Virus record (IMG/VR): IMGVR_UViG_3300005529_000023
Location: 64,001 to 128,000 of that record
Strand: one strand, 5' to 3'
Length of the DNA stretch: 64,000 nucleotides
Source: a virus
The notes below the pieces were generated by a model. The model did no database searches. It was not told where the DNA came from and saw only the letters and a list, made by a program, of their open reading frames with translations. Below are positions 1 to 64,000 of the stretch, piece after piece. Each line of letters begins with the position of its first letter. Position 1 is the first letter of the stretch. The translations under genes and the position numbers were made by a program.

Positions 1-58
1 TTGTATTTTAACGGAGCACGTTTTTTACATTTGTCGCATTCAACCTCATGAATGTACG

Positions 59-634
59 TCATTTGTCTTTCCTATACATCTCAAACAAAGAAAGCTTCTT
101 TCTCTTCTGAGCGGTAATTCCTAGAGATGCCAGGTTCTTTTCATACTTCTGGATGATGTCCATCCCCTGTTCGGGAGAGATATCTTGGTCTTCGTTGACT
201 TCGATCTCTAGGAAGTTGGCATGCTTGCCATTTTGGTCTCTGACTGTGTAGTAGACCAAAATGGCATCTTCGTAGTGGTAGATATCGCACATCTTGTAGA
301 TGCGAAAGTTCTCTGAGAAGCCGATGGAGTTGCAGAAGCTCTCGACTCGGCTAGGATCATTGCCGTCCACTCGTAGATTTGGCTCAGTTCTTACGATGTT
401 GTTTTTTTCAACATGCTTGATCTTTGGGGTCAGTTCTGCGCGAGGGTCTTTCATGTTTACGACCGGCATTCTATATCTGAGGAAGAGGCCATCTTTGTTG
501 ATGTAGTAGACATCGTCCGACTCTACGTAGATGAAGGACTTTGGAGAGAGATCTTCGGCGATCTTCTTGAATGCCATTCTGTCAATTTCACTAGCGTCGT
601 ATTTTGTTTCAATCTCTAGATACTTTTTTGTCAT
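59..634 (-). CDS. CYTH-domain (triphosphate tunnel metalloenzyme / adenylate cyclase-like) protein
   Basis: N-terminal ExExK motif (EIETKY), D-x-YY, LRYR, LTxK, and C-terminal FLEIE typical of the CYTH family. Confidence 0.8.
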   Translation of the reverse strand: MTKKYLEIETKYDASEIDRMAFKKIAEDLSPKSFIYVESDDVYYINKDGLFLRYRMPVVNMKDPRAELTPKIKHVEKNNIVRTEPNLRVDGNDPSRVESFCNSIGFSENFRIYKMCDIYHYEDAILVYYTVRDQNGKHANFLEIEVNEDQDISPEQGMDIIQKYEKNLASLGITAQKRKKLSLFEMYRKDK

Positions 635-1134
635 GCGTTTACCTTCATCAATTCCTTACTGATTTCCTCAGACTTTGAAGCCTTATACATCGCACACCTC
701 TGATTGAAGGTCTGACCTGCTGCATGAATGGTGACGATTTTCTCGTAGTTTAGACCGTTTTGAAGCTCCGTTTCAAGGAGTTTCCTTACATCTGCTTCTT
801 CTTTGTCGATAAATTCCTTATCGAGCCTTGCCTCTATTGCCCTAATTTTGTTATCTTCTTCGATCTGATCGAGCGTGTCTGGAGGAAGCATTTGGTCGGA
901 GCCAGAGACAAAGCCGCAGAGCCTGCAGACTTTGATGGTGATATTTCCCTTGTCCGAGATAGCCGGCATATCGATCCAGGTGTGGGGAGCCTTGCACATC
1001 TTATTTTGGTCAACTTTGCTAGGTGCGAACTTCGACATCTTCCTTTTTTCCAGGAAGTATAGGAAGGCACTTTTCCAGATGGGAAACTGGTAGCCAACAT
1101 AGAGGGAAATCAACGCAACAAGCAATGTGATCAT
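631..1134 (-). CDS. Hypothetical protein with N-terminal TM helix and Cys/His zinc-ribbon-like motif
   Basis: ORF overlaps neighbours by 4 nt (ATGA); hydrophobic N-terminus; C-x3-H...C-x2-C. Confidence 0.6.
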   Translation of the reverse strand: MITLLVALISLYVGYQFPIWKSAFLYFLEKRKMSKFAPSKVDQNKMCKAPHTWIDMPAISDKGNITIKVCRLCGFVSGSDQMLPPDTLDQIEEDNKIRAIEARLDKEFIDKEEADVRKLLETELQNGLNYEKIVTIHAAGQTFNQRCAMYKASKSEEISKELMKVNA

Positions 1135-1733
1135 TCGTTTTCTCCTAGCACTTTGTCCGCTAGTCCAAGGGCTACAGATTCTCGTGCAGTCAAGAACGTA
1201 TCATGGTCAAGTAATTTTTGCAATCGCCCTAATTTGTAGAGTGGGTGTTTCTCTACAATTTTTTCCAGGTACATCTTCTCCATCCACTTGTCGATTCTCT
1301 TGAACTCATCGACGATCTTATAGGCAGTCTTGGCATGTTTGTCTACGCCGAGACTTCCATAATGAATCATCTGACTCGCATTGGGCGCCATGATTCTTTC
1401 TTTCGCGGCCTGGAGGATGATTGAGCCCATCGACATAGCGTGCCCAAATACAACGATTTTTACGTGGCTCTGGCAGGATTTGATAGCGTCGTAGATCGCA
1501 AGTCCATGGTTTACGTCTCCACCAATGTTGTTCATCTGAATCGTGATTGGTTCCTGATTCAGGTTTTCTAGGATGTGGAGGTTCTTGATCGTTCGCTCAG
1601 CCATCGCGGCGTCGCAGCCGCTTTCACTGTCGATCTCGATATTCTCGGAGCCCATGAAAATAGTGCGCGTAGGAAGATAGAGCTTATAGTCGTGGAAACG
1701 ATCGATGTCGTCTCTGTTATGCCTCTTGCTCAT
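1131..1733 (-). CDS. clpP: ClpP-like serine protease (S14), cytoplasmic
   Basis: NNIGGDV, AMSMGS (catalytic Ser), QMIH (His), DTFLTARESVALGLAD (Asp region). Start moved to ATG 1733, which overlaps the primase stop (ATGA). Confidence 0.85.
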   Translation of the reverse strand: MSKRHNRDDIDRFHDYKLYLPTRTIFMGSENIEIDSESGCDAAMAERTIKNLHILENLNQEPITIQMNNIGGDVNHGLAIYDAIKSCQSHVKIVVFGHAMSMGSIILQAAKERIMAPNASQMIHYGSLGVDKHAKTAYKIVDEFKRIDKWMEKMYLEKIVEKHPLYKLGRLQKLLDHDTFLTARESVALGLADKVLGENE

Positions 1734-2635
1734 TTGTCTGTTTTCCCATCGTAAGCATATTTGAATCCGCTTCGTATAGTGATCAGCCACTCCTTCTCGC
1801 GAAAGTCTCTGTCTTCCTGGAAGTAGTATCCTAACTTGTCAATAGTATCATCTTCAGAGTAGCCTGCCAAGGCGAACTCGATTGCTATTGCGAACCATTG
1901 CTTGTTTCTGCCCTTCGTGGGGTCAAAACCATTCTCCAGACGATCCCAAACCCAGTCCTTTACGCGATCAAAGCTGTTCTTGTCATTGTCGGATACCTTA
2001 CGCTTTTCCCGTTCCTTGGGTTTGGCATCGGGATACCTGTTTAGCCATGCAACAAAGTCGGTTATTTTAGTTGGACCCTTATATTCGACTAGGATCTGCT
2101 TCTTGCCGGGCTCTCTATAAGCACCGGGAATACGAATTGATCGCGAAGGGTTGATCGTGTTTTGGTCGGCGGCAGTGTAGATTGCCCTGATCCACTCACT
2201 GAAAAGCCTGTATACCTTTTCGCTGGGTAGATCGGTATCCAGGGAAACCAAGAAGTGGAGGCTTTTATTGCCAGAAAAGACGCAGGCGCTATAAGGGAGG
2301 CCCAGTTTATCGATATAAGCCTTTTGCTCTTTAAGTGGTCCATAGTCTACCTCGATGAGGAAGTTGCGGAAAGCGGTACAGTGTTGATCGAGACGGTACC
2401 CTTTGATAGGGTTCAATGCCACCAGGGTAAGGATATCGCTGCTCACGCGCTCAATCCCTTGCTCAAAGGTGATTTTTCTCTTAGCAACGCTGTCTTCGGT
2501 AGGAACAAGAACTACCGGCCCCTCTAAGGCCATTTGCAAGGGAACACTGTGGTAGCCATACTTGTTATAGCTAACACATACAGTTTCCCCCGGCCTGAAC
2601 ATCAGGTTGAGGAGTTTCTTTCCTGTTTCATCCAT
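1730..2635 (-). CDS. DNA primase-like protein (AEP/RepB-type)
   Basis: LIEVD, FSGNKSLH and NPSRSIRIPG motifs of archaeo-eukaryotic-type primases; located near the helicase. Confidence 0.65.
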   Translation of the reverse strand: MDETGKKLLNLMFRPGETVCVSYNKYGYHSVPLQMALEGPVVLVPTEDSVAKRKITFEQGIERVSSDILTLVALNPIKGYRLDQHCTAFRNFLIEVDYGPLKEQKAYIDKLGLPYSACVFSGNKSLHFLVSLDTDLPSEKVYRLFSEWIRAIYTAADQNTINPSRSIRIPGAYREPGKKQILVEYKGPTKITDFVAWLNRYPDAKPKEREKRKVSDNDKNSFDRVKDWVWDRLENGFDPTKGRNKQWFAIAIEFALAGYSEDDTIDKLGYYFQEDRDFREKEWLITIRSGFKYAYDGKTDK

Positions 2636-3028
2636 TTAGACCTTTGCAGAGCCAGCAAGTTCCTCGTGAAGTAACTGTTTTTGTTTCTCGTGCTCTTGCT
2701 TAGCTCTTTGTTCTTCTTGATGTTGCTTGATTCTTGCTTTGATCTCGTCGAGTTGTTTCTTTCTCTCAAGCATGTACTCGCGAACGGACTCCACGGTATA
2801 ACGTTTGATCGTCGAGCGATATGTACCCCTCGGAGTCTTCACTGGAACGTTCACTTTCCTTTCAGAGCCCGGATCATCGTCCGTTGGGCCTGGAACGAAC
2901 TCTGTCACTTCTTCAGTAATGAGTTCAGGGTGCCCGTTGCTGATCAGCTTCTGCCAACGGCTGGTAGAACCGAAGACTTCCTTAGAAAGGGCGTTCAATT
3001 CTTCTTTGACTTCACGGGCTACTTGCAT
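2636..3028 (-). CDS. Hypothetical protein (C-terminal coiled coil)
   Basis: Tightly packed co-oriented ORF. Confidence 0.6.
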   Translation of the reverse strand: MQVAREVKEELNALSKEVFGSTSRWQKLISNGHPELITEEVTEFVPGPTDDDPGSERKVNVPVKTPRGTYRSTIKRYTVESVREYMLERKKQLDEIKARIKQHQEEQRAKQEHEKQKQLLHEELAGSAKV

Positions 3029-3363
3029 CAGCCTTCCTCTTTCGTTACGCTAATACCATCTACCGTCTGAGATAGGTTACGACTTGAATTTTCATTTTCG
3101 GCCTGTTCAATGAGGGCATGGATCTCGTCTGGAGTCTCCAAAACATGAGTTTCTTCGCCGTTTGCGAGAACAACAGTGCTTCCTAGATGTTCTTCGAGAA
3201 CAATACGGGTGTCATTTATGACTTTCCCGGTCCAGAAAGTCTGGTAGCTGTATTCTTCCTCAAGCTCTATATCATCGACGTAGGGTTCTACGCGAACTAC
3301 ATCGCGTAGAGCGACAAGCTCAGTTCCATTTCCGAAAAAATCGGTCAACTTAAGAAACGTCAT
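3028..3363 (-). CDS. Hypothetical protein (FlbD-like beta fold possible)
   Basis: SD AAGGAG before ATG 3363; motif STVVLANGEETHVLETPDEI. Confidence 0.55.
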   Translation of the reverse strand: MTFLKLTDFFGNGTELVALRDVVRVEPYVDDIELEEEYSYQTFWTGKVINDTRIVLEEHLGSTVVLANGEETHVLETPDEIHALIEQAENENSSRNLSQTVDGISVTKEEG

Positions 3364-3736
3364 CGGAGTCTCCTTTTGGACAATCACATGCTTCGCATGG
3401 ACCATCGTGTGTTGGTGTTTCTGCCTGCTCTTTTTTACCACAGGTACAATCGCTACAATATCCCTTATTTTCTTGTTTTACAACCGTGAATCTAACTTCA
3501 TCGTTGGTTCCAACGCCAAGTACGATGACATTATTGTTTGGAAAAAGATCCTTAAGTTGCCGTTGTAAGTAGCCTAAAGAAGCATGGCTCACATCGTCAT
3601 TTTTGATGACAACGGAGAGTACATCTCCTGGTCCTAAGCTGATTTTAGTGACTTCCGCCACATCAAAACCGAAGTAACCTTGGCTAGGGCTGCTGGCCTG
3701 GTTGTCCGGTGGACTGTTGTTCTGGTCCTGTTCCAT
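3350..3736 (-). CDS. Hypothetical protein with two CxxCxC motifs
   Basis: Co-oriented ORF; CSDCTC and CEACDC. Confidence 0.55.
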   Translation of the reverse strand: MEQDQNNSPPDNQASSPSQGYFGFDVAEVTKISLGPGDVLSVVIKNDDVSHASLGYLQRQLKDLFPNNNVIVLGVGTNDEVRFTVVKQENKGYCSDCTCGKKEQAETPTHDGPCEACDCPKGDSDDVS

Positions 3737-4868
3737 CTTTTTTCTCCTCGATGATCGGAACATGTCCGATGCTTTTGTTGAACTTCTCGTTTTCTCTTTG
3801 CGCTCTCAGCTGATTGACCTTGGTGATGAACTCGTCAGTATACTGTACGAATCTGCCCTTGTCGTAGCCAGTGTTGAGGCTTTCTCCAAGCATCTCTCCG
3901 AAACGACTCTTATGGACTACCCATTCAGTTCTAAGTTCTGAGTTATGCCTAACGATCTCTAGAGCACAGGTGGCAACGTTTAGAATGACCTTGCGACCTT
4001 CGATCCTTTCCTTGAAAGGAGTGTTGTTTTCTGTAGGCGGTTTTACCTGACCAAGAACTACGATTGGGGCTGGATAGATATTCTTGTATTGGTCCAAAGC
4101 AGCGGCTACTTCTGCCTGCACCTGCCACTCATTCATATAAGGGTTTTCCAGGCTTTCCTTGAAGTTCTGATAGTAGTCAATCAAGATGACATCGTAGAAC
4201 TGCCCATCTGCGATGAGCCTATCGAAGATACGGCGCAGACCTTCAATGGTTGTAGTATTGCCGCGAGTTCCACCGTCATTGTCGTCGATAACTCTGATCA
4301 AGTTTCTTTCGGTGTAGAACTGTGTGTACTTATCGAATGCTTCTAATTGTTCATCAGTAAATTTATCATGATTGACGTAATGCCAGCCCTTAGCCTGGCA
4401 GGTAACCCTGTTGAATACATCTTCTCTTTTCTCTTCGTTCGTAATAACCAGAACTGAACTGGCTTTACCAGTTTCCTTGTTGATGTTTGCAATCGTTGTA
4501 CGAATGAGGTTGGCTACAATAGTACTCTTACCTTCACCTGTCTTACCGCCAATGAAGATCAGGTTCTTGCGAAAGAATGGAACTGCCTTACTCAGGTCTT
4601 CAGTAAGAAAGGGCATCTTCTTTCTGGCAGCTAATAGGTAATCCCTATTTTCCTGACGTAATGCGGCAATTTCTGCATCAGTCAAACGGCCGTAAGAGTT
4701 CTGCTTAGCCTTTTCGTTTTCTTCATCGAGCTTATCTAGGCGATCTAGCTCATTGTCTAGACGACGTTCTTTTACTTTTAGTTCCTTGCCAAGAACCTCT
4801 CTTTTCTTGGCTTCTAGCTCACCTCTTTCAGCGGCTTTCTGCAAAAACTCGTCCTTGTTTTCACTCAT
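3684..4868 (-). CDS. dnaB: Replicative SF4 (DnaB/gp41-like) helicase
   Basis: Walker A GGKTGEGKST, ITNEE, Walker B ILIDYYQ, VLGQ, KSRFG arginine finger. Confidence 0.85.
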   Translation of the reverse strand: MSENKDEFLQKAAERGELEAKKREVLGKELKVKERRLDNELDRLDKLDEENEKAKQNSYGRLTDAEIAALRQENRDYLLAARKKMPFLTEDLSKAVPFFRKNLIFIGGKTGEGKSTIVANLIRTTIANINKETGKASSVLVITNEEKREDVFNRVTCQAKGWHYVNHDKFTDEQLEAFDKYTQFYTERNLIRVIDDNDGGTRGNTTTIEGLRRIFDRLIADGQFYDVILIDYYQNFKESLENPYMNEWQVQAEVAAALDQYKNIYPAPIVVLGQVKPPTENNTPFKERIEGRKVILNVATCALEIVRHNSELRTEWVVHKSRFGEMLGESLNTGYDKGRFVQYTDEFITKVNQLRAQRENEKFNKSIGHVPIIEEKKDGTGPEQQSTGQPGQQP

Positions 4869-5373
4869 CTGTTAGCCCCATCATTTTGGCTATCTCTGGA
4901 TCGATGTTCTCTTCAACCCTTGGTTGGGCATCAAGGAATGTTCGAACTCTTGCTCTACGAGCCGCTTCTTCTGCGGGATCTTTTGGCGCAGGCTTTGGAG
5001 GTTCAACGATCTTGATGTCTGGTACAGTGGCGGCTGTATTGTAGATGTCCTGCACGAATACAGTGATCGTGTTGACAAAGGCGGCGATACCTCTAGCTCT
5101 AGATTCCTTCTTTTCTTTTCTCGTACATTCTTCTGGTGCCCAAACAGAGTTGGCCAAAGTTTCTTTTGTCGTTCTGTTGCTAAAGTACTCTTTGGGTACG
5201 CCCAAGTCTCTAGCCATTGTTATTGCAGCCCTGAAGACTAGAGGAATACTATCGTCATCGAGCTTGTAGTGGAAAGAACTAGAGTAACGACCCTGCTTGA
5301 TTTCGCCATACTTGGCGATACAAGCGTCGATAATCTCTTTGAATTCTTCTCTAGTAAGACTTCTTTCTTCCAT
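4861..5373 (-). CDS. Hypothetical protein
   Basis: Co-oriented ORF overlapping both neighbours. Confidence 0.55.
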   Translation of the reverse strand: MEERSLTREEFKEIIDACIAKYGEIKQGRYSSSFHYKLDDDSIPLVFRAAITMARDLGVPKEYFSNRTTKETLANSVWAPEECTRKEKKESRARGIAAFVNTITVFVQDIYNTAATVPDIKIVEPPKPAPKDPAEEAARRARVRTFLDAQPRVEENIDPEIAKMMGLTDE

Positions 5374-6281
5374 TACACACCGAGTTGTTTCAACAGCTTT
5401 TTGGCCGTCTTCACTTCCTCTTCATATTCAGGCTTATTCTTGTTATTTTTGATGAATTTCTTGAGAACGTGCGCCTTACGCGTAGGAGTTTTGTTGTGAA
5501 ACTCTTCCTGACGTTTTTCCCAAATGTCAGCGGTTTCCACATCGAACAGAATCTCCTCTGGAGTCATATTGTGAAGACTATCATATGGATCGATTCCGGC
5601 ACCAGTAAAATCACTTAAACTAAGGCTCTTCTGCTCAACTGGAACTGAAACGTAGTACTTACCATCGAACCTGAACACGGGTCCATCGGGTCTTACTTTC
5701 TTGCGAATCGACTTGAAGACTGCCGTATCTAGTTTCTTATATCCTAGCTTCTCATGCTTCTCGATCAGATCGCGAAGGATTGCTGGCGGCTTCTTGGTGC
5801 CAACGTAAAAGAAGAACTCTTCAGTGGGCAGACCCTTGATGTTTCGCGCCTTCTGCCTACATACTCTGACCACATCTTCCATTCTCTGCTTGAGGAATAG
5901 TGTGCAGTTCGCCCTGTTCTTATCCAGGAGTTCGCCTTCGTCTGGAGATTCGCCAAACAGTCTGTTGAACAGCTGGATGAAGTCCTGATACTTCTGCGGC
6001 ATCTTCTCTAAAGAGAATAAGCCCAAGAAGCTGACCAAATGGATATTGGCGATGTTAGTGAGATCCTCGCGCTCGAATCCGATCATGTGGAACAGATTCT
6101 TGTAGGTGAAGAAGGTGTTCTTTGCCAGGTTTGCAGCTATGTTGAGGTAGGGCTGCATCTCTTCAGAGGTAGGGTTGTAGTCTACCTTCCTGAAGTACTG
6201 ATGTCTCAAATAGCAAAGTTCGAATTCGTTTCTTGAATGGATCTTTTTCTTTTCTGCCTTGGGTCTGAAAGTCTGACTCAT
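5373..6281 (-). CDS. Hypothetical protein, possible highly divergent sigma-region-2-like transcription factor
   Basis: FEREDLTNIANIHL resembles sigma region 2.2 (DREDLIQEGNIGL); the similarity is weak. Confidence 0.35.
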   Translation of the reverse strand: MSQTFRPKAEKKKIHSRNEFELCYLRHQYFRKVDYNPTSEEMQPYLNIAANLAKNTFFTYKNLFHMIGFEREDLTNIANIHLVSFLGLFSLEKMPQKYQDFIQLFNRLFGESPDEGELLDKNRANCTLFLKQRMEDVVRVCRQKARNIKGLPTEEFFFYVGTKKPPAILRDLIEKHEKLGYKKLDTAVFKSIRKKVRPDGPVFRFDGKYYVSVPVEQKSLSLSDFTGAGIDPYDSLHNMTPEEILFDVETADIWEKRQEEFHNKTPTRKAHVLKKFIKNNKNKPEYEEEVKTAKKLLKQLGV

Positions 6282-6509
6282 GCACGTCCTTGAAAATCTG
6301 GCAGTGGGCTACTGATTTACTAGCTTCCGCCCTTGGTCCCATATAATTCCCTGGTTAACCAAAAGCCTTCTCAGTCCTTGTCCGATACTACTGCTCGGTC
6401 GCCTGGCGATCAACCCAGGACGCCTCGGATTGTTTAGCACTGTTTTATTATGCCCTTCCCAACGGTACACTCGAAGGATTTTAGCCCTATCGAATGTTCC
6501 TGCCTGAAG

Positions 6510-7433
6510 TTACCAAAATTTGTACCAGGGCTTCTTCTTCGGAGCGGGTTCTGGTGCAGCTTCCTGTTGAGGAGCTTGCGGTTGTTCGCTGACCCTGTCT
6601 TCTTGCGCCATGAGTTCTCTGAAATTCGCAGGCTTGGTGTTGGCGAGTCTTTCGGCTCTGTCCTTCACTTCCTGTTTGATCTTTTCAATGTACTCAGGAG
6701 TAATTTCCTCTACTCTTCCGAAGTTGTAGTCTTCATCTTTGGATTTGAGTTCTTCCACGAACTTACTCAGTGTAAGGTCGCAGTACTCATCGATCCAATC
6801 GGTGATGAAGTAGTACTTCTCGTTATCGTAGGAGAATTTTCCGAAGAGGATTGGGTCTTTTTCCCTGATCTTCTCTTTGTTAGTTTTAATCTTTTCACCA
6901 GAATAGTCAAGGTACAAAATCCAAAGTTCGTCAAAAATCCCTTTTTCCTTTACCGACTTAATCACCTTTTGTACCTTAGCTGGGATTGCGCGGGGGAATT
7001 CTTCGAGCTTCTTGAAGAAGACTGGGTTGTCATAGGACTTGTCGTTTTCCGAAACATGGCCCTGGAACTTCGTAATGTCCTTGTGCATGACATACACATC
7101 ATATCCACATGCAACGGCCTCAGACTCGCGAATGGTAGCCATGAGCATACGAGAGAACTCCTCGTACAATGCCTTTTGGCCCATTTCCTCGGCGTCCTTG
7201 ACCAGCGCCTGAAGCTTCGAGAGCCTGGCTTTCAACTTCTTGACTTGGCTCTTGTTGAGCTTAGACTTCACGTAACTGAAGTATAGCCTTGGGCCAATTC
7301 TCTTCCTGCGAGGACTTCCAGCCTGCTCCTTTTGAGCATCGTACCAACCCATAGTAACTCCGGTCCCAGTAGAAGTAGGGACCGACAAGGTAATGGTCTG
7401 ATTCATGTTTCCTTGGTAGATCTGATAGCTCAT
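6510..7433 (-). CDS. Hypothetical conserved phage protein with KKKPWYKFW tail
   Basis: 307-aa ORF in operon; amphipathic aromatic/basic C-terminus. Confidence 0.65.
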   Translation of the reverse strand: MSYQIYQGNMNQTITLSVPTSTGTGVTMGWYDAQKEQAGSPRRKRIGPRLYFSYVKSKLNKSQVKKLKARLSKLQALVKDAEEMGQKALYEEFSRMLMATIRESEAVACGYDVYVMHKDITKFQGHVSENDKSYDNPVFFKKLEEFPRAIPAKVQKVIKSVKEKGIFDELWILYLDYSGEKIKTNKEKIREKDPILFGKFSYDNEKYYFITDWIDEYCDLTLSKFVEELKSKDEDYNFGRVEEITPEYIEKIKQEVKDRAERLANTKPANFRELMAQEDRVSEQPQAPQQEAAPEPAPKKKPWYKFW

Positions 7434-8500
7434 TGTTCCTTCTTTCTGATCTCTTCCAGAATGGCCTGATAGAGCTTGTCATCGTCGCGAATAGCGAGAG
7501 CGCACTCCTTCTTGCCCCTGAATGAGAGATCACCGAAACTGTAGGTCTGACCCTTAAGGTTGATCACTCCGGTATTCTTTGCCAGCCAGAAGAGTTCTTC
7601 GTGCTGATTGATGATACCCTTCTTATAGTCCATATAGAACACGCCAGAGCGTCCTGCTTGACCGATTGAAGAGGCTTCCATCCTGACGAAGATCTTGTGA
7701 CCCGTGCGAAGGTTTTCACCGCGAGCATCTTGAGGATCATCGTCAAAGGTCTTATCAACGATCTCCATGTTCTTTTCATCCGTATTGCTAGCCTTAGCTA
7801 GAGATACGAAGTACTCGAACCCATGCTGGGCAGCCCAGCTTTCAGCCATCTTTTCCTTTGGCGCATACTTGTTGGCGGCATCGACGTTACCTCTCATTTG
7901 GGAGGTAGCGTCTAGCTGAATCTTATTCCTCTTACAGAAAGGAACAAGCTTCATTAGGCCGATCGAGACCGTGAGGGCATGGTCGCCTACAAGGTGATCT
8001 GCCACTGAATCAGCATCGCCGCGTTTGACTCCCATGACGTTAGTCAGAGAGTCAATTCCAAGATAGGCCAAAGGCATTCCATCCTGAACCATTGGCTTAA
8101 TGTCTTTTTCAACACGATCGAAGATCTCAACTGGATCATTGGTGTCGTAAATAGTGAGATAGTCGAGGTCGATCTCTGGAAAGACTCCATGTTGGAGCTG
8201 TCCGCGAATCTCGGTATTGAAGATAATCGCATGCCTACGATCGTCAGGTTTGAGACCTGCAGCCTTATCACGCCTCTGCATGTCTAGGACTTTGGCGTAA
8301 AGCGATAGAGATTTACCAGCTTTAGGCTTCGAGTACCAAAGAACTGAAGAGTTCTTCGGAATACCCATAGACTTGTTGGCGAAGATCCAGTTGAAGTACG
8401 GGCTGGGGGTATACAAACAGTTCTCAGGGGCAAACGAATCATACTCGTAGTCTACCGAGTCTTCATATTGCCTGAGCTGTTTCATCCACTTATTTCCCAT
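7430..8500 (-). CDS. recA: RecA/UvsX-like recombinase
   Basis: Walker A-like SKPKAGKS, FNTE, GIDSLT, TSQMR; next to the SSB gene. Confidence 0.8.
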   Translation of the reverse strand: MGNKWMKQLRQYEDSVDYEYDSFAPENCLYTPSPYFNWIFANKSMGIPKNSSVLWYSKPKAGKSLSLYAKVLDMQRRDKAAGLKPDDRRHAIIFNTEIRGQLQHGVFPEIDLDYLTIYDTNDPVEIFDRVEKDIKPMVQDGMPLAYLGIDSLTNVMGVKRGDADSVADHLVGDHALTVSIGLMKLVPFCKRNKIQLDATSQMRGNVDAANKYAPKEKMAESWAAQHGFEYFVSLAKASNTDEKNMEIVDKTFDDDPQDARGENLRTGHKIFVRMEASSIGQAGRSGVFYMDYKKGIINQHEELFWLAKNTGVINLKGQTYSFGDLSFRGKKECALAIRDDDKLYQAILEEIRKKEQ

Positions 8501-9017
8501 TTGTTCTCCCTTGAGTGATGTACAAGTTGGAGTTCACTCCACTCCTAATGATGAGATCCATTTGTTTTCTCATGTATCTGCAAATATTTTCGAAAGAGCG
8601 AATGTCCCCATCAATCATCGTCAAAAAGGACTTGAGCTGATTGATGCGATCCAAAGCGGCAACATAGTCGGGCTGACGCATAAGATAGGCGTTGCGTAGG
8701 TCCGAACTATCCATGTACTTGGGCTTGCCCTTCATAACTTCTGGATAGTACGTATCGATCAGGTAATCTGCTTTGACCCTCTGAAGAGCCTTGTCAGCCT
8801 CACCCAACTGAAAATTTAGCGCAGCACTGTTTCTTACCAGTTCCCTGTACGCTTCATTGAAGCAATGCTCAAGGTCCGTATAAGTAAGAGGATTGACCAT
8901 CTTAGCTTCTACAGCCCTGATCTTTGCTTCATTGGTTTTGGATCTGTCGAGCCTAAGCTCTGGTGATTTCCCAAAAGCGGGAACCACCAGAGCATGGGCA
9001 ATTGGACTGTCCGACAT
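8490..9017 (-). CDS. Helical protein, possible UvsY-like recombination mediator
   Basis: Coiled-coil character and position between SSB and RecA (inference from synteny). Confidence 0.35.
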   Translation of the reverse strand: MSDSPIAHALVVPAFGKSPELRLDRSKTNEAKIRAVEAKMVNPLTYTDLEHCFNEAYRELVRNSAALNFQLGEADKALQRVKADYLIDTYYPEVMKGKPKYMDSSDLRNAYLMRQPDYVAALDRINQLKSFLTMIDGDIRSFENICRYMRKQMDLIIRSGVNSNLYITQGRTNGK

Positions 9018-10186
9018 TAGAGAAGACCCATCGACTTCAGGAACTCTTCATCTGACTGTTGAGCAATCGACTGGGCCGATGTCTTTGTGTCAGATAGAGT
9101 AGTTACCTTTGGAGCTTGTGGTGCCGCCATTGTTTGGGCGACCTGAGATGTAGCAGCTTGAGCCGCTGGAGGAGTAGCCGCTGCCGGAGCTGGAGCAGCT
9201 GTCGCCTGAGTAGCAGGAGTTGTTGGCGCCGATGCAGGTGCGCTCGCCTGAGTTTGAGCCGCAGGAGTTCCTGTGGTCCCATATTCATCTTCAATATCAG
9301 CATCTGGCTCCTGATAGGTTTGGCCAGTAGCCTGGGCAGCAGCCGTAGCCTCATTCTTTTTGTCAAGAATTTCATCTACTGCCTTCTCCCCTTCCTTCAC
9401 AATCCTTGCCACTTCTTCAGCCGTAGGCTTCTTGAAGAGAGAATCGAGACGTGCGGCTTCCTTATACAGAAAGCTTCCATCCTTATTACGAGTGAGGCAG
9501 CGAGCAGCGATGTCGTCAGTAATCGAATGAACGATGTCCTGTTCGACGGTTCCGAGACCTTCGACATGAAGCTGCTTCTTCTTTACTTCGACCTGATAGA
9601 CGGTCTCAAGAGCGTTTCCAGATCTTCTGAAGGTGAAGAAACGGCCATTCTCAGGCGAAAGAGGTTCAATTTGCTTATCGCGAAGGCCCTTGATTGTCGC
9701 CTGGAGAGCAAGCATTGCACGATGGCGAATCTTAAGAATGCCGATATTGCCCTGCTCATCAATGACGTTGAGATAGTGGTTGCTATCCAAGTTGAAACGA
9801 GATTTCGAACCGCCAACAAGCTTAAGTAGCTTATCCGCCAATTCCTTATTGCCTTCAGCCTTAGCCTTTTCTAGTTCGGCCTTGAGCTGATTGATGCGAT
9901 CAAGGGCGGGATCTGGAACCTCGATCATCTTTGTCTTGCGATTCTTGACCAAGGGACTCTGGAAGGTTCTCATCTCGCCCTTAGAATTCTTGTATCCGTA
10001 ATGGATATTGTAGAAGACGCTCCAGCGGCCTTCCGCAGCTAGGTCTCCCATTGGAGGAAGAATTCGAAAGGTAGATTCGCCGTCTTTCAGCTTGAACCAC
10101 TTCCTCTTGACGAACTCTCCGCCGAACTTTGCGGCGCCGAACAGATTTGTATTACTTGGATTTGTATTACCCGATTGATTGCTCAT
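9017..10186 (-). CDS. Single-stranded DNA-binding protein (gp32-like)
   Basis: WFKLKDGESTFRILPP...HY N-terminal pattern, Ala/Pro/Thr linker, acidic tail SDEEFLKSMGL. Confidence 0.75.
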   Translation of the reverse strand: MSNQSGNTNPSNTNLFGAAKFGGEFVKRKWFKLKDGESTFRILPPMGDLAAEGRWSVFYNIHYGYKNSKGEMRTFQSPLVKNRKTKMIEVPDPALDRINQLKAELEKAKAEGNKELADKLLKLVGGSKSRFNLDSNHYLNVIDEQGNIGILKIRHRAMLALQATIKGLRDKQIEPLSPENGRFFTFRRSGNALETVYQVEVKKKQLHVEGLGTVEQDIVHSITDDIAARCLTRNKDGSFLYKEAARLDSLFKKPTAEEVARIVKEGEKAVDEILDKKNEATAAAQATGQTYQEPDADIEDEYGTTGTPAAQTQASAPASAPTTPATQATAAPAPAAATPPAAQAATSQVAQTMAAPQAPKVTTLSDTKTSAQSIAQQSDEEFLKSMGLL

Positions 10187-10197
10187 ATTTATTCTCC

Positions 10198-10494
10198 TTA
10201 GTTAAAAACTTTGATTTCTGTGTTGTTATCAACATCGAGAAGCGCTTTTGCTTCTGCCGAATCTCTGGCTAGTCCCTTGTAGTTACCAACGTCGGCGGTC
10301 TCATCGTACATGGCTAGATCACCATCATACGTGATTGGCTCTAATACGAGGCCGTATTCGTACTTCACGACTGCGAAATAAGGAACCTTCACCATCAAAA
10401 TGATGTTCTCCCCGCTAGGTGAGTTTCTGCAATCATAGACTGCGAAAACAGTTTCCGATGCAGAGATAATGTTGATTGTTTCTCTATTGCTCAT
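10198..10494 (-). CDS. Hypothetical protein
   Basis: SD AAGGA, co-oriented ORF. Confidence 0.55.
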   Translation of the reverse strand: MSNRETINIISASETVFAVYDCRNSPSGENIILMVKVPYFAVVKYEYGLVLEPITYDGDLAMYDETADVGNYKGLARDSAEAKALLDVDNNTEIKVFN

Positions 10495-10513
10495 ATTATT
10501 CCTTTGACTCGAT

Positions 10514-11290
10514 CTACTTTTTTAGCGAGTCGCTGATTTGTTTTAGTGCTTGTTCAACAGATTCATTTGTTGGGTCTTTGACATAGGCAGATGGTCCGGC
10601 AGCCTTGATAGCTTTGGAAATCTTGCCTGCGCCTACCAAAAAGACTCTAGAAGATACCTTCGCAAGGCCGTTGATTACTTCTAGGGCAAAAGCGTCGTCG
10701 CCCGTGGGCAACAGAATTGGGGTTGTAGAACCTTTGTGGCCAGCGCTGATCGCCTTATTCGTAAGATTCTGAACTGCGTTGATAGCTACGATCTCTGGAC
10801 CAACGCGATCGTTAATGACCGTTCTAATAAAGGTCAGGAAATCTTCGTCTTTAGTGATCGTACGACGATACTTCTCATTGAAAAGGAGCTGATTGTACTC
10901 GGTGACATCGAGTTCGCCCATCTTCTCTTCGAGATGACGGCCAAGGATATCGTGAAGGGCTGTGTTGCTCTCGCGTTTGACATCTGAAACTTTTGTAATC
11001 CTATTGGCGAGATCCTTATAGAAACTCTCTGGATCATCAGAGAAACAACCGAAACTCTCTGTTGCCGTGGAAACGAATTCATTCCTCTTGTCACCGACGA
11101 CGAGGATGTAAGCAGCGGTCGTGCGAAGCTTGTTACGATAGTCTCTCTTGAGCCTCTTGAGGCTTTCGATTGCCTGCGCCTTGCGGCCACGACGAGCATT
11201 CAAAGTTTCGATGAACTTCGTTTCGTCGATGGTCTCTTCTGCGAGTGGCTGTACTTTCTTGATTTCTTCTAGGGTCGTGTTTAATGACAT
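10514..11290 (-). CDS. Hypothetical protein
   Basis: SD AAGGAG, 258-aa ORF. Confidence 0.65.
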   Translation of the reverse strand: MSLNTTLEEIKKVQPLAEETIDETKFIETLNARRGRKAQAIESLKRLKRDYRNKLRTTAAYILVVGDKRNEFVSTATESFGCFSDDPESFYKDLANRITKVSDVKRESNTALHDILGRHLEEKMGELDVTEYNQLLFNEKYRRTITKDEDFLTFIRTVINDRVGPEIVAINAVQNLTNKAISAGHKGSTTPILLPTGDDAFALEVINGLAKVSSRVFLVGAGKISKAIKAAGPSAYVKDPTNESVEQALKQISDSLKK

Positions 11291-11301
11291 GAGTTCTCTC
11301 C

Positions 11302-11454
11302 TTAAGTGCGGTCTTGTAAATGCTCACCTTGTAGAATGTGAGCCTTTTGTTCGTGGATTTCGTTCGCCACGTAGTTTTCAGCTTCTTCCAGGGAATCAAA
11401 TTCATCCCAGTACAGGTCAGCGCTCTCTGTCATGTAGACAACGATGAATTTCAT
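11302..11454 (-). CDS. Small hypothetical protein (50 aa, MKFIVVYMTES...), not in ORF track
   Basis: ATGA overlap with upstream stop; fills the intergenic gap; protein-like composition. Confidence 0.6.
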   Translation of the reverse strand: MKFIVVYMTESADLYWDEFDSLEEAENYVANEIHEQKAHILQGEHLQDRT

Positions 11455-11690
11455 TTTTCATACCCCAAGTATTTCCTCAAATCCCTGATCGTCTTAAAAC
11501 GCTTCTGGAATTCGGCAGCTTCTTTGTTGCCTTCGTAGGTATCTTGAAAACTTTTTTGTACGACCAGTTTACCATCTTCGGAGGAGAACTCAACGAAAAT
11601 TCGACCGGACATTTCGTTTTGCAGCACTTTGAGAGTTAGTTCTTTATCTAGCTTCTTTTTCTTGATTACTCTATTTTCAAAGTTCGCCAT
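11451..11690 (-). CDS. Hypothetical protein (probably leaderless)
   Basis: ORF preceded by TG-A-TATAGG-6nt-ATG. Confidence 0.6.
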   Translation of the reverse strand: MANFENRVIKKKKLDKELTLKVLQNEMSGRIFVEFSSEDGKLVVQKSFQDTYEGNKEAAEFQKRFKTIRDLRKYLGYEK

Positions 11691-11707
11691 TGTAGACCTA
11701 TATCACA
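11691..11707 (-). promoter_or_regulatory. Extended -10 promoter (TG-n-TATAGG), 6 nt before ATG
   Basis: TGTGATATAGGTCTACA-ATG; same geometry at six other loci. Confidence 0.5.
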
Positions 11708-12490
11708 TTACTTCGATTCAGAGACTATTTTTCCAGTCGCAATTGCAGTTGCCTGACTGGTGCCTGTCATCGTAATTCCATAAGCAGTAACATCCTCTCC
11801 AACTTCCCATCGAGTTACCCCGATACCATAGTTAGAAGTGGCCGAGCGGCACTGATCATTGGTTAGTTTGCACTTTGCTTTCTTTCGATTCCCGACCACA
11901 ACAATCCGTGGATCGTATACAGCTGGGTAGTAGTGGTTTTTAACAAGATCACTATGCTCATTTCCTGCAGCGGCAATAAACTTCCCGCCTTGATTCAGAA
12001 ATTTTTCAATAGCATTGTACTCTTCGAGATCAAAGTTGGGACCGCCACCAGAGTAGTTGATGAATTTAGCTTTGATGTTGGTCGCATACTTGACTGCACG
12101 AGTAAACGAATTCAAATTCTGCTGTCCGGTGTGTTTCTCAGAAAAGTACTTCAAAACGACAATGCAATAGTTCTTCTTCGGGCCGGCGTATTGGTCGATA
12201 ACTCCAACGATGTTGGTTCCATGGGAATTGAGATCCACTGGAATTGGATCTGCAGTACCGTAGTCTTTGGAAAATTTCTTATCAGCGCTAAAATCCTTAT
12301 GTCCGTATTTGCACAAATTTGCTTGGTGCCCTAAGTTCTGGAAGCCAAAGCCGGTATCGATAACTGCAACTGTTATTGGTCCTTCGCAATATGCGCTTGT
12401 GCCAAATAATCCCGTGAGGGATGTAAATAGGACTATTAGGGAAAATAGCTTCATTAAGGAAATAGTATCTACTCGCATAGACTGTGTCAA
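11708..12490 (-). CDS. Subtilisin-like (S8) serine protease with signal peptide
   Basis: VAVIDTG (Asp), HGTNIVGVI (His), AAAGNE (oxyanion Asn), GTSQAT (Ser); hydrophobic N-terminus. Confidence 0.88.
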   Translation of the reverse strand: MTQSMRVDTISLMKLFSLIVLFTSLTGLFGTSAYCEGPITVAVIDTGFGFQNLGHQANLCKYGHKDFSADKKFSKDYGTADPIPVDLNSHGTNIVGVIDQYAGPKKNYCIVVLKYFSEKHTGQQNLNSFTRAVKYATNIKAKFINYSGGGPNFDLEEYNAIEKFLNQGGKFIAAAGNEHSDLVKNHYYPAVYDPRIVVVGNRKKAKCKLTNDQCRSATSNYGIGVTRWEVGEDVTAYGITMTGTSQATAIATGKIVSESK

Positions 12491-15400
12491 GTCTCAACCA
12501 CCACGCCCTGAATGGACATGTCTTTTCTTCCGACTTTCTTTCTGAAGAAAACGGTGGCTATGCACCCTTTTTTAAACTCTTTCGGATAGACCAGTTGACC
12601 TGACTCGTACTCTGGCCACAAGACCTTTTCTGAGACATATCCATCGGCATCCAAAATGATCTTAAGTGCTCTTTTGGTTGGGTTCTTCTTGGGATATGAG
12701 AACTCTTCCGCTTTAACCACGAAACAAGTCGCGGCTACGTAGAAGTCCTTGGGAACGCTTTCTCCTGGGATCTCATCGATCCTCTTGAGTCTTTCGCCGT
12801 CCACCAGGCGAGTCTCATAACCGTTCAAACTAGTAACCGAGGGGATGATAGGGTTGCCAGTTTTCACTTTGGAGAACTTAAGTCCCAAAGCGTGCATGTC
12901 GATTGGTAGACTAGGAAGCACGGACTTTCTCATCGCAGCATCCTTGATCGGATGGAGATTCACATACTCCTCGGGGATGATTCCTTCCTTAGGAGAAGTG
13001 GATCTAACTTTCTTTCCTTCCTTAGCGGCCTTTTCGAGTTTGTCAGAGAACTTCTTCTTCTCAGCCGCATCCTCAAACATCTTCAGCTTCTCAAGCAGGT
13101 TCGTATTTGGAGGGAACAAACTGTCTAGGACACCAACATGAATTAACTTATGCGATAGAGCTGGACCAGCCACGTCTTTGTTGACGAAGTCCTGGATATC
13201 CTTGTAGGGCCTATTTTCTACGATCGGAGCAATGGTGTTCTCGCCGATACCGCGAATCACCCCTAGCTTTGAACGAATCTTGCTATGGGCATAGTCCACC
13301 GCCATGATGTCACTCGACAGATTGATGTCTGGAGGAAACACCTTGTCCTTAACGAAGGGCCAAAAGGTTCCCGTGATCTCTTGCTCTTCTGCGTTCGTGA
13401 GTACTGCAGCCCACCATTCTAGTGGATAGAAATGCTTCAGGAACATGCAGGCAAAGGTAATGTGCGCGTACTCGACGGCATGAATGATGGAGAAGCCGTA
13501 TCGACCGAAGGTCACCATTCGATCCCAAATGGCCTCTGCCGCTTCTACTCCGATCCTTTGCTTGGCACCTTCCATGAACTCTGGCTTCATATCCATGAGT
13601 TCTTTCATCTTCTTTTTGGCCATGTTCTTACGAAGTACTTCGGCTTTGGGACCAGGGAAGCCGGCTAGGTCACGCGCGATCTTGTTCAGCTGCTCTTGGA
13701 ACGTAATAATGCCGTAAGTCTCTGGTAGGAGTTCTGCAAGCTCTTTAATGTCCTGCTTGCCAGCGCCCTTACGACGTTCAATGTACTCGTCCACCATGTT
13801 ACGGCCAGTTTCTTCATCAACGAAATCCATAGGACCAGGACGAACAAGAGCCAAGATAGTTGCAAGGTCCATAATGCTAGTCGGGCAAATTTGCATAACA
13901 TAGGGAATCATCGATTTAGTGTTGATTTGGAAAATCGTCTCAGTCGATCCGCCCCACGTACTTTTGAACACTTCTGGAAGTTCTGGGAGATCCCAAATAT
14001 AGGTTGGAGTACCGTTGTGGGTGAAATACCCTACGGATTGCTTTTCTTTATGCTTCTTGTTGATCAGATCTAGGCACAAACGAATATCACGAAGCTGATG
14101 GATCACGAGGAAGTCGTACTTGATCAGGCCAGCAGCCTCACATTCTTTGGCCTCGTACTGGGTGACGTTGCCGTCTTTGACTGGAACGATGTCCTTAATC
14201 GGAACGTCCGAAAGAACGAATGCTGAAGCATGCTTCGAGAAGGCACGGGTGAGACCCATCGCCTTACTGACAATAGCCCACTCTTCTGGTCGGGCTTCCG
14301 CATATTTCTTCAGGTCATCGGAAGTCTCAAATAGGCCAGAAATGTGCTCACCGTCGCTGTCTTCATATCCAAAGACGAACTGGTGATCGTTAACGCCCTG
14401 TGGAGGCGCTGGCAGCCCTTTAGAGAAGACTTGGATGTCGTCCTCTACCTTGCCCTTGAAGTAACGATTCGTGTCAAGGATGGCACTCTTGAGGCGTATA
14501 GTGGTGCGTGTAGAGATCTGTGCGGCCCTGTCGCCGTACTTCCCATACAAGTAGCCCGAATGAGTATCCTCGCCGACAAGGAGAGTTCTCTCTTCCAAGT
14601 CCACGTCGATGTCGGGAAGCTCATTCCCCATAATACGATCTAAAGAGAAGAATCTCTGGAAGGGCAGATCGTACTTAAAGGGATCAATTTGAGTAATTCC
14701 AAGTAGATAGCAGAATAGTGAGCCTCCTGCAGAACCTCGGCCAGGGCCAACGAGAAGCCCATTTTCGGTGTAGTGATTCAAAACGCTGCGAATGGGAAGG
14801 AAGTATGGAGTCAGATCCTTCTTTGGGTTTTTCGCAATGACTTCGAGTTCTTCTCTGAGACGTGCGACATATTTTGGATCGTCCCACTTCATGCGACCAT
14901 TCTGGCGAATGATCTCCATAGCCTGCTTAAGAGGATCGGCACCAGAATCAGCGAGACGCCATTCGTACTTGAGAACCAAACCATCAAAGCGAGCGGCCCA
15001 AGCTTCGTTGTTTTTGTAGAAATCCCACTCTTCTGTCGTCGAGACGCCAAGAGTATGGATTAGATACTGGCTGATCTCCTCGGCGTCTTTCATGTGGAGG
15101 TTCGGCTGGAGTTTGTTGGTTCCTTCCAAGCGCATAGTCTGAACTATCTTATCGTCTTTATTGGCATAATAAGCGTAGTCGCTTACGAGGCTCATCAGAC
15201 CATGCTTTTTGGACAATGCCTTCAAAAATTTATTGATCTTGAGAGTAACGTCGCCACCAGGAAGAGGGAGAAAGCCTTTATGGAGCTTCACTTCCTTGAT
15301 TTCTTTGTTCACGTCTTTGTAGGTGTTGTTTGCATTCAAGGACTTCACTAGTAGGTGACCGGACTTCTCATATAAGTCGAGCGCCTTGATTCTACGAGCC

Positions 15401-16035
15401 CGATTGGTCGTAACAAAGTCATTCGAGAGACAAACATCCTTGGAGCCATCCAAGTAAATGATCTCAATGAGGCTGTTGTACTTCTTCGTCCAAGGTTCAC
15501 AGATTATCGATGTATAGAGGCGATCCTTGAAGAAGTGATGAAGCTGATTCAGAACTCTCTCTGCGAGGTCTGGAGCACCAGCAAGCATGACTTTTCCAAC
15601 CATGCAATGTACACCTCCCAAAACGAGATTGGTCTTGAACTTGGCCATATGCTCAAGCTCTTTCCAAGTCCATAGCTGCTGCTTTTCTTCGTAGATATCA
15701 ATCGTAGCCATGTCAGTGCGGCTGACAAGACGGCAGAGTTCCTTGTAAGCTTCGGCATCTTCGCAATACAAAGTCGCAGTGAAGTACTTACAGCGATTGG
15801 CCGAGGTATTTCCGATGATTGGGCAAGAAGAATCCTTAAAGTAGAACTCAATACCTGGAATGAACTTGAGTCCAGCCTTCTTCACCTTGGTATAAGTCTT
15901 AAGGCATGAAGACAAGTGCCCATGGTCGGTATACGCAAAGTGCGTGCGACCTAATTCCTTAGCTCTCTTGATTAAATTATCAATCGTGCTGCCGGTAAGC
16001 GGACTTTCGCAGTGAGTATGTGGACTAACTTTCAT
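12487..16035 (-). CDS. dnaE: DNA polymerase III alpha subunit (family C, DnaE-type)
   Basis: PHP motifs HTH and TDHG, GPGRGSAGGSL, PDIDVD, SKHASA, KYDFL, RPGP, FQEQ, SKLGVIRGIG. Confidence 0.95.
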   Translation of the reverse strand: MKVSPHTHCESPLTGSTIDNLIKRAKELGRTHFAYTDHGHLSSCLKTYTKVKKAGLKFIPGIEFYFKDSSCPIIGNTSANRCKYFTATLYCEDAEAYKELCRLVSRTDMATIDIYEEKQQLWTWKELEHMAKFKTNLVLGGVHCMVGKVMLAGAPDLAERVLNQLHHFFKDRLYTSIICEPWTKKYNSLIEIIYLDGSKDVCLSNDFVTTNRARRIKALDLYEKSGHLLVKSLNANNTYKDVNKEIKEVKLHKGFLPLPGGDVTLKINKFLKALSKKHGLMSLVSDYAYYANKDDKIVQTMRLEGTNKLQPNLHMKDAEEISQYLIHTLGVSTTEEWDFYKNNEAWAARFDGLVLKYEWRLADSGADPLKQAMEIIRQNGRMKWDDPKYVARLREELEVIAKNPKKDLTPYFLPIRSVLNHYTENGLLVGPGRGSAGGSLFCYLLGITQIDPFKYDLPFQRFFSLDRIMGNELPDIDVDLEERTLLVGEDTHSGYLYGKYGDRAAQISTRTTIRLKSAILDTNRYFKGKVEDDIQVFSKGLPAPPQGVNDHQFVFGYEDSDGEHISGLFETSDDLKKYAEARPEEWAIVSKAMGLTRAFSKHASAFVLSDVPIKDIVPVKDGNVTQYEAKECEAAGLIKYDFLVIHQLRDIRLCLDLINKKHKEKQSVGYFTHNGTPTYIWDLPELPEVFKSTWGGSTETIFQINTKSMIPYVMQICPTSIMDLATILALVRPGPMDFVDEETGRNMVDEYIERRKGAGKQDIKELAELLPETYGIITFQEQLNKIARDLAGFPGPKAEVLRKNMAKKKMKELMDMKPEFMEGAKQRIGVEAAEAIWDRMVTFGRYGFSIIHAVEYAHITFACMFLKHFYPLEWWAAVLTNAEEQEITGTFWPFVKDKVFPPDINLSSDIMAVDYAHSKIRSKLGVIRGIGENTIAPIVENRPYKDIQDFVNKDVAGPALSHKLIHVGVLDSLFPPNTNLLEKLKMFEDAAEKKKFSDKLEKAAKEGKKVRSTSPKEGIIPEEYVNLHPIKDAAMRKSVLPSLPIDMHALGLKFSKVKTGNPIIPSVTSLNGYETRLVDGERLKRIDEIPGESVPKDFYVAATCFVVKAEEFSYPKKNPTKRALKIILDADGYVSEKVLWPEYESGQLVYPKEFKKGCIATVFFRKKVGRKDMSIQGVVVET

Positions 16036-16424
16036 GGAATTCCTTGCATAATGGGCTGGGGCCTGGCGTTACACTTCTTACAGTACGTAAACGTATCGAT
16101 GAGACCAACATATTGATCCCATTCATGTACACAGTTTTGTGGGGTTAGAAGTGCATTTCCAAAATCAATTTTTTGACATTCTTCTTTGCCATCGCTGCGT
16201 TTCACAAACCAAGGCGTAATATCTGGCGGTAAACCACCATCGGGGATATCCCTGAATGCGTCAGAACTTACAAACATGTACTGAAGCAAGGAGGAAGGAT
16301 CTTGGGTAAATCCCAAAATTTTAGTGTCAGGAGGCATTTTCTTCATCATATCGCAAAACAAACTGGCTTTCATGCCATTGCTTTGTAAGAAAGCCACACT
16401 GAAGCCTAATCGAGCGTATTTCAC
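16032..16424 (-). CDS. Hypothetical protein with C-terminal CxH...CxxC
   Basis: Overlapping ORF in operon. Confidence 0.55.
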   Translation of the reverse strand: MKYARLGFSVAFLQSNGMKASLFCDMMKKMPPDTKILGFTQDPSSLLQYMFVSSDAFRDIPDGGLPPDITPWFVKRSDGKEECQKIDFGNALLTPQNCVHEWDQYVGLIDTFTYCKKCNARPQPIMQGIP

Positions 16425-17056
16425 TCGGCCTCCAAAAGAGAAATCAAGTCTTGAGACTGACCGCCATCCTTCTTAGATTTCATGATCTCCAGATACTTTT
16501 TGTACACATCAACAGTCATAAGCGTATCTTCTTTGGCGTTGTGTGCCGCTCTCTTTGGAAGCTGCAGGTATTCAACGATAGAACCAAGAGTTCCGAGTTC
16601 CTTGGGAAACCATCCAGCGTCCTTGAAGAAGTCGCAGATTGTCTTGGTATCGATCTTTCCATAGTGAATCATGCTATCCCACTGATCACGAGGAATAAGG
16701 TGTTGATGAGTCCAGTCGATATCGAACTGCACGTTTTGGCCAAGGGGACGAATGTTGCTGTAGCGCCCATTCTTCTTCAGATAGCGCCTTACCATTCCGA
16801 TGATCTTCTCTCGTCCAGCGGAGTAGGGAATGGTCTCGGGATCTGCTAGGTGTGCAGCGATATTGATACCGTTCACTCTCAATGCACCGGCTTCAGCAAT
16901 AGGCATTCTGTCGCCATCTGGCTTCAACTTTAGATAAAGTTCTTCAATGAGCTTGAATTCTTCGTCGAGAATAGCTCCATACCAAGTAAGGAGATCGGCA
17001 GTTGCTGGATTGAGTCCACCAGTTTCAGAGTCAAAAGCGAGATAAAATTGAGCCAT
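16421..17056 (-). CDS. DEDDh 3'-5' exonuclease (DnaQ/epsilon-like)
   Basis: FDSETGG, QNVQFD, HNAKED motifs; two genes upstream of dnaE. Confidence 0.85.
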   Translation of the reverse strand: MAQFYLAFDSETGGLNPATADLLTWYGAILDEEFKLIEELYLKLKPDGDRMPIAEAGALRVNGINIAAHLADPETIPYSAGREKIIGMVRRYLKKNGRYSNIRPLGQNVQFDIDWTHQHLIPRDQWDSMIHYGKIDTKTICDFFKDAGWFPKELGTLGSIVEYLQLPKRAAHNAKEDTLMTVDVYKKYLEIMKSKKDGGQSQDLISLLEAE

Positions 17057-17340
17057 TATGGTGCGTTCCTTAAATCGTAAAAGGGTTTTGCGCGTTCCTC
17101 TACCAGAATTTCAGTACAAATATCACCGCATTCATCGCAGATAGATACGCAAGGTCCAACAATGAGTTGCCGTACCTCTTTATTGTTCTTGCCGCAAAAA
17201 GAGCAAATGAACATAAAAGTAGGTTGATGTATTTTCCCGATTTCTTCGTTGAGAAGTTTTTCAAACTCTTCTTTTGGTAACTTTTTAAGTTCTTCGAGAA
17301 CTTCTAGGGCGGCTTTTTGTACAGCGGGCGAATTGCTCAT
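17056..17340 (-). CDS. Stand-alone ClpX C4-type zinc-finger domain protein
   Basis: [30 protein letters not shown] closely matches the ClpX N-domain. Confidence 0.85.
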
Positions 17341-17981
17341 CGAGACTTTTCCTCTCGGACTTCAAGAGCGCTGCCCCGAGATCCGTGAATTCCTCTATCG
17401 TAGTTTTCTACAATATTAGTCTCAAGATCGACAATTTTCAAGCAATTTTTGTACCAAACGCAAATAACGCCTGATTTCTTAGCTCCGATAAGAGTCTTGC
17501 CTTCTAAAATCGCTTCTGCTTTATCTCTCTTACTGCTCGCGCCAGTCCTGGCCTCATTGGCTAGTTTGTCGCAGCGTTCATTGTGCTCATCGCCTGTGTG
17601 ACCGCGAACATGTCTGAACTTCACACCTAGACGAGCTACCAGGAACTTGAGCTGATGATACTTTTCGATCTTATCTTGTTGCTTAAACCTGTAGCGACCA
17701 GATGCCCAACCAAGGACAAGTTCGCTATCGGAAACAAGAAAGGTTTCTGCCTTAGCTACTTGTTCAAGAGTACAGACTCGCGGAGCAGTTTCTCCAAGCC
17801 ACTTGAGGACAGAGGCAAGTCCTTGGATAGCAGCTTCCATCTCGGCGTCATTATTGGAGGCACCTTCCATGTGACCACAACACTCAGCTATCTTGATGTT
17901 GTCTACTACCATGACATATGCCCAACCGCCTGGCTTGTCCGCAGTTGTAGCGCTACCGTCTGTGTAGACTTCAATCTTCAC
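17337..17981 (-). CDS. rnhA: Ribonuclease HI
   Basis: [34 protein letters not shown]. Confidence 0.92.
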
Positions 17982-18289
17982 AAGGAACCCTTTCTAATGA
18001 TCTCTTTGTAATGCCTAAGATTCGCAAGATATAGGCTGTTATCGCCATATTCTTCGGCGTCCCTTTCAAGAGCCATAATGAGAAGGTCTGTGTTCCCCTG
18101 ACATTTGAGAGCATAAAAAGCGAGTCTCACAGCGGGATTCTGCCAATCACCGATGAATTTGGTAGTGTAATTGTCTTTTTGATTACCCACCATGCAAAGA
18201 AAGGGCATATCCCTTTCGTTACACTTCTTAGCTAGATCCGCGAGTACAGGAGCAACATGCTCGTCATAGAATTGCTCATTCGGGTTCAT
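17978..18289 (-). CDS. Hypothetical protein
   Basis: Overlapping ORF in operon. Confidence 0.6.
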   Translation of the reverse strand: MNPNEQFYDEHVAPVLADLAKKCNERDMPFLCMVGNQKDNYTTKFIGDWQNPAVRLAFYALKCQGNTDLLIMALERDAEEYGDNSLYLANLRHYKEIIRKGSL

Positions 18290-18497
18290 GAAGACGAACT
18301 TTCTCTTTAGGTTGTAAAATTGATTTTCTTCCTAGGACAAGTTCTAGTCCTCCAATGAGGTAAGAAACTTCTTCATTTGTGAGATATAAAACATCCCAAT
18401 CGTGCTCATATTCAATGAGAAAATCGACACCGCTTCCATCTTCCCTTTTGGTAAGAGTGATAGCTTTGCCATCGCAGTGGATAGTGATTTTATTCAT
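18276..18497 (-). CDS. Hypothetical protein
   Basis: Overlapping ORF in operon. Confidence 0.5.
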   Translation of the reverse strand: MNKITIHCDGKAITLTKREDGSGVDFLIEYEHDWDVLYLTNEEVSYLIGGLELVLGRKSILQPKEKVRLHEPE

Positions 18498-18711
18498 TTT
18501 CTATCATGTCCTTTCTAAGCAACTTGATAGCGTCTTCGTAAATGGCATGAACCTCTTCTTCAGGGATCATCAGCAATCGCGCTATCACGCTATCTTCTAC
18601 GCCTTCAGGATTTTTTGCAACAAATTTCGATAAGGAATTAGAACATTTTGGACAACGGATGTAGTCCTCTTCCTCACGAACTCGCTTTTGCAGTTCGTCT
18701 TTGTCAGTCAT
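18490..18711 (-). CDS. Small protein resembling sigma-70 region 4.2 HTH
   Basis: SD GGAGG; VEDSVIARLLMIPEEEVHAIYEDAIKLLRK aligns by eye with [28 protein letters not shown]. Confidence 0.5.
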   Translation of the reverse strand: MTDKDELQKRVREEEDYIRCPKCSNSLSKFVAKNPEGVEDSVIARLLMIPEEEVHAIYEDAIKLLRKDMIENE

Positions 18712-19084
18712 CTTTCCTCCCGAAATTCGCATGAAGCACATTGTCGTCTCCCTTTTTGAGCTTCTCGATCTCTTCCTTGATCTTAGCTACAGATGCCTCT
18801 ACTTCAGCCTTCGCTTTATGATAGTGCGCTCTATCGTTCTGTAGAGCGGTCGCCCTTAGTCTGGTTTTCTTCAGATCTTCTTTGGCCTTCTTGTACTCCG
18901 AAGCAATGGGAATAGTGCTGCTATTTTTCAAGCACTTTAGATTTTCTTCTAGAGTGTCTTCTAAGTTGGAAAGAGTATCTAACTCTTTATCCAGGCCAAC
19001 AATAGATGAATGGACCGTATGTAGCCTGATCTCCGCGTCCTTGACGGCACGGTCCAACTTCGCCAGATCTTCTAGCCTTCCCAC
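18704..19084 (-). CDS. Coiled-coil hypothetical protein
   Basis: Heptad-rich ORF. Confidence 0.6.
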   Translation of the reverse strand: MGRLEDLAKLDRAVKDAEIRLHTVHSSIVGLDKELDTLSNLEDTLEENLKCLKNSSTIPIASEYKKAKEDLKKTRLRATALQNDRAHYHKAKAEVEASVAKIKEEIEKLKKGDDNVLHANFGRKDD

Positions 19085-19096
19085 TGATGCTCCAAG

Positions 19097-20728
19097 TTAT
19101 TTTAAACGCCATTTGCCATTGAAGGAGTTGATCATTTGTCTACATCCATTAGGGTAAGTAAGAATTGAACTATGCACCCAATCAGATGGACCTTCGTTGT
19201 AACTCAGTTTCAGGTAGCTAGACGTGCCTGCCTGCCATGCACCACGAAGGATTTCTGGAGAATGAGCATGTCCTGTATTTGACTTTCTATAGGACTTTTC
19301 CATTCCCCTAATGTTCCCACGACTACCCTTTGGCCCCTTATGGCCGTGCGCCCCATGCTGGATACCAGCGATGAAGTAGTCCTCGTCCATGGAAAGCCAA
19401 CGAATCTTGCTCTTGTTCTTCAGGCCGTACATTGTTTCCGCAGCAAACTGAAGTGGGTTGTGCCCATCTTTCATCGCCTTGGCTAAGTCTACGCCGATGG
19501 AGTAGTTGTTAGCGTCCTTAGTCCACCTACCGTGATCTAGCCAACGATCAAGAAAGAGATCGTGATTAGACTTCACAACATCGACTTCTTCCACGTTAGG
19601 GAAGTTGGAAAGCATGTCTAAGTCTTTAGTGAACTGTTTGAGTTCACTTTCCAGATTAAGCAAACCCTTCTGAGCAAGAATAGCTCTACGAATCTGTCTA
19701 TCTTCCTCGTGATGGTTGATGCTCAGGCCATTGAAACCATCGTGAATGAAGAGTCTTTTCGGTTTGACAAGATTACAGACTTCCTTCCATGCCTTTACGG
19801 CCGTAGGATCAGTCTCACCTGAGTGCCAGTCGCCCATTGTGAGGCTTTCAGCGTACATCTTCGTTACGGTATCGCCGAGATAGTAGTCGCCAAGGTCAAC
19901 GAATCCACCTTTGTCATCGGCTTGGATCTGCCTGAAGTGGTAGATATCATCATTTTCGATCTCTACAATGATAGCGCCGACAACATGGTCAAAGTTTGCT
20001 ATGTAAGCAGTTCTCTTACACATATAAGGACTGCAAATTACGTCATCATTGATGTCAAAGTACCTAGGAATAGTAGCTGCACCAGTAGTCATTTCTGCGT
20101 GAGGATTTTTGACGTTACTGACGGGCATGAACTTCAATCTTTGCTTCGGAGAAGCGTAGATGAAAGACCCATTTCCCTGACCAATACGATCCAGGCCGGT
20201 AGTGGGGTCAATTTGTTTGGCACTTAGCTCGATTGAGCACAAAAACAGATTTGAATTCAAGGCGACATCGGCAAAAACAATGGAATCAACCCCAAACTTA
20301 GGGTCCAGGTTCCAACTTCCAGCTGAGGCAGGATCTGCGCAAGGTAGAACTAGTAACTTGGCCTTCTTTTTCTCGCAGAAAGTTTGAATACTATCCAAAA
20401 ACATAGGGTGCGCGGGGCATCCAACTACGCCGGAAGTAATGACAAATCTTTTATGTTTCTTGATGCTCTGTTTGAGAGCTTCGAGGTTTTTCTCAGTGAA
20501 AATGTTGGAGTCGATGACATGGCTGAAAGCCTCGGGGTCATTGTCCGCTGCCCACTCCCGGGCCTTTTCTCTGAGTATGGTTAGATTCGAGAAATAGTGA
20601 CGAAGCTGGTCTCGACTCCAGCCTTTTCTAGATAAATCGGCTCTTCCAGGATACATGCCCGTCACTTTGACGAAGGCGATGTAGTCCTGGATAAGCTTAA
20701 TATGGTTTTCTGTTAGTTCCATAATCAT
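19097..20728 (-). CDS. Calcineurin-like metallophosphoesterase/nuclease, T5 A1-like
   Basis: GDWH, HDGFNG, SNHD, HGAHGH and GHAHSP metal-binding motifs; size (about 540 aa) and layout recall T5 A1. Confidence 0.6.
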   Translation of the reverse strand: MIMELTENHIKLIQDYIAFVKVTGMYPGRADLSRKGWSRDQLRHYFSNLTILREKAREWAADNDPEAFSHVIDSNIFTEKNLEALKQSIKKHKRFVITSGVVGCPAHPMFLDSIQTFCEKKKAKLLVLPCADPASAGSWNLDPKFGVDSIVFADVALNSNLFLCSIELSAKQIDPTTGLDRIGQGNGSFIYASPKQRLKFMPVSNVKNPHAEMTTGAATIPRYFDINDDVICSPYMCKRTAYIANFDHVVGAIIVEIENDDIYHFRQIQADDKGGFVDLGDYYLGDTVTKMYAESLTMGDWHSGETDPTAVKAWKEVCNLVKPKRLFIHDGFNGLSINHHEEDRQIRRAILAQKGLLNLESELKQFTKDLDMLSNFPNVEEVDVVKSNHDLFLDRWLDHGRWTKDANNYSIGVDLAKAMKDGHNPLQFAAETMYGLKNKSKIRWLSMDEDYFIAGIQHGAHGHKGPKGSRGNIRGMEKSYRKSNTGHAHSPEILRGAWQAGTSSYLKLSYNEGPSDWVHSSILTYPNGCRQMINSFNGKWRLK

Positions 20729-20746
20729 CCTTTGGTTATTGGATGA

Positions 20747-21346
20747 TTACTGCTGTGCAGCTGGTTGATCCGCCTGTGGAGCCTCTTGCGCGGGAGCCGG
20801 TGCGGCCTCAGCTGGGGCAGCTTCTGCGGCTGGCTGAGGAGTTTCTGCCTTCGTGATGTCGTACACTTCGGCAACCTGTAGACGATACTGCCCTTCCTGA
20901 ACTTGCGTCGTCTCGCCAACCTTGAGTCCGAGGATCTTCTCGCAAACCAAAGGATTGGTTGCCTTGAGCTGAGAGTACACGAACTGATAGCGAGGGTTGA
21001 CGATTGTTCCGTCGTCAGCGATCTCGCGAAGAACTACGAAGGAGTTGTCCGTGATCTGTTCAGCAGCGGACATGAAACCTTGGGCTACCCAATTCTTTAC
21101 CCTGTTCGACATCTCTTCGACGTTATTTTCAATCATGATCTTGCGAATCACATCGTCGTTGATTGGCTGTTCAGAGGAAGCAGCTTTTACGATCGAATTG
21201 ACCTTATTGTCGAGAACCTTCAGGATATCCTTGATGGTCATGACATCGCGAACTAGGTTATCCATCGTTTGAAACAGCGAGATAACTCCCTGTTCTAGAT
21301 CCCTGATCTTTTCAGACGCGCTACGATTATCGGTTTTATTTGACAT
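20747..21346 (-). CDS. Hypothetical protein with Ala/Pro/Gln tail
   Basis: SD AAGGAG. Confidence 0.65.
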   Translation of the reverse strand: MSNKTDNRSASEKIRDLEQGVISLFQTMDNLVRDVMTIKDILKVLDNKVNSIVKAASSEQPINDDVIRKIMIENNVEEMSNRVKNWVAQGFMSAAEQITDNSFVVLREIADDGTIVNPRYQFVYSQLKATNPLVCEKILGLKVGETTQVQEGQYRLQVAEVYDITKAETPQPAAEAAPAEAAPAPAQEAPQADQPAAQQ

Positions 21347-21360
21347 GCAATTCTCCTTGA

Positions 21361-21663
21361 TTAGTTTTCGACTTCTTCGCTACCGCGAAGGGCCTGAATT
21401 AGAGTTCTTGTTCTACCGATAGCCGCAGCTACGGAGGTACAACTTCTGTTTAGTGAGGAATCTAGTCCGCTCTTTGGTTCCAGCTTTTCGTTGGAATCCT
21501 GGTGACCATAGCCAAGAATGATGGAATCGAGCGTGTCAAGTTCATTATGTAGATCACTTAGAAAATCTTCGATTTCCTCGGCAGTTTTCATAATCGGCCT
21601 AGCCTTTGGAATTGCCGTTAAATTTTCACAGCTATTGGACTTCGGACTTACCTTATCTCTCAT
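21361..21663 (-). CDS. Hypothetical protein
   Basis: ORF; start chosen at MRDK (SD AAGGA) downstream of a TGATATAAG promoter-like motif. Confidence 0.55.
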   Translation of the reverse strand: MRDKVSPKSNSCENLTAIPKARPIMKTAEEIEDFLSDLHNELDTLDSIILGYGHQDSNEKLEPKSGLDSSLNRSCTSVAAAIGRTRTLIQALRGSEEVEN

Positions 21664-21686
21664 TTTGTTTTCCTTCATACCTTATA

Positions 21687-22718
21687 TCATCCTGGGTTTT
21701 TTGCTGGCATTGTGCTTACCTTCGCGAGAAGCGCTGCCATGCCTGGCGCCCCCTGAATCTGCGTAGCTCTCTGAATCGCCAATGCCGCTTCCTGTTCTGG
21801 CGTTGCAGGAGGAAGTGCGCTGGTCGAAGTTACTCTCTTGGTAGTGGAGCGAATTCTTTCTTGTGTTTCCTTGAGTCTCTTAGCTTGTTCTTCAGCGGAA
21901 AGCGCGTTGATTGGCTTTTCCAGAGGGACGTAACCGAGTTCTTTTTTCAGCTCATCAACTGAGACTCCCTCTTCTGCGGCAACTTGTTCGATGGTGAGAT
22001 CAAGCTGAGTTCTCTTCATGGGAGTAGCGGCCTTAGTTGGAAGCTTAGCAGCAGATGTCTTGGAGTGAAGCTGAGGCTTAGAAGCTGACTTGGGCGCCGT
22101 AGTTCCGCCAATAGGGTTGAGGGTCGTTCTCTTTGGAGCCCTAAGCACGCTAGCTACTTGATTTGCTTCGGCAGTTTCAGTCGCTCCATTAGTAGCCTTG
22201 GAGGCTAGTTTCTTTAAAATATCGACTTCTAGGTCGTTGAATGGACTGGCTACAACGGCGTGCTTTGGAGCTTCTTGTCTCATTCCGAGCATGACTTCCA
22301 TTCTCTCGCGAGCAAAACGCTTGATCTCACGCTCCACATTTTTGATGGCCCGTGCATCAGCTTCCATTCCTTCAAAGAGGCTATGGTTCATGATCATCTT
22401 GTAAAGGTTACCTTGCTCCAGACGAAGACTGGCGTCATTCAGCACCGCAGAAAAATCTTCTTCCTCATCATCGCCATCTGGGAAAAGATCTAGTTCTGGA
22501 TCACCTTCAAAAACAGCAACTTCTGGCTCAGCTGGAGCCGTAAGAGGAGTGAATCCTCGCGACTTTGGCTCTGGCCTATTAGCCGCAGGAAGTGGTGCAG
22601 TGGCCAAGGGCGGAATCAACTGCTGGGCTAGTTCCTGAACGGACTTGCTTTGCTGGACCGAAATAGCGTCTTCTGGCTTGTCCTGAAATTCTTCTTCATT
22701 GTCCCATAGATTGCTCAT
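21687..22718 (-). CDS. Hypothetical low-complexity protein
   Basis: 343-aa ORF in operon. Confidence 0.65.
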   Translation of the reverse strand: MSNLWDNEEEFQDKPEDAISVQQSKSVQELAQQLIPPLATAPLPAANRPEPKSRGFTPLTAPAEPEVAVFEGDPELDLFPDGDDEEEDFSAVLNDASLRLEQGNLYKMIMNHSLFEGMEADARAIKNVEREIKRFARERMEVMLGMRQEAPKHAVVASPFNDLEVDILKKLASKATNGATETAEANQVASVLRAPKRTTLNPIGGTTAPKSASKPQLHSKTSAAKLPTKAATPMKRTQLDLTIEQVAAEEGVSVDELKKELGYVPLEKPINALSAEEQAKRLKETQERIRSTTKRVTSTSALPPATPEQEAALAIQRATQIQGAPGMAALLAKVSTMPAKNPG

Positions 22719-23328
22719 TTTTTATCCTTCGAAGATGATAGCAGTATCCAAGCATGAGGGAATCTGCGGTATCTTCATCTTTCTTTCTCAGAGGCACGCT
22801 CAGAAACTGTCCAAACACTTCGTTTGCCCTTCGAATGTTGACGTGTTTTCTGCCGATGCGCCCGATGCGCTTGCCTTCCTCGTTATAAGCCACTTTTCCG
22901 CCGTTCTTTTCCTTATATTTCTTAACGACCTTATTATGCTTACTTTCTTCTTTGGTCATTTTGCATCCGGTCTCACGACGCCATTGTTCGGTCATGAGGT
23001 ACACGGTCTTAATACGAGTCTCTTTCACATATTGTGCCACAAGAAAGTGGATGAATTCAAGGATTTTCTGCGTATGAATCGCTTTACTTCCCGCAGAAGT
23101 CTCTTCAATCACCAAAGTATCTGGAGCATAGTGGTCAATTAATTTCACTATTTCCCTATAGCAGCTATGTGCCCAATCTACGAAATTGATGGGGTAAATA
23201 CCATCTGGCTGGTGGATCTGCGGAATCTGCCCATACATCTCCAGGTCGATACCATCCTTAGTACTGACCATTGAGGCCCAGCCGGTCTTGGTGGAGATAT
23301 CGAGTGCGAGAATGCGTTCATCGATCAT
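22696..23328 (-). CDS. ruvC: RuvC-like Holliday junction resolvase
   Basis: ILALDIST-KTG, VIEE and DEDTADS acidic motifs. Confidence 0.75.
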   Translation of the reverse strand: MIDERILALDISTKTGWASMVSTKDGIDLEMYGQIPQIHQPDGIYPINFVDWAHSCYREIVKLIDHYAPDTLVIEETSAGSKAIHTQKILEFIHFLVAQYVKETRIKTVYLMTEQWRRETGCKMTKEESKHNKVVKKYKEKNGGKVAYNEEGKRIGRIGRKHVNIRRANEVFGQFLSVPLRKKDEDTADSLMLGYCYHLRRIKNEQSMGQ

Positions 23329-23576
23329 AGGATCTGCTTCGATAGCCCCTCTATTTCCTTTTGGAGTTTGCCGATTTCTTTCTCTATGAACTCCATTTTC
23401 ATGCGAACCCTAGCGTTGTGGTGCTGCTTTTTGCGTTCGTTCCTGCGCCTTTTGAGTTCTTCAGCAATTTCTGCCGAAGTGTAGTCTTTCAGCTTTTTTA
23501 CTGGCGTACATGCGTAACAAGCCAAGTAAGCAGTGTCGGGACTTCCGCAGTTATCGCAGCGACCTACGTGTCTCAT
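23325..23576 (-). CDS. Small zinc-finger/coiled-coil protein
   Basis: CDNC...CYAC followed by a basic coil. Confidence 0.5.
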   Translation of the reverse strand: MRHVGRCDNCGSPDTAYLACYACTPVKKLKDYTSAEIAEELKRRRNERKKQHHNARVRMKMEFIEKEIGKLQKEIEGLSKQIL

Positions 23577-23797
23577 TTGTCAACATCCCACTCTTCACAG
23601 AAGTAGTGATTTAGCCCATAGGCCATCTCATTCTTCAGAAAACAGTAGGTGTTGGTAATCCTACTATTGTCCTTATAGTCGTGCTTGAACATTTGCATGC
23701 CCTGTTCCATCACGATCACATCGTAATAGTATTTTCTAGGCTGACTAGCACAGGAAAACAGTCCAAACATTAGAAATGGGATAAGGTACTTGATCAC
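23573..23797 (-). CDS. Putative lipoprotein
   Basis: Signal peptide with lipobox-like LFSC. Confidence 0.5.
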   Translation of the reverse strand: MIKYLIPFLMFGLFSCASQPRKYYYDVIVMEQGMQMFKHDYKDNSRITNTYCFLKNEMAYGLNHYFCEEWDVDK

Positions 23798-24084
23798 GCT
23801 CCACCTTTTTCTTTAATTAAAGAAACAAGGTACTTGATTCTTTTCTTGTTCTCTTTGCGAGGTTCGGTATAGACCGAGGCCAGTTCCTTCACCTCAGCCT
23901 TGGCAGCCGAAAGCTGTTCATCATTCTTTTGGTTTTCATCGTGTTCAGACTGAGCCTTTGCGATGTCACCAAGACGGCCACGAAGTTGATCGACAGAAAG
24001 TCCGACTACCTCGCCAACGAAAGCCGAATCTTCCTTTTCCATCTTCTCTTCAAACGTAAGTTTCTTTTTAGGTGCTTTAGCCAT
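23794..24084 (-). CDS. Hypothetical helical protein
   Basis: SD GGAG, ORF in operon. Confidence 0.6.
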   Translation of the reverse strand: MAKAPKKKLTFEEKMEKEDSAFVGEVVGLSVDQLRGRLGDIAKAQSEHDENQKNDEQLSAAKAEVKELASVYTEPRKENKKRIKYLVSLIKEKGGA

Positions 24085-24087
24085 GAT

Positions 24088-24423
24088 TTACTCCCTGTAG
24101 TCTATTTTCACTTGTCTTTTGAGCAAGTGCATTTTGTTCAAGTACGAAATAACAGCTTCTATCATAGCTACATGAGGCGTTTCGCTGGAATCGAGCGGTC
24201 TCTTTGAGACCTTCATCGGAAGCTTTGCCTTACTGTAGTTACTCTTGGCTGTACTCATGATATCGAACAAATCTTGTGAGTTAACGACGTGCTCTAGGCT
24301 GCTGATCTCAAAGTGCTTGTGGAAGATCATCTTTAGCCAGACAAGTCTTTCGTCCCGGCGCAGGTTAGCTTCTTTTTCCAGGTATTCCCTAAGCTCGCTA
24401 TCTAGCCTTTGCGGGTCACTCAT
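24088..24423 (-). CDS. Hypothetical protein
   Basis: SD AGGAG, ORF in operon. Confidence 0.6.
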   Translation of the reverse strand: MSDPQRLDSELREYLEKEANLRRDERLVWLKMIFHKHFEISSLEHVVNSQDLFDIMSTAKSNYSKAKLPMKVSKRPLDSSETPHVAMIEAVISYLNKMHLLKRQVKIDYRE

Positions 24424-24431
24424 GCACGCTC

Positions 24432-26492
24432 CTATGCTGCCTGTACAATTCTACTTGTGGCGCCTTCTCTCACAACCACGAGTCTACTTCCGACCATCTG
24501 CTTTACCTCTGGATTGTGGTCTACAATGATCAGCTTTTTGCTGACATTGGAGTTCTTAAGAACTTCGAGTGCCATTTCAATACACACAGTATCCAGCCCA
24601 GTGAAGGGTTCGTCAAGAATAAAAATGCCTATTCCCTTATTTGACTTATTTTCGATAAGGTCGATGACAGCTAGATCCACGGCTAAATCAGTCGCAGAAC
24701 GTTCGCCGCCACACAAACTCTTGATAGGGATGTTCTCGTCTCCATCCAAGTGAATTACGGCATTGACCTCTTCCTTGACTTTGCCTTCTTTGGTCTCCTT
24801 CAATCCTTCAAGCTGGATTGTCGCATTCGCCATGTTGGGAACTTTCCGAATCATGGTCGTTGCACTGTTGCCAATGTCTTCCAGAGCCTCATCAAAAGAA
24901 CGGGACAGGTGACTCTTTAGGGCCTTCTTTAGCTCTTCTGCCTTCTCCAATTCCTTGACTATTGTAGTCAGGACATCGGAAAATCCATCGACCTTGGCAG
25001 CGTGTCCTATTTCCTGCTCTTGGAGGCGTTTTAACATCGACTCATAGTTCTTGAGAGCGGTATCGTAGGCTTTTAGCTTTGATACGGCAGCATCCAAGGC
25101 CCTGCGATCCACTTCTGCCTGTCCGCGAGCTTGATCGGACAGAGAAGCGTGCTTATCCCTCAAAGCTTTCTGTCGAAATGCAAAGTCATCCTGCCAGGTC
25201 TTGTTCAGATGGTGGATGGCATTGGCTTTGTCGGTCTCATTCTGCTTTTCCTGGGCGATCTTCCTGATGAGTTCAACCTCATACTTCTGCATGTGATCAT
25301 ATCCTACGGGAACAAATGGCTTAGCTTGCACTGTAAGTAAGCCCAGTTCGCTAGTCTCGCTTGCAAGCTGTGCAGCCGCTTCATCTCCTGCCTGAATGAT
25401 CTCTTTGAATTTGGCAATTTTCTCAAGAAGGACAGTTTCTTCTGCCTTGGCCCCTTCAGTTGCCCAACTCTGAAGGCAGGTATGGCAAATGTTCTCTCTG
25501 AGTTTCTTGATTTTTAGCGCCGAAGCAGCCGCCTCAGGCTTGACATAGTCACGTTGCCTGACTTTTTCAGCCAAGGAGGACATTTTGAGCTTGAGGGCGG
25601 TGATTTGAGCGTTGATCTTAGACTGCCTATCCTTCTCTTCGAGCATGAGTTGACCCATTTGCGCTCGTAATTGGGTCAGATTCTGCTCCAATTGTGCTCT
25701 AGTTGAGGTATCCACCACAGTTGATTGTGGCTGAGGACGTTGAAGATCGAAAGCTTCTGCTTCAATTCTTTGTTGAGCCAAAATCATCGTGAGGGCGGCA
25801 CTAGAGGTGTCAGCTTTATTCTTGAGTTGGAGTACTACTTCTTGGTGCATATCTCTGACGGGAGCCAATCCCAACCCTAGAATGGCGTCCTGGGTCGTTT
25901 TTACAGCAACACGAGCGCTGTTCAATGAAGTAGTAGCCAGTTCTTTCTTTTCCGTTAGCTCTTTGATCTTGGCATCTAGCACTTCTAGGTCTTTTTTGTG
26001 CTTCGACAGGCCAAGACAATCTGTTAGGAAGTCATTCATTTCCTTTGGTGTGAGAGAAAGAAAGAAACCGCCTTCTTTTTGTCTTTTGTGAAGGATTTTT
26101 CTGAAAAGATCGCGTGGCATTGCTAAAATCTCATCTAGTTTCTCTTCCGAGATCTTACTACTTCCCCTGGTCTCTACACCGTCGAGTTCGATGGCGAGTT
26201 TTCCCTTGTTGCGCGAGATTTTAAGAGCCTTGCCATTGTAATCGAATAGGCCAGAGACAGAAATGGGGTCTTTTGAGACGCGAGACTGTAAAACTGTATT
26301 GGGGATGTCGTTCAGGCCAAGAAGATAGTCTAGGGCATGAAAAACAGTACTTTTACCGGCGCCACTTGAGCCACCAGTGTTCCTGTTCTCCCCGTCTACC
26401 TGAACTAGGTCGCCAAGACTCTCAAAATTGATCACCTGTTCATCAACAAAGCGACCAATTCCAGAGAAACGCAACTCTTTCGGATCAATCAT
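24432..26492 (-). CDS. sbcC: SbcC/Rad50/gp46-like recombination ATPase
   Basis: Walker A GSSGAGKST, long coiled coil with CHTC zinc hook, LCGGE signature, ILDEPF, DH. Confidence 0.9.
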   Translation of the reverse strand: MIDPKELRFSGIGRFVDEQVINFESLGDLVQVDGENRNTGGSSGAGKSTVFHALDYLLGLNDIPNTVLQSRVSKDPISVSGLFDYNGKALKISRNKGKLAIELDGVETRGSSKISEEKLDEILAMPRDLFRKILHKRQKEGGFFLSLTPKEMNDFLTDCLGLSKHKKDLEVLDAKIKELTEKKELATTSLNSARVAVKTTQDAILGLGLAPVRDMHQEVVLQLKNKADTSSAALTMILAQQRIEAEAFDLQRPQPQSTVVDTSTRAQLEQNLTQLRAQMGQLMLEEKDRQSKINAQITALKLKMSSLAEKVRQRDYVKPEAAASALKIKKLRENICHTCLQSWATEGAKAEETVLLEKIAKFKEIIQAGDEAAAQLASETSELGLLTVQAKPFVPVGYDHMQKYEVELIRKIAQEKQNETDKANAIHHLNKTWQDDFAFRQKALRDKHASLSDQARGQAEVDRRALDAAVSKLKAYDTALKNYESMLKRLQEQEIGHAAKVDGFSDVLTTIVKELEKAEELKKALKSHLSRSFDEALEDIGNSATTMIRKVPNMANATIQLEGLKETKEGKVKEEVNAVIHLDGDENIPIKSLCGGERSATDLAVDLAVIDLIENKSNKGIGIFILDEPFTGLDTVCIEMALEVLKNSNVSKKLIIVDHNPEVKQMVGSRLVVVREGATSRIVQAA

Positions 26493-26815
26493 TTCCCAGG
26501 CTCCAGATTCTTCTCATGCCAGCCGCCCTTACCGTCAGATTCTTCGTACTTGACGTTGCCACGAATGATCTCTTTCTGCAGAGCCATCCAAGATTGAAAC
26601 TCTTTCGTCTCAGTCATTCTTTTGAACGCCTTCTTTTTGTTAGCGAGCTGATCGCGTTCTTCCCTCGACTCACCTACGGCACCGCTAGCTTCGTGGACGA
26701 TGCGAACTCCAGAGTTCACCTTGTTCTGATTCTGACCACCTTTGCCACCCGAGCGGAAGGTGTCTATTCTGAGGTCTTTAGCTGTGATGCTAAAGACAAG
26801 TTTACGTTTCTTCAC
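26489..26815 (-). CDS. RF-1 domain peptidyl-tRNA hydrolase (ArfB/PrfH-like)
   Basis: RSGGKGGQNQNKVNSGVRIVH with GGQ motif; ERDQLANK; GTGA overlap start. Confidence 0.88.
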   Translation of the reverse strand: MKKRKLVFSITAKDLRIDTFRSGGKGGQNQNKVNSGVRIVHEASGAVGESREERDQLANKKKAFKRMTETKEFQSWMALQKEIIRGNVKYEESDGKGGWHEKNLEPGK

Positions 26816-27129
26816 TTGTTGCCGTCCCAAATGATGCCAGCATAGAAGCTGCCACGTTTCAGATACTTTTCTTCTCTGAGTCTTTCGAGTTCGTGGTCTT
26901 TGATGTTGAAGTTCATCTTGAGCGCTCGAATGACTTCTAGGACATCAGCCAACTCTTCGTATAGCTCAAGTGTGTTCCTTGCATTCTTGGCTTCTGTAGC
27001 CTCTTCAACAAGCTTATCGAGCATGAATCTAAGGAGTTCGTTACCCTTGGCGATCCTATATTTCATAGGCGTCCTAAGAGGATCTTCGGCGCAAATCTTG
27101 GGCATATGGTCTCTGACCAATTTTTCCAT
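26812..27129 (-). CDS. MazG-like / phosphoribosyl-ATP pyrophosphohydrolase family protein
   Basis: KLVRD, KLVEEA-E and EELADVLEV all-alpha NTP-PPase motifs. Confidence 0.8.
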   Translation of the reverse strand: MEKLVRDHMPKICAEDPLRTPMKYRIAKGNELLRFMLDKLVEEATEAKNARNTLELYEELADVLEVIRALKMNFNIKDHELERLREEKYLKRGSFYAGIIWDGNK

Positions 27130-27377
27130 TAGCTATCCTTAAAATCTTTTGTGGATCTATTTTTGATATCTTCGATAACGTCCAAGTTCACTTCTACCGC
27201 TCGTGCCTGTACTCCGTTATCGACCTTAATTATAGACTGAGACGAAGGAGCCTTCAACATTCTTTTCGCGTTTTTTCCGCATTTTTCGCATGAAAAAAAG
27301 GCAGGCGCTTGCGACGCCTGCCTGAAAAACTTACTCACCGAATTCTTGCATTCGCAAAGGTAATAGATGAGTGGCAC
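27129..27377 (-). CDS. FmdB-like zinc-ribbon protein
   Basis: MP-x-Y-Y-x-C-x-C...C-x2-C. Confidence 0.6.
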   Translation of the reverse strand: MPLIYYLCECKNSVSKFFRQASQAPAFFSCEKCGKNAKRMLKAPSSQSIIKVDNGVQARAVEVNLDVIEDIKNRSTKDFKDS

Positions 27378-27383
27378 AGTAAA

Positions 27384-28262
27384 TTACCAGTACATAGGAA
27401 CAACTTGCTTCTGCTTGTTGTCGAACTGTTCCTTGAACTTTTTGATCATATCTACTTTTTGTTCGCTGGTGTAAATTACCTTACCCTCTGGAGCAACAAT
27501 TTTGATGTTCATTGGACTCGTATTAAGAGGGCAATTGTCGAGATCGTAATGAATCTCAACTCCAAAGAAATCGATTGAATGGGTCGTAGCGCCAGCAAGC
27601 GTTTCATCGCACTTCACAAGAACTACGCGATCAGCATAGCCTTCAGTGACAGCCTGGGTGCCAGTAAGCCACATCTCATCTGCGTACTCTTTCTGATAAC
27701 TCTGTAGTGTTTGCTTACCCTTAGTTCTCTTAACCGTCTGCTGATCAAGTTCGGTGAGACGAGACATCCAAAGCTTGTATCTGCTCTCGATCTGACTTGG
27801 CGATGGTCCACCGAATGCACCAACAAACTCACCAGCCGCTCTATGGCTCATCAAGACACCGTTCTTAAGAACGAGACGATCGCCAAGGTTCTGCGCAATT
27901 TGGAATCCCATGCTTGCAGCAAATAGAGTAACAGTGTGAATAGAACGACCAAGGCCGTTAAGGGCTTCAATCATCTCAAGGCCAGACTGAATGCTTCCGC
28001 CTGGCGTGTTAAGGAAAAGATAAAGAGGCTTCTTCTCGCCCTTGATCTTGGACTTCAGGGTATTGAGTCCCCTATCCAGTTCCTTGGCGTTGGCAATGAT
28101 CTTACCAACACTTGCGCCGTCAACTTCTTCATTCAGAACTAAGGTGTTATCCTTAGAAAGTACAACGGTTTCAGTCTTCTCTTCGCTGTCGGTCGATTTA
28201 GATGGCGTCGCCGCAGCGATCAAAAACGCCAATAGTACTACTAGTACCCTATTTAGTTTCAT
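27384..28262 (-). CDS. ClpP/crotonase-fold serine protease with N-terminal signal peptide
   Basis: LFLNTPGGS, AASMG (Ser), MSH (His), WLTGTQAVTEGYAD; hydrophobic leader MKLNRVLVVLLAFLIAAA. Confidence 0.8.
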   Translation of the reverse strand: MKLNRVLVVLLAFLIAAATPSKSTDSEEKTETVVLSKDNTLVLNEEVDGASVGKIIANAKELDRGLNTLKSKIKGEKKPLYLFLNTPGGSIQSGLEMIEALNGLGRSIHTVTLFAASMGFQIAQNLGDRLVLKNGVLMSHRAAGEFVGAFGGPSPSQIESRYKLWMSRLTELDQQTVKRTKGKQTLQSYQKEYADEMWLTGTQAVTEGYADRVVLVKCDETLAGATTHSIDFFGVEIHYDLDNCPLNTSPMNIKIVAPEGKVIYTSEQKVDMIKKFKEQFDNKQKQVVPMYW

Positions 28263-28947
28263 TGTTAGAATCTCCTTCGTCTTGGTCTATATCACTACTC
28301 TTCTTCGCTTTTGCCTGGCTCTCCGCTTCGCGCCTCATATCGGCAAACTGTTTCAACTTTGAATTGATAGCGGAATCTTTTGGGGTAATAGTGAGTTTGT
28401 TTTCCCCAGTCTTTTCAATGGTTACGCCGTCGCCTACATTGAGGCCGACAGCAGGAGACTTAGAAGATTTGCCGGGATCTTTGCCAAGATCATTGACGTG
28501 TTCAATCGCCTTTATGATCTGAGCAAGTTCCTTCATATCCAGGTCCATGTGTTCTTCATCACCCGTAGCTAGATATTGAGTCAGCTTATTGCCAACCTTT
28601 TTCTGACTTGCCTGAAGCAACAACAGCATGAAGTTTTGATTCATTACCTTGGCTTCAGCGATTCTGCTTTTGATTGTATGCTGGAGTTCGGTCAAGTACT
28701 CTTTCTTAGTCAAGAACCAATCGAACTTATGTGCCAGATACAGGACCAAATTCTTCTTAATACGCAAAGCATTTGAGATCTGCGAGTAGGTGCTACCAGA
28801 AAGGTACATGTCCATCATTCTGTACAATGACTTGTCGTCTACGGACTCAAGGCCCGGCATCCCTTCAGTAACGTATTCTTGTACGCGCTCTAACTCTAGA
28901 GCCGTCATATCTGTTGGTTTTTCTGGAACTGGTAGATTATCTGACAT
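28249..28947 (-). CDS. Hypothetical HTH-containing protein (terminase small subunit-like possible)
   Basis: TYSQISNALRIKKNLV HTH-like segment followed by helices; function inferred only. Confidence 0.4.
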   Translation of the reverse strand: MSDNLPVPEKPTDMTALELERVQEYVTEGMPGLESVDDKSLYRMMDMYLSGSTYSQISNALRIKKNLVLYLAHKFDWFLTKKEYLTELQHTIKSRIAEAKVMNQNFMLLLLQASQKKVGNKLTQYLATGDEEHMDLDMKELAQIIKAIEHVNDLGKDPGKSSKSPAVGLNVGDGVTIEKTGENKLTITPKDSAINSKLKQFADMRREAESQAKAKKSSDIDQDEGDSNNETK

Positions 28948-29287
28948 CTTTGCTCTCGTATTTTTTTTCGTCGTTAATGTAGACTTCTACTTTTACATCT
29001 CGCCAAAAAAGATTTCTAACCGCCGCTTCTAGAGCCTGAAATCTCTTCTCCATGTTTTCTCCTTCAACAGGGCCTGTGAAGCGATAGCAAACACGCGAAC
29101 CGTGTTGAACTTCTTTCTTAGCTTCATTAACGGCATGACCAAAATCGTAATCGATGGAAGCGCTCTTGATGTTGTCAAAGAACACAAAAGGAAACTTTCT
29201 AAGATTTTCTGCGTGAAAATCGCTGATCCTATTTGCCAAGACTGCCAGCTGCGCTCTTTCTTTTAGTTTCTGTTTTAGATCAGACAA
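28937..29287 (-). CDS. Hypothetical protein
   Basis: Overlapping ORF in operon. Confidence 0.6.
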   Translation of the reverse strand: MSDLKQKLKERAQLAVLANRISDFHAENLRKFPFVFFDNIKSASIDYDFGHAVNEAKKEVQHGSRVCYRFTGPVEGENMEKRFQALEAAVRNLFWRDVKVEVYINDEKKYESKDVR

Positions 29288-30263
29288 TTCCCAACTCCTT
29301 TGCGTATCGAACCAACTCGTCCTTGTCCATTTTGGTCACGTACAAGTTGCGCAGAAAATCCTCAAACCCCTTAGCGGCCTGCCTCTTCTCTGTTTTCTTG
29401 GTGTCGGTGATCTTGGTCTTGATTGCACACTTTCCCTTCAGAGCTAACTTCTGCTTAGATACCCAATCCGAAGATCCAACGAGTTCTATGGCTACCCTTG
29501 CCCCCTCAGGGAAATTTGGAATTTCTTCTCCTTCTCCAACGCTAAATTGGAGAATAGGACTACAGACCCCTTCGGTGGAGATGTACTCCTCAGAAATGAT
29601 TTCCCCTGTGGAGTCGCTATGAACGTAAATTGTAAGGCCCTTAGGTTGATTAGCATCGGCTGTGGTATCCCAACGGGGAGTACCTGGATATTTGACTCGT
29701 CCGAACTCCTGCCTGGAATGGATGTGACCGGAAATGACGTGGATAAATTGCGGGGATAAAAGAGAGACATCAATTCCATCGGGGGTGTACATTCCGCTTT
29801 CATACTTACTTCCTTTGAAAGTTTGATGACAGACAAGAACCTTGGCCAATCCAGATAATGAATTGACAACATCTACAAATCTCGCTGAATCATGGATGTA
29901 TGGTACATAGAGAAATTGGCCATTAATAGTGGGTATATTCACAATCTTCAAGTTTTTCTTGCTATCCTCAATCCATTGGAAGACATCGAGAGCAGAGGCA
30001 GAGGAGCTATAATCGCCCGTTTGATCATGGTTTCCCACGAGAACTACTACCTCACAGACATTTGCTAGCTCAATCAGCGCTTCTTCCCAAAACCTAAGAA
30101 CTTCTAGCCTAATGATCGAATGGGTATGAAACAAGTCCCCTAGAATCTCGATCCTATCCACTTTGTGCTCAACAGCAAGCCAAACGATGAACTTCAGCAG
30201 TTTCTCGCTTTCCTTGATGTTGTTCACTTTGACGTGAGGATCGCCGACGCGTAGGATTTTCAT
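29280..30263 (-). CDS. sbcD: SbcD/Mre11/gp47-like nuclease
   Basis: GDPH, GDLFH, GNHD, HQ and GHIH phosphoesterase motifs. Confidence 0.9.
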   Translation of the reverse strand: MKILRVGDPHVKVNNIKESEKLLKFIVWLAVEHKVDRIEILGDLFHTHSIIRLEVLRFWEEALIELANVCEVVVLVGNHDQTGDYSSSASALDVFQWIEDSKKNLKIVNIPTINGQFLYVPYIHDSARFVDVVNSLSGLAKVLVCHQTFKGSKYESGMYTPDGIDVSLLSPQFIHVISGHIHSRQEFGRVKYPGTPRWDTTADANQPKGLTIYVHSDSTGEIISEEYISTEGVCSPILQFSVGEGEEIPNFPEGARVAIELVGSSDWVSKQKLALKGKCAIKTKITDTKKTEKRQAAKGFEDFLRNLYVTKMDKDELVRYAKELGIV

Positions 30264-30265
30264 CT

Positions 30266-30403
30266 TTATCCTAGTTCATGGTCCAGCGTAAGTAGCGCAA
30301 TGTACATGAAGAAACCAGCTAGAACGCTATGCTGCCAAAATCCAAAGAGAGTCGCTCCGGTTGCAATTCTGATCCATACTGCTAATGCTTTAGTGAGATC
30401 CAT
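30266..30403 (-). CDS. Small membrane protein (45 aa, MDLTKALAVW...), not in ORF track
   Basis: Translated by hand; hydrophobic; abuts both neighbours. Confidence 0.6.
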   Translation of the reverse strand: MDLTKALAVWIRIATGATLFGFWQHSVLAGFFMYIALLTLDHELG

Positions 30404-30404
30404 C

Positions 30405-30563
30405 TTATTTTTCCTTTTTGAGAGTTCCACAGAATGCACAATTGTCGTGCGGTTTTCCGTGAAGCAAAGTTACAAACCAACGATTGTACTTTGGCATGAT
30501 CCACTTGGTGAATTCCCAAATCGCGATGCTGCCAACAAACTGAACTATACCTGTGTCAGTCAT
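30405..30563 (-). CDS. Small membrane protein (52 aa, MTDTGIVQFV...), not in ORF track
   Basis: ATGA overlap with upstream gene; TM-like N-terminus and CxxC. Confidence 0.6.
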   Translation of the reverse strand: MTDTGIVQFVGSIAIWEFTKWIMPKYNRWFVTLLHGKPHDNCAFCGTLKKEK

Positions 30564-30898
30564 GCGGCCTCATCTGGCGGCGGAGAAAGGAACTCTACGA
30601 ATTGCATATCTACGATCAAGAAAGGACAAGGAAGAGTCTCACACTCAAGAGCTTTTTGTGCCCATGCTTGTGTATGAAGGCTTTCTTCTCTGATGTACGC
30701 AGTAGAACCCTTGCGTACGTAGAGTCCGAATCTAGTTCCGTCGTCTAGTCTAGTATCGACTAGAACCTTAAGTCCCTTAAGAGCTAGCTTTTGAGAAACG
30801 AATGCAAAGCCATTCTTCTCGGTAGCACGAAGCCCCTCTTTTTTGTACGCCTCAACGATAAGACGATTGTTCATCGAAAGTGGAAAGTCTAAAGTCAT
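30560..30898 (-). CDS. groES: Divergent GroES/Cpn10-like co-chaperonin
   Basis: NNRLIVE matches HDRVIV; the mobile loop ATEKNGFAFV matches TKSAGGIVL; VRKGSTAYI matches VKVGDIVIF; FLIVDMQFV matches VLIMSESDI. GroEL lies 2.6 kb away. Confidence 0.6.
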   Translation of the reverse strand: MTLDFPLSMNNRLIVEAYKKEGLRATEKNGFAFVSQKLALKGLKVLVDTRLDDGTRFGLYVRKGSTAYIREESLHTQAWAQKALECETLPCPFLIVDMQFVEFLSPPPDEAA

Positions 30899-31926
30899 AA
30901 TTTGATTCCTTTCAATTGTAGCACTTTTTTATGAAGTATTGGAAGCCTCTTTGCGAGAGAAAGCATTTGCTCTGTAGCTTCTTTCTCCATGTATGCTTCT
31001 TCTATATCTTGGGTAGTGTCAGGAGTGAAATGGTAAACACCATAACCCTCGTCGTTCACAGTAGCATCGGCAGATACCGTACTAGACGCATTCATTAATG
31101 CACTAAGTTGGCTAACAGTGACCTTCTCTTTTGGTATGCTTTTGCCTTCTTCTGCGTCCTTTTTGAAACTTTCGTTGATCGCCTTAGTCAGTTCCTTGAT
31201 GTCCTCAATTCCTTGGCGCGCACGAATCGTATGAGCCTTATAGAGAATTCTCTTATCAGAAGGATAGAAGTGCAACATCGTCTCACTGTAGCTGTCGATC
31301 ATATTGCCGACCATTCGACCGATGCAAACCGATCGGAAAACCGGAGAATATTCACCAGACCACTTATCTACGCCAGCCGCTAAGCCAAGACCGCAGATAC
31401 CGATAAAATCCATCAAGGTCAGATGACTCTTTGGAGTTTTGCGATAGAACAGTTTGGCCCGGTTGATAGCTAGGGGCATGTTGTTCTCGATCAGGATAGT
31501 GCGTGCTTTGTGGACTCGCTGAAATAGTTGTTCGGCGCGCTTTGGGAATGGGCCTAACCACGCATCGCGGATGAATTTGATGAACTGATAGTTGATATCG
31601 AAACGTTTCAGAGTTTCTACGTCGCGCACTTTGATTGCAGGTGTAATATGCTTACTGAAGGAAGTAGCGATCTCTCTGAAATAAGGACGCGCGCTCAAAA
31701 TGTTTTTGTTTTGAATACAAACCTTCTGGAGGAATTTTTTGTAGATCTCAGTCGATTGACGATACTTCAAAATAGTTTCTTTGAATTTACGTTCCGCATC
31801 CAAAAGTTCTTCGACCTGTTCCTTCTGAAGGGAACCGTCCCTGTTCTTTTCTAGAGCCTTGGTAACTTCACCAGCTAATCTGTAAAACGAGTCGTCAAAC
31901 GCTTCCTGGCGTTTTGTTTTTTGCAT
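30895..31926 (-). CDS. Phage RNA polymerase sigma-70-family factor lacking region 4.2
   Basis: NNMPLAINRAKLF...MDFIGICGLGLAAGVDKW (regions 2.1-2.2); ends at LPILHKKVLQLKGIKL (region 4.1). Confidence 0.85.
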   Translation of the reverse strand: MQKTKRQEAFDDSFYRLAGEVTKALEKNRDGSLQKEQVEELLDAERKFKETILKYRQSTEIYKKFLQKVCIQNKNILSARPYFREIATSFSKHITPAIKVRDVETLKRFDINYQFIKFIRDAWLGPFPKRAEQLFQRVHKARTILIENNMPLAINRAKLFYRKTPKSHLTLMDFIGICGLGLAAGVDKWSGEYSPVFRSVCIGRMVGNMIDSYSETMLHFYPSDKRILYKAHTIRARQGIEDIKELTKAINESFKKDAEEGKSIPKEKVTVSQLSALMNASSTVSADATVNDEGYGVYHFTPDTTQDIEEAYMEKEATEQMLSLAKRLPILHKKVLQLKGIKL

Positions 31927-31941
31927 AACCCTTATATATCA
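31927..31941 (-). promoter_or_regulatory. Extended -10 promoter, 6 nt before sigma ATG
   Basis: TG-A-TATATA-AGGGTT-ATG. Confidence 0.5.
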
Positions 31942-31946
31942 TAGGG

Positions 31947-33452
31947 CTATATTCTAGGTATTCTTATGTACTTGATTTCGGAACCAGAGTCGCTATAATA
32001 TTCGATCCTTTTCTCCAGGTGGGCACCTTGTTGCTCGCAGTCATAGATGTTGAAATCCCAAATTGTGGCTTTGTCCTTTTGGACACACTTGTCTTTCCAG
32101 GGATTCTGATTATGCAAGCGAACTGATCGGCCTACAGCACCTTGTTTGGTCTTAATCTCACTCGTCCCGCCCTGCCAGTTAATCGTATGGTGGGTAGGGT
32201 AAATGTTAGTTCCCGTAGAAATACAAGAGGTTCCGACCAAAGCATCCACTTCGTGCTTATTAAAAGCTTCAACACTCTCTGCGGGATCGACTTTGTGTAG
32301 GCCAATCTCCGCGAGTCTTGCGGCGTTTTTCTCCGCATGTGCGATGGCTACTCGGCACTTCAGAAGAGGTAGAATCATTCTAATTTGGTCTAATTCCTCA
32401 ACAAGAATAAGAGTTTGTCTTCCTAGGGCTGCCGCTTGTGCATTGGCCAATTTTGCGGAGAATGCGGCGATATTCTTGTTACCAAGGAAGTGAACGCGCT
32501 TCATTTCGAGAGCGTCATTGCTGGCAAAGCTCGGATCGCTAGATTCTAGGCTCACGATTCCGAATTCGTGGGGGCAGATGTATCCTTTTGCGACTGCTTC
32601 AGCAGTCGTAAGTGTGTGGACCGTCTTTCCAATGATGCTTTGTAGTAGCTTCTCCGCGCCGTCGCCACGAGTTTGGGTACCAGAAAAGAATAAGCGATAA
32701 GGAACAGCAGAAAGTACACCATGACAGATTTTCTCCAGAGTTTCTGCGCCCCAAGTATGACTCTCGTCCACGCATATCATTTGTAGTTTAGAAAAGAACT
32801 CCCACTCGGGCATTCCAGGCTTTACGTTTGCGATCGAATCTCCGATACAGATGGTAAACTTCTTACCTAGAACCTTCTTGCCATCGCCAAAACGGCCTAC
32901 CATTCCCTTGCCAAAGTGGTGCTCGAACTTTTCTAGCAACTCGTTGAAGATGCTTCGCGAAGGAGCGATGATGGCAGAGTTGAAGCCGGTTTCTCTGCAA
33001 AGTTTGAGTAGGATGGCAGATTTGCCGGACCCCGTACAAAGTTCGACATTGCCATGTTTGATTGCTAGAAGCTTTTCCCAGCTTTCCTCTTGGTAAGGAT
33101 GCAATTCAAAAGGCAAAAGGTGCTTCCACGGCACCTTTTTTGGCTCTGGATACGTTACTGTACTTGCTACTTCGAGTGTAAGACCTTCAAGATAAGGTAA
33201 AGACCCAGGCCGAATAAACTGTCCACCATCACTAAAGAGAAGAGTATTTTTAATGCTCTTTTTAAGTTCATCGAGTCTTGCTTCCCACGCCACCCTGTTC
33301 TTCGAACGAAACCAGTGATTCTGGTAGTGACGTTTCAAAAGGTGTTGATTGGCAGTATTTGTATAGGTGAGCTGAGTGATCAGAGATTGCATCTCTGCCT
33401 CGGAACAAACTCGAATGTCCGCCCTGCTTGGCGAATCTACCTGAAATTGCAT
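31947..33452 (-). CDS. Superfamily 2 helicase (UvsW/ResIII-like)
   Basis: CTGSGKS, DESH, SGT, TGTN and QGAVGRSVR motifs. Confidence 0.9.
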   Translation of the reverse strand: MQFQVDSPSRADIRVCSEAEMQSLITQLTYTNTANQHLLKRHYQNHWFRSKNRVAWEARLDELKKSIKNTLLFSDGGQFIRPGSLPYLEGLTLEVASTVTYPEPKKVPWKHLLPFELHPYQEESWEKLLAIKHGNVELCTGSGKSAILLKLCRETGFNSAIIAPSRSIFNELLEKFEHHFGKGMVGRFGDGKKVLGKKFTICIGDSIANVKPGMPEWEFFSKLQMICVDESHTWGAETLEKICHGVLSAVPYRLFFSGTQTRGDGAEKLLQSIIGKTVHTLTTAEAVAKGYICPHEFGIVSLESSDPSFASNDALEMKRVHFLGNKNIAAFSAKLANAQAAALGRQTLILVEELDQIRMILPLLKCRVAIAHAEKNAARLAEIGLHKVDPAESVEAFNKHEVDALVGTSCISTGTNIYPTHHTINWQGGTSEIKTKQGAVGRSVRLHNQNPWKDKCVQKDKATIWDFNIYDCEQQGAHLEKRIEYYSDSGSEIKYIRIPRI

Positions 33453-33492
33453 GCCCCTAGAATATCACAACTAGCGAACTATGTGATATAGC
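33453..33492. promoter_or_regulatory. Back-to-back divergent extended -10 promoters (helicase and groEL)
   Basis: Inverted TATCACA-N12-TGTGATA; minus strand TG-A-TATTCT-6nt-ATG; plus strand TG-A-TATAGC followed by SD GGAGG. Confidence 0.55.
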
Positions 33493-33518
33493 CAGTTAGA
33501 GAAAATTGGAGGATAACA

Positions 33519-35291
33519 ATGTCATCTCGCAAGGCAAAGAGCGCACCTAAGATTTTTGAAATCGATTCGAAAACGCTCAAGAAGAAAGTACTTGATACAA
33601 TGCATAGAGTATCTGAAGCTGTGGGCCGCACTATGGGTCCAGGCGGAAGAAACATCCTGATCGAAAGTGATTACCCAGGTATCCCAAACAAGAACACTAA
33701 AGACGGCGTGACTGTTTTTAAGAGTCTCGGCGCAATCGATGCCTACGAGCACCTTATCATCGAACAGGCTCGCGACGTTGCTCAAAGAACTGCAACAGAA
33801 GCCGGCGACGGCACTACGACAGCTACAGTACTTGCCTACTCCATCATTGATAATCTTTTTGAGTTCTGCGAAAAGAATCCAAAATACAGCCCTCAAAAAG
33901 CCGCACGACGCATCACAAAGGTCACGGATGACCTACTTATTCCCTTCATCGAATCGCGCAGTATCGCAATTGGTGTAGAGAACAAAGACATGCTCAAGAT
34001 GGTGGCTACTATCTCTGCTAACGGAGATTCGGACATGGCCGCTGCCGTAATCGATGCCTTTGAACAAATTGGCTACGGGGATTCCTCGCACGTCACAATT
34101 CGCGAGCTAAGCGGCAAGAAGGGTTACAAGGTCGAGCGCATCGAAGGATTTCCAATTGCGGTAGGCTTCGAAGAGTCTATCGGCAAACTCCATACTGCGT
34201 TTATCAACGATCAAGCCAATCAGCGCTGCTACCTGGAGAATCCCTTGTTTCTTCTCTACGATGGAAACGTGAACGATCTAGTCATGTTCATTCCGCTCAT
34301 GGAATCGATCGGCAACAAGTTCGTTACCGAAGGAAACAGCGACTTCAAGAATCTCGTAATTTTCGCTCACGGATTTAGCGAGAATGTACTCACGCAACTT
34401 GCATTCAATTTCTCAAACCCAAACACGATCAATGTTTTACCGATGATCACTCCTATGGCCCAATTTCTCAACAGCCAAACTCATTTCCTCCATGATTTGG
34501 CTGCATTCACTGGTGCCAAAGTATTTGGTCTGAAGGATCAAGTCTCACAAGCCACGCTATCAGACCTGGGCCGTGGTATGGAGAGCTTCGAAGCTTATCG
34601 CTTCAGATCTACTGTCATCGGCGACCCTGACCCCGTTAACGTCGAGGTCAGGGCCGAAGATTTGAAAACCATGATGGAAAATGCGGAAAGCCAAGCAGAA
34701 AAGATCCTGCTTGAGGAACGCATCGGCAAGATCACAAACGGTATTGCCAAACTGACCATCTATGGTGGCTCAAATGGCGAGTTGAAGGAAGCTCACGATC
34801 GCTGCGAAGACGCAGTTTGCGCAGTTCGCTCTGCGATCTCACACGGCGCCCTTCCCGGTGGATGCCGAATGGCCATCGACATGGCGATTAAGCTCATGCA
34901 GGACATTCCCGAAGGAGATCCTGCCCGAGAAGTGCTGGTCCCCGCACTTTTGTCGCTTCCAAGCAAACTCCTAGATAACGCTGGTTACGACAAAGAAGAG
35001 ATCAATGATGTTATCTCCAAGCTTGTCCAAGACCAGGATACTGTCTACGATATCGAGAACCAAAAGTACGGAAAAGCTGAAGAACTTGGCCTATTTGACG
35101 CTACTAAGGCAGTTTCTGAGTCACTAAGAAATGCAGTTTCGATCGCCTCGGTTCTAGGAACCATGGGCGGCCTTGTTTGCCATCCTCGCGATGATGTTTT
35201 CGAACGTGCCGAAGCAAGGTTGGACTCTGAGTACATGCGTGCGACAGAGAATCCCAACCAATTTATCAACGAAGCTAACGAACGCCCTTAG
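33519..35291 (+). CDS. groEL: Chaperonin GroEL/Cpn60
   Basis: TMGPGGRN, TKDGVTV, GDGTTTAT, RCEDAV, GALPGG; no GGM tail. Confidence 0.95.
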   Translation: MSSRKAKSAPKIFEIDSKTLKKKVLDTMHRVSEAVGRTMGPGGRNILIESDYPGIPNKNTKDGVTVFKSLGAIDAYEHLIIEQARDVAQRTATEAGDGTTTATVLAYSIIDNLFEFCEKNPKYSPQKAARRITKVTDDLLIPFIESRSIAIGVENKDMLKMVATISANGDSDMAAAVIDAFEQIGYGDSSHVTIRELSGKKGYKVERIEGFPIAVGFEESIGKLHTAFINDQANQRCYLENPLFLLYDGNVNDLVMFIPLMESIGNKFVTEGNSDFKNLVIFAHGFSENVLTQLAFNFSNPNTINVLPMITPMAQFLNSQTHFLHDLAAFTGAKVFGLKDQVSQATLSDLGRGMESFEAYRFRSTVIGDPDPVNVEVRAEDLKTMMENAESQAEKILLEERIGKITNGIAKLTIYGGSNGELKEAHDRCEDAVCAVRSAISHGALPGGCRMAIDMAIKLMQDIPEGDPAREVLVPALLSLPSKLLDNAGYDKEEINDVISKLVQDQDTVYDIENQKYGKAEELGLFDATKAVSESLRNAVSIASVLGTMGGLVCHPRDDVFERAEARLDSEYMRATENPNQFINEANERP

Positions 35292-35318
35292 CTCTATTAA
35301 AAAATATAGTGCGACAGT

Positions 35319-35324
35319 AATCTT
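35319..35324 (+). promoter_or_regulatory. Candidate late promoter AATCTT
   Basis: Hexamer 7 nt before ATG 35332, at the head of the terminase operon. Confidence 0.4.
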
Positions 35325-35331
35325 AATGATT

Positions 35332-35508
35332 ATGAAGCCTTACAAGACTATACGCGGTGACGAAGGCTATTGTTGTGAGTGGGACGATGGACCATACAAA
35401 GACTTCAAAAGAAAACATCGCAGAACAAAGAAAAGAGCAGACAAAAATCTGGTCAAGGAAGAACTTTCTAAGGAACTGGCGTCAGTGGCTAAGAAAGTTA
35501 AAGTGTAA
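35332..35508 (+). CDS. Small basic hypothetical protein (MKPYK...)
   Basis: ORF after AATCTT; Cys-Cys and Arg/Lys-rich. Confidence 0.55.
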   Translation: MKPYKTIRGDEGYCCEWDDGPYKDFKRKHRRTKKRADKNLVKEELSKELASVAKKVKV

Positions 35509-35641
35509 GCTCGGTTTCCATGACTGCGAGAACTATTTCTACGTCATGTCGATTCCAGGGAAGGACGAAGAGTATCCCTGGCGAACTTATGGGAGAAGGT
35601 ACTGTAAGCACTGTCCTTACTGGTGCCTCATAAGCAAATGA
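35357..35641 (+). CDS. Small zinc-binding protein (CKLGFH...CKHC); true start uncertain, probably later
   Basis: C-x3-H...CxxC phage motif; stop overlaps terminase ATG. Confidence 0.45.
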   Translation: MTKAIVVSGTMDHTKTSKENIAEQRKEQTKIWSRKNFLRNWRQWLRKLKCKLGFHDCENYFYVMSIPGKDEEYPWRTYGRRYCKHCPYWCLISK

Positions 35642-37551
35642 ACTTCAAAGACCTATCAGAAGAGTTAACCAAAGAGTACTCGGACGAGATGTTCCGAATT
35701 CTGAACTCTGCCGATGAGCTAAAAGACTGGATCATGTTCTACCTTGGTTTGGATATGCCTAACGGTCATGTCGATCCCGATAGCAACTCTAGTCCCGTAG
35801 AAGCCATGTGGGAAATCTACGACACGATCAAGAACAACAAGGGCGAGGACAGTCCTGGCTACATCATGTTGTCGGCTCGTGAAGGCTACAAAACGCTTTC
35901 TTCTTCTATTCTAGAAACACTTCTGATGCTGCACTTTCAGGTGACCATCGCTCACATGGCGGCCATCAAAGAGCAGTCTTCGAAATCGATATCTTATATC
36001 AATTACTTCTTCAGTAAGATCGAACCACTCCTGGTCTATCGTGGATGGGTCAATAAGAGCCAAAACAAAACCAAAGTAGAATGGCGTTCGCCCGAAGGCG
36101 AAGATGTATACATCCAGGTCATCGTGGCCACCATGTCCGGTGCTAACTCTGCGCATACGAACCTCATGTTCATTGATGAGATCGACGTTGTGAAAGATCC
36201 TCAAGCTTATGAGGAAGCAAAGCTTATCCCTGGTTTCGCTAAGGGTATATTCCCGGTAACGGTCAAGCTTTCTACGCGTAAATTTGCATTCGGTCTTATG
36301 CAAATCGAGATTGATAAGGCAACCAAGCCTATCGACCCTTCTGGTGATAAGATCCTTCGCTGGAACATTATTGATGTTACTGCTAGGTGTGAAACTACTA
36401 GGCATAAGCCCGACCTTCCTAGAGAAGATCGCTATGTAGCAAAAGGACTGCCGCTCAGACAGATCAGCGTTGAAGACTTTGAAGGTCTTCCAGAGATTGA
36501 AAAAGACAAATGGGAAAAAGTAGAACAAGCATTCGAGGGATGTAAGAGTTGTAAACTTCTCCCTGTTTGTAAAACAAGACTAGCCAAACGTCCAGAATCA
36601 GACGTGCCTAGTCCAACTAAACTCTACAAGCCAGTTGGCACCGTAATCAACACTTTCAAGAAAACCAATCCCGACATGGCTGAAGCTCAGCTTATGTGCT
36701 GGAAACCTTCCAGCAAGGGCATGGTGTACCCACGCTTCGAGAACGTGGTCGATAACGGTAACGTGTTGAGCCTGGAGAAGGCTTGGGAAATTCTATCTGG
36801 CGACAAGCCTAAGAAGTCCAAGATTTCAGACATCGATTTGATCTTCTTGATGAAGATAGCCGGCATCCGATTCTTTGCCGGAGTGGATTGGGGCTATACG
36901 CATGACTTCGTTATCGTTGTATTCGCCATGATCCCTAACGGTGACGTTTGGGTCGTAGACTGTTACTCCAACTCTGGCCTTGAATTTCCTGACTGCTTGG
37001 AAATTGCCAAAACCTACAGGGACAAGTACACAATAGAACGCTGGTTCTGCGACCAAGCGATGCCTTCGCATATCAAGTCCTTCAATAAGAACCATATGAA
37101 GTCTCCGAAGTTCACCAAGGATGTTATTGGAGGTATTGAGGCCCTACGCTCGAAGATTGTGGATACTACCGGGCGCCGCTATCTTCAGGTGCTAAACGTT
37201 GAAGCAAACCAAAAAGTGATCTTCTCTTTTCTTAAGCACCACTTCAAACTCGGCCCGGACGGCAACCCAACTCTTGAGCCAGATGATACTCCAGGAGTAG
37301 CCGACCAGGCGGACGCCATGCGCTACGTGGGACAGAACATGTTCCCTGTAAAAGGCCCTCAGAAGCCCGAGGCAGTTTGGGTAGACCAATCAGGCCAACG
37401 CATGGACCCAAACGATCCTATAGCCAGGGAACAGGCTAGGATCGCATCCCAGCATGAGATCCAGATGCGCGACGAAATAGCCAAGAGAATCGGGGCAGAA
37501 CCCTCCTCGGGTGGAACTGTACGTAAGGGTGGGTTCCACTGGAGTTTTTGA
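35638..37551 (+). CDS. terL: Terminase large subunit
   Basis: SAREGYKT Walker A-like, FIDEID Walker B, GVDWG and DQADAMRY nuclease motifs; upstream of portal. Confidence 0.88.
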   Translation: MNFKDLSEELTKEYSDEMFRILNSADELKDWIMFYLGLDMPNGHVDPDSNSSPVEAMWEIYDTIKNNKGEDSPGYIMLSAREGYKTLSSSILETLLMLHFQVTIAHMAAIKEQSSKSISYINYFFSKIEPLLVYRGWVNKSQNKTKVEWRSPEGEDVYIQVIVATMSGANSAHTNLMFIDEIDVVKDPQAYEEAKLIPGFAKGIFPVTVKLSTRKFAFGLMQIEIDKATKPIDPSGDKILRWNIIDVTARCETTRHKPDLPREDRYVAKGLPLRQISVEDFEGLPEIEKDKWEKVEQAFEGCKSCKLLPVCKTRLAKRPESDVPSPTKLYKPVGTVINTFKKTNPDMAEAQLMCWKPSSKGMVYPRFENVVDNGNVLSLEKAWEILSGDKPKKSKISDIDLIFLMKIAGIRFFAGVDWGYTHDFVIVVFAMIPNGDVWVVDCYSNSGLEFPDCLEIAKTYRDKYTIERWFCDQAMPSHIKSFNKNHMKSPKFTKDVIGGIEALRSKIVDTTGRRYLQVLNVEANQKVIFSFLKHHFKLGPDGNPTLEPDDTPGVADQADAMRYVGQNMFPVKGPQKPEAVWVDQSGQRMDPNDPIAREQARIASQHEIQMRDEIAKRIGAEPSSGGTVRKGGFHWSF

Positions 37552-37561
37552 ACTCAGAAGC

Positions 37562-37567
37562 AATCTT
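37562..37567 (+). promoter_or_regulatory. Candidate late promoter AATCTT
   Basis: 8 nt before the GIY-YIG ATG; part of a 10-bp direct repeat. Confidence 0.4.
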
Positions 37568-37575
37568 TAACCTAT

Positions 37576-38181
37576 ATGGAAGCTTATATTTACAAAATCA
37601 CTAATAAAATCAACGACAAAGTTTACATTGGTCAAACAGTTCAGAAGCTCAATAAGAGATGGAGCGAACACTGTCACAATGCAAGTAGCTGTAAAGTTCT
37701 CAGAAGTGCAATTCAGAAATATGGCCCAGAAAACTTTGAGATGACACCGTTACACATTATTCATGGAGATGACAAAACGCTAATTAGAAAAGAGTTGAAT
37801 GTCTTAGAGATGCAAGAAATAAAATCACATTCTTCTTTGATCCCCCATGGATACAACATACTGAAAGGTGGGAATACTTCTCCTGGTAGGCGATGGAAAG
37901 TGCCGCCATTTCAGGGAAGAAAACACACGGAAGAAACAAAGCAAAAAATTGCTAAAGCAAACGTTGGACTCAAACGCCCCTGGATGCTCGAACATGCTCA
38001 TAAAATGACCGAGCAAAGAAAAAGACAGATTGTCTGCAATGAAACTGGTCAAGTGTGGAACTCGATCAAAGAGTGCGCAAAGAGTTTCGGGGCTAAGCCA
38101 GAAGCTGTCCACAGAGTACTTAGAGGAAAACGTAAGCATTTCAGAAAACTCACCTTTTCCTATTTTCCAAAGCAATCTTAG
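37576..38181 (+). mobile_element. Free-standing GIY-YIG homing endonuclease (NUMOD3 + HTH)
   Basis: YIYKITNKINDKVYIGQT, GYN, GRKHTEETKQKI; AT-rich; flanked by AAGCAATCTT direct repeats. Confidence 0.9.
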
Positions 38182-38212
38182 ATAGTGAGTAGTCTAAACA
38201 AGAGGTTCTTGA

Positions 38213-38599
38213 ATGCCAAACTTTAATTTCGAAGTGTTTCTAAATAGTTATGCGGATGCTATCTCGACGAATAGCCCATCCATGAACAACTTCAAATGGG
38301 ATAGAAACGTAAACGGACTTTCCGTAAATAATCCAACTAGTTTGACAGCACAGATCGCCGCTTCTGGATCGCAAACTCTCTTCACTGGCGGCAACACTAA
38401 GAGAATGGTCTACCTAGAAGTTGACCAGATTTGTACGGTTACTATCAACGGCAGTATCACCTTCACCGTTAAGCCTCTTGTCCAGGGAACTAACGTCTAC
38501 CCCGGAGTTCTCATGTTGGTCAGTGATATAACTTCTTTAAGCGTTACAAATACTAGCGGCACAACTGCAGCAAACGTGTTTATGGCGGCTATCGAGTAA
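38213..38599 (+). CDS. Putative virion structural protein (beta-rich)
   Basis: Thr/Asn/Val-rich ORF between terL and portal. Confidence 0.55.
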   Translation: MPNFNFEVFLNSYADAISTNSPSMNNFKWDRNVNGLSVNNPTSLTAQIAASGSQTLFTGGNTKRMVYLEVDQICTVTINGSITFTVKPLVQGTNVYPGVLMLVSDITSLSVTNTSGTTAANVFMAAIE

Positions 38600-38605
38600 T
38601 AGACT

Positions 38606-40456
38606 ATGAGCGACCAAAACAAACAACAGCCTCAGCCTGATCCAAAGGCAGTTACCATTCCTCAGAAGATGGTGTTTGCTATGAGTCAGTCTGCCGGTGA
38701 GTTGCTAGAAAAGTCTGGCTATGAATCAGCGAATCCTTACTCTCCGCTGATGTACGCCCTCTCGTCTAGCTTGACGAACCCAGTGAACAAGAAAGCTCCA
38801 CGACTTGCTTTCACAGAAAACCCTGCTCCATCCGATAACTACCTCGGCCTTTTCAAGTCGAAGCGTCGCCTACTACCCGACGAAGTCTTAAAGCAGATCC
38901 GCGTACAGGACCATCTAGTTGCGTCGATTCTACGTGCTCGCGGAAGCATGCTCAGCCTCTTTGGCCATCTCCGCAAGGACCGATTCGATGTAGGCGTAGA
39001 GATCGCACTCAAACCAGATTTTTACGATGTCCTCACTCCCGAACAGTATTCCAAAGTAACTGAACGCATGAAGAAGTTCGAAAAGCTTCTTCTCAACTGC
39101 GGTCATACTGCTGGCCTAGAACTTCAAGACAAGATGACTCTTGCGCAGTTTATGGACATTCAAACACAGAACGGCCTCAACTTTGGCAGGTTCGCTACAG
39201 AAATTATCTACGATCGTACAGCTGAAGAAGATGAGGATGGCAATTTCCCATTTCATCGCTTCCGTCCAGTTGATGTGGCCACGATCTATCGCTGTGTTCG
39301 TAAGGGCGAGTATGTAGGCAACAACCTACGTGAAATCGCCATGAAGATGCTGGAAAGCATCACAGGCGACAAGCCTAAGATCGACATGAGCAAACTCAGG
39401 GAAGACCAATATGCCTGGTTACAGGTGATTGATGGAACGCCAAGGCAGGCGTTCACCCATCGTGAAATGCTCGTCTTCAACCTATTTCCATGTACCGACA
39501 TCGAAATGAATGGGTATCCTGTATCTCCGCTTGATACAGTTGTTAGCTCGGTCACAACGCACATTTCTATCGATGCGTACAAAAAACTCTACTTCCAAAA
39601 CGGACGTGCCTCAAAGGGTATGCTCGTTATCAAGTCTGACGAAATCGACGGCCAGACACTAAATGACATCAAACTGCAATTCAACGCGTCGATTAACAAC
39701 GTTACAAACAGTTTCCGTACTCCTATCTTCGGTATGGGCAAGGAAGACGACGTTGACTGGTTACCCTTCAACGGCGAAGGAATGCACGATGACGACTTCC
39801 AGTTCATGTATGACCAGATCGCTAGAAACATTCTATCGGCTTTCTCGATTAGTCCTGATGAGCTACCTGGCTATAGTCATTTGTCTCGTGGTACTAACAG
39901 TCAGACTCTGTCTGAAAGTAACAACGAGTTTAAGCTTACTGCTGCTCGCGATACTGGGCTACGTCCCCTCATCCTTAAGTTCCAGACCTTCTTCAACGAA
40001 ATCCTCTTCCCAATTGTAGATCCACTTCTAGCTAAAATCGCAGAAGTGAAGTTCAGTGGTATCGACGCTCAATCCAAGGAACAGGAGTCTACACGTCTAC
40101 AGCAAGACATGCCTACTCACATGACCTACGATGAGGTTCTTCGTGAGGTAGACAAGGAACCAGTAGGCAAGATCCTGGCCGGCGAGTTCCCATTCAACGA
40201 ACGCTGGCAGTTGATCGTAGATAAGTACAAGAACGTTGGCGAACTCATGGGCGAAACGCTCAATGATTGTGCCGCTATCGTAGATCCACTACTGCGCTAC
40301 AAACGCGATCCATTTCATTTACAGTGGCTACAACTAATGGCTCAAGCAAACCCTGCAGCAGTGCAGGCATACTTTGCTCCAAGACCTTACGCTATGGAAA
40401 TCCTAAAGATGTGCGTAGAGGATTCTTTGGAAGCCGAAGAGAATATCGGAGAGTAA
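38606..40456 (+). CDS. Portal protein
   Basis: GYPVSPLD...YFQNG-ASKGML pattern, 616 aa, position after terminase. Confidence 0.82.
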   Translation: MSDQNKQQPQPDPKAVTIPQKMVFAMSQSAGELLEKSGYESANPYSPLMYALSSSLTNPVNKKAPRLAFTENPAPSDNYLGLFKSKRRLLPDEVLKQIRVQDHLVASILRARGSMLSLFGHLRKDRFDVGVEIALKPDFYDVLTPEQYSKVTERMKKFEKLLLNCGHTAGLELQDKMTLAQFMDIQTQNGLNFGRFATEIIYDRTAEEDEDGNFPFHRFRPVDVATIYRCVRKGEYVGNNLREIAMKMLESITGDKPKIDMSKLREDQYAWLQVIDGTPRQAFTHREMLVFNLFPCTDIEMNGYPVSPLDTVVSSVTTHISIDAYKKLYFQNGRASKGMLVIKSDEIDGQTLNDIKLQFNASINNVTNSFRTPIFGMGKEDDVDWLPFNGEGMHDDDFQFMYDQIARNILSAFSISPDELPGYSHLSRGTNSQTLSESNNEFKLTAARDTGLRPLILKFQTFFNEILFPIVDPLLAKIAEVKFSGIDAQSKEQESTRLQQDMPTHMTYDEVLREVDKEPVGKILAGEFPFNERWQLIVDKYKNVGELMGETLNDCAAIVDPLLRYKRDPFHLQWLQLMAQANPAAVQAYFAPRPYAMEILKMCVEDSLEAEENIGE

Positions 40457-40457
40457 C

Positions 40458-41168
40458 ATGGCTGAAATCAATTACAAAAAGAAGTATTTCGACCTGAGAA
40501 CTAGATATATCAACGATCTAGATATGGCATTTCGCCTTGGCATCGAACAAGGCGCCCAACAGGAACAGATCAATCAGGCTAACCAGCAGCAACAGCAACA
40601 AGCTGAACTTGAAATGGCTCAGGCACAAGCTGCGGCTGGCGGTGGACAGCCTGGCGAAGGCGGACCTCCAGGTGCTGGCGGCCCAGAAGGCGCCCCTAAA
40701 GAAGGCGGAGAGAAGCCCCCAGGACAAGAATCTGGACAAGAATCTGGACAGATGTCCAGTTCCAGTCCAGATGGCGCACCAGCTATCGGCGGCGGTTCGG
40801 AACTAGATCAGCACATCTCTCAGCTAGAATCCATGCTCGGTAAGCCAGCTGGATCTCCCGAAGAAATGCAGAGTAACATCAAGAAAGCCCTAGGCGAGAT
40901 TAAGTCTCTTCGTAAGGCTCAACTCCAAGCAATCGAATTAAAGAAGTCCGCTGCAGCTATTCCAGCCATTGCTAAGGCCCTTCACAGGCCAGCTTTCAAG
41001 ATGAGCAGACTTGCTTCTCAAAACTTGAACGACAACGCCAAAAAAGCCGTAACGATGCAAGAAAAAATCGTTGGCGACATCATGAAGAAGTGGCAAGAAG
41101 AAGAAACTAAGGCTGCCAAAGATATCGTGAACGTTCTGAGCGTTGAAGGCTTGACCAAGAAGGAGTAA
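40458..41168 (+). CDS. Head-associated protein with Gln/Gly/Pro low-complexity linker
   Basis: Follows portal; several [IL]xK[SA] motifs. Confidence 0.55.
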   Translation: MAEINYKKKYFDLRTRYINDLDMAFRLGIEQGAQQEQINQANQQQQQQAELEMAQAQAAAGGGQPGEGGPPGAGGPEGAPKEGGEKPPGQESGQESGQMSSSSPDGAPAIGGGSELDQHISQLESMLGKPAGSPEEMQSNIKKALGEIKSLRKAQLQAIELKKSAAAIPAIAKALHRPAFKMSRLASQNLNDNAKKAVTMQEKIVGDIMKKWQEEETKAAKDIVNVLSVEGLTKKE

Positions 41169-41171
41169 GCC

Positions 41172-41939
41172 ATGTTTGGCATCTCCTCTTCAGGGAAAGA
41201 AGCCTTAGCGCAAACTATAGAAGACCTATTCGATAGAATTGCCCTAGAGTTTCTTGGTGAAATCCCTAGCCTCAAAGACAAGAAAAAGCTGATCATCAGC
41301 TACGCAAGGAACTTTGGCCTTCCGCACTTATTCATTCAGGCAATGGCCAACAGAACTCCGAACGCTATTGAGGCAGACGTTCTCAAAAGCCTACTCGCAA
41401 GTTCTCATGGCTACATTGAGTCCCTAAAGAATAAGACTCGCTCAAACGTTACCGAAAGAATCGATGGTTTGGCCAGAGAAGCCCGCCTGCAAAAGCGCAA
41501 GCTAGCTGTAGAAGAAGTCCAAGCTGTCCTGGATGACGAACTAGGAAAGGCCAAGAGCCACCTTCAAGCGATCGTAGAGTCTGAGAGCACGAAACTGCGC
41601 AACCTTGGCACAGCCATGGATATCACGCGTGTAGCGGCTGATCTTGGGGACAGCGACCCTACGGTATTTTTTGTAGTAGTAAGGGATGGAGCGACCTGCA
41701 AAGAATGCGTTCGCCTGCATCTTTCGGAAGATGGCGTGACGCCTAGATTGTGGAAGTTTTCGGAACTTAAACAGGGTTACCATAAGCGTGGGGAAGAGAA
41801 TCCTTCAGCATTCGGCTTACATCCTCATTGCCGCTGTACTCTTACATACTTGAGCAGAGGGTTTGGTTTTAACGAAAGTGGCAAGCTACAATACCAAGCA
41901 GAAGCACACGACGAATACTCTCACCAGAGAAAGAAATAG
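41172..41939 (+). CDS. Phage Mu F / gp7-like head morphogenesis protein
   Basis: CKEC...LHPHCRC motif. Confidence 0.8.
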   Translation: MFGISSSGKEALAQTIEDLFDRIALEFLGEIPSLKDKKKLIISYARNFGLPHLFIQAMANRTPNAIEADVLKSLLASSHGYIESLKNKTRSNVTERIDGLAREARLQKRKLAVEEVQAVLDDELGKAKSHLQAIVESESTKLRNLGTAMDITRVAADLGDSDPTVFFVVVRDGATCKECVRLHLSEDGVTPRLWKFSELKQGYHKRGEENPSAFGLHPHCRCTLTYLSRGFGFNESGKLQYQAEAHDEYSHQRKK

Positions 41940-41940
41940 T

Positions 41941-41975
41941 TTGACTGCTTAACTACACATTGATACTCTGAGTAT
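41941..41975 (+). promoter_or_regulatory. Sigma70-type promoter, leaderless
   Basis: TTGACT-17nt-TACTCT with TG extension, 6 nt before ATG 41976. Confidence 0.65.
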
Positions 41976-42410
41976 ATGCAGTGGGTATACAATGACGGTG
42001 GAAGAAAAGAAGCCGGTTACAAAGGCGCAGCACGCGACTGCGTAACTAGGGCGATCTGCATAATCACGAAAAAGTCATATCAAGAAGTCTACGAGGCTCT
42101 AGTTGAAGAAGCAATGCGGGAGCGTCCACGAAATGGAAAGAAGCGCTCGCACTCTAGAACGGGCGTCCAAAAACCCACCATAAGACGGTACCTAGAATCT
42201 TTAGGGTTCGAATGGGTGCCTACCATGAAGATCGGCTCGGGATGCAAAGTTCACTTGAATAAAGATGAGCTACCGAGCGGCGAATTGATCGTGAGTGTAA
42301 GCAGACATCTAGTTGCCGTCGTTGACGGCATCGTGTATGACACGCATGATCCAACTCGTGGAGGTAACCGTTGTGTCTATGGTTATTTCCGCAAAACCGA
42401 AAGGAAGTAG
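41976..42410 (+). CDS. Conserved phage hypothetical protein (NDGGR...DCVTRAI)
   Basis: Cys...His-x7-Asp-like pattern (DCVTRA, SRHLVAVVDG) suggesting a papain-like fold (inference). Confidence 0.65.
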   Translation: MQWVYNDGGRKEAGYKGAARDCVTRAICIITKKSYQEVYEALVEEAMRERPRNGKKRSHSRTGVQKPTIRRYLESLGFEWVPTMKIGSGCKVHLNKDELPSGELIVSVSRHLVAVVDGIVYDTHDPTRGGNRCVYGYFRKTERK

Positions 42411-42411
42411 T

Positions 42412-42660
42412 ATGCCACGTACATTAATAGAACAGGCTCTCAAGGACTTCATTCTCGAAACGATCTCTGAACACTTCTCTTCCCTTGGCCAAACCTCCAG
42501 GCCACGACCACAGGCACAAGAGGCTCAGCGAGTGATTGGCGTCCGGTTCCGGCCCCAGCGGGTTACTCGTAGGAGACGTTCTGGCCCGAAGGGACGGGTC
42601 ACCGATCCCAGCACCGACAAGCGTCTCAAGGCTAACCGACAAAAGGCTGGGAACGCATAA
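42412..42660 (+). CDS. Small Arg-rich protein
   Basis: SD AAGGAAG; C-terminal GRVTDPSTDKRLKANR. Confidence 0.5.
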   Translation: MPRTLIEQALKDFILETISEHFSSLGQTSRPRPQAQEAQRVIGVRFRPQRVTRRRRSGPKGRVTDPSTDKRLKANRQKAGNA

Positions 42661-42714
42661 AATTATTGCCTGGGAGAGGAAGCCAGGGTAAAGCAGTCCG
42701 CTAGGAGGAAATGT

Positions 42715-42930
42715 ATGGAGCAAAAATTTGAAGACGGCCAGAGAGTCAAATTGATCGGCCATTCAGACTGGAAGTACAACAATCGTCGCGCAGGAACGAC
42801 AGGAACCATCTTTGATGTGTTTCAATCTGAAAAATCTGGCGACATCGTTTACGAAGTGGACTTTGAGGCGACCAATACCTCGGGCAGTGGCTACCAGCTT
42901 GTTCATCAAGCGGATCTCGAAGCAGAATAA
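42715..42930 (+). CDS. Small SH3/KOW-like protein
   Basis: SD AGGAGG; FEDGQRV...GTTGTI...YEVDF. Confidence 0.55.
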   Translation: MEQKFEDGQRVKLIGHSDWKYNNRRAGTTGTIFDVFQSEKSGDIVYEVDFEATNTSGSGYQLVHQADLEAE

Positions 42931-43016
42931 GCAGGCCGTTTATAGTCGTCGTTTAACCCACCGAGACGGTTATGGCGTATTCTAGCACTGAAGGCTTTTG
43001 GCACCTGCTAAAAGGC

Positions 43017-43055
43017 TAGGTCGGCAAAGAGATTCTCGGCCTCTTTGCCGACCTA
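43017..43055. terminator. Perfect 15-bp inverted repeat at convergent junction
   Basis: TAGGTCGGCAAAGAG-9nt-CTCTTTGCCGACCTA between the plus-strand operon and minus-strand tRNA unit. Confidence 0.7.
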
Positions 43056-43066
43056 TCGACTTCTTA

Positions 43067-43196
43067 CCTGCCTACACTCTAGAGAGGCGGAACCAACTCC
43101 ACGTCTTCCGGGGTTTCAAATCCCGGCGTGCTTTTGGCTTGCAGGCCAGGTTCCTGGCAGGCGTGGGACGGTCTGCAAGAACCGTGATTATCCCAC
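43067..43196 (-). ncRNA. Unclassified structured RNA downstream of tRNA-Met
   Basis: Nested helices CCTGCC/GGCAGG, GGAACC/GGTTCC, CACG/CGTG, CCGGG/CCCGG, TGGC/GCCA, GTGGGA/TCCCAC; strand inferred from context. Confidence 0.45.
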
Positions 43197-43204
43197 TTTA
43201 AATT

Positions 43205-43282
43205 TGGTAGCGGGTAATGGTATCGCACCATTCTGATTTGGCTTATGAGACCAAGCTGGATCTATCTCCAGTCCAACCCGCT
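43205..43282 (-). tRNA. tRNA-Met(CAT), atypical (5-bp D-stem, T-loop TGCGATA), CCA encoded
   Basis: Acceptor AGCGGGT/ACCCGCT, anticodon arm TTGGT-CTCATAA-GCCAA, T-stem AATGG/CCATT. Confidence 0.85.
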
Positions 43283-43297
43283 ATTTGAAATCTATCA
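43283..43297 (-). promoter_or_regulatory. Extended -10 promoter placing +1 on tRNA-Met nucleotide 1
   Basis: TG-A-TAGATT-TCAAAT-[A1]. Confidence 0.55.
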
Positions 43298-43606
43298 CAT
43301 CTCTCTGGCGTTGTTCAATGCCAAATTTGCACACATCACTGTTATTTCATCCTCAGTCATCTTCCTGGCATAGTCCACGATGTAACCCCAAACTAGGTCA
43401 TAGTCCAGATTCATGACCATCTGGGTAGTTTCCTTGGTTTTACTGTCATAGTGATCCATCAGAAAACCGGGGCGCGCCTTATTGCACATCACGATAGTAT
43501 GGCCGCTCGCTAGTTTGATGTCTCCACCAAGCGCAAGCCACTCCAAACAAGTTCTCATAGCCCAGATGAATCTCTTGCCGGTTGCTTCTAGATCAAGTCG
43601 TTGCAT
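43295..43606 (-). CDS. Hypothetical protein
   Basis: ORF in operon. Confidence 0.6.
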   Translation of the reverse strand: MQRLDLEATGKRFIWAMRTCLEWLALGGDIKLASGHTIVMCNKARPGFLMDHYDSKTKETTQMVMNLDYDLVWGYIVDYARKMTEDEITVMCANLALNNAREM

Positions 43607-43853
43607 TTGCCCTCCAAAACCTAATCAGTGAAACGACCTTCTTTCTATCGGCAACGATAGCCCCATGGATGATAGCCAGCGCTATTTTTGTTCTACAAAT
43701 ATCGTAATGGGGTGTGCTGCCCGGTTGAAACCACTTCCTGGCGACACCGATCTTATCCGCCATAGCGTGCAGCTCTTCTAAGCTGTCCGCTAGCATGTGG
43801 CACATGATCATGCCACGATAATGAGCCTGCATGGTATCTACATAGACGCTCAC
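43593..43853 (-). CDS. DUF4031 family protein
   Basis: VYVD...CHMLADSLEELHAMADKIG..RKWFQ....HYD; GTGA overlap start. Confidence 0.85.
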   Translation of the reverse strand: MSVYVDTMQAHYRGMIMCHMLADSLEELHAMADKIGVARKWFQPGSTPHYDICRTKIALAIIHGAIVADRKKVVSLIRFWRANATT

Positions 43854-44671
43854 AGATTCTTGAACTCTTCTTTCACTTCCCTTACGAAGTCGTAAAATCT
43901 CGAAGTCTTCATGATCTCTGGATGCCAGCACAAATCGCGTTCGATCAAGTTGTATTCCTTCATGATCCTGGAACCGGGAATCTTGGTTCCATCTGGTGCG
44001 GAGTCCCTGCCCATGAGCCAAAGATGATTGGAGATCGAGGCCGCTGCAGTGATGTCATGAGTAACAACAATGATAGTGTTCAGCTCATCCTTACTGGCGA
44101 GTTTGTTCAAGAGCTGACATGTCTTGTCGAGCATTAACGGATCAAGACCGGAAAACGGTTCGTCCATGAGCAGGAAATGCTCGGAACATAACGCTTGCTG
44201 AATAATTGCACATCTCTGCCTCTGACCACCTGAAAGCTGGGCGGGATAGTGATGAGCTTTATCAATCAGATTGAACTCGTTAAGGTACTCCACCACCTTT
44301 TCGCGTGCGATCTTCGAATTGCTTTCATTCTGCATGGCCGAAACCATAAGGTTAGAAAAGACAGTACGATGATCAAAAAGGGGATAGCTTTGAGCAACTA
44401 CACCGACCTCGCCAGCGATCACGGATCTATCTTTCTCATTGATACAAACCTTGCCGGAAGTAGGTTTATTCAGACCCGCAATGATCCTAAAAAGTTGAGT
44501 TTTTCCGATACCCGATGGACCAAGGAAACCGACTACTTGACCCGGCTTTTTGCCTGTAGAAGTGAGGATATTCTTGATTTCACCGTTGACGTTCTTAAGA
44601 ACCGGCTTACCATCATATTCCAGGCAGACATTTTCGATTCTAAGAAGAGACTTACCAAGTGAGTAGTTCAT
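43850..44671 (-). CDS. ABC transporter ATP-binding protein (NitT/TauT-like)
   Basis: GPSGIGKT, LSGGQRQR, LLMDEPFSGLD, VTHD. Confidence 0.95.
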   Translation of the reverse strand: MNYSLGKSLLRIENVCLEYDGKPVLKNVNGEIKNILTSTGKKPGQVVGFLGPSGIGKTQLFRIIAGLNKPTSGKVCINEKDRSVIAGEVGVVAQSYPLFDHRTVFSNLMVSAMQNESNSKIAREKVVEYLNEFNLIDKAHHYPAQLSGGQRQRCAIIQQALCSEHFLLMDEPFSGLDPLMLDKTCQLLNKLASKDELNTIIVVTHDITAAASISNHLWLMGRDSAPDGTKIPGSRIMKEYNLIERDLCWHPEIMKTSRFYDFVREVKEEFKNL

Positions 44672-44674
44672 TTA

Positions 44675-44965
44675 TTAAACTATGAAAGCAATGCTCCCAT
44701 AGCCCTCCGGTTCATCAACTTGTTTCATGCTTCCATCTTCTTGCATCATGAGCCAAATACGATTCTTACTCTTTGGCCACTCATGACCAAACTGTCTTTC
44801 TTCGATCACCGCGCCTTCGTACCATCCGGCTTCATCACAAAAAGACATCTTTTCTCGGGCTTCTTCAGCTGTCTTCCAAATCGTCTGAAGATGCATTCTC
44901 TCAAAACCGTAGTTTTGGCCTCTCTTATCGAATTTGAAGAAGCCTACCAAGAATACTGACTTCAT
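44675..44965 (-). CDS. Hypothetical protein inserted in ABC operon
   Basis: ATGA overlap with permease stop; no transporter features. Confidence 0.6.
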   Translation of the reverse strand: MKSVFLVGFFKFDKRGQNYGFERMHLQTIWKTAEEAREKMSFCDEAGWYEGAVIEERQFGHEWPKSKNRIWLMMQEDGSMKQVDEPEGYGSIAFIV

Positions 44966-45744
44966 TTTCTCTCCGTGGTCAGGGTAGAGTAAGGGCAAAA
45001 TACATTCTTGAGTATGCCGATGGCGTAGTCTTGACCGAGACCGACCAACAGAATTAAGAGCTGAATCGCCATAACTGAACTCAGATGGAAGTGCTTATTT
45101 TGGTTCAGAAGAACCGCCCCGATTCCACCTTCGCTGCGCGACATACCCTCGATCATAGTCAACATCATCCAGCCGATGGCTGCGTTCTGTCTTAAGCAGT
45201 CGAAAACCTTATCGGCCTGCCCGAGAACAATAACTTCCCAAACTTCACGCCAGGCACCCATTTTAAGTGTCTTGGCCAAATCAAACTGAACATTGGGGAT
45301 TGAAGCAAGCACGTCTAACATGCTAGTTACAAAGAACACCGCGATAGAGTAGACGAGTAAGTATAGTTTCAATTCATGGCCGCTTTTAGCCGCCATCGTG
45401 AAGAAGAAAGTGAGACCTGCCAGGGACAGGAAGCGAAGCTTCCCAAAGAAAGCGATGATCGGTTTGAAGAAAGGGATGACACTCAAATAGGCCAATCCAA
45501 TGGATGCTAAAAGGGCGATGCCGATAGCCTGAAGGTTCAAGTAAAAACTCGTAATCAGCTCAGATCCGAGTCCTTCTTGCCAAAGTTCTCCAAAGGAATG
45601 CAGGGTTTCGCCTGGGCTTGGCAGAAACACGAAATTCGAGGAAGCCCAAAACAGGAATAGGCCGATCACCTGTGCTACGACCAGTAGCGTCCCAGTAGAC
45701 TTGGATAAAACTTTGTTTGGTGAAAAGATCTCTAAGAACTTCAC
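44962..45744 (-). CDS. ABC transporter permease (NitT/TauT/SsuC-like)
   Basis: Multiple TM helices, EAA-like loop FDLAKTLKMG, IEGMSRSEGGIG. Confidence 0.9.
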   Translation of the reverse strand: MKFLEIFSPNKVLSKSTGTLLVVAQVIGLFLFWASSNFVFLPSPGETLHSFGELWQEGLGSELITSFYLNLQAIGIALLASIGLAYLSVIPFFKPIIAFFGKLRFLSLAGLTFFFTMAAKSGHELKLYLLVYSIAVFFVTSMLDVLASIPNVQFDLAKTLKMGAWREVWEVIVLGQADKVFDCLRQNAAIGWMMLTMIEGMSRSEGGIGAVLLNQNKHFHLSSVMAIQLLILLVGLGQDYAIGILKNVFCPYSTLTTERK

Positions 45745-46142
45745 AGATTTAATCCAATCCCAAAACTAGCAGAAAAGCTAAATGTGCCTGAATAGAGTAG
45801 GCTGTTGTTTTCTTTTATATAGACCAGGCTAGAAAGATTCTGCTGCCAGCCAGCCTCGGGACCAAGAGCGTACACTGCTGATCCATCTGTCCTAGAAAAA
45901 GTGATCGCTTGAGCAAATCCCACGTTGATGTGTTCGCCCTGAATACCAAAGGAAAGATAGGGTTGAATGTAGCTGGAGTTTCCGGTCAAAGAGATGTCTG
46001 CATAAGGCCAATCTTTTACGAACTCATAATCAAAGCCGTAGAAAGGTCTCGTTCCGTTACCAAAGCCTGCGTCTAAAGCCATCATGTCCGCTTGAGCGAC
46101 GAGTGGAACCATCGTCAAAAGCAGGATCGCCAGAAACTTCAT
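45741..46142 (-). CDS. Secreted small beta-strand protein
   Basis: Signal peptide (MKFLAILLLTMVPLVAQA); alternating aromatic/Gly strands; ends GIGLNL. Confidence 0.6.
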   Translation of the reverse strand: MKFLAILLLTMVPLVAQADMMALDAGFGNGTRPFYGFDYEFVKDWPYADISLTGNSSYIQPYLSFGIQGEHINVGFAQAITFSRTDGSAVYALGPEAGWQQNLSSLVYIKENNSLLYSGTFSFSASFGIGLNL

Positions 46143-46163
46143 AACAAACCTTTCTTTTGGTGA

Positions 46164-46192
46164 GGGGCACCCGTTAATCAGACGGGTGCCCC
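46164..46192 (-). terminator. Intra-operon 11-bp GC-rich hairpin (attenuator or mRNA stabiliser)
   Basis: GGGGCACCCGT-7nt-ACGGGTGCCCC just 3' of the binding-protein gene; no U-tract on the minus strand. Confidence 0.55.
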
Positions 46193-46200
46193 GAATTGGA

Positions 46201-48015
46201 CTACTTAACCAGAGTGATCTCGACTCGGCGATTCGCAGCGCGACCCGCAGAAGTCGAATTTGAACTCACAGGCTGCATGGAACCATGTCCACTGACCCTA
46301 AAGCGAGAGCCAGGGAAGTTGCTCGGAGCAGCCTGCTGCAAGAAGCTCTTCACCGCCTGAGCGCGAGCGATAGACAGAGGAAGATTGGTCTTCTGTTCAT
46401 CGCCGGTATTATCGGTGTGACCATCGATTCTGATGTTCAAGCCGGTAATAGCGAAGTTGTCCTTAAGGAAGTTCAGCTGACGAATGCCTTCCGCCGTAAG
46501 AGTAGCCTGCCCAACGTTGAAGTTAATACTATACGAGCGCGTGGAAACGACCGTATTACTACTCGAAACGTCGAAGGTCGGAGTATCAGCGGCAGCGCCC
46601 GATGAATCGGCCACGGCCTGAGCACCAGTCACGAAGGACTTGTCTTCGATATCGCGAACTTCGGGAAGCGGGGTATCCTTGAACAGCTCGCCATACTGCT
46701 GCATGACGATACTGCCGAACAGGGTGTACGTGGACCTGAAGTTGTCGTTCACGCCCGGACGAAGTCCGAACAGAATGACATTGTCTTCCAGACCATTCAC
46801 CGCCGAACCACCGAGTGAAACTTGGTTTCCTTCGCGATCCGTTTCGGTCACGCCCTTATAGTAACGATACCAGTAAGCGGCGTCCTGGTCATTGTACACT
46901 TTAGCTGAGATCTCAGCTGCCTTGTACAGCGCCTTGTCATAAGCACGAACTTGGTCGCCACCTTCGAAAGCGCCCGCAAGAAGGTTAGTGACCTCATCGC
47001 GATTGGTATTGAAGAAGGTGCGAGAGCCAATAATGACCGCAGGCATCTGAGAACGATATTCCTTCGAAGAGACGATCTTGATAAGGCCGCCCTTATTCTT
47101 GAATGCCGTCACGTCGCCAGGGGTCCAAGTGACCACTGAGTCGATGCAAACGTGCTTGGTTTCGCCCGTAGGATGGCCGTCCTTGACTACACGACGATCT
47201 TCGCACTGACCAGCAACGTACATTTCTGCTGCCTTATTGTAGTCAGGAGCGTTGACCCAGTTGATCGCGTCGGGATCATAGGTCTTCTCATCCGGGTTGT
47301 TCTTGATGTTGTTATCGCCAGCCCACTTGAGAGCGATATTCCAGTCGCCATCGCGAATAACGCCCGCCGTGAGCAAGCCCTTGGCGTTCTGAGGGTTATT
47401 CTTAACGCGAGGAGGAACCATGAAGGAGTCCTCACCACGACTGTAACCGACAGCTCCGATCACGACGAGAGAATCATTCAGCTTCTTCAGCTGGGGATTC
47501 ACTGCAGCCGCGAACTGAGCGCTACCGTCACCCATAATGACGACGAAGTTTGCCCCGGTAGAGCACTGCTTAGCACCATCGTGGATCTCCTTTGCACAAG
47601 CGAGGAGGTCTTCCTGCATCTTATTGGTGTCATCCTGGCGAGTAAGCTGGAGGTTCACCTTACGTTTTTCAAGCAGCGAGCCACGAGTCGTGGTGGCGCC
47701 ACCGTTGGCATACAGGAGACCCATCTGAGCGTTCCACTCCCAAATCTCACCACGAATGAGGGTGTTGGCCACAGATGCTTCGGAAGTCCCAGGAAACGGA
47801 GCCGGAGCCACGTTTTGAACCTGAGCGTCCTTGAGTTCAGGCAGCTGGACTTGGCTCGGGATCAGAGACTTAACGATACCCGGAGTCGGGATCACGCCAA
47901 GTTCTGCGCCCTTGCGAAGGCCAAAAAATGCTACCGCACATACAAACACAGTGATCAGGAGCTTCGCAAGAAGCGTGGCCCGGCCACTTTCATCGTTCCA
48001 GATATCAGTTTTCAT
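46201..48015 (-). CDS. Membrane-anchored ABC substrate-binding protein (NMT1/PBP2-like) fused to OmpA-like peptidoglycan-binding domain
   Basis: N-terminal TM anchor; GYSRGED; C-terminal INFNVGQ...IDGHTDNTG...NLPLSIARA...NRRVEI. Confidence 0.88.
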   Translation of the reverse strand: MKTDIWNDESGRATLLAKLLITVFVCAVAFFGLRKGAELGVIPTPGIVKSLIPSQVQLPELKDAQVQNVAPAPFPGTSEASVANTLIRGEIWEWNAQMGLLYANGGATTTRGSLLEKRKVNLQLTRQDDTNKMQEDLLACAKEIHDGAKQCSTGANFVVIMGDGSAQFAAAVNPQLKKLNDSLVVIGAVGYSRGEDSFMVPPRVKNNPQNAKGLLTAGVIRDGDWNIALKWAGDNNIKNNPDEKTYDPDAINWVNAPDYNKAAEMYVAGQCEDRRVVKDGHPTGETKHVCIDSVVTWTPGDVTAFKNKGGLIKIVSSKEYRSQMPAVIIGSRTFFNTNRDEVTNLLAGAFEGGDQVRAYDKALYKAAEISAKVYNDQDAAYWYRYYKGVTETDREGNQVSLGGSAVNGLEDNVILFGLRPGVNDNFRSTYTLFGSIVMQQYGELFKDTPLPEVRDIEDKSFVTGAQAVADSSGAAADTPTFDVSSSNTVVSTRSYSINFNVGQATLTAEGIRQLNFLKDNFAITGLNIRIDGHTDNTGDEQKTNLPLSIARAQAVKSFLQQAAPSNFPGSRFRVSGHGSMQPVSSNSTSAGRAANRRVEITLVK

Positions 48016-48040
48016 TGTTTTCCCTTTCTTTCAGTTTCAG

Positions 48041-49066
48041 TTATTGCAGTACGTTCTTGAACTTGCCTGACTTTGCAGGAACGGCAACTTTCTGCGGTTC
48101 CTTAGCAAAGTCCACGACCTGGGTGGGATCGTAAGCCTGTGAAATCAACACAGCCTTGTCGGTTCCCAAGAGAGCGCTGCTACCGCTCTTTTCCCATTGC
48201 TCAAGCATTTTAAGCGCATCATCCTGGATGACACCCTTTTCGAGGTCCACACCCTTGATGATACCCTGAGAGAGGTCCATGATGTCGTCGATCTCTGCCA
48301 ACTGCTTGTTCGCAGTTTCAGCAATATTCTCCATCGCGCGATTGAACATCTCAGCTTCAGGGCCACTGCCGCCGATAACCTTCCATCCTTTGACCATACC
48401 CGCATGGGCAGCCATGATGGCTTTTCTTTCTTCCTTCTTGATCTCAAGTTCGCTGCGCGTCTTCTTGATGTTGAAATCGACGGTCGAAACCATCTTGTCA
48501 AGCACGCGATACATGAGTTCAATCTTGTTCTTCGTCTCAGTGAGAGACTTATTAGACAGTGTCAGCTGTTGAGCTTCGAGAGCCATCAAGGTTCGGCCCT
48601 GAACATCGCCCTGCTTTTCAGCCTGCTGAGCCATCTTAAGGTCTCTCTCAGCGCGATCTGCATTCGACTTGATCTTAGCCGTGAGACCCTTGAGTTGGCC
48701 ACCGACTTCGGCCTTACTTGACGACATCTCGTCCAAGCGAGACTGCATGATCTTGATGCTGGTCTCGATGACACCGATTGGATCTTGGTTTACGATGGCA
48801 TATCCAATTGCTCGGGTGAGAGACTTCCAAGCGTAGTACACCGCCGTGTGGACGTTCTTGTCTAGGGCCGCGAAAACCAAGGCCGCAAGAACTCCCATGA
48901 GGAAAACTGCGTAGATCGTGTTGGTCGCAGCCAAAATCACGAACGGCAGAAGATGGATCGCAGCGTAAGTCAGAAGTGCCGCCAAGGCCAATCCAACCAC
49001 GGGAGCGCCAATGAAGTTTTCACTCTTCTTCCACCAAGGCTTTCTCGAAACAGTCGTCGTATCCAT
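48041..49066 (-). CDS. PspA/IM30/ESCRT-III-like coiled-coil protein with two N-terminal TM helices
   Basis: QDPIGVIETSIKIMQSRLDEM aligns with PspA [21 protein letters not shown], and the helical hairpin continues; residues about 17-70 are hydrophobic. Confidence 0.65.
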   Translation of the reverse strand: MDTTTVSRKPWWKKSENFIGAPVVGLALAALLTYAAIHLLPFVILAATNTIYAVFLMGVLAALVFAALDKNVHTAVYYAWKSLTRAIGYAIVNQDPIGVIETSIKIMQSRLDEMSSSKAEVGGQLKGLTAKIKSNADRAERDLKMAQQAEKQGDVQGRTLMALEAQQLTLSNKSLTETKNKIELMYRVLDKMVSTVDFNIKKTRSELEIKKEERKAIMAAHAGMVKGWKVIGGSGPEAEMFNRAMENIAETANKQLAEIDDIMDLSQGIIKGVDLEKGVIQDDALKMLEQWEKSGSSALLGTDKAVLISQAYDPTQVVDFAKEPQKVAVPAKSGKFKNVLQ

Positions 49067-49089
49067 ATTTTCCTCTTTTCCTTATTGCA

Positions 49090-49734
49090 TTATTGCAGAT
49101 ATTGACCAATTTTGTCAATGTTTGTTTTGATCGTATTCCTCAGAGTGTCAAGAGTGACACTGAAGGCAGCCTTTCTGGAATCAAGCTTCGCCTTTTCGGC
49201 ATGTAATTCCTGAGTCAGCGTAGCGCTGTCCTCGGTCAGCTGACTCAGCTGCTTTTTAAGGTCGGCGATCGTAGATTCGACCTTGGCTAACTTGGCTTCA
49301 CGGGCTTGGACCTGAGCCCTCTCGTACTCCGCGCAGTCGGCATTGAAATCATTTTCGTCCTGGTTCAGCACATCGATATAATGCTGGCCAGACTTGAGGA
49401 GGGAGTTCTTGTCCACGCCAAGCTGCTTGGCCGTGGAAAACGTCACCTTGTAACAAGCTTCCTCGGCAAGACCCGTAGATTTGGTTTCCTGGACCGCAGA
49501 AATGAACTTGAGATAGTCGAAACCGGCCAGCTTGTTTTCCTCAAGCGACTTGGTCAACATCTCGTTGAGTGCAGGGTCGATACTCGGGGCCGGCACCGAG
49601 AAACTGAATGATGTAGAGGAAGGGATCGGAGTTCCAGTGGACACGTTGGTTGTGGCAGTTGGTGCCGCAGGCTTGGCCTTCGCAACCGGCATATCGTCTT
49701 CAACCAAACCAAGCTTCGTCAGAAAGTTCTTCAT
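49090..49734 (-). CDS. Coiled-coil protein, first gene of ABC/PspA operon
   Basis: SD AAGGAG; amphipathic N-terminus, GFDYLKF motif, C-terminal heptads. Confidence 0.7.
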   Translation of the reverse strand: MKNFLTKLGLVEDDMPVAKAKPAAPTATTNVSTGTPIPSSTSFSFSVPAPSIDPALNEMLTKSLEENKLAGFDYLKFISAVQETKSTGLAEEACYKVTFSTAKQLGVDKNSLLKSGQHYIDVLNQDENDFNADCAEYERAQVQAREAKLAKVESTIADLKKQLSQLTEDSATLTQELHAEKAKLDSRKAAFSVTLDTLRNTIKTNIDKIGQYLQ

Positions 49735-49761
49735 GCTATCTCCTTATTCAAACTCTAGTAC

Positions 49762-49790
49762 AGTTTTCCATAGAGCCTTATTTTCGTCAA
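49762..49790 (-). promoter_or_regulatory. Sigma70-type promoter for ABC/PspA operon
   Basis: TTGACG-17nt-AAAACT with TG extension. Confidence 0.45.
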
Positions 49791-50108
49791 CTATTTTTTG
49801 GAATTTAATTCTTTAATGATTTCATCCAACTTGATGTGCAAACCCTTGATATATTCTCGATCTCGCTCCACTTGCCTGTTCTGGCTCATCATAATAATGG
49901 GACTTTGCATCGTACTAACAATAGTCAAAAACAAATTTAAAAGAATGAAAGGATAGGGATCAAAATGGGCGCACAAAACCAGTAGAGTATTGAGTAAAAC
50001 CCATACTGTGATTCCAGCAGAAAACCAAAAAACAAATCCCCATGATCCGCAGAATTCAGCGATGTTATCGGACCAGCGCTGCGACCTACTTCTGTTGTCC
50101 GTTTCCAT
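49791..50108 (-). CDS. DUF1003 family membrane protein
   Basis: GSWGF...FDPYPFILLNL...IIMMSQNRQ..RDR. Confidence 0.9.
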   Translation of the reverse strand: METDNRSRSQRWSDNIAEFCGSWGFVFWFSAGITVWVLLNTLLVLCAHFDPYPFILLNLFLTIVSTMQSPIIMMSQNRQVERDREYIKGLHIKLDEIIKELNSKK

Positions 50109-50733
50109 CGCTCTCCCATTGTTTTGTGAATTTTACCCAAGAAGACCATGAAAGTTCGAGTCTGTTGCCAAGCGTATCCAGGCTTTCGTAGCCCCATTCG
50201 GTGTCCTCGGCATTTTTGGTAGCCAGAGCAAGTTTTTCTAGCTCTGGATAATCTCGAATGTAGCTTCGCCAATACTCCATGGGACAGGAATGGTAATTTT
50301 CTTCCTTGCCATAGAGAGTACGTGCCTGAGCAATAGCATCAGCTTGTTCGGGATGGTAAGTAAGCAAATAGGCCCCAAAGACCGTAACGGATCTGTGGGT
50401 GCCTGCATCGCAGTGGATAAATACGTGGCTGAGCTTCAGCTGGTCGATCCAATAGTGAAGCGTACGCAAAGAACCATGAATCACTTCTGGTGAAGGAGGG
50501 CCAGATTCGCGCCATGGAAACCATGCCTGGAAGGTCCACATTGGCTGCGGGACAAAGCGATCGGTAATGTTCATCCATGCATCGATTTCATCCAGGTCAA
50601 ACTCGCTATCGCAGCTAGAGGGGTAATCTGGCCTTCCAGCCACTAAAACAGTGGTTTCTCCTACTTTATATGAGGCCGCCCGAACCCTCTTCTTGCTTAT
50701 ATCGCCATTCCACCAATGTCCTGTCCTATTCAT
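50086..50733 (-). CDS. Protein-tyrosine/dual-specificity phosphatase-fold protein
   Basis: CX5R P-loop HCDAGTHRS. Confidence 0.8.
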   Translation of the reverse strand: MNRTGHWWNGDISKKRVRAASYKVGETTVLVAGRPDYPSSCDSEFDLDEIDAWMNITDRFVPQPMWTFQAWFPWRESGPPSPEVIHGSLRTLHYWIDQLKLSHVFIHCDAGTHRSVTVFGAYLLTYHPEQADAIAQARTLYGKEENYHSCPMEYWRSYIRDYPELEKLALATKNAEDTEWGYESLDTLGNRLELSWSSWVKFTKQWESDGNGQQK

Positions 50734-50751
50734 GGTTTATATCCTTTTCTT

Positions 50752-51216
50752 TTAAAAAACTATTCGTTCAACGTCGATCTCTCGTAGCAATTTGCCAATT
50801 TTTATAAATTCTTTATGTGTAAATTCAGAAGATTTCACTCTATTACATCTTCCGCAACAAACTACCAAATTGCTATATTCGTAATCTATTTCGTTGTTGA
50901 TTCTATCCAAATTGTAAGCCGTAGTGTTCCACGAAACTAGTCCGCTGCAATAGAAACAATCATTTTGAGCCACAAAATCTAGAAATTGTTCGTAGGTAAT
51001 GAAAACTTCCCTATTAGATCTTTTCGCTTCTCTGCATAAAACTCTGAATAGACTTTCATAGGGTCTCAAGGTTCTCTTTTTAACAGCTGCCGCATTAGCT
51101 ATTTTGTGATTTCTCCGACCTAAACATTTTCTACAAACACCAGTTTGACCTTTGTTTTTGGTAAATCTTTCATATTTGCAATCTGGACATATTATCAAAT
51201 ATGGTTTACGCGGCAT
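50752..51216 (-). CDS. HNH endonuclease (free-standing, AT-rich)
   Basis: CFYC...LDRINN...YSNLVVCCGRCNRVK; N-terminal CPDC...CRKC. Confidence 0.8.
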   Translation of the reverse strand: MPRKPYLIICPDCKYERFTKNKGQTGVCRKCLGRRNHKIANAAAVKKRTLRPYESLFRVLCREAKRSNREVFITYEQFLDFVAQNDCFYCSGLVSWNTTAYNLDRINNEIDYEYSNLVVCCGRCNRVKSSEFTHKEFIKIGKLLREIDVERIVF

Positions 51217-51218
51217 AT

Positions 51219-52376
51219 TTACTCATAATCTCTGATACTTAGACCTACAGGAAACCTTGGTACCTTTTCTGCACCAGTTAGCCCTTGGTACTGCACAGTA
51301 AGCAGTTTTCCAGTCCACAGAGAGTGGTTATCGAAAAATTCTTTAAGCCGAGATGTCTCTCCACGCATTTTAGCAAGAAAGTCTTTCCCGCTCTTCGTCC
51401 TACAAAGAAAACTACCGACGTGTCCGGCCAGCTTTCCACGGCCTTCTTCAAATCCGACAATAGGGAATTCGTCATCATCAAACTCTTTAACTTTCTGGAG
51501 GTCATACGATCTTTTATTGGCATACTTGCCTTCAAGATTGCGTAACATGGCTCCTTCATATCCATCAGCTCTGAATTTTTCGAAGACATCTGTGACCTGA
51601 TCCTCATTTTCTACTACCCATGTATCTACCTTGACGATACTGCCCTCGAACCAACTCGACTTCATATAGCGAAGTTTAAGCATTCTCCTAGAGAAAGGCT
51701 CATCTGTAACTACATCGTAGACGTGGTATTCAACCAATTCATATCCTTCTTCGGGCTTTTCTTTCCTTACTGCCGAAACAATCTTCTCGAAGTCCTTTTT
51801 GAACTGGTGATTGTATAGTTCGCCGTCCAAAATGATTTCAGTGCCGGCAGGAAAGCCTTCTTCGATCTGCTTGATGATATGCGGCATGGAAGTAATTGGC
51901 TTTCTAGTACGAGACCAAAGGGTACACCTGCCATCCTTCAAAATAGCGATACAACGAATACCGTCCAGCTTAGGCTGCGCTGCAGCAGGATACTTGATCT
52001 TATGGCCGTGCTCGGAGAATTTGTGAGCTAGCATCGGAACGATGCCGCCCTCGATTAGGTCGTCGGTTTCCTCGGCTTCTGCGGCCTTCTTGGTCTCGAC
52101 GTAACCCTTCTTCTTTTGCTTTTCCCACTTCGCTTTTGCCTCTGCTTCGGCCTGCTGGAACGCGGACGTTTCATTCTTTTTCCCCTTGTTTTTGCCTTCA
52201 GAGATCGTATCTTCAGTCTTTTGCGGACTTTCAGTGCCTAGCTGCCCGTACTCGGTTATGATCACCCCTCGCCAATCGCCAGAGCCCTGCGGCCCGCAGG
52301 CTCTTTCGACTGATATGGTCCAGTATTGGATTGCTCCGGTGCTTGTTTTCTTGTAGAGGGTAGGGAAATTTACCAT
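51219..52376 (-). CDS. ATP-dependent DNA ligase with N-terminal WGR-like domain
   Basis: QPKLDGIRC (adenylated Lys), LDGELY, YHVYD, EGAMLR, KVK, PRFP. Confidence 0.92.
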   Translation of the reverse strand: MVNFPTLYKKTSTGAIQYWTISVERACGPQGSGDWRGVIITEYGQLGTESPQKTEDTISEGKNKGKKNETSAFQQAEAEAKAKWEKQKKKGYVETKKAAEAEETDDLIEGGIVPMLAHKFSEHGHKIKYPAAAQPKLDGIRCIAILKDGRCTLWSRTRKPITSMPHIIKQIEEGFPAGTEIILDGELYNHQFKKDFEKIVSAVRKEKPEEGYELVEYHVYDVVTDEPFSRRMLKLRYMKSSWFEGSIVKVDTWVVENEDQVTDVFEKFRADGYEGAMLRNLEGKYANKRSYDLQKVKEFDDDEFPIVGFEEGRGKLAGHVGSFLCRTKSGKDFLAKMRGETSRLKEFFDNHSLWTGKLLTVQYQGLTGAEKVPRFPVGLSIRDYE

Positions 52377-52576
52377 ACTTTTTCTAGCCTTTCTTGAAGT
52401 TCTTTGACGGTCATCTTGTCTCCAAAGACCTTGAAGAGTCTTTCTGAGACTGACTGAATCAGTTGTTCTTGTCTCTCGGTTATCTGGCCACTTGGAAGGT
52501 TGTAGACTTCGTGAAGTGCCAGCATTATTTCAAACCTAATGACATTAGAAAAGAAACCTTGTTTCGTCAGTGACAC
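52370..52576 (-). CDS. Hypothetical protein
   Basis: GTG start after AAGGA; overlaps ligase start. Confidence 0.45.
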   Translation of the reverse strand: MSLTKQGFFSNVIRFEIMLALHEVYNLPSGQITERQEQLIQSVSERLFKVFGDKMTVKELQERLEKVW

Positions 52577-52577
52577 T

Positions 52578-52904
52578 TTATATCCTTTTTGTCCATTTTG
52601 GACAGAAGAACATATGGATCTGAGGAAAGCTAGTGTAAATTGCGCCACACTCGCATTTTGTTCCTCCGTACCCCATCATACTCTCAATTGAGACATAAAC
52701 AGTTGCATGCCAATTTGGATCGTAACTCTGTACTCCGGCAAACACGCAGTTGTAGTCTGATGCGCCAGTAAGATCCTCTTCGTAGATGACAAACTCATAC
52801 TTCTTATCTTTGTAAGTCACCAAATACGGAAAGTCTTTTATCTCTTTCCACCAGTTCATCTCTACTTTAGAACCGCTTAGGCCAAAATGAAGGGTCAACT
52901 TCAT
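52578..52904 (-). CDS. Hypothetical protein with C-terminal CEC...HxxxC
   Basis: ORF in operon. Confidence 0.55.
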   Translation of the reverse strand: MKLTLHFGLSGSKVEMNWWKEIKDFPYLVTYKDKKYEFVIYEEDLTGASDYNCVFAGVQSYDPNWHATVYVSIESMMGYGGTKCECGAIYTSFPQIHMFFCPKWTKRI

Positions 52905-52910
52905 CTAGTC

Positions 52911-53732
52911 TCATACCTTCTGGTAGATCTGCGCGATTCTTTGGTTCAGATACTCTTGAGCCGTGAAGCCTGGAGCTAGAAGCGTATCGCCGTGAGGATG
53001 AACAAAAAGAGGCATGCTAACACGATCAGAAGAGGAGTCATCAGGGTTGATAACCCTGTGAGTAGTAGACTTAAAAAGACCTTTAGAAGCAAGCTGAAGC
53101 ATATCGCCAATATTGACAACAATAGAATTTTCTTCATGGGGAACGTCATGCCATTTTCCTTCTTTGTCGAGAACCTGCAAGCCAGGTGCGCTTGCAGCTA
53201 CAAGCAATGTAATGAAGTTGATATCTTCATGTGCGGCTGCTCGAACTGCGCCCGGCTGAGCAGTGAAGTTCAATGCTGGGTAGTAGATCGTGCGAAGGAT
53301 CGTATTATCACTCTCTTCGCAAGCGGCTCTGTATTCAGTAAGACCATCTTGAAAATCGTCGATCACCTTGAGGATCTGACTTGAGATGTCTTCCAGTTGA
53401 AAGAAAATAGACTGGGTTACCGTAGAGACATCGCCCGGAAGAAGCTTGCCTGGCTGCCAGTGATAGAACTCCTTCAGATCTGAAACTTTAGCGCCGACAG
53501 CCTTCTCGGAACCGAAAGCCTTATAGCCCAAGTTTCCATCTTCTTTATTGACGAACTTGCTCTTGTAGCTTGGCTTATCAAGGAAAAACATGCGCCATGC
53601 CGACTGCACGTCGCGAATAAGACCATGATCAATTCCGTGATGAGTGATAACTGCAAACCCGGTGTTGATTACTGAATCAATAAACTCAGCTCCAAAGTCG
53701 CTGGAACGCAAATTACAGACCTTGATATTCAT
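52911..53732 (-). CDS. 2-oxoglutarate/Fe(II) dioxygenase (IPNS/DIOX-like)
   Basis: DIOX_N-like GFAVITHHGI, HED (HxD), VNIGDMLQ, HRV, RVS; start after SD GGAG. Confidence 0.9.
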   Translation of the reverse strand: MNIKVCNLRSSDFGAEFIDSVINTGFAVITHHGIDHGLIRDVQSAWRMFFLDKPSYKSKFVNKEDGNLGYKAFGSEKAVGAKVSDLKEFYHWQPGKLLPGDVSTVTQSIFFQLEDISSQILKVIDDFQDGLTEYRAACEESDNTILRTIYYPALNFTAQPGAVRAAAHEDINFITLLVAASAPGLQVLDKEGKWHDVPHEENSIVVNIGDMLQLASKGLFKSTTHRVINPDDSSSDRVSMPLFVHPHGDTLLAPGFTAQEYLNQRIAQIYQKV

Positions 53733-53743
53733 CTTATGGCTCC

Positions 53744-53749
53744 AATCTT
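53744..53749 (+). promoter_or_regulatory. Candidate late promoter AATCTT for endolysin
   Basis: In the divergent intergenic gap upstream of the M15 peptidase. Confidence 0.35.
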
Positions 53750-53786
53750 TAAGTATAGGATAGAGCAAATAAGGAAATAAGACAAT

Positions 53787-54236
53787 ATGATTTCGAAAGA
53801 TGAACTACTCAAAGGCAGAGACAAGTTGTATCCAAGCGACTACACGCAGCAGATTTCCGACAACCTCGATCAACTACTCGTACCAATGAATCAGATCAGA
53901 ACTGCATGGGGACAGCCGATGACCGTTGATTCTGGATGGCGCTCACCAGAAGAAAATGCAAATACAGCTGGTGCAGCTCCACACTCTAAGCACATGCTCG
54001 GTCTCGCATGCGACATCGCTGATGCAGACGGATCTCTTTGGGCTTGGGTTCTCCAAAATCTTGCGCTCATGAAGCAGCTAGGGATCTACTTCGAAGATAA
54101 GCGCTGGACACCAACATGGGTGCATTTTCAGCTCGGTGGACCTGCGAGCGGCCACAGGATCTTCGTACCTTACACTACAAGACCGTCCGCTCCAGATGCT
54201 TGGGACGGCAATTACGACCATTCTTTTGATGGATAA
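53787..54236 (+). CDS. Peptidase M15 family endolysin
   Basis: SGWRS...SKHMLGLACDI...WVHF Zn-binding pattern. Confidence 0.85.
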   Translation: MISKDELLKGRDKLYPSDYTQQISDNLDQLLVPMNQIRTAWGQPMTVDSGWRSPEENANTAGAAPHSKHMLGLACDIADADGSLWAWVLQNLALMKQLGIYFEDKRWTPTWVHFQLGGPASGHRIFVPYTTRPSAPDAWDGNYDHSFDG

Positions 54237-54298
54237 GAAACGAGCGACTACAAAAAGATCTAGAGCTGAGTAACTTTTTGGGTCAAGCTGATGAATGA

Positions 54299-54351
54299 GG
54301 GGTGTCGGCGAGACATCACGATTTCACGACCTAGTTTCTCTCCGACGCCCC
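54299..54351. terminator. Long hairpin at convergent junction (endolysin vs tRNA unit)
   Basis: GGGGTGTCGG/CCGACGCCCC 10-bp stem with inner GAGA/TCTC. Confidence 0.5.
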
Positions 54352-54361
54352 GGATTTAAAA

Positions 54362-54434
54362 CGCCAACTGCCGGATTCGAACCGGCGTTTCTGCCCGATA
54401 GTGGGAGCGTCCTAGGCCCCTAGACGAAGTTGAC
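54362..54434 (-). tRNA. tRNA with Glu/Asp-type body and aberrant anticodon loop (ACTATCG); no CCA
   Basis: Acceptor GTCAACT/AGTTGGC, D-arm GTCTAGGGGCCTAGGAC, canonical T-arm GCCGG-TTCGAAT-CCGGC; lacks U33. Confidence 0.75.
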
Positions 54435-54499
54435 TGCCCGTTGTAGCGGGATTGTAACCATCACCGGCTTCTACAAAAGCATGTGGCGGATTACATAAA

Positions 54500-54575
54500 T
54501 GGTGGAACCGAAGAGAGTTGCACTCTTCACAGTCCCCGTGCAAGGGGGACTCGCCACTACGGAACATGCGATCCC
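54500..54575 (-). tRNA. tRNA-Ala(TGC), CCA encoded, T-loop TGCAACT
   Basis: G3:U70 pair, anticodon arm TCCCC-CTTGCAC-GGGGA, T-stem AAGAG/CTCTT. Confidence 0.85.
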
Positions 54576-54590
54576 AATAGAACTATATCA
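54576..54590 (-). promoter_or_regulatory. Extended -10 promoter placing +1 on tRNA-Ala nucleotide 1
   Basis: TG-A-TATAGT-TCTATT-[G1]. Confidence 0.6.
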
Positions 54591-54594
54591 CATC

Positions 54595-54725
54595 ATTTCT
54601 GTGGCTGGGAATCCCGATTCTCCACCCAGCTCTACCCCACTGCCTAGTCCATTAATCTAGGCGTTTCGGATTGCTAGTAGGTGAGGCGTGCGTTTTTATA
54701 CTCGTCTCGTACACTACACAGAAAT
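54595..54725 (-). ncRNA. Unclassified multibranch RNA (131 nt)
   Basis: Closing stem ATTTCTGTG/CACAGAAAT; GCCTAG/CTAGGC, GCTGGG/CCCAGC, CCTACT/AGTGGG helices. Confidence 0.5.
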
Positions 54726-54727
54726 TG

Positions 54728-54878
54728 TTGGTGGGTCGGGCTTGATACCGACTACTCTCACTTAACAACAACCCCCTTGAAGGTTACATTCAACAAGGGC
54801 GTCTGAGAGTTGCTTTCGGCGTTTCTTTGCCTGTAACTGCCAGCCTACATTATGCGTGTCCATCCACGCCGCCACCAA
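54728..54878 (-). ncRNA. tRNA-shaped RNA (151 nt) with giant variable region
   Basis: TTGGTGG/CCACCAA acceptor-like stem, D-arm GCGTG-GATGGA-CACGC, arm TGTAG/TTACA, ACTCTCA/TGAGAGT and CCCTTG/CAAGGG, T-arm GTCGG-TATCAAGC-CCGAC. Confidence 0.6.
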
Positions 54879-54925
54879 TTTTAGAGTTTAGAAGTAACCG
54901 TAACCGTCACTTCCTCAACGTAAAA

Positions 54926-55108
54926 CTAACTTTTCTTATTTTCGAGATTGTAGACCTTTGCGGCCTCTTCGATCTCGTTGGCGAACGTGCGAATACTCGA
55001 CACGACGACCTCAGCGTTTGCCGGATCAAAAGGATCAACTTCATTTTCTAGATCATTGATCTTGTCGAGAGATTCACCTACAGCGTCTGCATATCTATCT
55101 TTTGTCAT
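54926..55108 (-). CDS. Small acidic hypothetical protein
   Basis: SD AAGGGA; downstream of a TG-A-TAGATT promoter near 55137-55145. Confidence 0.55.
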   Translation of the reverse strand: MTKDRYADAVGESLDKINDLENEVDPFDPANAEVVVSSIRTFANEIEEAAKVYNLENKKS

Positions 55109-55164
55109 TTTCTTCCCTTTCGAACTAACAATTTGAATCTATCACACCTATTTTCTAAAACAAG

Positions 55165-55656
55165 CTATTTCGTAAAATTTATTTTTGCCTTAAAATCTTC
55201 TCTGACCCTGGTCAAAATCTGGCCAAGCCAGTTCGTACCATCCCAGTTTTCCTTATCCAAAATCAAGGGGTTATCCTCAGCAAGACCAACTCCCCAAATT
55301 TTGTCGTAAGGGCTCGCTTCGACGATTTCCCTATCACCAGTATCCAAAAGGATCTTTTGGAGTTCAGGATCAGAGAATTTGGCCTTGTTCGCCACGTAAA
55401 CAACTTCTTTGCAGACGATATTCCATGAGTCTGGATTAAAATTCTTGACGGTCCTGCCTATCGCCTTCTGTTCCTTTGGATTCTTTGCAGCCATGATCTT
55501 ATGCCAAGCCTCGAAGTCGCTAAACATCTTGGCTTTCATCGCCATCATGAACTGTTCGCAGCAGTTGTATTCTACTTCGCCGACAACAAAGGGGTGCTGG
55601 TACCACTGGCTAAATGGGCCACCCCAAAAGAATACGAATTTATCGGTAACTCTCAT
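55165..55656 (-). CDS. NADAR (YbiA-like) family hydrolase
   Basis: FSQWY...CEQFMMAMKA...QKAIGR...KF...EASPYDKIWGVG...NWLGQIL; ATGA overlap start. Confidence 0.92.
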   Translation of the reverse strand: MRVTDKFVFFWGGPFSQWYQHPFVVGEVEYNCCEQFMMAMKAKMFSDFEAWHKIMAAKNPKEQKAIGRTVKNFNPDSWNIVCKEVVYVANKAKFSDPELQKILLDTGDREIVEASPYDKIWGVGLAEDNPLILDKENWDGTNWLGQILTRVREDFKAKINFTK

Positions 55657-55916
55657 AACTTTTTGATTTCCTTTTTTGCAGCCTTTTTGATTGAACCACC
55701 CCAGCCCCAACAAAAGAAGTCTTTCAGTGTGAATGCATATTCGACAGCCTTTCTATAGGTGCCTTCTACACATTCCAAAAAAGCTTCATGATGAGATCCC
55801 CCGAGGTCGGGATTTGTGTCCTCTGCGTAGATTTCCCAAATCCCGTATTCCTCGGGGTCATGTTTTGACCATGAATACTCCGACCTTTCCTTAATGTACT
55901 GGTCAACAGTTTTCAC
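55653..55916 (-). CDS. Hypothetical protein
   Basis: GTG start; GIWEIYAEDTNPDLGG motif. Confidence 0.55.
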   Translation of the reverse strand: MKTVDQYIKERSEYSWSKHDPEEYGIWEIYAEDTNPDLGGSHHEAFLECVEGTYRKAVEYAFTLKDFFCWGWGGSIKKAAKKEIKKL

Positions 55917-55917
55917 G

Positions 55918-57456
55918 TTACACCTTTGCTCTAGCCCTAACTTCCTCAAACGTAGTTGCGTTGAGGATCTTACCGTTCTCGAAGATCGGAACCAACATGT
56001 CGCCAGACATCTCGTGATCAAGAGTCAGTCCATCTGTGTAGTTGATCTTCCCGTTAGCATCCTTCCAAACAGCAACCTTACCCTTTTGGCTCTTCTTGAT
56101 CCCGTCATCGGTCTTAGGATTCTTGAAGATCTGCTTCTCTTTTCCGTTGATCACGCACGCAGTAGACTTGAGTGCGAAACCAAAAGTATCTCGGGTGTTG
56201 TATTGATAGGTGTACGAACCAATCCCGAAGACTACGTTGATCGAAGCGAAACCCTTGGCTTTAAGCCTATCCATAATCTCTTTGGCGCGATTGAGTGTGA
56301 TCGCATCACCGTAGATCAGGCCAATATGGGAGTCAAGCAGGCAGTAGCCATTGGCGGTGACAGTTCCACCGAAGATATCCCAAAGAGCTTCGACGGCGCC
56401 TTTATGTTGAAGGCTTCCCCTCGGAGCATCGGGATCGCCGCAAACGATAAGGACTGGATCTCCTGAGTCAGGACGAATGACTACTTTGTCGAGACCGATC
56501 GGGCTGCCCTTGCGAGCGAGAATGTCCTTCTTGAGAGCAGGAATCACTCGTCCGATCACATCCCAAAAGTCGTATCCATCGGAAACGATCGACACTGGAC
56601 CGCTAGGATGAACGACATTGATGAGAGTTCTCAAATATTCCATGTCGTCGCCATAAGCGCACTGGATGCTGTGCTCGGAAGCAGGAATGGAAGTTCCAAC
56701 GAGTTCCTTTTCGATGTTAGCCTTGTAGTAGTACTCAGCTGAGGAAATCGACGGACACGTATCTGTTCCAGAGAACTGAGTCAGATGGCCCATGCCAGTG
56801 AGCATTCCAGCGTGAACACCCATCATTCCTCTCATCGAGAAATCATGGCCTTGGAACATCACAAAGCCCGTATCACCGACAGTTTCCATTGCTGCCTTAT
56901 TGAGGATCTTACGATACTCACGAGCGATGGTAGCTGCGGTGTAGCAAGGCCACAGTTCGCAGGAGGCCAAAGTCTCGATGTAGTTCGTGAGCCAAAAGAA
57001 TCGGGGATCGGTGTTCTGGATCGTGAGAACTGGCGTACGAAGAGGAACAACCGTTCCTTCTGGAAGTGCCTTGATGAGCAAGGGCAGATAACCCAAGTCA
57101 TGAAGCTCTTCAAGATGCTTCGTTTCAGGGTTTTGATCGCCGAGAGTAAATTTCACGAAGCGAGTGTACTCCGCGAGCACTTCTTGCTTATTTCTCTTAA
57201 AGAAGTTCTTGTTGAAGTAGTCGATCAAGAACCTCTTAGTGAAAGCCTGATTACCGAAAACGGCGACTTCACAGACATCCTTCATGCGCGTAGCGCGAGG
57301 AGTCCAAGTGGAGTACACGAGCTGCGTTCCCTTGGGATACATCGGCCTGTGTGCGAGCTTGTAGAAGTCGCACAAAGCAGCTGCCAAAGGCTCAAATTCG
57401 CCCGGCGTGTTTAGGGGAAACTCCATACCAATATCGTGACTGTAGTAGTTGCTCAT
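55918..57456 (-). CDS. nadV: Nicotinamide phosphoribosyltransferase family (NadV-like; candidate Namat of NARP1)
   Basis: DFYKLAH, HDFSMRG, SIPASEHS, VSDGYD, IRPDSGDP, GLIYGD, KNPKTDDG-KKS. Confidence 0.92.
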   Translation of the reverse strand: MSNYYSHDIGMEFPLNTPGEFEPLAAALCDFYKLAHRPMYPKGTQLVYSTWTPRATRMKDVCEVAVFGNQAFTKRFLIDYFNKNFFKRNKQEVLAEYTRFVKFTLGDQNPETKHLEELHDLGYLPLLIKALPEGTVVPLRTPVLTIQNTDPRFFWLTNYIETLASCELWPCYTAATIAREYRKILNKAAMETVGDTGFVMFQGHDFSMRGMMGVHAGMLTGMGHLTQFSGTDTCPSISSAEYYYKANIEKELVGTSIPASEHSIQCAYGDDMEYLRTLINVVHPSGPVSIVSDGYDFWDVIGRVIPALKKDILARKGSPIGLDKVVIRPDSGDPVLIVCGDPDAPRGSLQHKGAVEALWDIFGGTVTANGYCLLDSHIGLIYGDAITLNRAKEIMDRLKAKGFASINVVFGIGSYTYQYNTRDTFGFALKSTACVINGKEKQIFKNPKTDDGIKKSQKGKVAVWKDANGKINYTDGLTLDHEMSGDMLVPIFENGKILNATTFEEVRARAKV

Positions 57457-57635
57457 TTTGCACCCCCAACTTCATCACGGGACTTTCCGCAAATTTCGCA
57501 CAAGCTGCTATTCTTGAACCAGTGCAAGTGTGGGGTCTTCGCCAGCCTGGCCTTGGGTTCTCTACTGTGATACACAGTTTCCATTTGTTTCTTGGTCATT
57601 CCTAAGGAATTGACCTTCTCTACTGTTTTTTCCAT
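57453..57635 (-). CDS. Small zinc-finger protein
   Basis: HLH...CEICG. Confidence 0.5.
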   Translation of the reverse strand: MEKTVEKVNSLGMTKKQMETVYHSREPKARLAKTPHLHWFKNSSLCEICGKSRDEVGGAK

Positions 57636-57652
57636 ATAATCTCCTATATGGG

Positions 57653-58432
57653 TTAAGCTTCACTCTTCTCGCCATCGCGAGTGAAGACACGTTTGATGCC
57701 TGATTCATGTAGGGTCTTCACACCGCGTGAGAAGATCCCGTGAGTGACAAAGAGATTTACCTCTTTTGCACCTGCGGCCAACAGGTCTTTGGCCAACAAC
57801 TTGAAGGTGGCGCCACCATCGCAGATATCGTCTACAATTAGGACGTTTTTGCCGGCGCAATCACCGATAACTTTGTAACTGAGAATGTTTCCACTGAGCT
57901 GATCGCGAACTTTTTCACCGTAAATGTGCGGCCTGAAACAAGTAGAGTAAACCTTCGAGTACTTGGTCAGCGCACCCTTGTCTGGATAGCAGAAAATTGT
58001 GAATGCGCCGTTTTTGTCCATTTCTTGAGCAACTTCTTCGACCTTCTTAACAGGGTAGATGGCTTCAGCGGAACAACTCGGACGAACAGCGTCCCAATTA
58101 TGGGGATCGTGAATGATCAGATGATTGACGAATGTGAATGTGTTGAAGAGTTTGAAAAAGGTCTTGAGTGCAAAACAACTATCATTCGCTATCGGCTTGT
58201 CTTGGCGAGCATACGGCAAATAAGTAATTTCGATCTCGCTTTGAACAGCAAGGGTGTCGAAGAGATGAAGAAGCTGGAACAGCTGCATCACTTCTGCTTC
58301 ATTCGAATATTGCCAGAGAATTTTTGCTGGATTGGAACGAGAACCAGTGAGCGGTTCGGGAAGTTTCCAGACCTGGGAGGTCTTATCGGGGAAAACCGTA
58401 ACATTCAACGGTTGACCGTTTAGGTAAATCAT
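57653..58432 (-). CDS. prs: Ribose-phosphate pyrophosphokinase family (candidate Adps of NARP1)
   Basis: FPD, YLPYARQD, DPH, PDKGA, LIVDDICDGGAT, VTHGIFS. Confidence 0.9.
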   Translation of the reverse strand: MIYLNGQPLNVTVFPDKTSQVWKLPEPLTGSRSNPAKILWQYSNEAEVMQLFQLLHLFDTLAVQSEIEITYLPYARQDKPIANDSCFALKTFFKLFNTFTFVNHLIIHDPHNWDAVRPSCSAEAIYPVKKVEEVAQEMDKNGAFTIFCYPDKGALTKYSKVYSTCFRPHIYGEKVRDQLSGNILSYKVIGDCAGKNVLIVDDICDGGATFKLLAKDLLAAGAKEVNLFVTHGIFSRGVKTLHESGIKRVFTRDGEKSEA

Positions 58433-58447
58433 TTGGGCTCCTTATCG

Positions 58448-58491
58448 AGTTCACTCCGAGTTCCATCAATCTCGAACTTCGGTGGCGAACT
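58448..58491 (-). promoter_or_regulatory. Structured 5' leader of prs/nadV operon
   Basis: Two AGTTC and two GAACT copies able to pair in alternative registers, just upstream of SD AAGGAG; promoter TTGTTT-17-TATAAC near 58507-58535. Confidence 0.45.
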
Positions 58492-58550
58492 TGCCTTACA
58501 CTTAAGGTTATATCAGAGCCTATTTAGCGAAACAAGGAAAATAAGGAAAT

Positions 58551-58574
58551 AAAAAAGGCGCCATCCCTGGCGCC
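58551..58574 (-). terminator. Rho-independent terminator
   Basis: GGCGCCA-GGGA-TGGCGCC followed by TTTTTT. Confidence 0.8.
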
Positions 58575-58615
58575 CCATCTTTTGAAAAGATGTCTCTGTG
58601 TCTTCCTGACACGTA

Positions 58616-58786
58616 CTAGAGTTTTAGAACAATTTTAACAGCTTGCACAGCTGCATCGACAGCAGCCTTGATCAGTCCATGACCAAAGTAGCCGATTGCG
58701 ATGCCGCAAGCAAGATGTGACCAGCCATAAGCTTTCGCAAGCCAAGGCTGAACTTGTGCCCAAAGGGCGAGTAATTTAGCTTTCAT
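58616..58786 (-). CDS. Small membrane protein (56 aa, MKAKLLALWAQ...), not in ORF track
   Basis: Translated by hand; SD AAGGAG; hydrophobic segment. Confidence 0.6.
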   Translation of the reverse strand: MKAKLLALWAQVQPWLAKAYGWSHLACGIAIGYFGHGLIKAAVDAAVQAVKIVLKL

Positions 58787-60248
58787 TTTTCTTCTCCTTC
58801 TTTTCGGCCATCATTATGCCGAGATTGTCGTTACCAGTTGAAAACGGTCCAGTACCAGTCATCTTGCGCAGACTTTTTTCGGCCCTGAGCGACTTGCTGA
58901 GAGCTAAAGTCCTACCGATTGCGTCAATTTCTCCCTTTGTAAGATGGGGAAGACGCTCTTGCATGAACTTGACGAACTGCTCGCGCTTTTCCCATTTCTG
59001 GTACTCTTCTTCCGCGCGAGCAAACCATTGCGACTTTTCTAGCTTTGGCTTGATCTGCTTCATCTCTTTGAGCGCTACTTTGGCATGTCGGCGTGCCATT
59101 TCTTTCGAACCATGGCCGGCGCTAGATGGCTGCCTGATGTGAGTTCCCATTACGCTAGTTCCACCCTTGGGATTGGAAGCGGGAGCCATATGTACGCCCT
59201 TGATGTTTTTGTCGAGATCTTCTTTTGCTAGAGCAGCACCTTGTGTAAGTTCTGAAGGCGCAGCTAGACCAGATCCTGCATCGAGGGCTTTGTGAAGAGT
59301 TGGCGCAAGTCTGGTTTGTTTTCTTTCAGCGGTACCAGCTGCCTGCATGTGAAGTTTCATCTTGTCTACGTGGTGAGCGCCAAGCTTAGGGTCTTTGGCT
59401 TTTCCAGCGGCAGCATGATGAAAGCCAGCAGCTTCCGTGTGGTCTTGGCTAGAAAACCCATGGTATTCATGAATTTTTGCGTGAGTGAAAACTTTCTTGC
59501 CTGACTTCGTAGTACCCATGTGAAGACCGGGGTTGCTAGTTGGCGATGCAATCGCAGGAGTATGCGCTTTTGGAGCAGCAGGAGGAACTTGGCCAGTTGT
59601 AGTCAGAGATTTTTGTATATCTTCTTGTTTCACTAGTTCTACGTAAGAAGGTTGAGAGAACTGAAACAGCTCAATCTCAGTCGATTCAGTCTTAAACAGT
59701 TCATTTATGTCTTTTGGCTTTCTTGGAGGCATGATTTCAGCAACCGCTGTCTTGTTACAGGGAGTCACAGTAATCGTGACTTTGCGGGCGATAGAACGAG
59801 GAATATCCATTCCCTTCTTTTCGATTCTTGCGCCTTCGATAGAGAAATTATTTACGTAAGCCTGATTCTGGCCCTTTTTGTCATGATCATAACGGAACTT
59901 TCCAGCCAAATCGCGAGCTGCGTCTGTGTAGTCATCAAATAGTTCACCCATCACATATAAGTAGGGAGTTTCGATTTTGCGCCAGAATTTCAATTGATGA
60001 TCGTCGTCGCAGTCTTCTTCTTTGAAGATCTTCTTAGCCTTAAGAATTTTTCCAACAACCATTGCAGGAACTTTGATTTGCAATTCTACGGGCCTACCAT
60101 CTTTATCTGGTACTTTTCCAGTTTCATGTTCAAAGTTGAATACTCCATCTTTTTCAAGACTTGAGATATCCATTCCAGCAATTGAAATACGTTCACCCGA
60201 ACTGTCAATGTTTTCTGAGGCAGCGATGCCGTGAATGAAAGTACTCAT
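58776..60248 (-). CDS. Prohead (capsid maturation) protease with C-terminal extension
   Basis: HGIAASENIDSSGE, FNFEH and FSIEG motifs of HK97/herpes-fold prohead proteases. Confidence 0.8.
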   Translation of the reverse strand: MSTFIHGIAASENIDSSGERISIAGMDISSLEKDGVFNFEHETGKVPDKDGRPVELQIKVPAMVVGKILKAKKIFKEEDCDDDHQLKFWRKIETPYLYVMGELFDDYTDAARDLAGKFRYDHDKKGQNQAYVNNFSIEGARIEKKGMDIPRSIARKVTITVTPCNKTAVAEIMPPRKPKDINELFKTESTEIELFQFSQPSYVELVKQEDIQKSLTTTGQVPPAAPKAHTPAIASPTSNPGLHMGTTKSGKKVFTHAKIHEYHGFSSQDHTEAAGFHHAAAGKAKDPKLGAHHVDKMKLHMQAAGTAERKQTRLAPTLHKALDAGSGLAAPSELTQGAALAKEDLDKNIKGVHMAPASNPKGGTSVMGTHIRQPSSAGHGSKEMARRHAKVALKEMKQIKPKLEKSQWFARAEEEYQKWEKREQFVKFMQERLPHLTKGEIDAIGRTLALSKSLRAEKSLRKMTGTGPFSTGNDNLGIMMAEKKEKKNES

Positions 60249-60250
60249 AT

Positions 60251-60706
60251 CTATAAGATTAACTTGTTGTTCTTTTTGCGATTCTCATCTGCGGATAAGT
60301 ACTGAAGATTCCAAGGAACATGTAGTCCACAAACATCTCTGCCACGTAAAGGAACTATGTGATCTACGTGAAAACCCACTGGACAACTGTCATATATCGC
60401 GGAAATCTCTTTCTCGAAATTCCCAATAGTAGCCTTGAGTTGGATAGCACGTCTTTTGGCTTGATTTATCCTATGTTTATGTTTTCTCACTGGATTCTGA
60501 AAATATTTTCTATCCAATTCCCTAAGTCTTTCTGAGTTATTTTCTTTCCATTTCTCTCGTCTTAACGAATATTTATCCTTATTTGGTTTGTAATAAATAT
60601 CTATAAAACAGGGCTTACAGACAGAAGTCCTTCCAAACTTTCCCTTCTTTTGCTTATTAAATTGATCAAGCTCTTTTTCTAAACCGCAATTTTTACAAAT
60701 TTTCAT
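60251..60706 (-). mobile_element. Free-standing HNH homing endonuclease
   Basis: CKNC...CKPC, HVDHIVPL...GLHVPWNLQ...EN-KK; AT-rich; start at ATG 60706, 6 nt after AATCTT (60713-60718). Confidence 0.88.
60255..60260 (-). promoter_or_regulatory. Candidate late promoter AATCTT
   Basis: 6 nt before the protease ATG; lies in the last codons of the HNH gene. Confidence 0.45.
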
Positions 60707-60887
60707 ATGTAGAAGATTCGTTCTTGTGAATACGTAGTTAAAGAATTTACAAACTTGCATCATAAACTATCGTTTTTACACGATAAAGTTGATGAGCGAC
60801 ATTCTTTAACAGTATCGAGAAGTTAAGCCACTTAGGAAATAAGTGGAATAAATGTGTCACGACACAAAATACTAAGGAGAATTTACA

Positions 60888-61355
60888 ATGCCAAGTTCAA
60901 ATGCAAAAGCCGTAGCACTTGCTCGCGACCTAGCTGACAAGCTAGCTAAGCGTTATGCTGGTGGTTCTGGTCTAAATACAATCCGCCAAGCTTTCGATGC
61001 TAATGGCTGGCCAATGATTTTCGTTTCCCACGGTGGAAACGAAGCTGAAGGACAAGCAGTTGTTCTCATCCGTATCAAGGGTGTAGACGCTGTTTCGAAG
61101 GACATCTTCGGCAACGCAACGACTGCCTATGCTCCTCACACGCTTGAGTTGGCATATGAGCTTACTGCGACTTCGAACTGCCCAATTCCAACTCTCGCTG
61201 ACCTAGCTCAGGCTGAGTTCGAAGCTATCAAGACTGGCGTTCGTTACCAGCTTAAGGAAATTGCTAACGCTACTCAGGTTACTGAAGCGGCTATCAACGC
61301 AAAGTCTGCAGACGCGGATATCGACGAACTATACTGGCCAACGAAGTCTGTGTAA
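60888..61355 (+). CDS. Putative virion/head protein
   Basis: SD AAGGAG; first gene of the capsid operon. Confidence 0.6.
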   Translation: MPSSNAKAVALARDLADKLAKRYAGGSGLNTIRQAFDANGWPMIFVSHGGNEAEGQAVVLIRIKGVDAVSKDIFGNATTAYAPHTLELAYELTATSNCPIPTLADLAQAEFEAIKTGVRYQLKEIANATQVTEAAINAKSADADIDELYWPTKSV

Positions 61356-61379
61356 TTGGTTACGTAGGGAGAAACCACT

Positions 61380-62471
61380 ATGTATACCGAAACACAGCTT
61401 TCAAAGCTAATCGAGGACGTGGAAAAAGAATTCACGGCTCATTTGGCGAAGGCGGAGGAAGGCTTCAAAGTCTCTCTCGCTAAGTCAGAAGAAGCCAATG
61501 CTAATTCCGAACCTCTAGCTAAGGCTGAAGAAGGCGAAAAAAAGCCTCCTACAGAAAAAAAGCCTGAAGCTAAAGAAGGAAAGGAAGAAGGCAAGGAAGC
61601 CCCAAGTCACGATGGTAAGGAAGCTGCGCCAGCACCAGCTGAAGGCGAAAAGCCAGCAGAAGGCGCTCCAGCACCAGAAGCTAAGGAAGGCGCTCCAGCA
61701 CCAGCAGAAGGTGCTCCAGCTCCTGCACAAGGCGGAGACCAATGTGACTACGACGCGGAAGACTTGGAACACATGAGCAAAATGTACATGTCCATGTCTA
61801 AAGGTGAACTACTAGCTCACCACGACGCTGTCAGGAAGGCTTTAGATACAAAAGGAATGGGTGAACCCATGATGAAGTCTGAACTAAATGCTCATCCTGA
61901 TAATGCGCCAAAGCCAAAGGACAACGGTAAGTCGTTGGACAGCGATCCTGCCAACGGCGGAATTGTTGAACAGGCTCCTGACAATACGCCAGGTGCTAAG
62001 TCCGAAGCTAGCGGCCCAGCAGGTAAGAAGCCAAAGAAGGCTCCTGACTCTAAACGCAATGGTGGAGAAGAAGAGGGTCAAGAACCCCACGGCTCCCCAG
62101 GCGCTAAGTCGGAAGCTAGCAAGGCGGAAGGAAATCAAATGGAAAAGTCAGAAGTAGAACTAGTGAAGGCAGAACTCGATGCTGAGAAGGCCAAGAATGT
62201 AAGTCTTCAGAAGAACTTCGACGCAGTCCAGGTTTTTCTAACCAAGCTAGTTGAGAAGAAAGTTGCTCCAGCAGGTAAGGCTATTACCTCATTGGACGCT
62301 ATCACTAAGAGTGAAGGTATCGAAGAAAAGACCCTTACTAAGAGTGAGATCGATCAAATTCTTTTTAAGAAGTCCTCGGACCCTCTTCTAAAGAGTGAAG
62401 ATAGACAAGCAATCAACGCCTATTACCTAAATGGGGCAGGCATTAACAGTATCAGCCATTTGCTCAAATAA
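61380..62471 (+). CDS. Capsid scaffold protein
   Basis: Acidic, low-complexity, directly upstream of the MCP; about 10 [LIVM]xK[SA] motifs. Confidence 0.7.
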   Translation: MYTETQLSKLIEDVEKEFTAHLAKAEEGFKVSLAKSEEANANSEPLAKAEEGEKKPPTEKKPEAKEGKEEGKEAPSHDGKEAAPAPAEGEKPAEGAPAPEAKEGAPAPAEGAPAPAQGGDQCDYDAEDLEHMSKMYMSMSKGELLAHHDAVRKALDTKGMGEPMMKSELNAHPDNAPKPKDNGKSLDSDPANGGIVEQAPDNTPGAKSEASGPAGKKPKKAPDSKRNGGEEEGQEPHGSPGAKSEASKAEGNQMEKSEVELVKAELDAEKAKNVSLQKNFDAVQVFLTKLVEKKVAPAGKAITSLDAITKSEGIEEKTLTKSEIDQILFKKSSDPLLKSEDRQAINAYYLNGAGINSISHLLK

Positions 62472-62499
62472 GCAGTGGAATTAACTAAGGAGAAGAAAA

Positions 62500-63897
62500 A
62501 TGATTGAACAACTTCAGTCACTAATGAAAGCTCTCGAAGCAGGTAGTTATAACGCTGCTCCAGGGCAACTTGCACAGGGCGCTGCCTTGATGGTTGAGGA
62601 TCTCTCGGCCGTCATGCAGAACGTCACATTTGATGACTCTCACATTAAGCTTCAGAAGATTCTTCCAAGCAAAGATGTGAAGTCTCAGCTACACCAATTC
62701 AACCGTCAGCTAGACTACGGTATCTTCGGTGGTTCCGCTCAGTTTGAAGGCGGAATCGGCGAAGAAGACACGAGCAACTACGTTCGTGCAGTAGTGCCTA
62801 TGGCATACTACAGCACGACTCGTCGTGTCACCGTTGCTGCTAACATGATCGGTGCATTCGACGGCGTTAAAGCCGAAGATCGCGCCGCTGCAGATGCAGC
62901 AATGAAGCTCGCGGGCGACATCGAATTTGACTGCTTCCGTGGTCAGAGCGATTTCTCGAACGCAGGTGTTTTCGATGGTAACCCTCTTGCCGTCGCAAAG
63001 CTTCCTAACATGATCGGTGTGGACCAACAGGTTCGTCAGTCCGATGCTCAACAGAACACTCAAGACCTGATGTTCGCTGAGTTCGGTTCTGATCAGACTG
63101 TTGTTCTCTCGGCAGGTGGAACTCTAACCCAGTCCATCATCGAGGACTCGTCTGTCCGTTCTGCAATGAACATGGGCGCTGCTGACCGTCTAATCCTAGA
63201 TCCAATCAGCCTCTCGGCCTATAACAAGATCGCGCACGCTAAGGAACGCATCATGCTCGCTGGCTCAGCCCAGGAAGCAACCGGCGCTCACCTTCGCACT
63301 CAGTGGACTTCCAGCGCAGTTGTATCCCTAGAAGCTTCGCGCTTCCTATCGGGTAAGACTCGCCCAGCTCGTCCACGTACCGGATCTCCATCGGCTCCTA
63401 CTGTCAGCCCAGCTGACGGTGGCGCAGCTGGATCGCTACTCCAGACAGGAACGTACACGTACTTCGTTACTTCCTGCTCGATGCGTGGCGAGTCGCTACC
63501 TTCGGCTTCTGCTTCGCAGGCAGTTACCGCAGGCGACAAGGTTGTTCTAACGATCACTGGTGCAGGCGCATACTTCAACGTCTATCGTTCGGACGTTGGT
63601 GGATCGGCCGCTTCGGCTAAGTTCATCGGCAAGGTCGCAGTCAATGCGGCTGGCACTGGTGCAACCTTCACCGACCTCGGCAATCGCCAGCCTGGTTCTG
63701 TCACTGGATTCCTAATCCAGGGCAACACTCTCGGCCTAGCTCAGCTTGCTCCTTACAGCAAGTTGAAGCTTGCGATCAGCGACCTCAGCTTGCCAGAAGC
63801 GCACTTCCGCTTCCTTTCGTTGGCTGCTTACCAGCCACGTAAGAACGTTCTCGTTGAGAACATCACTGGCCAGCTAAGCGCTAACTCTCAGAGCTAA
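62500..63897 (+). CDS. Major capsid protein (Herelleviridae/SPO1-like, with beta-sandwich insertion)
   Basis: LMKALEAG...GAALMVEDL N-terminus, FEGGIG, insertion APTVS...TYTYFVTS...GES; followed by a strong terminator. Confidence 0.88.
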   Translation: MIEQLQSLMKALEAGSYNAAPGQLAQGAALMVEDLSAVMQNVTFDDSHIKLQKILPSKDVKSQLHQFNRQLDYGIFGGSAQFEGGIGEEDTSNYVRAVVPMAYYSTTRRVTVAANMIGAFDGVKAEDRAAADAAMKLAGDIEFDCFRGQSDFSNAGVFDGNPLAVAKLPNMIGVDQQVRQSDAQQNTQDLMFAEFGSDQTVVLSAGGTLTQSIIEDSSVRSAMNMGAADRLILDPISLSAYNKIAHAKERIMLAGSAQEATGAHLRTQWTSSAVVSLEASRFLSGKTRPARPRTGSPSAPTVSPADGGAAGSLLQTGTYTYFVTSCSMRGESLPSASASQAVTAGDKVVLTITGAGAYFNVYRSDVGGSAASAKFIGKVAVNAAGTGATFTDLGNRQPGSVTGFLIQGNTLGLAQLAPYSKLKLAISDLSLPEAHFRFLSLAAYQPRKNVLVENITGQLSANSQS

Positions 63898-63920
63898 TCT
63901 GATAGTGACTTAAAATATTG

Positions 63921-63953
63921 AAGGCTCGGTACCGATGGTACCGGGCCTTTTTT
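63921..63953 (+). terminator. Rho-independent terminator after MCP
   Basis: AAGGCTCGGTACC-GAT-GGTACCGGGCCTT followed by TTTT. Confidence 0.9.
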
Positions 63954-63956
63954 ATT

Positions 63957-63973
63957 TGTGATATATCCTTGTT
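63957..63973 (+). promoter_or_regulatory. Extended -10 promoter, 6 nt before ATG 63974
   Basis: TG-TG-A-TATATC-CTTGTT-ATG. Confidence 0.5.
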
Positions 63974-64000
63974 ATGTATATCCAAGGACTATCGATTGAT
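63974..64000 (+). CDS. Start of a gene running off the window (MYIQGLSID...)
   Basis: ATG at the leaderless position; open to the window end. Confidence 0.4.

Follow-up and report, generated by a model that had tools for sequence, protein, structure and literature searches.

A sigma70-family protein lacking the -35-reading helix-turn-helix and an acidic sigma4.2-like mini-protein in soil phages related to Myxococcus phage Mx1

Based on profile alignment, structure prediction and comparison with related phages we found that a 64,000-nt stretch of phage DNA (the window) encodes a real, strongly diverged member of the sigma70 family that ends before the helix-turn-helix (HTH) of region 4.2, and that a region 4.2-like piece is kept in the same phages as a separate acidic gene. 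The joint explanation that we favour, with a probability of about one half, is that the truncated sigma would be a late, -10-type factor and that the acidic mini-protein would act on the polymerase through protein contacts at its sigma4 site. The sigma and its C-terminal end are located as follows:

30895 to 31926, minus strand: sigma70-family protein, 343 aa, with regions 1.2, 2, 3 and 4.1 only and without the region 4.2 HTH
30898 to 31011, minus strand: residues 306-343 of the sigma, a C-terminal helical hairpin corresponding to sigma4 helices 1-2 (region 4.1)

The family profile of the sigma, made from 52 diverse homologues, matched primary sigma factors in the PDB from region 2 onward (E about 8e-9); profile positions 130-343 aligned with RpoD 370-562 of 613, and the alignment stopped in region 4.1. 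Region 2 was also matched by TIGR02997 (E 2.6e-5). The AF2 model (pLDDT 89) matched sigma A across about 340 columns, all of its top 50 Foldseek matches were primary sigma factors (sigma A/sigma70), and regions 3 and 4.1 were found in order by profile alignment, hhalign and the model alike. Residues 306-342 aligned to sigma4 columns 5-44 (hhalign score 28.5, P 6.8e-4), with helices predicted at 308-326 and 330-338 (pLDDT >90 in AF2), and the hairpin closes with a conserved K-V-L-x-L-K-G motif; K334 is invariant in the family alignment and L328 and G340 are nearly so. The chain stops after helix 2 of domain 4, and the HTH for the -35 element is missing. By profile and predicted fold the protein is thus homologous to the canonical sigma70 family (sigma A, sigma70, groups 1-3) over regions 1.2 to 4.1, but the region 4.2 HTH of that family is absent from the whole phage family, and a Pfam scan of the protein gave no match, with PF04542 (Sigma70_r2) missing even region 2.

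The original prediction of a sigma with region 2 that is cut before the -35-reading HTH was therefore borne out by the profile, the AF2 model and the shared end of the relatives. The relatives form 401 clusters at 50% identity, nearly all of about 345 aa, and in the best 150 of the 401 clusters the proteins end at the same position, as does the ortholog in Mx1. Because the stop is conserved in this way, a sequencing frameshift at about 30900 or a read-through that restores region 4.2 was excluded. In-frame read-through past the stop meets a TAG after two codons, and PF04545 (Sigma70_r4) gave no signal downstream of the sigma in any frame. None of the relatives carried a Sigma70_r4 domain, and inteins are present in the long ones (590-820 aa). 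No description of this sigma or of the mini-protein was found in the literature, the genome announcement of Mx1 being silent on both, and megablast of the region against the phage collection gave no match.

The gene directly after the sigma was considered as a source of the missing HTH:

30560 to 30898, minus strand: conserved beta-rich protein, 112 aa, not an HTH, with an ATGA overlap that couples it translationally to the sigma gene

The search for related loci, run with 12 sequences, gave 55 ORFs of this family from 73 loci, located directly downstream of the sigma and overlapping it by 4 nt in most cases. The family is conserved and beta-rich and has no HTH, and the candidate was ruled out. 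The 112-aa protein had no match in Pfam or the Atlas, and its family profile found nothing in the PDB at E <=10. For Cpn10, PF00166 matched nothing in the genome, and the Atlas model of the 112-aa protein is of low confidence.

The sigma is encoded in a long replication/recombination (early/middle) gene block, and its chain would appear to stop after region 4.1 by design. It would retain regions 1.2, 2 and 3, for core-polymerase binding and the reading of a -10-type element, together with the region 4.1 hairpin, having lost the -35-reading HTH; in normal sigma factors this two-helix hairpin lies against the beta-flap tip. Most likely, such a factor would redirect the host polymerase to the late genes of the phage, for which we found a candidate promoter consisting of a single box, (C)AATCTTWA. 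Three of its sites are:

35319 to 35326, plus strand: candidate late promoter with a single element, the AATCTTAA box, which precedes the first gene of the terminase operon by 30 nt
37562 to 37569, plus strand: AATCTTTA box preceding a homing-endonuclease gene by 6 nt
53744 to 53751, plus strand: AATCTTTA box preceding the endolysin gene by 35 nt

Eighteen of the 20 box sites are on the plus strand, and 15 lie 4-50 nt upstream of plus-strand starts, including those of baseplate, fibre, terminase and endolysin genes. The same box showed a strand bias in the genomes G001, G007 and G011, and in G007 each of the 14 sites precedes an ORF start by 4-58 nt. In raw count the box occurs as often as chance predicts; only its placement is non-random, and the box was found by examining upstream regions. 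No -35 box was seen, as there were no conserved positions upstream of the (C)AATCTTWA sites.

In T4, late transcription depends on the sigma2-only factor gp55, the acidic beta-flap-binding co-activator gp33 and the gp45 clamp. The analogy with T4 that had been drawn from the sequence fits a single-box candidate late promoter without a -35 box, and in both cases a phage sigma lacks the -35-reading domain. One (C)AATCTTWA box about 20-40 nt before the start codon of late genes would follow a gp55-like logic. However, gp55 is a 185-aa sigma2 remnant, whereas the sigma described here is a full sigma70-type chain of 343 aa with regions 1.2, 2, 3 and 4.1.

Another protein could take the place of the truncated sigma at the late box, leaving the latter to serve a different class such as the middle genes:

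5373 to 6281, minus strand: core protein of the clade, 302 aa, with sigma2-like identity as a weak lead

We regard a gp55-like role for this 302-aa protein as doubtful. Mx1 and all 17 relatives have it, and 18 of its 30 nearest ESM Atlas clusters are in the set carrying Sigma70_r2, but the feature overlap is low (122/256), and in the listed 185-aa phage cluster Sigma70_r2 occurs in 21% of the members. A region 2.1-2.2 and 2.4-like pattern can be seen by eye. Against this, Pfam, PHROGs, the PDB profile search and hhalign gave nothing sigma2-like, and hhalign showed no relation between this family and the sigma family. The suggestion that it is a second, divergent sigma2-like protein was thus not upheld beyond the Atlas lead.

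The second component of the favoured explanation is encoded 12 kb from the sigma:

18490 to 18711, minus strand: acidic mini-protein, 73 aa, comprising an N-terminal helix, a conserved loop and, at residues 29-70, an HTH of the sigma region 4.2 type

The correct start codon of this ORF is the ATG at 18711, preceded by GGAGG at a distance of 5 nt, and 101 homologues were found. Residues 29-70 of the family aligned over 41 columns with sigma4 columns 38-78, which is the region 4.2 HTH (hhalign Prob 70.6, P 3.9e-5, score 29.1); the mean score of 100 column shuffles was 9.5 (sd 1.9, max 15.7). Other HTH families used as controls reached a Prob of 31 (GerE), 2.2 (HTH_3) and 1.2 (HTH_8), and judged from these alignments the HTH appears specifically closest to sigma4.2, above the LuxR, Cro and Fis types. 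The best PDB profile match was region 4.2 of a sigma factor (E 0.79). The direct check with Sigma70_r4 that had been proposed for this ORF stayed under the Pfam threshold (PF04545 score 11.2 against a cut-off of 24.1 bits). Weak PF04545 matches occurred in 7 of 33 family members (best E 0.013), six-frame scans matched the mini-protein in only 1 of 17 relatives, and no Sigma70_r4 above the cut-off was found in this phage or the 17 relatives. A PF04545 match at 57603-57701 of the window was noise, crossing the stop of a PRPP-synthetase-like gene. Searches of the mini-protein directly against Pfam, PHROGs (cut-off E 0.01) and NCBIfam gave nothing significant. A zinc ribbon was rejected for lack of a conserved CxxC, the second Cys being frequently replaced by F, L, M or Y and the first missing from distant members.

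In the sigma4 register the mini-protein begins about where the sigma stops, so that the two families, with columns 5-44 and 38-78, together cover domain 4 and share about 7 columns. The mini-protein had been proposed as the missing part of the sigma, and of this claim the sigma4.2 likeness and the starting point stood. As a plain missing half it fits less well, having its own helix-2 equivalent, an extra N-terminal helix and a conserved loop; the most conserved motif, D-Y-I-R-x-P-K-x-x-N-S-L, is this loop and lies outside the HTH. The AF2 model (pLDDT 84) is a compact, self-contained domain. Foldseek of the model against the PDB was not significant, with E of at least 0.13 across the structure searches. 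About 20 of the top 50 rows among the VIA matches were sigma4 domains (rmsd about 2 over 41 residues), weak matches with a best Z of 3.5, and among the likewise weak BFVD matches ranks 2, 4 and 8 were phage sigma or region-4 proteins.

In all 33 members the "recognition" helix has an acidic N-terminal half (net charge -1 to -5), and the pI of the whole protein is 4.4-5.1 in 26 of the 33. A basic or polar recognition helix for the -35 major groove is therefore absent from the family, and its acidity would make the mini-protein a poor DNA binder. Given the acidic helix and the lack of a -35 box, it is unlikely that the mini-protein reads a -35 element. More likely, we infer, it is a sigma4-type module that acts on RNA polymerase via protein contacts: rather than reading DNA, it would probably work at the sigma4 site, where it could complete or cap domain 4 of the truncated sigma on the beta-flap or else serve as a decoy on the flap. 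From the original choice between a two-piece sigma and a sigma4 mimic, a mimic, co-activator or decoy that does not read DNA is hence favoured over a -35-reading second half.

These features also bear on a true two-piece sigma, in which the mini-protein would dock on the region 4.1 hairpin, rebuild domain 4 and be obligatory for the holoenzyme, maybe with a contact to upstream DNA. The tiling with little overlap would suit such an arrangement, as would the conserved hydrophobic positions of mini-protein helices 3-4, the absence of any other sigma4 found in these phages and strict co-occurrence in 18 of 18 genomes of one clade. We nevertheless hold it to be quite improbable in view of the acidic helix, the lack of a visible -35 box and a mini-protein that, besides folding by itself in AF2, already has an equivalent of helix 2 and an N-terminal helix. 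The genes are separated by 12-32 kb and were in no case adjacent or fused (a search for longer or fused forms of the mini-protein found none, which is weak evidence), and the sigma is translationally coupled to another protein instead.

The genomes compared belong to soil phages related to Mx1. The mini-protein gene is present as a single copy in 17 of 17 near-complete related genomes and in Mx1. The co-occurrence with the sigma that had been suggested as a check was thus found in every genome, but as a sign of partnership it is confounded by the shared ancestry of two core genes of one clade. Both genes lie within one co-directional replication block. The mini-protein gene belongs to an operon of small ORFs, overlapping by 8 nt at each end, and lies between a metallophosphatase-like gene and the genes for RNase H and DNA polymerase III alpha, and in Mx1 it is directly upstream of polymerase III alpha. 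These surroundings would agree with a mini-protein functionally unrelated to the sigma, such as a small HTH-fold regulator, a replication or repair adaptor, or an inhibitor of host sigma A. This reading also gains from the weakness of the structural matches and from small HTH domains being widespread. We consider this a less probable reading, though one to be taken seriously, as the HTH resembles sigma4.2 specifically and not the LuxR, Cro or Fis types, and an acidic protein would bind DNA poorly.

The favoured explanation, a late -10-type sigma with a mini-protein at the sigma4 site, has partial parallels. Like T4 gp33, the mini-protein is a separately encoded small acidic protein that by analogy could occupy the sigma4 site on the beta-flap, but its likeness is to sigma4.2 itself, and no similarity to gp33 was detected (no PHROG match at E <=0.01). 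SigO and RsoA of Bacillus subtilis form a two-subunit sigma in which the small subunit supplies the region-2 function and the large one keeps domain 4. This is a precedent for sigma function divided between two polypeptides; in our phages, in contrast, the break would fall inside domain 4, and the partnership is hypothetical. Among viral structures, those most similar to the mini-protein model (prob 0.99 and 0.66, rmsd 2.0-2.2) were stand-alone "sigma-70 region 4" proteins of uncultured phages, A0A6J5KXK5 (115 aa) and A0A6J5N2N3 (54 aa) in BFVD, which are equally small and free-standing; with Foldseek E of only 0.18-2.6, the likeness would be structural, as judged from the models. For phiEco32, a holoenzyme of the gp36 sigma is reported to be stabilised by the small phage protein gp79, which also displaces domain 4 of the host sigma and binds the clamp and RNA channel (PMC12276001). 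As described there, gp79 is likewise a small phage protein beside a phage sigma, but not a sigma4-like HTH.

One more specific model, which we offer tentatively and would not expect to hold in full, is a split sigma70 factor of the Mx1-like soil phage clade. In it a sigma with regions 1.2-4.1 and an acidic, sigma4.2-derived subunit would place domain 4 on the beta-flap, where it would anchor the factor and repel upstream DNA, giving an obligate -10-only holoenzyme.

To our knowledge, the main example of a sigma factor without a -35 reader is T4 gp55, a protein reduced to a point where its kinship with sigma70 is hard to see. The family described here is an intermediate, a clear sigma70-type chain cut precisely inside domain 4 and found in hundreds of clusters from phages of 150-177 kb, with the sigma4.2-like piece kept as a separate acidic gene in the same phages. 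Mx1 can be cultivated on Myxococcus xanthus, so the idea of a split sigma is directly testable. Even if the mini-protein is unrelated, the sigma would represent a new -35-independent family with a compact candidate promoter. Should the two proteins act jointly, they would be the first case of a sigma divided within domain 4, and they would show how late machinery of the T4 type, a sigma with a flap-binding co-activator, could evolve from an ordinary sigma factor.

Sequence profiles and structure prediction both indicate that the protein proposed as the large piece of a split sigma factor is a genuine but diverged member of the sigma70 family, and that it is truncated. Its gene and the one directly after it are as follows.

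30895–31926, minus strand: sigma, 343 aa
30560–30898, minus strand: downstream ORF, joined to the sigma stop codon by an ATGA overlap

Searches of the sigma protein against Pfam and PHROGs gave no match, nor did a six-frame scan of the whole genome with Pfam Sigma70_r2. NCBIfam returned weak sigma matches, and their alignments ended before the models did (ECF, 2–129 of 165; SigB/F/G, 3–189 of 227). A family profile built from 52 diverse homologues matched the primary sigma factors of Thermus and E. coli in the PDB (E ~8e-9), with profile positions 130–343 corresponding to residues 370–562 of the 613 in RpoD and the region 4.1 motif as the final aligned block. The AF2 model of sigma was confident (pLDDT 89.4) and ended in a disordered linker (282–307) followed by helices at 308–326 and 330–338. 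With this model, the best 50 Foldseek matches were all sigma A/sigma70 chains (probability 1.00).

The source record, an IMG/VR virus of 176,870 bp in which the window spans bases 64001–128000, was judged complete, and Myxococcus phage Mx1 (169.6 kb) is its sole relative among deposited phages. In metagenomes, where relatives are numerous, sigma had 999 matches at the 90% clustering level and relatives in 401 clusters at 50% identity. We found 73 related IMG/VR loci; 17 of these lie on contigs of 149–176 kb with a completeness of 91% or more. Among the best 150 of the 401 clusters, nearly all sigma relatives are 330–365 aa long and their alignments reach the final residues; the Mx1 ortholog (WNM70309; 34% identity) has the same end point. 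The longer family members (590–820 aa) owe their extra length to inteins and carry no additional sigma domains. As relatives and the Mx1 ortholog stop at the same place and the long members are explained by inteins, a sequencing error was excluded as the cause of the truncation, and the end before region 4.2 that was originally read from this single sequence is a family trait. The inteins were seen in the homologues P0280, P0303, P0323 and P0369 (outside the window) as Hint domains, with LAGLIDADG in one, inserted either around region 2.4, at query residue 214/215, or at ~181. Mx1 also keeps the gene order helicase, sigma, small ORF, phosphoesterase. A divergently oriented GroEL-type chaperonin gene (33519–35291, plus strand; PHROG E 8e-83) adjoins the helicase–sigma block, as it does in Mx1.

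A homologue of the downstream ORF occupies the same position at almost every related locus. The family is conserved, 100–150 aa long and beta-rich, so the ORF was rejected as the missing HTH; the family had no match in the PDB (profile search), Pfam, Cpn10 or the ESM Atlas. Because of its tight coupling to sigma, the downstream ORF is a candidate sigma partner.

The second proposed piece, the mini-protein, lies in a tightly coupled operon of small ORFs.

18490–18711, minus strand: mini-protein, 73 aa, start at 18711
18276–19084, minus strand: small-ORF operon

Its start was placed by aligning the family and by a GGAGG box that precedes it by 5 nt. Upstream the gene overlaps a 126-aa coiled-coil ORF and downstream another ORF of 73 aa, in each case by 8 nt. 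The operon sits within a replication and recombination block with SbcCD-like, RuvC-like, RNase H, exonuclease and DNA polymerase III alpha genes, plus sigma. In Mx1 the homologue (OR576727.2, 157479–157679, minus strand) carries no annotation and immediately precedes polymerase III alpha. The AF2 model is compact, with four helices (3–13, 27–33, 40–47, 51–71; pLDDT 84). A CxxC in the mini-protein is not conserved in the family alignment.

The support from each single tool for a sigma4 identity of the mini-protein was weak but consistent. Its best PDB profile match was region 4.2 of a sigma factor (E 0.79). PF04545 scored 11.2 bits, the second-highest score in the genome, and matched 7 of 33 family members (best E 0.013); in six-frame scans of the relatives only 1 of 17 gave a score. 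A further weak PF04545 match, crossing the stop codon of a PRPP-synthetase-like gene (57653–58432, minus strand), was discarded as noise. GerE matched one of the 33 members scanned (E 7.8e-4). Foldseek of the model against the PDB gave nothing significant, and VIA-align reached Z values of at most 3.5, although sigma4 domains, aligned to residues 31–73 at ~2 Å, made up about 20 of the 50 best rows. A BFVD search placed phage sigma or region-4 proteins at ranks 2, 4 and 8.

The by-eye alignment of the mini-protein to the sigma region was borne out by hhalign, in which the family was compared with alignments of E. coli K-12 sigma4 (six sigmas), GerE, HTH_3 and HTH_8.

Table. hhalign comparison of the mini-protein family with HTH templates
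Sigma4 (columns 38–78): Prob 70.6; P 3.9e-5; score 29.1; 41 columns
GerE: Prob 31; P 5.2e-4; score 22.7; 19 columns
HTH_3: Prob 2.2; P 0.021; score 15.5; 23 columns
HTH_8: Prob 1.2; P 0.046; score 13.8; 9 columns

As controls, 100 column shuffles scored 9.5 on average (sd 1.9, max 15.7) and the reversed alignment 9.5. Residues 29–70 of the mini-protein matched sigma4 columns 38–78, from RpoD R-F-G through the recognition helix, while sigma family residues 306–342 matched columns 5–44 (score 28.5, P 6.8e-4). The two families therefore tile domain 4, with an overlap of about seven columns.

The split-sigma interpretation is partly supported: both parts are present and in register, but the smaller one looks like a self-contained, non-DNA-binding sigma4-type module. 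Besides an N-terminal helix it carries an equivalent of helix 2 (conserved N-S-L-x-K-F), and its predicted structure is that of an independent domain. Conservation is strongest in a loop that lies outside the HTH. The proteins are acidic (pI 4.4–5.1 in 26/33 members), and in all 33 the "recognition" helix has a net charge of −1 to −5 over its N-terminal half; the corresponding sigma4.2 segment touches the −35 major groove. A search for longer or fused forms gave none, which is weak evidence. The sigma and mini-protein genes are 12–32 kb apart. Both the mini-protein gene and ORF 5373–6281, a core gene, are single-copy in all 17 near-complete relatives and Mx1, so co-occurrence shows core-gene status only. 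A literature search found no paper describing this sigma or the mini-protein.

5373–6281, minus strand: ORF proposed as a second sigma2-like protein

This sigma2-like assignment stays a lead. In its favour are region 2.1–2.2 and 2.4-like patterns seen by eye in the alignment, and the ESM Atlas, where 18 of the 30 nearest clusters fall in a set carrying Sigma70_r2 (in one listed phage cluster of 185 aa, 21% of members have it). No signal came from Pfam, PHROGs, a profile search of the PDB or an hhalign comparison with the sigma family. Distant orthologues lie in far longer open frames, L116:1177-2796 in G017 and L110:952-2448 in G009 (both related metagenomic phage genomes), the former with a C-terminal extension containing several CxxC pairs; these frames may be fusions or ORF-calling artefacts.

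Additionally, we searched 84 upstream gaps for enriched motifs. One, (TGT)GATATA(T), at 33470–33520 and in other gaps, resembles an extended −10 element and is possibly a signal for early or middle promoters used by the host sigma; its distance from the AATCTT box is variable. The other, AATCTTWA, has 20 sites in the genome, about the chance count, with non-random placement: 18 of 20 are on the plus strand and 15 lie 4–50 nt upstream of plus-strand gene starts.

35319, plus strand: (C)AATCTTWA box
37562, plus strand: (C)AATCTTWA box
53744, plus strand: (C)AATCTTWA box

Like these three, twelve more plus-strand sites elsewhere in the genome lie 4–50 nt before late or structural genes. Among the genes that follow the boxes are the terminase operon and those for an endolysin, a tail fibre and a baseplate wedge protein. 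Apart from a preference for C at −1, no position from −60 to −1 relative to the box carried information, and a −35 box is therefore absent. Among the related metagenomic genomes, CAATCTTWA was biased to the strand opposite to the sigma gene in G001 (9:1), G007 (12:2) and G011 (6:0), with reversed-pattern controls of 2:1, 1:0 and 3:3; G013 and G017, the genomes furthest removed, showed no strand bias. In G007 all 14 sites lie 4–58 nt before a start codon whose ORF is 60 aa or longer.

(C)AATCTTWA fits a candidate single-element late promoter, which we infer would be read by a sigma without region 4.2. By ancestry the large protein belongs to the ordinary sigma70 family, as a truncated member; in logic the nearest known system is T4 gp55 with gp33.
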